From IMG/VR virus record IMGVR_UViG_3300024264_000133, positions 1 through 28,321 of that record: a DNA stretch of 28,321 nt; one strand, 5' to 3'. Shown here in pieces: positions 1-28,321 of this stretch (within the stretch, counting starts at the first letter, position 1; the number at the start of each line of letters is the position of its first letter). Origin of the DNA: a virus. Lineage: Duplodnaviria; Caudoviricetes. The notes beneath the pieces were generated by a model that worked only from the letters and a program-made list of their open reading frames with translations, did no database searches and was not told the DNA's origin. The translations under genes were made by a program, and so were the position numbers.

Positions 1-1
1 C

Positions 2-2428
2 ATCTCCAAATATATTTAAGGCCGAACCTGTAGGATTAGTACCAATAAGTGAATTATCTCCTATTACTACATTACCAGAATCAAGAATAGATATTCTTTT
101 TGTTCCTTCATCAGTTTGAAATGCTAATCCATTACTATCGTGTGCAATTAAATCTGTTCCTTTTAGTGAACCAGCAACATGGAGTTTAGCTGTTGGAGAT
201 GTTCCACTAGGAAGTCCGATTGCAACGTTACCTGAAGAACCTTCAAATATGGCCATAAGTCCTTCTTTTCCGTCTCCAACTCTAAAGGACCTATATCTTG
301 TAGTACCATTTTGATAGCCTCGATAATTTACCCATAAATCTGCAGCATCGTTATCATATCCATATCCACCATTAATTGTATTTTCATGGTTTGGAGATAT
401 ATATATAGAAGCTGCGTTTGATGGTCCAAAAAGAACACCTATACCATCTCCAACATGCAGTCCCATAACTGGACTACTTACAACATCACTTCCAATTCCT
501 ACCTTTCCGTCACTATGAATTCGCATTGCTTCTGTAAATGAAACATCATTGCCTGCAGTTCCTGACCCGGCAACATAAAATTCGTGTCTTCCGTTTGATA
601 ATCCTAAAGCAGCTGCATAATTACTTTCAATATATTTATTTGTATTTGATGTTGTATCATAATAGAAGTTTGCTCCAATAAACGTACTACCGGCATTGTT
701 TACATATATAGAACCAGTATCTAACTGTAACGCAGTCATGGAACCGTCCCAGGCCGATGGAATTACTCCAATTCCAACGTTGCCTGAACTATCAATACGC
801 ATTGAGTCGCTAGTACCAATTTTCCAAGCATGACTTGCGGCTCTAGTTTCTGAGTTTATATAAACAGCAGCAGTTGGGTCATAGTGCTGTGTTAAATTAG
901 TGTCTGTAGATAGTTCAGGAAAGAATTGTATTTGTGAATTTGCACCATCACAAATTGCAAATTTAGAGCCTGTAGTTGTGGTATGTCCAATTGCAACATT
1001 GCCTGATGAATCAATACGCATGGCTTCTTCTGTATTAGTGCCACCTGAAGCTGTATAGAACAACATATCAGAAGCATTTGAACCTGTGTTATAGGTTGAC
1101 CTTATGCTTATGTTTCCATATTTAGCTGCATTGTAAATTTCTCTGTAGCCTTCTAATAAAAACTCTGTTCCATTTGCACCTGTACTATCTCCTACTGAAA
1201 CATGACCTCCTAAAATTGATAGCTTTTCTGAAGGACTATCAGTTCCAATTCCAACGTTGCCATTGCCATTAACGACTAAACGTGGAGTTCCAGAACTTAC
1301 ACCAATTGTTGCACCTGTTCTAAGTTCTAAATTACCATCTATATTTACTATAGCATTAGTCCTAGTTGAATCTTTAAAGAATAATCTTGAAGATGCGGCA
1401 GAATTAGACGTGTCTTGATTTAATATTATTCCAGCAATCCCACCTGTAGTTACATCTAATTTGGTGTCTGGCGAAGTTGTTCCAATTCCAAGCGATTCAG
1501 CACTTGCATCCCAAAAGAACTTAGCTGTAGAGCCTGTATCTTCGTAGAAGCTGATGTCTCCTGTATTATTGAATTTAGCAACACTTTTGCTGTTTACTTC
1601 AAAAAGATGATAGCCTGAACCAAGAGCAGAAATATGTTTATAAGCACCACTACTTGATACCTGAACAGAACTAGCACCAAAAGAATCAACACTTAATGAA
1701 CCAGCTCCTGTATTTACAACAACATCACCATCAACAGTCAACCCATCCATTGTGGCTGTACCTGTTACATTTATGCCTTTATTAAAATCAAACTCATCAT
1801 TACTTTCATCCCATAGAAGACTTGCTCCCGAGCCGTCTACAACAATACCTGAACCACCAGAACTTGCTTCGTTTTGTCCTGCTCCCAGTGTAATTGTTTG
1901 GTCTGTAACATCTAAATCTGTTACTGAAACAGTATTTAAATCGCCAGTAACATTTATATTTCCAGTAACATTTATATCTGCAAAAGTTGGAGAAGCTGAA
2001 GTTGCTACGCTTTGTCCTATACTTATTTCTCCGCCAGAATAAGTTACACCTGTACCCGCACTTAAATGAGCTCGTACTTCTGCAGCACTTGGCCCAGTGT
2101 ATGTTATAACTCCATTACTGTATGCTAAAGAGCCATCTCCTCCAGAGTCAGTAACGCTTATATGAGCTCGTACTTCAGAGGCACTTGGCCCTGTGTATGT
2201 TATAACTCCAGTGCTATTATCATATGCTAAAGAGCCATCTCCTCCAGAGTCAGTGATACTGAAAGAAGTTCTTGCTCTCGCAGTAGTAAAGTAAAGATTT
2301 GAAGAACCTTCACTTACAGCATCCGTATCAATAGAGGATAAATGTGCTGAAGATATTGCGCCCGATGAGATATGCGCACTTGTAATTGCGTTGTCTGATA
2401 TTACTCCTGATTTTATTTTAGTTGTCAT
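2..2428 (-). CDS. Modular tail fibre protein, 3' end outside the window (>=809 aa; absent from ORF track)
   Basis: ATG at 2428 (MTTKIKSGVISDNAITSAHISSG...) preceded by GAAGGATAAAAA. The same frame reads sensibly at the left edge (...SGNVAIGLPSGTSPTAKLHVAG...). Shares SEGSxNLYFTTARA, VTGTATMDGLTV, ISFYEDTGSTAKFFWDASAE and GNVGIG linkers with the other fibres. Confidence 0.9.
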   Translation of the reverse strand, partial: MTTKIKSGVISDNAITSAHISSGAISSAHLSSIDTDAVSEGSSNLYFTTARARTSFSITDSGGDGSLAYDNSTGVITYTGPSASEVRAHISVTDSGGDGSLAYSNGVITYTGPSAAEVRAHLSAGTGVTYSGGEISIGQSVATSASPTFADINVTGNINVTGDLNTVSVTDLDVTDQTITLGAGQNEASSGGSGIVVDGSGASLLWDESNDEFDFNKGINVTGTATMDGLTVDGDVVVNTGAGSLSVDSFGASSVQVSSSGAYKHISALGSGYHLFEVNSKSVAKFNNTGDISFYEDTGSTAKFFWDASAESLGIGTTSPDTKLDVTTGGIAGIILNQDTSNSAASSRLFFKDSTRTNAIVNIDGNLELRTGATIGVSSGTPRLVVNGNGNVGIGTDSPSEKLSILGGHVSVGDSTGANGTEFLLEGYREIYNAAKYGNISIRSTYNTGSNASDMLFYTASGGTNTEEAMRIDSSGNVAIGHTTTTGSKFAICDGANSQIQFFPELSTDTNLTQHYDPTAAVYINSETRAASHAWKIGTSDSMRIDSSGNVGIGVIPSAWDGSMTALQLDTGSIYVNNAGSTFIGANFYYDTTSNTNKYIESNYAAALGLSNGRHEFYVAGSGTAGNDVSFTEAMRIHSDGKVGIGSDVVSSPVMGLHVGDGIGVLFGPSNAASIYISPNHENTINGGYGYDNDAADLWVNYRGYQNGTTRYRSFRVGDGKEGLMAIFEGSSGNVAIGLPSGTSPTAKLHVAGSLKGTDLIAHDSNGLAFQTDEGTKRISILDSGNVVIGDNSLIGTNPTGSALNIFGD
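2067..2254 (-). repeat. Two tandem coding repeats TDSGGDGSLAY..GVITYTGPSA.EVRAH
   Basis: Near-identical copies at about 2067-2152 and 2163-2254; both contain atgctaaagagccatctcctccagagtcagt. Confidence 0.85.
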
Positions 2429-2431
2429 TTT

Positions 2432-2494
2432 TTATCCTTCTAACTCCGTTATTCTTGATTTTAAATCGTCTATTATTGTTTGTTGTTTTTTCAT
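2432..2494 (-). CDS. 20-aa mini-ORF MKKQQTIIDDLKSRITELEG, copy of the S74 chaperone C-terminal coiled coil
   Basis: ATG immediately follows the TAA of 2495..4126, in frame. 2450-2487 is identical to 10531-10568. Its last codons hold the GAAGGA SD of the next gene. Translation is not proven. Confidence 0.6.
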   Translation of the reverse strand: MKKQQTIIDDLKSRITELEG

Positions 2495-4126
2495 TTAAGT
2501 TTTAGTCCTTGATGTTACTGAATCAACAGTAAATGAAATAGTAGAATCAATAGCAAATCTACAAAACCCAGACACATATGCATAAGAGCCTTGATGTTTT
2601 ACAATTAATTCATATTGACTGCTGCTTATTCTGTTAACAGAAAAACCACTACTATCAGGATTGTAGTTTGCATTAACTAATGTTGTTCCTACTACTGGTG
2701 ATTGCGAATAACCTATCATACAGGCTTTAGCAAAACCTCTTCTTGTAGTTTCTGAAGTAGAAGCAAAGTGTGTAGAAAAGAAAAAAGTACCCGAATTAAA
2801 ATTACCAATAGTTATAGTAATAACGTACTCATCAGTTGTATTTAGACCTATTCCATAAGTATCATTATAATAATTATCTGTTCTAATATTTCCATCAATA
2901 TGTAATTTTGTATCAGGACTTGTAACTCCAATTCCAACATTGCCTGAAGAATTAATACGCATTCTTTCTGCAGTTCCTGTTCCAAATCTCATACTATCAT
3001 CTTGGTTTTCGTATTCTATAAAACCTGCATAACCTATTCTGTCTCCAAAGTTTATTACTGGATTTGCATTTGTTGCATAAGATTTTAAATTTAGGGAAGG
3101 CTCTCTAGCACCATTATCTTCACCTGTTTCAATAGTAATACCAACATCACCTGTTGCTGCATATACATGAAGTTTATCAGCAGGACTAGTCGTTCCAATT
3201 CCAACTTTGCCTGCTGAATCAAGAGTCATATTCGCACTTGCAGATGCGTTAGTTCTAAAACTAAATGCGTTATCGCTATGTGAATAACCTATTTGTCCTC
3301 TAAATCTATCATCACCACTTGCACCATCAGCAAAATAAATAACACCTGAATTTGCAGTTCCTGAATATATAGTCATACCTTCAGTACCACTACCAGTACC
3401 TATAACTAAATTGTTAGCACCACCATCCATACTTGATGCAACAGTATTTCCAATAGAAACCGAGCCTGAAGAATCAACTGTAACTTTACGTTCAGGAGTA
3501 CTACCTGTCCATATTTGTACAGAGGCATCTCCTCCAAGAGCTAAATTACCACCTGAAACGCCTTGTGCATCAGCTCTTATATGATAAAAACCATTAGCAT
3601 CCATGTAATGTTGACCATATAAAGTAGTAGAGTTATATCTAAGTGCTAGTGTATTATTTGAGCCATTCCCTGTTCCAATAGTTCCATGTTGAATTTCTAA
3701 TGTGTTTGCTGGATTTGTTAATCCAATTCCAACTCTATTATTTGTAGCATCAACAACTAAAGTAGAAGTATCAAAAGTAACATCACCCGTAAAGTCTGGA
3801 CTTGCTAATGGTGCTTTAGTCGCAATACTATTCGTTACAGTAGTACTAAAACTTGCATCATCTCCAAGTGCTGCGGCTAACTCATTTAAAGTATCTAAAG
3901 TTGAAGGAGCGCTATCAGCTAAATTCGCTATTGCTGTAGATACGAAAGCTGTACTTGCAACTGTAGTATCATTGTCTCCGGCAGAAGCTGTCGCAACAGT
4001 AACTGTTTTACCTGTAAGGTCTAAAGTTGTATGTAATTTAGCCGCAGTTATACTAGAGTCTGAAAGACTGTCTGTTGTTACTGCACTCGTTGCTATTACA
4101 TCTGCTGTTATCTTCTGTATTGCCAT
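2495..4126 (-). CDS. Modular tail fibre protein (543 aa), unrecognised C-terminal tip domain
   Basis: N-terminal TLNELAAALGDD motif typical of P2 gpH/COG5301-type fibres; three VGIG-linked modules; no S74 domain. Confidence 0.88.
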   Translation of the reverse strand: MAIQKITADVIATSAVTTDSLSDSSITAAKLHTTLDLTGKTVTVATASAGDNDTTVASTAFVSTAIANLADSAPSTLDTLNELAAALGDDASFSTTVTNSIATKAPLASPDFTGDVTFDTSTLVVDATNNRVGIGLTNPANTLEIQHGTIGTGNGSNNTLALRYNSTTLYGQHYMDANGFYHIRADAQGVSGGNLALGGDASVQIWTGSTPERKVTVDSSGSVSIGNTVASSMDGGANNLVIGTGSGTEGMTIYSGTANSGVIYFADGASGDDRFRGQIGYSHSDNAFSFRTNASASANMTLDSAGKVGIGTTSPADKLHVYAATGDVGITIETGEDNGAREPSLNLKSYATNANPVINFGDRIGYAGFIEYENQDDSMRFGTGTAERMRINSSGNVGIGVTSPDTKLHIDGNIRTDNYYNDTYGIGLNTTDEYVITITIGNFNSGTFFFSTHFASTSETTRRGFAKACMIGYSQSPVVGTTLVNANYNPDSSGFSVNRISSSQYELIVKHQGSYAYVSGFCRFAIDSTISFTVDSVTSRTKT

Positions 4127-4129
4127 TTT

Positions 4130-4423
4130 TTATATTCCTGCGTTCTCGTTTGCTGTTTTCTTAGCGTTCTTAATTTCTGTTGTCCATACAGCATTTGCAA
4201 TACCTTGGACTTCTGTAGACTCGCCTGATATATCTGTATCTGTATGAGTCCAACTATCGTCATCATTCTTTACAGAGCTTACACATTCTAATGTGTGTCT
4301 ATGAAAAGACCTATTTAACTCTACATCATCTTCTTTGATAACTGTAGCAGTACGAATTTGTATAGCTTTATGCTCTCCTACAATTTCGATTTTATCATCT
4401 ATTAGTTCTTTTGTTATTGCCAT
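4130..4423 (-). CDS. Small conserved phage protein (97 aa), putative fibre-associated or assembly partner
   Basis: AGGAGA SD upstream. DKIEIVG..KAIQIRTATVI.ED..EL.RSFHRH resembles proteins I recall downstream of DDYEEGTWTP-ending fibres. Function is inferred from position. Confidence 0.8.
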   Translation of the reverse strand: MAITKELIDDKIEIVGEHKAIQIRTATVIKEDDVELNRSFHRHTLECVSSVKNDDDSWTHTDTDISGESTEVQGIANAVWTTEIKNAKKTANENAGI

Positions 4424-4443
4424 TCTATTTTCTCCTATGTCCG

Positions 4444-4463
4444 TACCTAGAATCCACTAGGTA
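4444..4463 (-). promoter_or_regulatory. Intergenic hairpin just upstream of the 97-aa gene RBS
   Basis: Minus strand reads TACCTAG-TGGATT-CTAGGTA (7-bp perfect stem), then CGGACAT-AGGAGA. No U-tract follows. Confidence 0.5.
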
Positions 4464-4472
4464 TATTAGTTA

Positions 4473-6713
4473 TTAAACTTTGTAAGTGGCTGTTCCTCTT
4501 ATATCAACAGAGTTATTATGTGATGCCTCTAATTCACCATAAACTGTATAATCAAAGTTTTGTTCATTTATATTTATTAATCTAATAAAAGTATCACCAT
4601 CAACTAAAATAGTTGTTAATGTAGAGTCATTTGGAGTGTAATATCTTGCATATATTGCCCCTGCTCCATTACTATCTATAGTAAAAGGTAGTCCACTTAT
4701 TTGAACTTGTGCTGAACTTGTAGGCATTCCACCAGTAGAAACTATATGATAATGAACAGTAACTTGATTACCAATTTTTGTATAATGACCTGTAGCAGTT
4801 GTTAATGTAGCTCCACCAAAGCCCGGTGTCCAAGTACCTTCTTCATAATCGTCAAGTGCGTTAGCTGCTGCTGTGTCTCCGTTAAAGGTTAAACCACCAG
4901 CACCAAGAAATCTGCCCATCTCGCCATCATTTCCTGCAAAGACAATATCACTTCTTGATACGATTGCTAGATTATTTTTTGCGTTACTTGCAGTATCATA
5001 AGTACCTATACCATTAACAGTTATAGTTCCATCTTCAGGTCTTTTAAGACCTATAAAAGAACCCTTAGTATTAACATCTGCAATTTTTGATGAATCTATA
5101 TAAGCACTATTTTCTGCACCAGTAATCTTTACACCATCATTAGTACCTGTAGTAAAAGTTGTGCTACCAGCACTATCAATCTGCATTTTCACATCATTAT
5201 TTGCTATAAATCTAACACTGTGGTTTGTAGTAGAGCCAAAAAATACTGCTCCACCATCTGAAACTTCATATTTTGCTGTAATATCTCCACCAAAAGCTCT
5301 TCCCTGTAATTCTAACTTTGCTGGTTCATAATCTGCTGTACCACCATCAACTATAATTGTTCCATTACCAGGCTTAAATGTTATATCACCAGTAGAACCT
5401 ATGTTAAGCCTAGTTGCATAGTTTGCATTATTAGCATCGCCTTGTTGTATAGATAAATCATTACCTGCATCATTTTGTAAAAATCTAAAACCGTAAACAC
5501 TTGGTTTATCAAACTCTAAAACACCATCTGAAATTCTTACATTACCTGCAACATCTAATTTACTTAAAGGACTACTCGTTCCAATTCCAACATTTCCGTC
5601 ATTAGTTATTCTGAGTCTCTCAACTCCATTTGAACCACCATCAGTTTGAATTACAAAATCAGCGTCATTAGTTCCACCACCCTCAACAAATCCTACTACT
5701 CCATCACCTGAACCTGTCCTAAAGTTTATTAATGAAGCAGTATTTGAACCTCCATGTGTATTATTAAGATAAAGCATACTGTTAGCAGGAGTTGCACCAT
5801 AACCTGATGTTGAATAAGTTGTGGCAATACTATTATCTATGGTTAATTTAGCAGTAGGACTACTATTTCCAATTCCAACTTTACCACCATCAATTGTTAC
5901 ATCTGTTCCACCATCAGCACCAGTTCCAATAAGAAGTTTATCATCATTGTGAGCGTAAGCTATAAATCCTGCGTATTGGTTGTTCCCTGATGTTCCATCT
6001 GCAAAATGAAGTCTACTTAGAGAGCTATTACCTGCATAAATTGTTATTCCTTGATCGCCTGTACCACTACCTACTACTAATTGAGATGCTCCTGAAAACA
6101 TAGATGATGCATTAGTAGTTCCAATTCCAATATTGCCTGAACTATCAATAGTAAGTCTTCTTGTATCAGCTGTTGTTAATGATAATGCATGAGAAGTTGT
6201 TGTGCCAAATTCCATATCAGTAGTTGCATCAGCATAAATTATTTTTGCTGCTACTGCTCCACCATCTCTCCTAAATTCTGCTAATGTTTCATCTTGTCCA
6301 GATGTATATGTACTTGAAAACACAGGTGAATCTAAAGGTGCTTTAGTAGCAATACTATTCGTTACAGTAGTACTAAAACTTGCATCATCTCCAAGTGCGG
6401 CTGCTAACTCATTCAGTGTGTTTAAACTTGAAGGAGAACTATCAACTAAAGCTGCAATCTCTTGTTGAACAAAAGCTGTTGAAGCTGGAGAAGTATCACT
6501 ATCCCCTGTGGTCGCCGTTGCGACAGTAATTGTTTTTCCTGTTAAGTCTAGTGTTCCTGCAAGTTTTCCTGCGGTTACACTTAAGTCAGCAAGTTTGGCA
6601 GTAGTAATATTACCATCTGTAATTTTGGCAGCAGTAATCGCATTGTTTGCAATGTCTACGGTTGCGATATCGCTATCTTTTATTAGATTTGTTGTAATTC
6701 TTTTTATTGCCAT
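4473..6713 (-). CDS. Modular tail fibre protein (746 aa) with a DDYEEGTWTP-type C-terminal domain
   Basis: ITAAKI repeats, TLNELAAALGDD motif, three GIG linkers, C-terminal ANALDDYEEGTWTP...YTKIGNQV...ISGLPF domain. Confidence 0.9.
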   Translation of the reverse strand: MAIKRITTNLIKDSDIATVDIANNAITAAKITDGNITTAKLADLSVTAGKLAGTLDLTGKTITVATATTGDSDTSPASTAFVQQEIAALVDSSPSSLNTLNELAAALGDDASFSTTVTNSIATKAPLDSPVFSSTYTSGQDETLAEFRRDGGAVAAKIIYADATTDMEFGTTTSHALSLTTADTRRLTIDSSGNIGIGTTNASSMFSGASQLVVGSGTGDQGITIYAGNSSLSRLHFADGTSGNNQYAGFIAYAHNDDKLLIGTGADGGTDVTIDGGKVGIGNSSPTAKLTIDNSIATTYSTSGYGATPANSMLYLNNTHGGSNTASLINFRTGSGDGVVGFVEGGGTNDADFVIQTDGGSNGVERLRITNDGNVGIGTSSPLSKLDVAGNVRISDGVLEFDKPSVYGFRFLQNDAGNDLSIQQGDANNANYATRLNIGSTGDITFKPGNGTIIVDGGTADYEPAKLELQGRAFGGDITAKYEVSDGGAVFFGSTTNHSVRFIANNDVKMQIDSAGSTTFTTGTNDGVKITGAENSAYIDSSKIADVNTKGSFIGLKRPEDGTITVNGIGTYDTASNAKNNLAIVSRSDIVFAGNDGEMGRFLGAGGLTFNGDTAAANALDDYEEGTWTPGFGGATLTTATGHYTKIGNQVTVHYHIVSTGGMPTSSAQVQISGLPFTIDSNGAGAIYARYYTPNDSTLTTILVDGDTFIRLININEQNFDYTVYGELEASHNNSVDIRGTATYKV

Positions 6714-6714
6714 A

Positions 6715-9700
6715 TTATAATCCTGCCTCGTCTAATCTTGCTTTTAAATCGTCTATTATTGTTTGTTGTTCTTGCATAGCTTTTATTAAGTAGGGTGTAA
6801 GTTTTCCGTAATCAACACCCCAAGGTTCTTCATTAACATCCTCTCCACCTTCTTGAACTACATTAGGTATTACCTCGTTTAATTCTTGTGCAATCACACC
6901 AACTTCATGATGACCATTTTTTATCCAATCAAACTCTCTAATTTGTATATTGTTAATTACGTCCAATTGAGAAGAAGCATCTACAATATTTTCTTTCATT
7001 CTTCTGTCAGAAGATGTATTGTAAGATACAGTTGTTCCACTTGCTGCTGATACAGAACCCATAGTGCTATTACTATCGCTAAATCTTATAAATTGACCTC
7101 CAGTAGCATCAGTATCATTTTTAAATTGAAGCAACTGAATTAGATTTGAAGAAGCAACTGAGACATCAGTATCAAAAAATCCTACTATTCCACCAAACCC
7201 TGCTGTATAACCACCACCAGCAACTTGCAATTTACCATAAGTAATAAAGTCAGAAGTCATATCGCCTATTAATACATTTTTATTACTCTGAAGAATCATG
7301 GTTGGTGTTGAGCTTTCGTTAAATGTAAAGTGTATGTCTCCACCACCAACGCCTGTACCTTGATTGATAATTAATCTTCCAACGCTTCCATTTAAAAAAC
7401 TATAAATAAAAGAACTTGTTGCACTAGAATCACCAGCGCTTAACCAAAGACCACCACCAACTGAACCATTAATAACAGTTGTAGTTATATTAGTACCTAT
7501 AGACCTGTCTGCTGTACTTCCGATACCTACGCAGCCTGATGTATGGATACGCATTCTTTCATTTGCACCATTCGTGTTAAATGTTATTCTATTTGCTGAT
7601 TGTATTAGCAAAGGGTCAGTATCAGATTGAATTGTTGCATTGTCATTATCAGTAAATAGCATCATTGACCTAGCGTTATCTGCTCTTGATAATTTTAGTT
7701 TACCACCAGCACCAATTTCTAATGCTTGGTCTGGGTCTGTAATTCCAATTCCAACATTTTTGTTATCTAATATAATCATAGCTGGTGTCTGACTATTTGC
7801 AAAAAGGTCAATTGTAGGTGAGTTGACCATGAACTGCATACCAGTTGTATTATCATAACCAATACCAGCATAAGCATCTGTACTATACTCACTTTGGAAA
7901 ACCATTACAGGAAAATTGTGGCGTAAAAGCAATGAACGTCCCCACCCACCTGACATAGCAGTTCCACCATTTATTTCTAAAGGTGCGTTTGGACTACTCG
8001 TTCCAATTCCAACGTTGCCTGAATTATGGTCAATAACTAAATTATCAGATGTATTACCTGCGAAAGTTAAAGCACCACTTGTACCAAGACTTCTATCGTT
8101 TTGTATGGTAAATGTACCATTAGTTGTTTTAATTTCTAGCCTTGCATCATCACTAGATTCTGAACCATTTGATTCAATACGAGCAACTGCATCATCTGCA
8201 TTTACTATATGAAATTGAGTTGCAGGACTACTCGTTCCAATACCTAATCTTTCAGCACTTGCATCCCAAAAGAACTTAGCTGTAGAGCCTGTATCTTCAT
8301 AAAAGGAGATGTCTCCGTTGGAGGCTATGTTCAACCTATCTTTAAGTGCTGTACTGAACCCTGTTGTCGTTTTAAATCTTAATGATGTAGAGCCTACAGT
8401 GTCCTCGGAGTAAGTGTTTATTCTAGCCTTAACGCCCACGTTTGAGTCGTCATTAGAGTAGAAATCAATACCGCCAAGACTTTCTCCAGTGGATAGGGTT
8501 GTCGTGGTAGATTCAAGTTTTAATGTTGCACTAGAACTAGCCTGAACAGTCAAACCATCCATTGTAGCTGTACCAGTAACGTCTATGCCCGTGGAGGTGG
8601 TGGCTAGTTTGGGGTTACCCGCATGATATAAAATAACTTCTGCACCTGTATTCGCTGCAAGAAAATTTTGTGTTCCACTTGCTCTTTGTAATTGTAAATT
8701 ACCTGCTCTTATTAAAAGATTCCCTGTACCAGTTTCATCAATAAAACTATTACTTCCATCATGATAAATCTGTAAATCTCCTCCTACTGCTGAACCTACT
8801 TCTAGTCTAACATTATCACCAAAACTTAAATCACCAGTCATAGTACCGCCAGCTAATGGTAATTTTGCAGCAATACTTGCATTTACAGTAGTACTAAAGT
8901 TAGCATCGTCGCCTAAAGCTGCTGCTAATTCATTTAATGTGTCCATCGCAGCGGGTGCGCTATCGACCAAAGAAGTTATTTCTTGTCGTACAAATGCAGT
9001 CGAAGCTACAGAAGTATCATTGTCTCCTGCACTTGCTGTTGCAACTGTAACTGTTTTTCCAGTCAAATCTAAAGATGAAGCAAGTTTTGCCGCAGTTACA
9101 TTGGCATCCGTTATCTTTGCTGTCGTTACAGCATCGTCTGCAAGGAAGCCCGTTGTTACTGTTGCCGCATTCATTGAACGTGTAACTAATACTTCAAGTG
9201 ACATTCCCGAAGTAGGAACTGCGTCTAAAGTCAAAGTGCTTCCACTGTAAGTATATGAAGATTTTGGCTGATATACTCCATCAACAAAAACGAAAACATT
9301 ATTTTCATTTTCAGTCGTTAAACTTGTGTCATAGGATGCGGTATTTGATGTAGTTACGTTGTACTGACCTAAGATAGCATCCGTTGGATTGTATGTTGAA
9401 ACCGTTCCAGTGATTACCTCTAAATCTTCCCCATTTGGTAAATTTTCTGAAAGTGTAATTTCTGTACCACTGAAACTATATGTTGATTTTGGCTGGTACA
9501 CACCACCTATAAATACCCATGTATTGTTTTCTGATTGTGGATTCTTACCTGTGTCATAAGTAGCAGTACTACCATTTCCAGTTGCAGTATATAAGTCTAC
9601 GCTTGAAGTTGTGTCTCCGCCGATAGCACCCCAAGCACTATTTGCATACCCTTCAAATTCATTAGTGCTAGAATTATATCTTAACATTCCATTTGCAGGT

Positions 9701-10512
9701 GAGCCACTTCTTTGTGCTGTTGTACCTGAAGGAACTTTTACTGAATCTGTACCGCTTAGTGTTAAATTCTGGAAAGTGGGACTTGTAGATGTCGCAACAT
9801 CTTGTCCAATAGAGATAGCTCCGTTTGATACAGTAACTCCAGTACTTCCTGAAAGTCTACCATCAATTGCTGAGTTTGCTCTTGCTGTTGTAAAGTATAA
9901 ATTTGTAGAGCCTTCGCTTAAGTCGTCTGTGTCTGCTGCTGCGATACGTGCATCTGCTCTTGCATCTGTGTAGTATAAGTTTGTGTTTTCTGCAATGTTT
10001 GCTGTTGTTAGAACAACTACTCCAGTTGCACTGTTTACAGACTCTACGCCTCCGCCTACATCTGCCCAAGCTGAGCCATTGTATATTTCAGGCTTACTTG
10101 TAGTAGTATTAAATCTTAGTTGTCCTTGTGCTGCTGTTGGTCTTTGTGCTGTTGTACCAACTGGTATTTGTAATGACCCAGTAGTATTGATTATTAAATC
10201 ACCAGTCATTGTTCCACCAGCAAGTGCCAGTTTAGTTGCTATACTGTTTGTTACTGTAGTACTAAAACTCGCATCATCCCCGATTGCAGCTGCTAATTCA
10301 TTGAGTGTATTCAGTGCGCTTGGTGAACTATCTACAAGAGCAGCTATTTCTTGCTGTACGAAAGCTGTTGAAGCTACTGTAGTATCATTATCTCCAGTAC
10401 TCGCTGTTGCAACAGTAATTGTAACTCCTGATAAATCAAGGGTGCTGCTAAGCTTGGCTGCTGTTATTGCGCCATCTGCTATATATAATCCTGGTACTGT
10501 TGTTTTTGCCAT
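6715..10512 (-). CDS. Modular tail fibre protein (1265 aa) with C-terminal peptidase S74 intramolecular chaperone
   Basis: Two TLNELAAA(I/L)GDD modules, two GTTAQR...LR(F/Y)N modules, two VF..GVYQPKS.Y beta-rich repeats. C-terminus SDRRMKENI...GVIAQEL...VDYGKL..YLIKAMQEQQ is the S74 signature, as in T5 pb1 and K1F endosialidase. Confidence 0.92.
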   Translation of the reverse strand: MAKTTVPGLYIADGAITAAKLSSTLDLSGVTITVATASTGDNDTTVASTAFVQQEIAALVDSSPSALNTLNELAAAIGDDASFSTTVTNSIATKLALAGGTMTGDLIINTTGSLQIPVGTTAQRPTAAQGQLRFNTTTSKPEIYNGSAWADVGGGVESVNSATGVVVLTTANIAENTNLYYTDARADARIAAADTDDLSEGSTNLYFTTARANSAIDGRLSGSTGVTVSNGAISIGQDVATSTSPTFQNLTLSGTDSVKVPSGTTAQRSGSPANGMLRYNSSTNEFEGYANSAWGAIGGDTTSSVDLYTATGNGSTATYDTGKNPQSENNTWVFIGGVYQPKSTYSFSGTEITLSENLPNGEDLEVITGTVSTYNPTDAILGQYNVTTSNTASYDTSLTTENENNVFVFVDGVYQPKSSYTYSGSTLTLDAVPTSGMSLEVLVTRSMNAATVTTGFLADDAVTTAKITDANVTAAKLASSLDLTGKTVTVATASAGDNDTSVASTAFVRQEITSLVDSAPAAMDTLNELAAALGDDANFSTTVNASIAAKLPLAGGTMTGDLSFGDNVRLEVGSAVGGDLQIYHDGSNSFIDETGTGNLLIRAGNLQLQRASGTQNFLAANTGAEVILYHAGNPKLATTSTGIDVTGTATMDGLTVQASSSATLKLESTTTTLSTGESLGGIDFYSNDDSNVGVKARINTYSEDTVGSTSLRFKTTTGFSTALKDRLNIASNGDISFYEDTGSTAKFFWDASAERLGIGTSSPATQFHIVNADDAVARIESNGSESSDDARLEIKTTNGTFTIQNDRSLGTSGALTFAGNTSDNLVIDHNSGNVGIGTSSPNAPLEINGGTAMSGGWGRSLLLRHNFPVMVFQSEYSTDAYAGIGYDNTTGMQFMVNSPTIDLFANSQTPAMIILDNKNVGIGITDPDQALEIGAGGKLKLSRADNARSMMLFTDNDNATIQSDTDPLLIQSANRITFNTNGANERMRIHTSGCVGIGSTADRSIGTNITTTVINGSVGGGLWLSAGDSSATSSFIYSFLNGSVGRLIINQGTGVGGGDIHFTFNESSTPTMILQSNKNVLIGDMTSDFITYGKLQVAGGGYTAGFGGIVGFFDTDVSVASSNLIQLLQFKNDTDATGGQFIRFSDSNSTMGSVSAASGTTVSYNTSSDRRMKENIVDASSQLDVINNIQIREFDWIKNGHHEVGVIAQELNEVIPNVVQEGGEDVNEEPWGVDYGKLTPYLIKAMQEQQTIIDDLKARLDEAGL

Positions 10513-10584
10513 TTATCCTTCCAATATTTCTATTCTTGATTTTAAATCGTCTATTATTGTTTGTTGTTCTTGTATAGCTTTCAT
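10513..10584 (-). CDS. 23-aa mini-ORF MKAIQEQQTIIDDLKSRIEILEG, copy of the S74 chaperone C-terminal coiled coil
   Basis: ATG at 10584, two bases after the TAA of 10587..14282; its TAA abuts the ATG at 10512. 10540-10572 is identical to 6742-6774. Translation is not proven. Confidence 0.6.
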   Translation of the reverse strand: MKAIQEQQTIIDDLKSRIEILEG

Positions 10585-10586
10585 AA

Positions 10587-13500
10587 TTAACCTAATAAAT
10601 AACCTTTAAACCAAGTATGATTATTATTTGCTAAAATTGTTACACTTGTAGAACCTGAATAATAAGGATGATATCTTACTTCATCTCCAGCACTTAACTT
10701 AACTATATGTGTTGTAGAAATAAACAAATCACCATCATTGCCCATCATATCTGTATAATCTGCTCTAGCACCATTAACAGCCAACCATGCTTGACTCCAA
10801 TTAGTACCAGCAGTACCACTGTAAACAGAGCCTTGAATTAAATATGTTCCATCTACTGGTGCAGTAAATATACCTGTAGTGACATTAAAATCGCCGCCTA
10901 TATCGTATATCTCGCTATTATATCTAACACCATCTCCATAAGAACCACTTGCATTGTAACCTGTTTGATTTCCACTTCTTCTTGCTAAAAAATTACATTG
11001 TGTAGGTTTTGTTACGTTGCCATCGCTGTGAATACGCATTGTTTGTTTAAAAGTATTAGCACCACTACGATTTTCAAAAACAATTTGATTACCATCAGCA
11101 CCTGCTCCATAAGCCTTTAATACGACACTTCCACCATATTGGTCTACAGCATTACCCCCTAAATATATTGAAGCACCTGAACTGCTATTATCTGCAAAAG
11201 TAGGAGTAGTTATAGATTCACCATTAACAACACCAGCAGTTAAAAATAATCCTTGTGAACCTGTTGGTGCAAGAGACCTACTTATTACAGGAGTTGTACT
11301 TGCACTTGCTCCAACATGCACAACACCTCTAACATCAAGTTGTGTCACAGGACTATCAGTTCCAATTCCAACTTTGCCTGAAGTGTCTATGACTAATCTC
11401 TCTGTTCCTGCTGTATGACTATAAATTGCAAATTTATCGTTAGTTTGACAGTTTAAATCCCAATCATGAGCATCATTTTTTAATCTTAAAGAAGCACTTG
11501 AGTTAGTTCCAGCTTGTATAGTTATGCCTTTGTTACCTGACGGATTACTTGTCCCAATTTGAACATTGCCATCAGAAAGAATACGCATTCTTTCTAATGA
11601 GTTTGTATAGAAAGCAGCATATGCACCTGTGCCTGTTTCTGTAGCAGCACCTATGGCTAAACTTCCGCCACCTATTCTGTAGATAAAAGGACTATCCTGA
11701 TTAGTTGGAAAAGCACCTGATTTAAATAATACAGTTCCTGATGAGTCTATTCTCATTGATTCTGTACCACCAGTAAATAATCTTAAATCTCCATTAGGAA
11801 TAACTATAGCTGGAGTGTTTTCATTAAGAGTTAAATTATTTTCAATTTGAACCTCACCATTAACATGAAGCGTTTTTGAAGGACTATCAGTTCCAATTCC
11901 AACTTTGCCTGATGAGTCTATTCTAAGTCTTTCTGTTAAAGCTGTTGCAGAAACACTTGCTCTAGTTGAAAAGCATAAATCTCCTACTGTATTAGTAGAA
12001 CCATCTAGAACATGACCTTTAATAGCTGCAAAAGGCGTTTTATTTCCAAAAGTAGTACCAAAAGCTACAGCACCACCACTACCTGCTGCATTAGCGGTAG
12101 CTCTTAAATATAAAGTAGCTCCGTGATTTCCTGAGTCTGTAAGGTTTGCTGTGTCTTGGTCAAGACCTTCAATATATGTTTTGTAAGAATTTGTAAATAT
12201 ACTCGTTCCAATTCCAATATTTTCATTACTATCAATTGTTATAGCTGTAGCATCTGCATTATCATCAATACCTGTTGAGGTAAACCCTGTAAGAGTTCCA
12301 ACACTTGTAATATTGGGCTGTGCTGATGTAGATAAAGTTGCTGTTAGATTTCCAAAAAATTGAGCAGTACCATCACTAAATAATGTAAAGTCTGTTTGCC
12401 CTTGTCTGCCTATTCTAAAATCATCTTGAGATACATCAAGTCTATAAAATTCATAAGTACTATCATAGTCTGCTGCGGTATCTAATCGAATTTCTCCCCC
12501 TTCAGCACTTCCAGTAGCTCCACCACTAATTTCTATAATTGCAGCGTTATTATCTTCTGTTCCAATAACTAAATTTCCTGTAGTTGTTAATCCTGTAAGC
12601 GTACCAACGCTTGTAATATTAGGTTGTGCTGCTGTTCCTATTGTAGCGTCCACTGTCTTATTAAAAACAAACTTATCCCCTGAAGAAGCATATAGAAGTG
12701 TAGCACTTGCTCCATCTATCGTAAGACCTGCACCATTCGCTGCGGCTGCATTTGCTGCTCCACTTGCTAATGTTAAATTTAGATCGTCTACTGACATAGA
12801 AGTAGAGTTAATTATTGTCTGTGTTCCATCTACTTGTAAGTTACCTGCAATAACAACTGTTCCTGTGTTATTTCCAACTCCTGCAGGGTCAATCGTAAAA
12901 GAAGCCGGCCCAGCTATGTAACCACCTACAGTTAAGTTACTTGTTAAACTTACGCTGTCTGGTAGTCCTACTGTTACTGTTTGGCCAGACACAGAAGTAT
13001 TTACTTCGTTTGCTGTTCCTGAAACTGTAAGAGTTTGGCTTGTATTTACTGTACCTGTTCCACTATCTCCTGCTAAACCTGTCTCAAAATCTTTTCCATC
13101 AACGTAATCTTTTACTGCTGCTGAAGTAGGTAAAGTAGTATCATTATCGTTTGAAGATATACCTTCTGATTCTGTTACAAATACTGCGTCAGCAATCTTA
13201 TCTAAAGTTACTGCGTCATTTGCTATCTTTGCTGTAGTAACATTTGCATCAGCTATCTTTGCTGTAGTAACATTTGCATCAGCTATCTTTGCTGTTGTTA
13301 CTGCACTACTTACTAGTTTAGCACCTGTAACACTATCATCAGCCATTGAAGCTGTTACAACAGAACCTGCTGCTGGAGTATTGACAGTTGTAGAAGTTAA
13401 CATTACGACTTCTATATTTGCTGTACCAGTTGGGGGCGCACTGCTAAATGTTAGAGTAGTACCGCTTACACTATATGTTGTTTTTTGTTGATATACACCA

Positions 13501-14282
13501 TCTATATAAACTTGAGTATTGTTTTCATTTCCTGGATTATTAGAGAGTGTAAAAGCTGTTGTACTCCCGTTACCATCAAAGTTACTTATAAGTACACTTT
13601 CTCCACTATATACATCGCCTATTACATATATAACTACATTATTTGTTCCAGATATTGGAGCAGTATCAAAAGTTATGTCTGTACCACTTATTGTATAAGC
13701 GTCTTGATTTTGAAATACACCATTAATAAATGCTATAATCTTTGACTCTGCACTCGGTGTACTAGAAAGTGTAAAAGTTGCTGTACTACCGTTACCACTT
13801 GCTATATTAGTAGCAAAAGCATTTGCAGAAGCAGCTCCTCCTGTTGGAGTCTCAAAAGTAAGAGTACCGCTACCATCTGTAGTTAGTACTTGGCCGTCTG
13901 TTCCGTCTGTAACGTTAAGCTCAGAGATACCTACAGCGTTTGCCGCAATTTCTGTAGATGTTACTGAGTTGGCTGATAAGCCTGAGATTGTTGCTGTAGA
14001 AGCACTTGTTATTCTTCCATCTGCATCGATAGTAATAACTGGTATGGCACTTGTAGACCCATAAGAACCTGCTGTTACTGCTGTTGAAGCTAGTTCTGTA
14101 GGGCCGATTGAATTTGCTCCTACTTCCCCTATTGTAACTATTGATTCTGTTCCACTTACATCTTTCTTAATAAATAACTTACCATCATAAGTATTAATGG
14201 CGATTTCGCCAAGTGCTAAAGAAGATGTTGAAGGTACTGCATTTTGAGTTGCAGACCTTTTTAATTTAATCGTTTGTGCCAT
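10587..14282 (-). CDS. Modular tail fibre protein (1231 aa) with C-terminal C1q-like domain
   Basis: N-terminus IKLKRS...P....LALGEIAIN..DGKLF resembles the T4 gp37 N-terminus. Two GNGST..FTL...V.Q...Y..SGT repeats, VTTAKIADAN repeats and GIG linkers. C-terminal YDIGGDFN..TGIFTAPVDGTY...VKLSAGDEV...FKGYLL is C1q-like. Confidence 0.9.
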   Translation of the reverse strand: MAQTIKLKRSATQNAVPSTSSLALGEIAINTYDGKLFIKKDVSGTESIVTIGEVGANSIGPTELASTAVTAGSYGSTSAIPVITIDADGRITSASTATISGLSANSVTSTEIAANAVGISELNVTDGTDGQVLTTDGSGTLTFETPTGGAASANAFATNIASGNGSTATFTLSSTPSAESKIIAFINGVFQNQDAYTISGTDITFDTAPISGTNNVVIYVIGDVYSGESVLISNFDGNGSTTAFTLSNNPGNENNTQVYIDGVYQQKTTYSVSGTTLTFSSAPPTGTANIEVVMLTSTTVNTPAAGSVVTASMADDSVTGAKLVSSAVTTAKIADANVTTAKIADANVTTAKIANDAVTLDKIADAVFVTESEGISSNDNDTTLPTSAAVKDYVDGKDFETGLAGDSGTGTVNTSQTLTVSGTANEVNTSVSGQTVTVGLPDSVSLTSNLTVGGYIAGPASFTIDPAGVGNNTGTVVIAGNLQVDGTQTIINSTSMSVDDLNLTLASGAANAAAANGAGLTIDGASATLLYASSGDKFVFNKTVDATIGTAAQPNITSVGTLTGLTTTGNLVIGTEDNNAAIIEISGGATGSAEGGEIRLDTAADYDSTYEFYRLDVSQDDFRIGRQGQTDFTLFSDGTAQFFGNLTATLSTSAQPNITSVGTLTGFTSTGIDDNADATAITIDSNENIGIGTSIFTNSYKTYIEGLDQDTANLTDSGNHGATLYLRATANAAGSGGAVAFGTTFGNKTPFAAIKGHVLDGSTNTVGDLCFSTRASVSATALTERLRIDSSGKVGIGTDSPSKTLHVNGEVQIENNLTLNENTPAIVIPNGDLRLFTGGTESMRIDSSGTVLFKSGAFPTNQDSPFIYRIGGGSLAIGAATETGTGAYAAFYTNSLERMRILSDGNVQIGTSNPSGNKGITIQAGTNSSASLRLKNDAHDWDLNCQTNDKFAIYSHTAGTERLVIDTSGKVGIGTDSPVTQLDVRGVVHVGASASTTPVISRSLAPTGSQGLFLTAGVVNGESITTPTFADNSSSGASIYLGGNAVDQYGGSVVLKAYGAGADGNQIVFENRSGANTFKQTMRIHSDGNVTKPTQCNFLARRSGNQTGYNASGSYGDGVRYNSEIYDIGGDFNVTTGIFTAPVDGTYLIQGSVYSGTAGTNWSQAWLAVNGARADYTDMMGNDGDLFISTTHIVKLSAGDEVRYHPYYSGSTSVTILANNNHTWFKGYLLG
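13222..13295 (-). repeat. Perfect 30-bp tandem repeat (about 2.5 copies) encoding VTTAKIADAN
   Basis: gctatctttgctgtagtaacatttgcatca at 13222 and 13252, with a partial copy at 13282. Confidence 0.95.
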
Positions 14283-14304
14283 ATTTATGGATTTCCTTTT
14301 CTAT

Positions 14305-14316
14305 GCGTATATACGC
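14305..14316. promoter_or_regulatory. Perfect 12-bp palindrome GCGTATATACGC in the intergenic gap
   Basis: Lies in the 46-bp gap upstream of the 1231-aa fibre. Flanking TTTCC/GGAAA could extend the stem over the AAGGA SD. Confidence 0.5.
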
Positions 14317-14328
14317 GGAAACTAATTA

Positions 14329-15936
14329 TTAGGAGAATGTTCCTCCATCTATTGTGTTTGTCCAAGTAACTGTACTGTTTGCTCCGACTTGTAACATTTG
14401 TCCTACACTATTTGTAGAATCATATGTTCCAATTGTTAGTCTTTGATAACCAGTATTTGCTCCATTTGTATTACCAAATATTAAGTCACCAGTTGCTGTT
14501 TGTGTAATACCTTTAATTCTTAAAGCATCTGAACTTATTTCTAATGATTGTCCATCTACTTCTACATCAAGAGTATTTCCAGTCTTGGTCATACCTGTAC
14601 CAGCAGTTATTTGACCAGCACCTGAGAATTGAGCAAAAGCAAGAGCAGTTGAACCTACTGTAATACTTCCATCTGTTGTTAGTACAAAACCACTATCAGC
14701 ATTTACGCTACCTTCTGTTACGAAAGTAAACATACCTGAAGTAACTTCTGCATTAGCATCAGCATCTGTAGCTCTTGTCATTGCAGAGCCAGAACCATTA
14801 AATACGTAAATACCGTTTTCTGCGCCTGAAGATTGGTCTTTTACAAGTACTCTGTCATCACTAGAAAGAGTTACACCATCGATTGCTGCTGGTGCGCTTG
14901 ATAAAGAAATATTTGAACCTGTAGTAGCAACTCTTACCGAGTCTTTAAAGTCTAAACCAACTTTAACTGCATCTACATATTCTTTTGATACTAAAGAAGT
15001 GGCTCCAAAACCTGATCTATCTTTATATCCTGATGGAACTGTTACTGTTCCTGTACCATTTGGTGAAAGTGTTAAATTACCGTTTGAATTTGTTGTAGAA
15101 ATATCATTACCATTTACAGTAACGTTGTCTACTGCTAATGAAGTAACTCCTGTTATATCTCCACTGCTTATACTTGCTGTACCGTCTGTAAATGTTGTAG
15201 CAGTAATTGTAGTACCTGTTATAGCTGCTGCACTAGCGCCGCCTATAACTGCACCATCAATAGTACCACCATTAATATCTACAGTAGTTACTGAACCACC
15301 GTTTGATACTGTAGCACCTGCAAAGTTTATTGTACCTGTGCCTGTTAAATTTGTGAATGTACCTGCTGCTGCAGAAGACCCACCAATAGTAGCACCATCA
15401 ATAGTGCCTCCATTAATATCAAAGTTTGTACCTTCTATTTCTACAGAACCTGCTTCAAGTTTTTTACCTAATGTTATTTTTTCAGCAGAGTTTGTGGAAT
15501 CAAATGTTAAATATGAAGTAACACCTTCTTTGATAGCAAATGCATTTGCATTGTTATCAATCATAACAATTTCTGTAGCTTGGCTGCTTACATCAATAGA
15601 ACCACCTGTTAAGTCTAAATCTAAATCAGCTGCTGCAACTATTTGAACATTTCCTGAACCGGCAGTAATAGAGTTAGCACCTATAGTAAGGTTTGCTGTT
15701 TTTAACTGGTCTATTTTACTACTTGAGTCTACAATGATTGCTGAACTAGCAGTTAAAGTACCTGCTGTATGGTCGAGCATATTTACAAATAACTCACCAC
15801 CTATGATATCGTTAGCAGAGCCGTCACCTATAAATAGTTTACTGGAATTAAACGAATAGGCTAGTTCACCCGCAGCTAGGGCGCTACCAGGAGCTGCCGC
15901 GCTACTACTTCTTTTGATTTTGATTGTTTGTGCCAT
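14329..15936 (-). CDS. Fibre-like virion structural protein (535 aa)
   Basis: MAQTIKIKRS...LAAGELAY N-terminus is paralogous to the 1231-aa gene. Two DINGGTIDGA.IGG repeats. DFKDSVRVATT...IDGVTL...DRVLVKDQ...ENGIY domain is common in phage fibre proteins. Confidence 0.85.
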   Translation of the reverse strand: MAQTIKIKRSSSAAAPGSALAAGELAYSFNSSKLFIGDGSANDIIGGELFVNMLDHTAGTLTASSAIIVDSSSKIDQLKTANLTIGANSITAGSGNVQIVAAADLDLDLTGGSIDVSSQATEIVMIDNNANAFAIKEGVTSYLTFDSTNSAEKITLGKKLEAGSVEIEGTNFDINGGTIDGATIGGSSAAAGTFTNLTGTGTINFAGATVSNGGSVTTVDINGGTIDGAVIGGASAAAITGTTITATTFTDGTASISSGDITGVTSLAVDNVTVNGNDISTTNSNGNLTLSPNGTGTVTVPSGYKDRSGFGATSLVSKEYVDAVKVGLDFKDSVRVATTGSNISLSSAPAAIDGVTLSSDDRVLVKDQSSGAENGIYVFNGSGSAMTRATDADANAEVTSGMFTFVTEGSVNADSGFVLTTDGSITVGSTALAFAQFSGAGQITAGTGMTKTGNTLDVEVDGQSLEISSDALRIKGITQTATGDLIFGNTNGANTGYQRLTIGTYDSTNSVGQMLQVGANSTVTWTNTIDGGTFS

Positions 15937-15956
15937 AATATTTTCCTATTTGACTT

Positions 15957-16355
15957 CTAGAACTGTCCTCCGTCTAGATTGTCCATTGTATCCGTTGCTG
16001 CGGCAAGGGGTACGAATTCAAAGTTATTAGTGGAAGTTTCTCTATATACTTTTAGCTGATCATTACCAGTATCGTACCATAAATCACCTTCTCCTAATGA
16101 AGCCCCTGAAGGGGTTGTTGATTGTCTAAAAAATTGGTCTGCAAGATGGTTAATAGCTGCTTGAAGCGAACCGCCACCAAAAGACCCGTGAGCGTCTGCT
16201 GTTATTTCTGCTGCAGAGGCTAATACTCCTGTAACCAGTGCCAGACTTGTTTGCACAGTTATAGGGTTGTCTGTTTGATTTACTGTAACATTAGTATTAG
16301 TTTCGTTTACTGTTACGAAAGTCGGCTCTTCATTAACCGTTACTGTAATAGCCAT
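15957..16355 (-). CDS. Putative virion structural or adaptor protein (132 aa)
   Basis: Tightly packed ORF. P......EGDLWYDT....LKVY motif; C-terminal LDGGQF echoes IDGGTF at the end of the 535-aa gene. Confidence 0.75.
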   Translation of the reverse strand: MAITVTVNEEPTFVTVNETNTNVTVNQTDNPITVQTSLALVTGVLASAAEITADAHGSFGGGSLQAAINHLADQFFRQSTTPSGASLGEGDLWYDTGNDQLKVYRETSTNNFEFVPLAAATDTMDNLDGGQF

Positions 16356-16356
16356 G

Positions 16357-16692
16357 TTATCTTGTTACTTCTGGAGTTACTGTTACGTTACCCTGTAATA
16401 AACGAGTAACAACTCCAGTACCTGACTCAATTTCTAAGTCGTATACATATATTCCTTCTTCAATAGAAGATGTAGTACTTGCACTGGCTTGTAGACGTAT
16501 TATACCGCCTGAAGCGTTAGCAATACTGCAAGTTACAGTAAGTAGTACGGTCGTAGAATCATGCGTACCTCTAACTTGCATTCTTGGAGTATATCCTGTC
16601 AAATCCATAGCCGAGCCACTTTCCTGTACTGTAACAGTTCTATCTAATGTTGCTCCCTGTTCTAATGTGAAATTGTAGCTTCCTGCTGACAT
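16357..16692 (-). CDS. Putative side-fibre collar or attachment protein (T5 p132-like beta sandwich, 111 aa)
   Basis: GGAGG SD. EQGAT...DLTGYT.RMQVR...YVYDLEI...VTRLLQG.V.VTPEVTR motif. Position between tail-tip and fibre genes matches T5 order pb3-pb4-p132-pb1. Confidence 0.75.
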   Translation of the reverse strand: MSAGSYNFTLEQGATLDRTVTVQESGSAMDLTGYTPRMQVRGTHDSTTVLLTVTCSIANASGGIIRLQASASTTSSIEEGIYVYDLEIESGTGVVTRLLQGNVTVTPEVTR

Positions 16693-16716
16693 ATCTTTTA
16701 TACCTCCAATGTCTTA

Positions 16717-16746
16717 ATTATACCAAATTTTATAACCTCTTGTCAA
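16717..16746 (-). promoter_or_regulatory. Consensus sigma70 promoter
   Basis: Minus strand: TTGACA (16746-16741), 18-bp spacer ending TGG, TATAAT (16722-16717). A-tract upstream; GGAGG SD downstream. Confidence 0.88.
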
Positions 16747-16771
16747 GAACTGTTTTTTGAACCTATGTAGG

Positions 16772-17098
16772 CTAAGCATCTGTTTCCTCATATGTTACAA
16801 TTATATCTAATGAATTATCAACATTTGATAATGCACTAAGGTAATCAGTTGGATTCATAGTTAAAGTATTTGAATTACTTATATAACTAACTGTATCTCC
16901 TGAATTTATTACACCACTATCAACTAAAGCTATGATAGATGATGATGATGAATTGTAATACTTAAGTTTTAAATCAGTAACATCTTTTGTTCCTGTTATA
17001 CTAAATCTCGATATTGTTGTTTCTTTGCCTGTAGGGCAAGTATAAACAGTTGTTTCTGTTGTCCCAACTCCTGTTGTTGCTGTTGTAATTTTGCTCAT
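16772..17098 (-). CDS. Hypothetical small virion protein (108 aa)
   Basis: ATGA overlap with the upstream gene; Thr/Ser-rich beta-type sequence with TVYTCP motif. Confidence 0.75.
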   Translation of the reverse strand: MSKITTATTGVGTTETTVYTCPTGKETTISRFSITGTKDVTDLKLKYYNSSSSSIIALVDSGVINSGDTVSYISNSNTLTMNPTDYLSALSNVDNSLDIIVTYEETDA

Positions 17099-17703
17099 AT
17101 TGTATCTACTCCTTGTACATCAAAAATTAAAAATGCATATGCTATAGACCTTCCACTAACACCACTAGCCTGTTGTACTGTTCCATCCAAAGTCTCATAT
17201 CCATATTCACCTTGCATATTATTATAAATTATTAATTGTGTGGTAGTTACTTCATACCACACCCCTAGAACTCCTTCAGTTCTAAATTCTTGTACTCTTT
17301 GTCCATAATCTGAAGCTTCTGCTTCCATTTGATAGTTTGTGTGATTTACTGGATACATTTTTGTTGCATGACCGTTAAAGTCTAAGTCTGATTGAAAACA
17401 CCATTGTACTATACAATAGGGTTTATATCCTAAATTATGTGTAATCGTAGCTTTTGTACTACTAGTAAACCCTTGTTGTATTTGAATACTTTGACCTGAA
17501 CTGTTACTTACATTAGGGGGTACTCCTAATAAACCTTCCCCATGAAATTTAAGGGGCAAACTTCCAACTCCCACTCTACTATCAAAAAGTAAATTTTCTC
17601 CGCTTGTTAAAACTCCTGAGTCATTTACCACATCTGTACCTGATTTAGATACAAAAAATCCTTGGTCACTCCCCGCTTTTCCTAATAATACTCGTCTCGC
17701 CAT
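17095..17703 (-). CDS. Tail-tip associated protein, RRVLLGK paralogue 3 (202 aa)
   Basis: TAATG coupling; MARRVLLGK...SKSG.DV...LLFDSR N-terminus; ITHNLGYKP motif. Confidence 0.8.
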   Translation of the reverse strand: MARRVLLGKAGSDQGFFVSKSGTDVVNDSGVLTSGENLLFDSRVGVGSLPLKFHGEGLLGVPPNVSNSSGQSIQIQQGFTSSTKATITHNLGYKPYCIVQWCFQSDLDFNGHATKMYPVNHTNYQMEAEASDYGQRVQEFRTEGVLGVWYEVTTTQLIIYNNMQGEYGYETLDGTVQQASGVSGRSIAYAFLIFDVQGVDTI

Positions 17704-18164
17704 TATACATGCCCCCTTAAAATTATATAGTTTATTGTTGTAGAAGTTGGAGTACCACCACCACTACTAAAATTCTGAAAATAATTAAAATTAGTTCCAT
17801 ATATTGTTGCAAAATCCGCATACGTTGCAGGGACTGTAAACTGTACTGCTGTAGTACTTACTGAAGTTATTTCATAATATGGAGAATTTATAATGTTATC
17901 ATCAGGATAAGTAATTACTACAGGATTAGGAATTGCTACAGTTGAGAAAGTAACTGTAGATGTTCCTGCATTACTTCCACTTCGAGTTACTGTTGTTGAC
18001 CCTCTTGCAATAACTTGAGCATATCCTTTTTCACGACTGTCAAAAATTAGTAAGTCTTTGTTTGCAACAACACCTGAACTATTAATTACATCTACTCCAG
18101 GCTTAGATATAAGCAACCCCTGATCATTACTATCAATTTTACCTAATAATACTCGTCTACTCAT
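17703..18164 (-). CDS. Tail-tip associated protein, RRVLLGK paralogue 2 (153 aa)
   Basis: ATGA coupling; MSRRVLLGK...ISKPG.DV...LIFDSR N-terminus. Confidence 0.8.
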   Translation of the reverse strand: MSRRVLLGKIDSNDQGLLISKPGVDVINSSGVVANKDLLIFDSREKGYAQVIARGSTTVTRSGSNAGTSTVTFSTVAIPNPVVITYPDDNIINSPYYEITSVSTTAVQFTVPATYADFATIYGTNFNYFQNFSSGGGTPTSTTINYIILRGHV

Positions 18165-18547
18165 TTTACTAAATACCTCTCTAAAAAATAATTTGCTGTT
18201 GTTTCTACTTCAACTGCTGCAACACTTTCTGAAACTTCTTCTATGCTATCAACTTTTATATATTTATAATTATCATTAAAAATATAATCTCCAATCTTAA
18301 TAGTGCCTATTGTTTTCCATTCTTGAAATGTCCAAATTTGTAAATTTTTATTAGCCTTTAGACTACTATTTATAATATAATAATCCCCCATAATTTTATT
18401 TGAATCACATACGGATAAAAATGCTTCGTAAATCAATGCAGATTCAATGTTAAAGGCATGAACTTTGTCCCACTGCTGAAAAGATTTTACATACTTTTGT
18501 AAGGAATAAGGAGTATTTATTAAAGAATTATGATGTATAAGTTTCAT
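18161..18547 (-). CDS. Degenerate stand-alone Hint-like domain protein (128 aa)
   Basis: Start moved to ATG 18547, which follows AAGGAG. Pattern SLINTP...K.V......DKV, YIIN..L, W.....IKIGDYI.......KVDSIE, NYF...YLV follows Hint blocks, without Cys1, TxxH or terminal HN. Confidence 0.6.
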   Translation of the reverse strand: MKLIHHNSLINTPYSLQKYVKSFQQWDKVHAFNIESALIYEAFLSVCDSNKIMGDYYIINSSLKANKNLQIWTFQEWKTIGTIKIGDYIFNDNYKYIKVDSIEEVSESVAAVEVETTANYFLERYLVK

Positions 18548-18716
18548 ATGTCTCCTTATGCACCTTATGAATTTCATAAGTAGCTTCTAAATTAGTATTA
18601 GTCTGAGGCTCATTTAAAGAGCCATCATCATTTAAAACTGCGGGAATTTCTATAGTAAAGTCGTTGTCATAGATTTTTCTCACGTATAATTGTCCATTGT
18701 TATTAAAAGTTTCCAT
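18528..18716 (-). CDS. Hypothetical protein (62 aa)
   Basis: TAATG overlap with the 1024-aa gene and GGAG upstream; fills the gap in a packed operon. Confidence 0.7.
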   Translation of the reverse strand: METFNNNGQLYVRKIYDNDFTIEIPAVLNDDGSLNEPQTNTNLEATYEIHKVHKETYETYTS

Positions 18717-21700
18717 TAAAAGAACTCCAAAAATAAATTACCTGTTCCACCTGTAAGATCAGAACCCATATCCCAACTAGCGAAGCTTCCGCCTGAATTA
18801 CTGTAAGTAAGTGAACTTCTTGTTTTTGTTGTTATCAGAGTAGCTGAATTACTTGTTCCATTATATATTTTTAAAGTTGTCCATCCAGCATTAGAAGTTG
18901 CCCCACTTACATGAAAAAAAGTATTTCCGAAAGAACTTTCTTGGTCACTAAAACCCCAAGTAGTACTACCATTATATAAATCGCAAGAAGTATCAGTTGC
19001 AGTTCCATGACCTCCTCCTATATAAGTACTAAATCCTTGAGATAAGAAGCCATAAGCACTGAAACTTCCAAGTGCTAATCCTACCGACCACAAAAGAGTT
19101 GCTGTTGTAGTTGTAACGGACCAAGTATCTGAAGTTCCTCCAACAGTTAGAGTAGTATTTACTGTAGCCCCTGCAGTGGCACTGGAAGTCATTCTTAATC
19201 GTATTGTATCACCAACATTAATAGTCTGATTTGAAGAAGTATAACTACCACTATTAACTTGCATTTCAGCAGAATTTCCACTTATAGAAGCTGTGACAGA
19301 AGTATTTATTCCTGCTATTGTTATTATATTGCTATATATTGTTGTTGAGGTTGATACTCCTGTTTGGTCGGTAAAACTGAAAGCATCAGGTGTAGTATCT
19401 GCAGCTGTAGTTGCAGTAAAAGTGTCGCTTACTCCACTAACATTGATAGTAGCGCTTTTACTTCCTCCTCCCGTTGCAGCAGTATTTAGTTGAACTTCTA
19501 CTGTATCATTATTTACTGCAAACTTTGCTGCTGTTGTAAAAGAACCACTACTTCCTATTCTAAAACCTCCTGTATCTCCAGAGTACTGTACGTATACCAT
19601 TGTATTTATTCCTGTTATTGTTATAGAGTCAGTAACTGTAGAACTTGCTGCTGCATTTGTTACATCTGTAAAAGTAAATTGGTCACAAGTAGCATCAAGA
19701 GAAGTTTGTGAAACTGTAAATGTCATTGAATGAGAGGCTCCAAACTCTGTATTTGTTGTATAAGTAACTGTTGCAGTTCTATCACTTCCACTATTATTTA
19801 AAGGCGCTGTTAAGTTATAGTTTCCTGCAGAAGAATTAGTAATAGAAGTACTTAACCATCCTCCTGAATTATTACTAATACTTGTTGTTGTTGTTCCCCA
19901 ATAACTACTGTATGTATTATAGTTACCTCCTGCTCGTTGAGGGGTTGGAGCATACGTATTGTTAAATGCTGCAAAGGAAAAAGATGAATTACCAATTCCA
20001 CTCAGACTTACAACTGGCGGCACAAACTTATCTACGTTAATAGTATTACTTGTATTACCATCTGCTCCTAGAGAGCGGGCATAGTAAGTTACTGTTGTAT
20101 TTCTATTTTGACTAAAGTCTGTTCCATTCGCTGAGTAAGTGGAATTGTTGTTTGATACTTGTAAAGTACCTGAACCTAAAAATTGATGAGCTGCTGTTGC
20201 ATCTACTGTTTGTGCAGTTGCCGTTGTATTCGTAATTTGCGTTGCTGTTATAGAACCTGGAGTAGTAACAGGAGTTTGACCTCTTGTTGTAATTGTCCAA
20301 GTATCTGTAACCCCTCCTACATTTACAGTAGTAGATGTATTAGTTGCAAAGCTTCCGCTCGTATTCATTCTTAATCTTAAAGTTTGATTATTTGTAATAG
20401 TTCCCGAAGTTCCATAACTCCCCCCATTTATACTAAATTCAGCACTATTTCCGCTAATAGATACACTGACGCCTGTACTGATTCCTGTGATTGTTTCAGT
20501 ATTTGAATATACTAAAGTACTTAATTCTAAGCTGTTTTGATTTGTAAAATCATAGGCATCTACTGTTGTATCTTGTCCTGTGCTTACTTGATATGTATCA
20601 CTTACTGTTCCAATAGTTAAAGTCCCTGATGTAGACGTACCGTTAGAAGAGCTTGATAGTACTCTTATTCTAAAATCATCCCCATTTACTGCTATAGTGC
20701 CATTTGTTGTATACGCTCCTTGATTCCTACTTAATTGAGCTCCAGTTACTGAGACAAGTGCAAAATCTGAATTATCTAGTCCAGCTACTGTAATTTCAGA
20801 AGATTGAAAATATGTATTAAGAGCTGCGTTTGTTTGAGGGCCTCCTAAGTCAAAAGCAGTGGGAGTGTTATCATACGCAGGAGAAGTATATCCACCTTGA
20901 GCATTTACATCCGAAACAAAACTACCTTGTTTTGCCCAATACCATCTAGTAGTTCCTCTAGGCTGAGTAAAACTTCCTGAGGTTTGCCAGCCCGAAGCTG
21001 CTATATTAGGCACAGGACTTATTGCAGTTGTTGCTATAAATTGAATTGTTGCTGTATTTCCTGTTCCTGCTGTTGAAGTTACGGTTAAGTTATCTACACT
21101 AGAAGTTCTTGATACAAAAGTAACTGTGGGGTCTGCTGGTGCAGAAACTGTGCCTCCACTACCTCCACCTCCTCCTGAAGCCGTTCCTGTTAGTAGAGAG
21201 TTTCCAAAAACAGTAGTATTATTTACCATTTTTCCGTATTGACAAGGAATACCTAAAATATCTACTTTAACAGTAACACTGTCAGAAGAGGCTAAAGCTC
21301 TATCTTCTATAAAAGGATATCCTGCATTTTGTCCCGGTCTTGGGTCATCTGCATCTGCAATATTTATATATTGTAATTTTAATCTATTTCTATTAGTACC
21401 TGAGCTTGCCAAACTGAATTCATAAAGTCCTCCTCCCCCTGCGGTAGGAAGGCCTGCAACTACTCTACCATAATAGTCTTGACTAGTCGTAACTGATGCG
21501 TATCCATAATCAAATACTGCAGTTGCAAACTGTGTTCCATTTTCTGAAATTAAATATGCAGGAATATAGTGATTACCATTTGCATCTGTAGTGCTTTCAA
21601 AAGTTTTATAAGACCCTGAGCCTAAAGAAGTAAAGCTAGTATTGGAACGAATAACTCCTGCTCGATATATTTCTGAATTAAATAATAAGTCTCTAGCATT

Positions 21701-21790
21701 GATAGTATCATCAATTATGTCGTCTCCAGATTTAGAAATTTTTAGTACAAAGTTTGAACCGTCTTTGCCTAGTAGTACTCGTCTTGCCAT
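18716..21790 (-). CDS. Tail-tip or central fibre protein, RRVLLGK paralogue 1 (1024 aa), with four ~100-aa repeats
   Basis: TAATG coupling to the hub gene; Ser/Thr/Gly-rich; four D.T.DAF.F....ITI.GI...SDT(W/Y/F) repeats. Confidence 0.85.
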   Translation of the reverse strand: MARRVLLGKDGSNFVLKISKSGDDIIDDTINARDLLFNSEIYRAGVIRSNTSFTSLGSGSYKTFESTTDANGNHYIPAYLISENGTQFATAVFDYGYASVTTSQDYYGRVVAGLPTAGGGGLYEFSLASSGTNRNRLKLQYINIADADDPRPGQNAGYPFIEDRALASSDSVTVKVDILGIPCQYGKMVNNTTVFGNSLLTGTASGGGGGSGGTVSAPADPTVTFVSRTSSVDNLTVTSTAGTGNTATIQFIATTAISPVPNIAASGWQTSGSFTQPRGTTRWYWAKQGSFVSDVNAQGGYTSPAYDNTPTAFDLGGPQTNAALNTYFQSSEITVAGLDNSDFALVSVTGAQLSRNQGAYTTNGTIAVNGDDFRIRVLSSSSNGTSTSGTLTIGTVSDTYQVSTGQDTTVDAYDFTNQNSLELSTLVYSNTETITGISTGVSVSISGNSAEFSINGGSYGTSGTITNNQTLRLRMNTSGSFATNTSTTVNVGGVTDTWTITTRGQTPVTTPGSITATQITNTTATAQTVDATAAHQFLGSGTLQVSNNNSTYSANGTDFSQNRNTTVTYYARSLGADGNTSNTINVDKFVPPVVSLSGIGNSSFSFAAFNNTYAPTPQRAGGNYNTYSSYWGTTTTSISNNSGGWLSTSITNSSAGNYNLTAPLNNSGSDRTATVTYTTNTEFGASHSMTFTVSQTSLDATCDQFTFTDVTNAAASSTVTDSITITGINTMVYVQYSGDTGGFRIGSSGSFTTAAKFAVNNDTVEVQLNTAATGGGSKSATINVSGVSDTFTATTAADTTPDAFSFTDQTGVSTSTTIYSNIITIAGINTSVTASISGNSAEMQVNSGSYTSSNQTINVGDTIRLRMTSSATAGATVNTTLTVGGTSDTWSVTTTTATLLWSVGLALGSFSAYGFLSQGFSTYIGGGHGTATDTSCDLYNGSTTWGFSDQESSFGNTFFHVSGATSNAGWTTLKIYNGTSNSATLITTKTRSSLTYSNSGGSFASWDMGSDLTGGTGNLFLEFF

Positions 21791-24700
21791 TATGAACTAT
21801 CCGAAATAATAATTTGTTGTGTAAAAGCATTTATATCTATGCCGCCAGTGCTTACTGTTGTGGAACTACTAGTAGTATTAAAATTCATAGTTGTTCCTGT
21901 TAGAGTTATTCTTCCGCCACTTACATTTGTGTTTCCAAATCCTACAATATCACTTACTCCTAATTCACCTTCAATATAATTTGTGTCAATTCCCAAACCG
22001 CTAGGACTAATAGATACATTGGAGCCTGTAGGAGTAAAACTTGTACCATTAACTGTTAAAGTACCAAAAGTAGGTGCTCCTGTTAAACTACCATATGCTC
22101 CATTAAATAAAGGAGGTTGGTTACTTAAATTATTATAGTTTCCATCAAAAGTTGAAACACTTGTTCCTGAGCTAAATTGAATTGTATCAGCTTTTATTGC
22201 AACTGTTCCTGCACTTTCATCAAACTTAATAAAACTTCCTGCATCTCCTACATGAAAGTCTCCAGTAGTATCCATATAAAAACCTGCATCTGTATCTGTA
22301 AACGAAGTTTTATTTTGTGAATAAATTTTACCCCCTGTACCAACTACTAAATTACTTCCAACATTTAAATTATTCGTTATAGTAGTATCTGCTGTTAATT
22401 TAGATGCACTAAGAGTTCCGTCTACGATTACAGAGCCATTAAATGTTTCTACAACTAAAGAACTATAGTCTGAAGTTCCTACAGAGCCAGAACTTGTAGT
22501 CGCACTTCCAGTATATACTCTTGTTCCAGCTTTATCTGCGCTATTGTCTGTTACTGTTATTCTATCGTTTGGTCTTATCGTGCCATCAGAAGCGGCTGCA
22601 ATTACTGCTGCTGCTACTGCTTGAGCGGTGCCAGTATCTAAAGTTCCTGCAAAGTCAGAAGCATCTGAAGCACTTATTCCACTTGTAGTAGATTCTTCAA
22701 AAGTAAATATACTTCCGCCACGAACTCCTGCCCCACCTGGTGTACCTGTTTTTGATTTAGCAATACTTTGTGAAGTCTGCAAAGAGAAATTTTCTCCATT
22801 TAATTTTTTACCTGTTATTGTATAAGTAACTACTACATTATCTGTACCAGTAGCCATTGAAGTATAATCATTTACAACCGCATCATTGCCGCTATCCGAG
22901 ACACTTGTTGTAGAAAGAGTTGAGCTAGGACTTTGTGATGCAGATACTGTCCAATGCCCCGCTGTTGTACCACTAGCATCATAATCTAGTGAAGTGGCTC
23001 CTTCAAATACTTTTATAGTAGTGCCACTTCCTGTTAAGTTTCCTGAGTTAACAACCCCTGTATTTGTAGAAGGGACAGTATGTGCAGGGTTTGAATTTAC
23101 AATTGTAAGAGCATCAGAACCCTCTTCGACTCTAATAAGAGTGACTGTATCTGAAACTGTATCGGCACTTACTGTTACTGTTACTGAAGTATTTGACCCA
23201 AAGTTTGCACTTGTTAAAGTTCTAGTATCCCCACTGCCTGTTAAACTCACATTTGGATTAGTGTTAAAACTTGAACTACTTGAAACATTTTGTCTATTTG
23301 CAGTAAGAGTTATTGAATTTGGGCTTAATGTTCCGTTTTTTGCTTGAGTAAACACTAAAGAACTTGTTGATATTCTTATAGATTTTGCGTCTTGTCCCAC
23401 TAATCCTTCTATAGTTTTATTTAAGCTAATTACTGCTGTAGTAAGTAAAGTGTCGTCTGAGTTATCATAAATTGGTACAATTATACTTCCTGTTAGTGTT
23501 GAAGTCCCCGATAATAGTGCTGAATTTGAATCAATAGTAATTGTACCATCTGAAGCAACACTAGAAGAAACATTTGAGTCTGTTAAAGAACCATACCTAT
23601 AAGAATTCGACGAGTATGGAGAAGAGCCATCATAAGTCCATGTAGTTGCTCCTTCTCTAATTACAAAGTCACAAGAAAATCCTGTGGCACTTGCAGCCCC
23701 TGTAGTATTTCCTGTAAATGTATGGTTTGTATTTGTTCCTGTAATCGTAAACCCATCGTTACCAGGTGCTCCATCTTGTGCGACAGCAAAATGTTGAAAA
23801 CGTTGTAAGGTCGTAGTTGAGCCTACTCCATCTTTAACCGTAATTGTATAGGTAATTACAGGAGTATCCGAAGTTGCATTCCCATGATTTCCTATTCTAA
23901 ATATTGTTGCATTACTATTTGCATCATTGACAGTGCTTTCTGAACCTGCTGTAATATTTGACGCAGATACTGCAACTCTGAAGCTACTGTTTGCTTGGTC
24001 GCCGGACTGGTCATTTATTAGTATATTTTCTCCAAGTATAACTTGAATATCTGTTCCAGTTGCGGCATAGTTTATTGAACCTGCATTTGTTTGTTGCAAG
24101 GTCATACTTGGGTTTGTTAAGTTTACAGTTATTTGCGCTGGAGATTTAGCTGTTCCCGGCACTCCAGCTGTTACCTCACTTGGATGATAAGCTGAAAATA
24201 TTGTTGTTTTTTGTTTAGACCTTCTTTTTGATATAACTCTCTTATGTCGAATCCAATAGTATTTTGCTGCTTCTTCTCCTAAAGCGTGATTGAAGGTAGT
24301 CTCATTATCCGCTTCTCCTATTTTAGTAGCGTTTGACCTATTATTATCATCCGAAGCCCATATTTCAGTAGAATCACTTGAGTTTATAAAGTTAGTTGCA
24401 TTTGTCCAAGTAAGAGCTGTAACTCCTTGTTTATCAGTAGAGCCTGTCAAATCTGTAGGTGTAGTAGGAGTCCCTGTACCAGGCGCTCCCGGATTTTCTG
24501 TACTACTTACTGCAGATGTTCTTGTATTTGATATTACATACATTGAATCATCATATTCAACTGCTGATACGCTAACTAAACAATCTGTGTTTACAGATAA
24601 ATCTTGAATACGGAAAAGTTTACCACTCCATCCAAATCTATCATAATCTATTTTTAATACTTGTCCTGCTTTTAGTAGTATACCTTTTGGCATTATAGTA

Positions 24701-27700
24701 AAAGATATCTGCAAAGGAAAACGAGATTCTGTTAAAAATCTTTCTGCATTTATTCTTGCGTTCCAGTAATTTGTAATTCCAGAAAATTGTAGATTTCCTG
24801 TTTTTACTACATTTCTGTCTGCTTTTACAAAGTTTGAATTATAAAAAGCTACAGAAGTATTTGACCATTTGTTGCCGGGGTCTGATAGAGACGCGTTAAT
24901 TGTATTAAAACTTTTTCTGCTTGGGTCTTCTGTGACTTTTAAAGAACCAATTATATCTCCATATTTTATATGATAAGGACTATTATCACTCGGAATATCT
25001 TCTTGAGCTTCTACTTCTAGTTCATATTTTCCATTAGAATAACTAAGAATACCATTATAATGCTCTAACATATTTGTAGTATTTTGAAAAACAGAACTAC
25101 TTGTTTCAAGCACTACATTCATTTGGTGACGAGTACACCATCTTTGATGATCGTGTTCCCAGCCTACCCATCTCCAGTATTGTACAAAATCTGAATCATA
25201 TAAACTATAATTTTCTACATACTTTTTCCCAAAGGTTGTAAGAGTAACTCCTGTATTTGTTGCTTTATATAAAGTAACGTTGTTTATATATGTCAATCCT
25301 TGTCTACTACCGTTGGTAGGTTGTACATCAATATAGCCATTTCCTTTGGAAGAAGGAACTCTAAATAAATCTCCAGAGTTTGTATATATGATATCCCCTA
25401 CTTTATAGTATATCCATTTTTGCCATATTCTTTGAAATTGTCCTATAACATTTTCTAGTACTACTGAATAGTGTGTTCCATTTAATGTGGCGCTTTTGAC
25501 TTTTCCTCTTGCAAGTACATTCCCGGAACTTGTTCCATCAGACGTTAATATATATTCATCTCCAACTGTAGCAGCCGTAGTAGCAGCTATAGTAATATCA
25601 GAACGAGAGTCACAAGTTCTTGCTGAATTTGTAAAAGTTTGTAATGAAATATCTTTTTCTAAATCTAAACCTTTTCCGAAAGTATTATTTGTTATATAAT
25701 CTAATGTATGTAATGCTGGATTGTTTCCTGAACGTAAATCACTTCCTCTGCCAAATACTTTGTAATCACTACTTGCATTTGGATGGTCAATAAAATTAGT
25801 TTTTAATGTAGCAATCTTTGTAGTACCATTATAGTCTGTAATTCTTCTTTTTTCTCCAACTCCTTGACCTGAAGTTATTTCAATAAATTGGTCATTGTAA
25901 AAATCATCTGTAGAAGAAGCAGCAGAAGGTAGCTTAACTTGTTTAGAGCCAATAATTCTACCACTTGAAATAGTATCACTTCCTGTTAAAGTACCTACAT
26001 AAACATTTAAAGTTACAACCTGATTAGAGTATGTTCCAGTTAAAGTAGAATTTTCTATTCCTTCTAACTGTCCTGCACCTGTTCCAACTATCTTGAATTT
26101 AGTTTGTCCACTTAAATCAGTATCACCTACAGATAATTCTAGTTTGCCTGTGCCAGAATTTCTTCCAATGCTTGAAATATTTGAACCTTGATTAGGTAAG
26201 TATGCATCTGAATTGTCTATATCATTATGATTCCATGTTAGCATGTGCCACATATTATTACTTGAGTCTTTTGCATAAAACTCTGTATGAATAGGTGCAT
26301 CATCAATATAAGTAAAGTTACTAGAGTGATACGGTCTATCTGCAAATCTAATTTTATTATAGACTGAACCTGTTCTAGGGTCTGTTTCTTCGAAAACATC
26401 TCTAACTGTAGTAGTGTTTAAAACAGCATTATCACTTGTTCTATAAAAAGTTACTGATTCTCCCAAAGTAAAATTAGCTGTATCCTCGCTTGAATATCCT
26501 TTATCATCGTGTCTATAAGTGAAGTCGTAGTTATATCCTTCGTGTATTCTACCTCTAACAACAAACTCAAGTTCTGGAATATCTGTGTTTTCTTCATTTA
26601 CTGTTATTTCCGCTAGTACATATGCTGTATCTAATAGTCTATGATTAGTTGACCAGTACTCTTCTCCATTTGAGTTATTAAAGTAGTCTATTTGGCGTTT
26701 AAATTTTGTTGCTCCTGTTGCTATATCTATAAGTTTTGAATTTGCTGTTTGGTCAGATTTTCCTGCATGAAACCATAGTTTAATAGGTTGAGGAACACTT
26801 ATTTGAAATGTTTGTCCATCTCTTATGCCTACAGTGTTTTGAGTACTTCCAGTATAAGAGGTTGCACTACCCGAGTTATAGTAATCATAGTAACTTCCTG
26901 AGTCTGTTATATAATCGATTTCTTGCACATCATACTGGTCGTAAAAGTTTTTATCAAAAGACCTTTCACTATCATGAAACTTTGATTGTTTTCCTGTAGC
27001 ATAATTTTGTAAAGTTGAAGAGTAACTACTGTTTCCTCTAATTGTTTCTCCTCTATCAGCTCTACCGGCACACAGTACTCCACTACTTTCTGAATTTGTT
27101 CCAGTTATTGACCTACTATCTTCATCTTCTTTATTTAAACATACTAAAGGCTCTCCATCAATATAAATATCATAGATTGCTTCTACTTCTCCTTCGGCTA
27201 TTGCATACAGTACATAAATTGTGTCTGGGTCGTTGGAAGGAGTGTCTGCAAATACAGGAATACCCGGTAGTCTACGCACACCATACACAACAGGAAGATA
27301 TTTTGAAACTAAATCAACTTTTAAGTCAACATCTCTATCTCTAGTTTTATCAACCATTTTTGTCTGTACTTTAGTCTTTAACCCAAACAATCCATGCTTA
27401 GAAGTTTTTACTTCCATTTCTTGATATTTTTCTTTATAAGTAGCAACAAGATTTACACTTGTATCTGCATGCATAAATCCCATATCATCAGCATATTCTT
27501 TTTTTAATGCCGCATCTCTTTGAGGACTACCACTGGCATTTAAAGCTCTGTGTATTTCATCGGAGGTCATTCTTCCTTGAACTTTATTAAAGTCTGCCCA
27601 GTGGCTGCTTAGTGTCCATTGAACTCTACTTGATCTTGAAGGGTCTTCTGTAATGTTTGCTTTTGTAATTAGCCCTTTAAATATAAGTATACTTGCATTT

Positions 27701-28320
27701 CCTTTTATTTGCCCTGTTTCAGGGTCAAAAAATACTTTATGTACTTCTACATTTTTATTTAAAAAGCTTGGATTTGCTAAATCTGTACCTCTAGCGAGTA
27801 AAGGCCCTTTGATTTCTTCTGATTCAATAGATACATTATAAAGCTCTCCACTACTATTTGTAGTAAAAGAATCATCTAAAGTTTCTATTGCTATGCTTTG
27901 GTTTGAGTTTGAGAATCCTGTAATTAGGAAATGTTTATTGTGATTTGATCCAGCCCCGTCATTAGCTTCTAACTTAATTTTGTCGCCTTCTTTGAAGCCT
28001 TCTTCTACAAAATCAACTCCAATACTATTAGTAGTAATGGTATTACTTGTAAAAGTTAAATTTGCAGGTATAGAAGTTCCTAATATTTCAGAAGCTAAAG
28101 TTAAAGACATTGTGTCAGCTTTTGCTTGAACGCTTTCTTTATATCCTGAGATATTTAAAAGTTTATTAGCTCTATATATTTGAGTACCATTTGCGCTTCC
28201 TGCATCATTAGTAGAACCGTCATTAAAAGAAATATCTCTAGTAGCGTCTGTAATATACGCGAATTTATTTGCATTTGTAGAAAATGTATTATTTGCACTA
28301 GGTAGTTGAGGACGCTCAAA
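21790..28320 (-). CDS. T5 pb3-like baseplate hub protein with long C-terminal extension; 5' end outside the window (>2170 aa)
   Basis: Frame stays open upstream of 28110 to the edge (FERPQ...AYITDATRDISFN...IYRANKLL). LPVVYGV...GIPVFADT and HWADF..VQGRMT motifs, then a FN3-like TPTDLTG..LTWT..YYWIR segment, fit a pb3-like hub. Confidence 0.85.
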   Translation of the reverse strand, partial: FERPQLPSANNTFSTNANKFAYITDATRDISFNDGSTNDAGSANGTQIYRANKLLNISGYKESVQAKADTMSLTLASEILGTSIPANLTFTSNTITTNSIGVDFVEEGFKEGDKIKLEANDGAGSNHNKHFLITGFSNSNQSIAIETLDDSFTTNSSGELYNVSIESEEIKGPLLARGTDLANPSFLNKNVEVHKVFFDPETGQIKGNASILIFKGLITKANITEDPSRSSRVQWTLSSHWADFNKVQGRMTSDEIHRALNASGSPQRDAALKKEYADDMGFMHADTSVNLVATYKEKYQEMEVKTSKHGLFGLKTKVQTKMVDKTRDRDVDLKVDLVSKYLPVVYGVRRLPGIPVFADTPSNDPDTIYVLYAIAEGEVEAIYDIYIDGEPLVCLNKEDEDSRSITGTNSESSGVLCAGRADRGETIRGNSSYSSTLQNYATGKQSKFHDSERSFDKNFYDQYDVQEIDYITDSGSYYDYYNSGSATSYTGSTQNTVGIRDGQTFQISVPQPIKLWFHAGKSDQTANSKLIDIATGATKFKRQIDYFNNSNGEEYWSTNHRLLDTAYVLAEITVNEENTDIPELEFVVRGRIHEGYNYDFTYRHDDKGYSSEDTANFTLGESVTFYRTSDNAVLNTTTVRDVFEETDPRTGSVYNKIRFADRPYHSSNFTYIDDAPIHTEFYAKDSSNNMWHMLTWNHNDIDNSDAYLPNQGSNISSIGRNSGTGKLELSVGDTDLSGQTKFKIVGTGAGQLEGIENSTLTGTYSNQVVTLNVYVGTLTGSDTISSGRIIGSKQVKLPSAASSTDDFYNDQFIEITSGQGVGEKRRITDYNGTTKIATLKTNFIDHPNASSDYKVFGRGSDLRSGNNPALHTLDYITNNTFGKGLDLEKDISLQTFTNSARTCDSRSDITIAATTAATVGDEYILTSDGTSSGNVLARGKVKSATLNGTHYSVVLENVIGQFQRIWQKWIYYKVGDIIYTNSGDLFRVPSSKGNGYIDVQPTNGSRQGLTYINNVTLYKATNTGVTLTTFGKKYVENYSLYDSDFVQYWRWVGWEHDHQRWCTRHQMNVVLETSSSVFQNTTNMLEHYNGILSYSNGKYELEVEAQEDIPSDNSPYHIKYGDIIGSLKVTEDPSRKSFNTINASLSDPGNKWSNTSVAFYNSNFVKADRNVVKTGNLQFSGITNYWNARINAERFLTESRFPLQISFTIMPKGILLKAGQVLKIDYDRFGWSGKLFRIQDLSVNTDCLVSVSAVEYDDSMYVISNTRTSAVSSTENPGAPGTGTPTTPTDLTGSTDKQGVTALTWTNATNFINSSDSTEIWASDDNNRSNATKIGEADNETTFNHALGEEAAKYYWIRHKRVISKRRSKQKTTIFSAYHPSEVTAGVPGTAKSPAQITVNLTNPSMTLQQTNAGSINYAATGTDIQVILGENILINDQSGDQANSSFRVAVSASNITAGSESTVNDANSNATIFRIGNHGNATSDTPVITYTITVKDGVGSTTTLQRFQHFAVAQDGAPGNDGFTITGTNTNHTFTGNTTGAASATGFSCDFVIREGATTWTYDGSSPYSSNSYRYGSLTDSNVSSSVASDGTITIDSNSALLSGTSTLTGSIIVPIYDNSDDTLLTTAVISLNKTIEGLVGQDAKSIRISTSSLVFTQAKNGTLSPNSITLTANRQNVSSSSSFNTNPNVSLTGSGDTRTLTSANFGSNTSVTVTVSADTVSDTVTLIRVEEGSDALTIVNSNPAHTVPSTNTGVVNSGNLTGSGTTIKVFEGATSLDYDASGTTAGHWTVSASQSPSSTLSTTSVSDSGNDAVVNDYTSMATGTDNVVVTYTITGKKLNGENFSLQTSQSIAKSKTGTPGGAGVRGGSIFTFEESTTSGISASDASDFAGTLDTGTAQAVAAAVIAAASDGTIRPNDRITVTDNSADKAGTRVYTGSATTSSGSVGTSDYSSLVVETFNGSVIVDGTLSASKLTADTTITNNLNVGSNLVVGTGGKIYSQNKTSFTDTDAGFYMDTTGDFHVGDAGSFIKFDESAGTVAIKADTIQFSSGTSVSTFDGNYNNLSNQPPLFNGAYGSLTGAPTFGTLTVNGTSFTPTGSNVSISPSGLGIDTNYIEGELGVSDIVGFGNTNVSGGRITLTGTTMNFNTTSSSTTVSTGGIDINAFTQQIIISDSS

Positions 28321-28321
28321 T

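Follow-up and report, generated by a model that had tools for sequence, protein, structure and literature searches.

Fibre-gene linkers of a marine T5-like phage are likely sites of homology-driven module swapping between phages

Introduction

Why should a short stretch of DNA recur, letter for letter, fourteen times across five fibre genes of one phage when the segments between its copies are mostly unrelated? An earlier note on this DNA proposed that the repeat is a crossover site for shuffling fibre modules, with codons held constant either by selection at the DNA level or by ongoing homogenisation. T-even adhesins are reportedly shuffled at conserved motifs, for which Tetart (1996 and 1998) is cited. 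We analysed the whole 28,321-nucleotide stretch in which the repeat lies (here the window; IMG/VR record IMGVR_UViG_3300024264_000133), together with related phage sequences.

Results

A homogenised repeat in five fibre genes

The source phage is T5-like and marine. Its fibre genes and the copies of the repeat are as follows.

2..2428, minus strand: fibre gene, truncated at the edge of the window; six listed linkers, with Val codons at 1492, 1255, 997, 778, 502 and 226
2495..4126, minus strand: fibre gene, 543 aa; linkers 3733, 3460, 3205 and 2938
4473..6713, minus strand: fibre gene, 746 aa; linkers 6131, 5879 and 5591
6715..10512, minus strand: fibre gene, 1265 aa, C-terminal Peptidase_S74 chaperone domain; linkers 8247, 8013, 7755, 7530 and 7275
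10587..14282, minus strand: fibre gene, 1231 aa, C1q tip; linkers 12218, 11903, 11564 and 11372, degenerate ones near 11745 and 11032
767..777, minus strand: first TCCAATTCCAA 11-mer, exact match
1244, 1481, 2927, 3194, 3722, 5580, 5868, 6120, 7744, 8002, 11361, 11892 and 12207, minus strand: remaining TCCAATTCCAA copies

A contig overlapping the window by 127 nt (100%) extends the gene at 2..2428 in frame as far as a C1q tip. The N-terminal regions of three fibre genes match phage tail-fibre families, and cultured phages gave just four weak matches to gene 2495-4126.

An exact recount gave the 14 copies of TCCAATTCCAA that the earlier note had reported, from 767 to 12217 on a single strand, against 0 in 100 shuffles. 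Its exact repeat pairs are also present (33 bp, 11349-11381 = 11880-11912; 23 bp, 5569-5591 = 7991-8013), as is ATACGCAT at all six positions it gave (795, 1014, 2955, 7547, 11032 and 11581); it had overlooked a further pair of 27 bp (1229-1255 = 11877-11903) and pairs of 24 bp. TCCAATTCCAA forms the core of a ~60-70-nt linker encoding [ER]M[RT]IDSSGNVGIGT.SP...L. Defined at the protein level only, there are 22 linkers over the five genes, 17 with [VIL]GIG and five variants (VAIG, VSIG, VLIG, VQIG).

Compared with the genome background, codon conservation at the linker Gly-Ile-Gly lies far above codon bias: GGA ATT GGA is used in 15 of 17 cases where 0.074 would be expected (binomial p ~1e-15), the fifteenth such linker sitting at 499. 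The contrast that had been drawn with Gly-Ile-Gly elsewhere held in part, in that none of five non-linker occurrences uses GGA ATT GGA, but the supposed control at ~7519 turned out to be one of the linkers (ERMRIHTSGCVGIG, codons GGT ATC GGA). The linker at 8244 uses GGT ATT GGA. Codon context does not explain the linker codons: outside linkers, GGA precedes Ile in 14/38 cases, ATT precedes Gly in 21/54 and GGA follows Ile in 18/54. Rare flank codons are shared as well, namely GGC at -2 (12/16; background 0.11), TCA at -3 (10/10) and ACG at +4 (5/11; background 0.04). Synonymous identity in the V-G-I-G core is 0.77 versus 0.39 expected and is nearly at background eight codons away; for the N-terminal anchors of these genes, which are also paralogous, it is 0.53 versus 0.46 expected. 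Linker pair identity in this genome is 0.88 versus 0.06 expected. The linker DNA is strongly homogenised, yet not invariant.

The modules between linkers are indeed mostly unrelated, with a BLAST match in 2 of the 120 pairs among 16 parsed modules (41% and 34%), and the same comparison revealed no recent module duplication inside this genome. The linker is the sole homology common to unrelated modules.

The linker as a predicted structural joint

A linker profile matches Bd2133 (8OND, E 2.5e-17), 8OML and Bd3182 at their linkers and aligns linker to linker with 8OND, 8OML and 8OJN; the MAT consensus printed in the accessible part of PMC10769870 is one position shorter than V-G-I-G-T-x-x-P-x-x-x-L. 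One piece of the second gene was used for structure prediction.

3137..3760, minus strand: two-module, three-linker piece; beta-rich, MAT-like, predicted homotrimer

The top nine Foldseek matches to this predicted piece are all MAT fibres. Its trimer score was 0.95 versus 0.01 for the best control, with pLDDT of at least 90 and at least 96% of contacts agreeing between runs; the trimer mark is attained in 20 of 30 solved pairs and in 1 of 23 single chains, and passing it may come from resemblance to the MAT trimers already solved. A single-sequence AlphaFold2 model of 2882-3760 was discarded (pLDDT 45). The linker is predicted, with support from its resemblance to solved MAT fibres, to be the capping-loop joint of a triple beta-helix, and for this reason a swap at a linker would keep the fold.

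We class the fibres as MAT-like, not as members of the MAT family. With the Bdellovibrio MAT fibres (Bd3182, Bd2133, Bd1334, Bd2439), as the accessible part of PMC10769870 presents them, they share capping-loop sequence, trimeric beta-helix segments (here predicted), like spacing and adhesive or chaperone tips of S74 or C1q/TNF type (S74 in 6715-10512; C1q in 10587-14282 and on the contig that extends 2-2428). MATs as described there lie on the bacterial surface and have a signal peptide and their own conserved ~130-aa N-terminal domain. That part of the paper discusses tip swapping, not DNA crossover at the capping loop nor serial exchange of shaft modules.

Single modules are shared with unrelated phages

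Other phages carry single linker-to-linker modules of these fibres (~250 nt, ~80-90 residues) at 79-97% DNA identity. Partners are labelled L for loci, G for genomes and X for independent run contigs.

780..1016, minus strand: linker-to-linker module common to L450, 94.9% DNA identity
986..1261, minus strand: linker-to-linker module common to L446/L449, L447, L517 and podovirus-like G006 (L355/L448), 89-94%
3182..3477, minus strand: module common to L349 (94.9%), L351 (97.0%), L357 (91.3%) and L347 (79.4%), neighbours differing in each
3464..3778, minus strand: module common to L185 and siphovirus G007 (92.4%), G006 (90.8%), L356, L358 and L363
6760..7244, minus strand: terminal module and S74 domain common to L351, 91.5%, starting at linker 7275
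7296..7570, minus strand: module common to L185, 85.8%
8000..8226, minus strand: linker-to-linker module common to L508, 86.8%
11873..12217, minus strand: linker-to-linker module common to L531, 92.2%

Independent run contigs add single-module matches (X18, 5577-5862; X11, 522-788 and 1232-1490; X6, 11374-11577), and L445 shares an 800-nt block spanning two linkers. Among the partners are unrelated phages of sipho- and podovirus-like type: modules shared with G006 and G007 are 91-94% identical (synonymous identity 0.88-0.94), and the sole match of their head proteins to this phage is a 26% portal. Parsing yielded 910 modules in 697 families.

Tract ends concentrate in linkers

When mosaic breakpoints were set against the motif, a check that the earlier note had proposed, they proved to be concentrated in linkers. 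Thirty-one of 39 tract ends lie within 36 nt of linkers, an area making up 20.5% of the zone (nominal p 5e-15; 37 tracts, 23 of them distinct; 22 linkers fixed before counting), the ends being not wholly independent and the partner loci mostly found via module peptides. At loci picked by linker DNA, not module peptide, 14 of 19 ends are at linkers, or 8 of 13 by hand count once three already-counted contigs are removed. All 15 comparisons made across a linker show broken linkage, versus 2 of 30 mid-module (85-97% identity; 424 adjacent module pairs), and a locus sharing both flanks exists at only one of the 15 linkers that have any flank-sharer. The partner's own linker is in register at 29 of 33 junctions. 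At linker 12218 the best switch interval coincides with the 13-nt core motif; that at linker 997 is shorter.

994..1000, minus strand: best switch interval at linker 997, 7 nt; L447-type upstream to L450-type downstream, 86 of 90 bases explained

A single fixed crossover position was not found among these ends, whose offsets relative to the Val codon range between about -34 and +31 (~65 nt), and variant linkers serve too. Eight of the 39 ends fall outside listed linkers, true mid-module breaks at 7631 and 3542 among them; another such break, at 11731, occurs in the loci picked by linker DNA. Long matches to the backbone of the closest relatives (L002, L003/4; 89%) stop 300-620 nt upstream of the first linker, which indicates that further exchange points exist. 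All copies of the repeat are on one strand with no inverted sites flanking invertible segments, bearing out the direct orientation claimed earlier. No swap in progress was seen, as contigs of runs containing this phage gave no well-supported rearranged joint; joints in run contigs were left out for their short sides. The evidence is of exchange between phages, not among the five genes of this genome. Because the motif has a structural counterpart in the MAT capping loop, protein structure and DNA homology direct crossovers to one place, and by breakpoint position alone DNA homology and selection for a foldable protein are inseparable.

Linker codons form group-specific dialects

Other genomes favour other linker words, GGTATCGGG (9/12), GGTATAGGT (6/8) or GGTATTGGT (6/7), and 9-mer identity is 19% within genomes versus 7% between genomes of like GC. 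At 122 loci chosen for having a single linker in the dialect, the remaining linkers carry the same dialect in 96 of 185 cases (7 expected); AT-rich loci chosen codon-blind have it in 13 of 222 linkers (13.5 expected). Away from shared tracts, the dialect occurs in 18 of 30 linkers of close partners and 0 of 16 of distant ones. Several linker-rich genomes (L244, L261, L262, L290, L295) show no homogenisation, with pair identity of 0.00, and the available incomplete part of the close relative G002 has 0 copies of TCCAATTCCAA. Across the first 79 loci the linker Ile seemed to favour ATT universally; this preference was gone in the codon-blind set (200 observed versus 193.9 expected of 440), and a universal DNA motif was therefore rejected. 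As to a bacterial reservoir of the dialect, three unrelated assembled-genome contigs had one match each and were uninformative about a host.

No dedicated recombination system in ~71 kb

Among the ORFs scanned (window, G001, G005) there is no integrase, invertase or resolvase-type site-specific recombinase, in a search that took in ~71 kb of this phage with ~30 kb or more of the genome probably outside it. Neither a single-strand annealing protein nor a RecA-like gene was recognised in the same ~71 kb of an incomplete genome; the earlier suggestion to look for such proteins elsewhere in the genome thus produced no candidate. A CheckV rating of '100% complete' for G001 was set aside, replication genes being absent from it and present on a separate overlapping contig. 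For a diversity-generating retroelement, the scanned ORFs held no reverse transcriptase and the 20 largest repeat families listed held no template/variable pair.

Discussion

Several lines of evidence suggest, with high probability in our judgement, that the repeat is the DNA of a short fibre joint and that homology-dependent crossovers within this ~65-base joint swap whole segments in frame between unrelated phages. Two crossovers at successive linkers, during co-infection or with foreign phage DNA, would replace one module, a single crossover would replace everything downstream, and general phage or host recombination would suffice for both, making a dedicated recombinase unneeded. Repeated crossovers would uncouple the linker core from any given module, so that its synonymous codons would then homogenise within the exchanging set of phages and give pool-specific dialects. 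The modules putatively bind host-surface glycans, and swaps may alter binding or host range. The linker as a module crossover site is supported by the codon excess over bias and by the concentration of breakpoints. Between the two causes first offered for the constant codons, homogenisation fits better, and a fixed DNA site less well, since other phage groups use different codons and crossovers scatter.

The alternative that survives best, possible though doubtful, keeps the same mechanism and adds selection for exchangeability, dialect-matching linkers being favoured for leaving the fibre open to incoming modules. The extreme homogeneity (0.88 versus 0.06) and a dialect that is common to unrelated phage types and tracks recency of exchange are consistent with it, but passive homogenisation predicts an identical pattern, and many genomes are weakly homogenised or not at all.

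Joins could instead be non-homologous and occur anywhere, with survivors only at the structural joint and shared codons a relic of ancient module duplication. The linker is a structural joint by profile and predicted fold, and a few mid-module breaks were found; we nevertheless consider this improbable, as it leaves unexplained the synonymous peak in the core (interiors are unrelated and anchor paralogs near background), the joins in register and the clustering of dialects across unrelated phages.

The fourteen same-strand copies of the 11-mer and two three-way switch intervals inside the core (997, 12218) might suggest that a site-specific recombinase or nuclease recognises this sequence, but such a role is largely refuted and now very improbable: linkers lacking the 11-mer (997, 3460, 7275, 7530) serve equally well as ends, ends scatter over ~65 bases, codons differ in other groups and no recombinase was found in the ~71 kb. 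Assembly chimeras at the repeat would be favoured by exact repeats as long as 33 bp, and the 33-bp pair is indeed a place where run contigs break (11352-11381, 11885-11909). They are, however, highly unlikely to account for the mosaics, as 0-difference run contigs cross many linkers (4963-6378, 6745-8280, 311-1511), a second record agrees with the window at 99.9% over 20.5 kb, partner arrangements repeat in separate assemblies (L347/348/350, L446/449, L159/160, L185/354), the best 997 switch has only seven identical bases, well under assembler word lengths, and the tracts diverge 3-21% from the window. GGA-rich words may resemble ribosome-binding sites, but codons fixed at the RNA or translation level (pausing, tRNA preference, codon-pair bias) are scarcely credible when codon-context bias is absent outside linkers and the motif is written in other codons by AT-rich phages of the same GC. 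The likely explanation is homology-driven exchange of modules, with codons homogenised group by group, and not a site for a recombinase.

Exchange at conserved motifs is already known from T-even gp37 and gp38. The accessible part of PMC3157838 describes gp37 motifs and glycine-rich gp38 motifs between hypervariable segments, with exchanges in or near motifs; here too short conserved motifs alternate with variable segments (22 linkers; 2 of 120 pairs related) and exchange points lie at motifs. As described there, gp38 has few segments in fixed order from a restricted palette, whereas in the present fibres any of hundreds of unrelated ~250-nt modules may follow any other, across five genes and unrelated phage types, with motif codons homogenised by pool. 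DNA-level motifs shared across genera are proposed recombination hotspots in E. coli phage tailspikes as well (PMC10408124, accessible part), where one or two motifs flank one whole receptor-binding domain without correlation with event number; the present motif is serial in the fibre shaft and breakpoints map onto it. Relaxed homologous recombination (PMC3945230, accessible part) likewise leaves recent tracts bordered by short imperfect homology and small within-gene exchanges, in temperate lambdoid phages with Rad52-like enzymes; the present phage is T5-like, has no such enzyme in the ~71 kb examined, and its homology is a repeated coding motif. The accessible parts of PMC7029224, PMC1079782 and bioRxiv 10.64898/2026.05.12.724579 concern solely fibre variability or N-terminal hotspots. 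No report of this motif as a crossover site was found in the literature searched, subscription papers and supplements lying outside the search; within the same scope, neither serial cassettes cut at the capping loop nor codon dialects marking exchange pools were found.

The motif is common, a single strict form of it being encoded, by estimate, in about 7400 stretches of the viral collection. A bolder reading, which we put forward tentatively and think rather unlikely, is that marine phages of unrelated families but one host draw on a common, open library, made up of hundreds of fibre segments that all use a single standard joint. Selection would hold the codons of this joint uniform as a compatibility code, such that a dialect permits exchange within the pool and marks uncultured phages with a common host. 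Whether breakpoints fall at motifs through DNA homology or protein structure is an old question that becomes testable here. If segments are interchangeable with one standard joint, much of marine phage fibre diversity would follow a simple grammar readable from sequence, and the linker codon dialect would mark recent gene-exchange pools, perhaps shared hosts, of uncultured phages.

Linker DNA within the fibre genes

The window covers the tail region of the phage, in which all large genes lie on the minus strand. Between 2 and 14282 there are five genes with matches to tail-fibre families, of which one ends in a Peptidase_S74 domain and one in a C1q domain. An earlier note had counted 14 exact copies of an 11-mer, all on one strand from 767 to 12217, and this count was reproduced, with 0 found in 100 shuffles. 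The 11-mer is the core of a linker that joins successive modules. To keep the motif from being defined by its own DNA, linkers were enumerated from the protein sequences, which yielded 17 [VIL]GIG linkers and five variants in the window fibres. The note also suspected that linker codons depart from genome codon use, and indeed GGA ATT GGA encodes Gly-Ile-Gly in 15 of the 17 [VIL]GIG linkers against 0.074 expected from codons outside linkers, an excess that was not shifted when the neighbouring-residue context of that codon use was considered. Its contrast with Gly-Ile-Gly elsewhere stands in part: none of five non-linker occurrences uses these codons, but the control at ~7519 is itself a linker, encoded differently. 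Among linkers, synonymous identity is highest in the V-G-I-G core (0.77 versus 0.39 expected), remains raised at positions -4 to -2 (0.56 versus 0.33) and +4 to +7 (0.53 versus 0.39), and is near background further out, dipping at -7 to -5 and again at -1; these genes also have four paralogous anchor domains, for which the figure is 0.53 versus 0.46. The linker DNA is homogenised.

Shared modules mostly end at linkers

We compared the window with collected loci by BLAST, accepting tracts of at least 79% identity and at least 120 nt that included at least 80 nt of module interior. This gave 37 shared tracts, or 23 once those with the same flanks were merged; after ends at contig edges or beyond the modular zones were left out, 39 ends were kept. 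Consistent with the proposal that mosaic breakpoints fall at the motif, 31 of the 39 lie within 36 nt of 22 pre-listed linkers, intervals that make up 20.5% of the zone. Of the eight others, three fall within or before the S74 region, two are the same mid-module break at 7631 counted twice, and the remaining three lie at 3542, at -40 and at a degenerate linker absent from the list (11044). Single-module tracts with both ends in linkers are common, and at 29 of 33 junctions the partner has its own linker in register. Among loci selected by linker DNA, 14/19 ends fall in linkers (8/13 without three contigs counted before).

Across all collected loci, where a half-module matches at 85–97%, linkage is broken across the linker in 15/15 cases versus 2/30 mid-module; for half-modules matching at 97% or more the values are 9/13 versus 0/29 (identical pairs merged beforehand, every pair counted in both directions). 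In three-way comparisons, the window junction at 997 is placed where an L447-type and an L450-type relative overlap by 7 bases, the two together explaining 86/90 bases; the junction at 12218 maps to the core motif, and 7275 is fitted poorly (57/90). Two observations run counter to a simple picture: 800 nt spanning two linkers are common to locus L445 and the window, and backbone matches of the closest relatives end 300–620 nt ahead of the first linker. Different phages share linker-bounded modules, with junctions that are scattered and in register. Synonymous identity within tracts of at least 90% identity is 0.88–0.94, which points to recent transfer of these.

Most linkers are bridged by run contigs with no differences, and partner module arrangements were found again in separate assemblies; this check operates at the contig level, with rare rearranged molecules outside its view. 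Run contigs do break at a 33-bp exact pair (11349-11381 and 11880-11912), as expected for 31-letter words. This pair could delete or duplicate the intervening 531 nt in frame.

The phage and its exchange partners

Two records extend the window, bringing coverage of the phage to ~71 kb. G001 (48.7 kb) matches it at 99.9% across the 20.5 kb compared and supplies terminase, portal, capsid and tail genes beyond it. G005 overlaps its left end by 127 identical bases, from which we infer that it belongs to the same phage, and extends the first fibre in frame up to a C1q tip. G005 encodes a split NAD ligase, D5-like regulator, helicases, primase, polymerase, SSB, SbcCD, resolvase, exonuclease and ribonucleotide reductase. 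Its polymerase has its nearest relatives (44%) in phages of 102–114 kb such as SelmaRatti and Stubb; we take such phages, and this gene set, to be T5-like. Sequencing runs containing the window region are seawater and estuary metagenomes. The phage's records also carry an adenylate/guanylate cyclase domain, a NifU-like protein and an AhpC/TSA peroxiredoxin (L200:1-306 in G001; L454:6-302 and 14166-14687 in G005), and three genes in window 17095-21790 start with a near-identical N-terminus (M.RRVLLGK), perhaps a common docking peptide.

Two partner phages share window modules: G006 has two, from two different genes (90.8% and 93.6%), and G007 has one (92.4%). G007 combines an HK97-type capsid with a short tape measure and a small major tail protein. 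We read G006 as podovirus-like because it has another capsid family and internal-virion-protein matches, and no tape measure was recognised in the 31 kb examined. Their head proteins match those of the window's phage solely through the portal, at 26%, and outside the window ribonucleotide reductase is the one region where their DNA matches G001 or G005. No recent copying of one window module to another was found among the window modules, so the signal is one of exchange between phages. In G007, a PD-(D/E)XK nuclease gene is followed by a 220-aa gene with no Pfam match (L456:2097-3565), an order that resembles an exonuclease and annealing-protein pair.

Codon dialects of exchange pools

Preferred linker codons vary by genome; some genomes lack homogeneity, and the window's phage is the extreme case. 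In 44 other loci with at least five linkers each, the nine bases encoding Gly-Ile-Gly are identical in 297/1543 within-locus pairs (19%) versus 1644/22391 between-locus pairs of like GC (7%). When 122 loci were chosen for one copy of the phage's 23-base linker, 96/185 of their other linkers had the identical nine bases versus 7 expected; in 72 loci of similar GC chosen blind to codons, 13/222 did versus 13.5 expected. At linkers away from the shared tract, the window's codons appear in 18/30 for partners whose modules match at 87% or more (including 3/7 in the close relative L002) and in 0/16 for partners at 79–85%. Linker codons are specific to the pool of phages that exchange modules, and selection may also help to maintain them.

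The linker as a predicted structural joint

A profile built from a two-module piece (47 rows) matches the Bdellovibrio MAT fibre structures linker to linker (Bd2133, E 2.5e-17, then 8OML, Bd3182, 8OL4 and 8ON4). When an alignment-based model of this piece (pLDDT 75) was compared by Foldseek, the nine best matches were all MAT fibres, at modest TM-scores (0.26–0.44 by query length). Three copies modelled as a trimer scored 0.95 versus 0.01 for the best control, with contact agreement of at least 96% and pLDDT of at least 90 across runs; the mark is attained by 20/30 solved pairs and 1/23 single chains, and the pass may stem from likeness to solved MAT trimers. The fibre is predicted to form a trimeric beta-helix jointed at the linker; it is MAT-like, though not classed as MAT. 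Caulton et al. describe the motif as a capping loop delimiting beta-helix segments and discuss tip swapping (PMC10769870). We estimate the strict motif to occur in ~7400 viral stretches.

Other shared DNA near the fibres

Three further kinds of shared DNA lie in or beside the fibre genes:

2431-2490, 6714-6773, 10512-10571: second shared block (80–87% identity), coding the end of an S74-type coiled coil and the next gene's start
4130-4423: small 97-aa gene (phrog_6228), 80–90% DNA identity with many phages
1470-1564, 8222-8320: ~90-nt element (GDISFYEDTGSTAKFFWDASAE.LGIG) opening the modular region of two genes

Two copies of the second block, at 2431 and 10512, straddle or lie outside the ends of present ORFs, so the block may be a scar of past tip replacement and serve as a second exchange point; its region also contains two tract ends, at 6731-6760. 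Matches to phrog_6228 mostly start at 4472-4478, where the upstream fibre gene ends, and its product is possibly a chaperone that moves together with a single type of tip. The ~90-nt element occurs in dozens of distant phages at 78–92%, GC-rich ones included.

Mechanism of exchange

The scanned ORFs, namely 15 from the window, 23 of 36 listed for L200, 20 from L454 and 4 from L453, yielded no site-specific recombinase, reverse transcriptase or annealing protein. Site-specific recombination is disfavoured by scattered junctions, pool-specific codons and the lack of a recombinase in these ORFs; a retroelement is disfavoured by the lack of a reverse transcriptase there. Our literature searches turned up no account of a capping loop used for serial crossover, of single modules exchanged between phage types, or of codon dialects that characterise exchange pools. 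The arrangement resembles T-even adhesin shuffling at conserved motifs (PMC3157838) and the DNA motifs flanking tailspike domains of E. coli phages (PMC10408124). We favour homology-dependent crossover at linkers, which may alter host range. It would use general recombination, relaxed in the way demonstrated for lambdoid phages (PMC3945230), with an enzyme that could be supplied by the partner phage or the host; homogenisation of the linkers would be a by-product of such crossovers.

Follow-up and report, generated by a model that had tools for sequence, protein, structure and literature searches.

The tips of tail fibres decide phage host range, and their natural exchange has mostly been inferred from mosaic patterns. 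In T-even phages, recombination between short conserved motifs of the distal tail fibre reportedly swaps adhesin specificity, as described by Tetart and colleagues in 1998. Peptidase_S74 (S74) is a C-terminal intramolecular chaperone of phage fibres and spikes, for example the K1F endosialidase and T5 pb1. Tightly packed phage genes are also known to be translationally coupled by termination and reinitiation. Distant Alteromonas phages reportedly exchange shared host-recognition modules made up of a fibre and its cognate chaperone (PMC10579305).

The locus described here resembles each of these systems in part. It holds three copies of a short element. One of these (6715–6783) is the last helix of an S74 domain. 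Orphan copies keep 17–23 codons, without the catalytic or fold-forming portions, and stand behind fibres that lack S74; being only fragments of the domain, they are therefore not countable as members of the S74 family. As in T-even fibre exchange, a variable receptor-binding segment lies between short stretches of conserved coding sequence, on which mosaic breakpoints fall. Here, however, the right-hand motif combines the end of a cleaved-off chaperone with the ribosome-binding site of the next gene, and it can survive as a mini-ORF even where the preceding tip has dispensed with the chaperone. As with the Alteromonas phage modules (PMC10579305), fibre tips travel with whatever adjoins them downstream, but this is reportedly a working chaperone gene there and a 60–72-nt fragment here. 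Like coupled phage genes, the mini-ORFs show TAAATG, ATGA and TAATG stop/start forms at both ends; unlike in such genes, no RNA structure makes coupling necessary, and translation of the mini-ORFs is here only predicted. Orphan S74 tails at tip junctions add to known modular fibre exchange. They represent no new mechanism, since phage genomics already knows both recombination through short homologies and gene remnants stranded at module boundaries. The reading we favour, with a probability of roughly two in three, is that the mini-ORFs are S74 3' ends orphaned (left behind or carried along) by recombination of S74-less tips, and that they probably still serve as homology patches for crossovers joining tips to new downstream genes.

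Organization of the fibre genes

The window is the whole 28,321-nt stretch of DNA that was analysed, and all of its genes lie on the minus strand. The relevant features are as follows.

10587–14282, minus strand: fibre A, ORF of 1231 aa, S74-less, with a C1q-type C-terminal tip (Pfam; PHROG tail fibre families)
10587–11044, minus strand: mobile C1q tip cassette; left edge at the shaft-repeat motif MRIHSDGNV (about 11013–11039)
10513–10584, minus strand: orphan S74 tail 1, an ATG-started 23-aa mini-ORF (MKAIQEQQTIIDDLKSRIEILEG)
6715–10512, minus strand: fibre B, 1265 aa, with an S74 intramolecular chaperone at its C-terminus (Pfam part about 6856–7011)
6715–6783, minus strand: true S74 tail, KAMQEQQTIIDDLKARLDEAGL plus stop; forms the last chaperone-domain helix at the end of fibre B
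2495–4126, minus strand: fibre D, ORF of 543 aa, S74-less, without a Pfam match
2432–2494, minus strand: orphan S74 tail 2, an ATG-started 20-aa mini-ORF (MKKQQTIIDDLKSRITELEG)
2–2428, minus strand: fibre E, 809 aa inside the window, running off its left edge (PHROG tail fibre families); downstream of orphan tail 2

In fibre A, Pfam places a C1q domain (aa 1114–1230, E 5.4e-8) and DUF4183, and no S74. Orphan tail 1 begins 2 nt past the fibre A stop codon (TAAttATG), carries GGAAGGA within its end (10516–10522), and closes with a TAA (10513–10515) that adjoins the fibre B start (TAAATG). The true tail of fibre B ends 1 nt ahead of the ATG of fibre C. Orphan tail 2 directly follows the TAA of fibre D (TAA-ATG), has GAAGGA within its end (2435–2440), and terminates 3 nt ahead of the fibre E start (TAAaaaATG). 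The private tip of fibre D (about 2495–2923) starts past the last RMRINSSGNVGIG repeat; alignment of this fibre with its relatives extends only to about aa 405–434, and the tip was found elsewhere only in a sister contig. Megablast of positions 2000–14500 against the GenBank phage collection gave zero matches.

The mini-ORFs are orphaned ends of an S74 domain

By Pfam, Peptidase_S74 is present only in fibre B (aa 1168–1219, E 3.5e-13, 50.1 bits against a gathering cut-off of 22); no such domain was found in the two fibres that stand before the orphans, A and D. The C-terminal 161 aa of fibre B match PDB entries 8jov (E 5.8e-5) and 6f45 (E 0.0093) as far as the last residues of the chain, with the true tail aligned to the extreme C-terminus of 8jov. 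The orphans (20 and 23 aa) are homologous to this last helix in both DNA and protein; they correspond only to residues past the Pfam domain, the cleavage site and fold being absent. The element as a whole spans ∼70 nt and consists of the last chaperone helix (consensus KAIQEQQTIIDDLK[ST]RIETLEG), a Shine-Dalgarno-like GGAAGGA and a stop codon adjoining the next start codon. Both mini-ORFs are orphaned ends of the self-cleaving S74 folding domain.

An exact 29-mer occurs at 2459–2487, 6742–6770 and 10540–10568, always in the same orientation (i.e. as direct repeats), with a chance expectation of 0 and no match in any of 100 shuffled sequences. The initial annotation had reported these three sites, had recognised the middle one as a genuine S74 chaperone terminus, and had described the others as ATG-started mini-ORFs of 20 and 23 aa, with an internal GAAGGA Shine-Dalgarno sequence, behind S74-less fibres; the exact matches and the C-terminal position of the tail in the 1265-aa S74 fibre bear all of this out. 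Its longest exact runs (38 nt between the mini-ORFs, 33 nt between the 10540 and 6742 copies) were also confirmed by direct reading, and the copies form a 60-nt repeat family with identities of 87% and 80%. Less weight can be given to its argument from synonymous positions. All three window copies carry the most frequent 27-nt coding allele of the population, present at 36 of 124 loci, so synonymous-site identity within one genome is weaker evidence than it appears. In another contig, L185, a D-to-E change is present in both tails; multi-copy contigs, which bear on concerted evolution between copies within one genome, are few.

One C1q tip in three contexts

The same C1q tip, with an identical 5' junction (tip stop TAA, TT, then ATGAAAGCT...), was found in three phage contexts. 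In the window the junction continues to ...TIIDDLKSRIEILEG and then fibre B. In L185 the tip stands on a fibre-D-like shaft, and its tail runs to ...TIIEDLKSRIQVLEA ahead of a gene starting MANTKITS. In L188 the tail ends ...EQIETLQREVQELKE and is followed by a gene starting MAIQKIPN. Nucleotide identity between window positions 11044–10500 and L185 is 89.4%. The protein alignment of the cassette opens at MRIHS[DS]GNVTKPTQ, its left edge lying on the shaft repeat MRIHSxGNV, which is a GIG-repeat unit. Relatives of this tip are limited to two loci in IMG/VR and four in a metagenome scan, sister contig included, and no arm (i.e. no copy of the tail) follows the more distant C1q tips of L189 and L190 (52–53% identity).

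Differences between the window and L185 are unevenly distributed within the mini-ORF, with none in the first 32 nt and all 10 in the last 40 nt, compared to ∼10.6% over the whole C1q tip (binomial P 0.0076 for the 3' skew). The L188 orphan is chimeric: its 5' 32 nt equal the window junction, and its 3' half belongs to the KAIQEQQEQIE... tail family, members of which exist as true S74 ends in L196, L168, L177 and L023. As in motif-flanked exchange, one short sequence flanks unrelated tips and downstream genes, and the motif itself can be chimeric. Judging from these alignments, the combination of three 3' halves and three downstream genes with one tip suggests that crossovers took place within the orphan tail.

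The S74 tail as a seam between tip and downstream gene

We extended the analysis to 122 motif matches in IMG/VR loci L004–L125, which are marine phage contigs. In 99 of these, the motif closes a long S74 fibre ORF, whose reading frame extends upstream by 100 codons or more without a stop; another 13 matches are interrupted by a contig or locus end. A stop codon within 100 codons was seen in 10 cases, comprising seven orphans (two from the sister contig), a chance match (L019), an in-frame TGA (L047) and a fusion ORF (L082).

Breakpoints were compared among 67 loci with at least 600 nt on both sides of the motif, dereplicated to 57, which give 1596 pairs that are non-independent and cluster into few groups. 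The resulting statistic is partly circular, because every locus was chosen for sharing the motif: 35 pairs have at least 200 nt in common downstream, with homology breaking off no more than 47 nt before the motif (mode 15 nt); another 12 have at least 200 nt in common upstream, with homology breaking off 12–67 nt past it; and only 3 share both flanks. At least five different tips precede one downstream start common to L004, L029, L032, L034, L036 and L056. The ∼70-nt tail is a conserved seam between variable tip and downstream gene in this group of marine phage contigs, and it likely marks a shared splice point for tip swaps between related phages.

Decayed orphans are under-sampled in this set, because the search pattern demanded an intact motif. 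As a partial correction, 704 kb of related loci were scanned with nhmmer, and no frameshifted or stop-containing orphans were found there. A pattern search for further orphans with the two window-type junctions returned known contigs only. A rough census covered 100 unique fibre-like ORF ends, with S74-type tails called by regex; 36 ends had no such tail (about 9 of these show other tail types by eye); the arm follows only 2 of the 36, and a vestige follows 1.

The arm is dispensable for tip exchange

Other orphan contexts were also compared. L114 and L116 share a tip and orphan but differ in the gene that follows. L114 and the window have the orphan and the fibre E start in common (87% identical from 2490 onward), with different S74-less tips. 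L172/L044 are syntenic with L177, an S74-less tip plus orphan in the former corresponding to a true S74 end in the latter.

The closest relatives of the window locus have no arm. Loci L127–129, which share 96% amino acid identity with fibre A over residues 1–573, and L130/131 have other S74-less tips accompanied by small helper-like ORFs of 72 aa/95 aa. Homology with the window restarts at 10514, just 2 nt ahead of the start codon of the following fibre, and therefore the arm lies within the variable cassette. In L174, whose tip is related to those of L044 and L114, only a short vestige of the arm remains between the stop and the next ATG. Left breakpoints also occur at other motifs, such as AAQPNITSVGTL. 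Because arm-less alternative cassettes occupy the same locus, the motif is not needed for exchange; the arm is dispensable, being neither a general nor a required 3' boundary.

The initial annotation had pictured the tip as a cassette bounded by the GIG linker and the arm. This stands for the C1q tip, whose left edge is on a GIG-repeat unit, which has moved with its orphan between shafts and downstream genes, and whose tail is chimeric in L188; it does not stand for the arm-less tips of the closest relatives or for the left breakpoints at AAQPNITSVGTL. The further expectation that one fibre N-terminus would occur with alternative tips all ending in the arm is contradicted by L127–129 and L130/131. 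Two observations had been named as counting against the proposal, decay or absence of the arm in relatives and breakpoints that miss it. The first is seen (the L174 vestige, and absence in L127–131), but the breakpoints do fall at the tail, in the 35 and 12 pairs above. The simpler reading offered there, that the arms are scars of tip replacement, describes their origin better, and nothing in our analysis shows that arms are retained for evolvability.

It does not follow that the mini-ORFs are neutral scars only, with no part in later recombination or translation and bound to decay. We regard this as unlikely: the arm-less cassettes of the closest relatives, the vestige in L174 and the lack of RNA structure, Rfam match or promoter- or terminator-like site in the arms all fit it, but one tip and 5' junction has been combined with three versions of the 3' half and as many downstream genes, divergence is greater in the 3' part of the mini-ORF than in the tip (P 0.0076), L114 and L116 combine like tips and orphans with unlike downstream genes, and frameshifted or stop-containing orphans number zero in the 704 kb of related loci.

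Translation of the mini-ORFs

In all five junction classes, an in-frame ATG adjoins or overlaps the upstream stop; among unique true tails, only 14 of 78 have a Met within 6 codons before QQ. Junctions in L026 and L044 show an ATGA overlap, and that in L185 reads TAATG. The layout of a relay ORF, with its start at one stop and its stop at the next start, is present at the window junctions and in L026, L044 and L185. Alternatively, the ATG could derive from the start of the donor's downstream gene, in which case only the in-frame state would count, at 1/3 per junction (P 0.004–0.012). On this layout, the mini-ORFs may be considered putative translational relays.

Predicted RNA structure at the three junctions (MFE –8.1, –1.7 and –4.7 kcal/mol; z –0.34, +1.22 and +0.62) is no better than in shuffles. 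With the next start free of occluding structure, there is no obvious need for relay translation. There was no Rfam match in positions 2000–11000 at E up to 1, and no promoter- or terminator-like sites were placed in the arms, their total counts being at or below shuffle expectation. The DNA-type search listed 24 sequencing runs, none recorded as RNA.

Could the 20–23-aa peptides themselves be selected, for instance as a coiled-coil helix aiding fibre trimerisation or as a relay peptide? The in-frame ATG at all five junction classes and the stop that always lies beside the following start codon are in keeping with this, as are the 6.0 synonymous and 4.0 non-synonymous changes between the window and L185 mini-ORFs (P 0.0043 versus neutral proportions). 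However, such a skew is expected if 3' halves come from constrained true tails, as in the import seen in L188, and window positions 2432–2485 compared with L114 give 1.5 synonymous and 4.5 non-synonymous changes. The peptide sequence varies widely between contexts of one tip, L174 has lost the element, L127 and L130 lack it, and distant C1q-type tips manage without it. A selected peptide is accordingly very improbable.

Assembly and other recombination systems

That the arrangement is an assembly chimera at a short repeat, a worry raised with the initial annotation, can practically be set aside, as a second, non-identical contig repeats the order. Through all three copies, the order of this sister contig (99.84% identity over 11,693 nt, 100% over 7,113 nt) matches that of the window, relatives retain the gene joins (fibre A to fibre B in L127–131, orphan to fibre E in L114), and the 38-nt repeat is shorter than ordinary reads. 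The Logan contigs of the two runs that best contain the window (X1 and X2) do all break at repeat copies, with pieces starting or ending at 2458, 6745/6760 and 10543/10550 and no bridging piece listed. Such breaks indicate that the repeat confuses k=31 graphs; contigs built at k=31 cannot cross the copies, because the repeat is 33–38 nt long. The X1 and X2 contigs neither bridge nor contradict the joins, and short-sided joints are present in X3 and X7.

Invertible, shufflon-type cassettes were rejected, as the copies are direct and not inverted repeats. A recombinase domain was found in 0 of the 15 ORFs scanned, in a window that is possibly not the whole genome. A diversity-generating retroelement was likewise rejected: the 535-aa protein at 14329–15936 scores only 23.5 bits for Mtd_N, below the cut-off of 26.3, and the window holds no reverse transcriptase.

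Proposed origin and reuse of orphan tails

We return to the favoured reading, in which S74 3' ends are orphaned by tip recombination and used again. First, a tip that lacks S74 and brings its own stop codon would be joined just upstream of a tail. Tip and tail could then move as a unit, the left crossover falling in repeats of the shaft (for the C1q cassette, RMRIxSxGNVGIG) and the right one in the tail or at its end. Later crossovers with true tails would occur in register and keep the mini-ORF open, so that its apparent conservation would require no independent function. In the last and least certain step, termination and reinitiation may pass ribosomes on to the following fibre gene; such a hand-on is suggested by the in-frame ATG at every junction. 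The orphan tails are likely scars that travel with tips and are reused as short homology patches, and no dedicated device was seen. A more ambitious version is possible but doubtful. In it, the S74 tail would be a population-wide tip connector in a large marine phage group, tips of any fold would be portable with an ATG relay tail, and the mini-ORF would be selected both for translation of the next gene and for right-hand homology.

In these phages the seam of fibre exchange is itself visible, as ∼70 nt that join the end of a discarded folding domain to the next ribosome-binding site, in more than 100 uncultivated marine phage contigs. S74-independent tips still carry a copy of the domain end, and one tip occurs with three differently recombined copies. 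For annotation, a note of caution is that 20–23-aa ORFs behind fibre genes may be domain fragments rather than new genes. For the study of natural fibre exchange, these tails provide a concrete, testable junction.

Organization of the fibre locus

All of the long ORFs recovered in an ORF survey of the window, a complete linear IMG/VR virus record of 28,321 nt, lie on the minus strand. The public runs in which this stretch occurs come from seawater, estuary and marine metagenomes, and the window therefore represents an uncultivated marine phage. Five long proteins (fibres A–E) match PHROG tail-fibre families, and three short ORFs lie between their genes.

Tail-fibre genes and intervening ORFs of the window
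10587-14282, minus strand: fibre A, 1231 aa
10513-10584, minus strand: mini-ORF of 23 aa, between fibres A and B
6715-10512, minus strand: fibre B, 1265 aa
4473-6713, minus strand: fibre C, 746 aa
4130-4423, minus strand: 97-aa ORF, phrog_6228
2495-4126, minus strand: fibre D, 543 aa
2432-2494, minus strand: mini-ORF of 20 aa, between fibres D and E
2-2428, minus strand: fibre E, incomplete, crossing the window's left edge

Peptidase_S74 (Pfam) is matched by fibre B only (aa 1168-1219, E 3.5e-13), a C1q domain (Pfam) lies at the C-terminal end of fibre A, and fibre D is without any Pfam match. The N-terminal module of fibres B, C and D recurs in the interior of fibre B at 8853-9126 (repeat family D1, 64–73% identity, with further copies at 3805-4078, 6332-6605 and 10221-10494), and because this module is also found mid-protein, fibre B resembles a head-to-tail fusion of two fibres.

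The repeated core encodes the end of an S74 chaperone

The 29-nt core that the initial annotation placed at 2459-2487, 6742-6770 and 10540-10568 was recovered as three exact matches in one orientation, with 0 matches in shuffled sequences, and the reading frames, start and stop codons and GGAAGGA/GAAGGA strings are all as it described them. An assembly chimera is argued against by a sister contig of 48.7 kb (11,693 nt aligned to the window with 19 mismatches, and another 7,113 nt without any), which has the same gene order across all three copies; Logan contigs from the two best runs are interrupted at every copy, an unavoidable outcome with k=31 graphs, and are neutral on the joins.

Over its C-terminal 161 aa, fibre B aligns to PDB entries 8jov (E 5.8e-5) and 6f45 (E 0.0093), in both cases to the very end of the chain, which makes the repeat the coding sequence of the chaperone domain's last helix. 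The protein consensus of this tail, KAIQEQQTIIDDLK[ST]RIETLEG followed by a stop, is far better conserved than the remaining S74 domain, and its synonymous sites are variable (consensus frequencies 0.54–0.97 in 91 unique windows). The identity of the three copies at synonymous positions, which had been thought telling, is indeed exact, but the window's 27-nt allele is also the commonest among the matches listed (36 of 124 loci), making perfect identity weak evidence for anything special in this genome.

Tips and downstream genes reassort at the tail

A degenerate DNA pattern for QQTIIDDLK matched at least 122 IMG/VR loci. Among the matches listed, 99 of 122 close an ORF whose frame stays open over at least the preceding 100 codons, 13 are truncated at a contig or locus boundary, and in 10 a stop codon occurs within 100 codons. 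The last group, again among the matches listed, comprises seven orphans (tails lying behind a fibre's own stop; two, L074 and L076, are from the sister contig), one chance match (L019) and the loci L047 and L082. In L047 the S74 domain is split by an in-frame TGA (nt 349-351), directly after ...YYDSSS at the S74 start and before RYKENVKDL, and the same frame stays open downstream to the conserved tail; the TGA may stem from a sequencing error, act as a readthrough site or mark a fibre that is physically separate from its chaperone. L082 is an odd fusion ORF, a tail fusion of another kind. Its 37-aa ORF (~nt 1400-1600) starts like the MAxTYTW gene family, often found next after these fibres, and ends ...QQTIIDDLKARIDASEE, with GC-richer codons; a terminator-like hairpin comes next.

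For breakpoints, 67 loci with two flanks of at least 600 nt (among the matches listed) were dereplicated to 57, giving 1596 non-independent pairs that were extended without gaps outward from the motif. In 35 pairs, at least 200 nt of downstream homology remained and the upstream flank lost similarity within 47 nt (mode 15 nt), the reverse pattern, with homology lost 12–67 nt past the motif, was seen in 12, and both flanks were kept in only 3, a pattern partly built in, as every locus was selected for having the motif. It still shows free reassortment of tips and downstream genes at the tail seam.

Recombination within orphan tails

The orphans fall into five junction classes.

Orphan-tail junction classes
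J1: behind the C1q tip; window, sister contig, L185, L188
J2: behind the fibre D tip; window, sister contig
J3: behind a different-lineage S74 tip with its own end ...LIKEIQSLRNRVAQLEE; L026, L089
J4: behind an S74-less tip ending ...KVIVEPTK; L044
J5: behind a related tip ending ...EPLKRVIEDE; L114, L116

An in-frame ATG abuts or overlaps the upstream stop in 5/5 classes. An nhmmer search with a profile of the tail, covering the window and 704,112 nt of fetched loci, added a single orphan, that of L185, and none of its 150 hits (E up to 10) contained a frameshift or internal stop. In L185, orphan tail and true S74 tail alike (1262-1329, 2910-2978) read TIIEDLK, not TIIDDLK, which hints at exchange between copies in one genome; multi-copy contigs are few.

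The C1q tip, the last 152 residues of fibre A, is also carried by L185 (90% identity, on a shaft otherwise fibre-D-like) and by the metagenome contig L188 (82% identity). In L188, a 2-kb contig, the tip is split between two reading frames (~nt 1578-1713); the copy is either misassembled or frameshifted. All three have a common junction, consisting of the tip TAA, TT and then ATGAAAGCTATACAAGAACAACAA. Past it, the window continues ...TIIDDLKSRIEILEG into fibre B, L185 ...TIIEDLKSRIQVLEA into a gene starting MANTKITS, and L188 ...EQIETLQREVQELKE into a gene starting MAIQKIPN; the 3' half of the L188 copy belongs to a second tail family, present as true S74 ends in L196, L168, L177 and L023. Between the window and L185, the mini-ORF has 0 differences in its first 32 nt and all 10 in its last 40 nt, a rate above the tip divergence of ~10.6% (P 0.0076). 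The simplest reading is that crossovers took place inside the orphan tail. Recombination within the tail is likewise indicated by further comparisons: L114 and L116 have tip and orphan in common and different downstream genes, L114 and the window have orphan and fibre E start in common (87% over 329 nt) and different tips, and L172/L044, syntenic with L177, have an S74-less tip plus orphan versus its true S74 end.

Fibre exchange without the tail

The initial annotation proposed that the tip is a cassette bounded by a GIG linker on one side and the tail, as homology arm, on the other; the check it suggested was whether one N-terminus is joined to alternative tips that all end in the arm. This does not hold in the nearest relatives. 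These keep the fibre A N-terminus (residues 1-573 at 96% identity in L127-129; residues 1-986, best segment 81%, in L130/131) and have different tips, likewise S74-less, with an ORF of 72 or 95 aa behind them and no arm. At the nucleotide level, homology to the window ends at 12601 (or 13098) and restarts at 10514, 2 nt before the fibre B ATG. In these swaps the arm belongs to the variable cassette, with right-hand homology given by the next fibre gene. The GIG boundary fits the C1q cassette, which starts at the shaft-repeat motif MRIHSDGNV, but not L127, where the left break directly follows AAQPNITSVGTL and does not coincide with a GIG repeat. The motif directly before that break, AQPNITSVGTLTG, recurs in shafts (fibre A aa 553 and 655; the L185 downstream gene) and is, like the GIG repeat, a candidate site of crossover.

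The tip of L174 is related to those of L044 and L114, with ~31 nt from its stop to the next ATG. There (~nt 3241-3275) the stop is followed by AAATAAAGCTATTGAAAGGAGG... and the ATG. Since this short stretch keeps the string ATAAAGCTAT where the arm would start, the core appears to have been deleted, leaving a probable orphan-tail vestige. Decay or absence of the arm behind S74-less tips, which the initial annotation had held would count against its proposal, is therefore observed, as the vestige in L174 and as armless tips in L127-131. The more distant C1q tips of L189 and L190 are also without the arm. In a crude census outside the sister-contig loci (216 ORFs, 133 of them fibre-like, 100 with distinct 40-aa C-termini), 36 of 100 ends lacked a regex S74-type tail, ~9 of these being other tail types by eye; the arm lay behind only 2 S74-less ends and the vestige behind 1.

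Possible selection and translation of the mini-ORFs

Mini-ORF differences between the window and L185 are 6.0 synonymous and 4.0 non-synonymous (P 0.0043 versus neutral proportions), a skew expected if the 3' halves were imported from protein-constrained true tails; for window 2432-2485 versus L114 the values are 1.5 and 4.5. Among 78 unique true tails, a Met within six codons before QQ is present in only 14, and the ATG in all five junction classes is harder to explain away than the synonymous skew. If that ATG is the start of the donor's downstream gene, its being in frame at all junctions has P 0.004–0.012. Folds around the junctions indicated unstructured RNA, which makes a relay through the mini-ORF by termination and reinitiation plausible, not necessary.

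A possible second seam and the place of orphan tails in fibre exchange

At 4424-4472 (minus strand), the intergenic stretch between fibre C and the 97-aa ORF includes an inverted repeat resembling a hairpin, ACCTAGTGGATTCTAGGT. The stretch is nearly unchanged behind two other, differing S74-less fibre ends (L168, L179), is terminator-like on the plus strand in a simple scan, and has high summed contig depth in two other metagenomes. This second conserved 3' junction may have a seam role like that of the S74 tail.

The mini-ORFs are best read, from the loci compared here, as S74-tail recombination scars that travel with tips; recombination within them is demonstrable, and they are dispensable. 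The exchangeable-cassette interpretation survives in part: the tail is a module boundary and orphans have recombined, but the armless L127-131 and the L174 vestige mark the arm as dispensable. Crossovers at short conserved motifs in fibre genes are familiar, as are dead fragments of a former folding helper at fibre 3' junctions. In the literature searched, neither orphaned S74 tails that form ATG-started mini-ORFs nor the reuse of such tails is described; the arrangement is therefore a variation on the known theme of fibre exchange.
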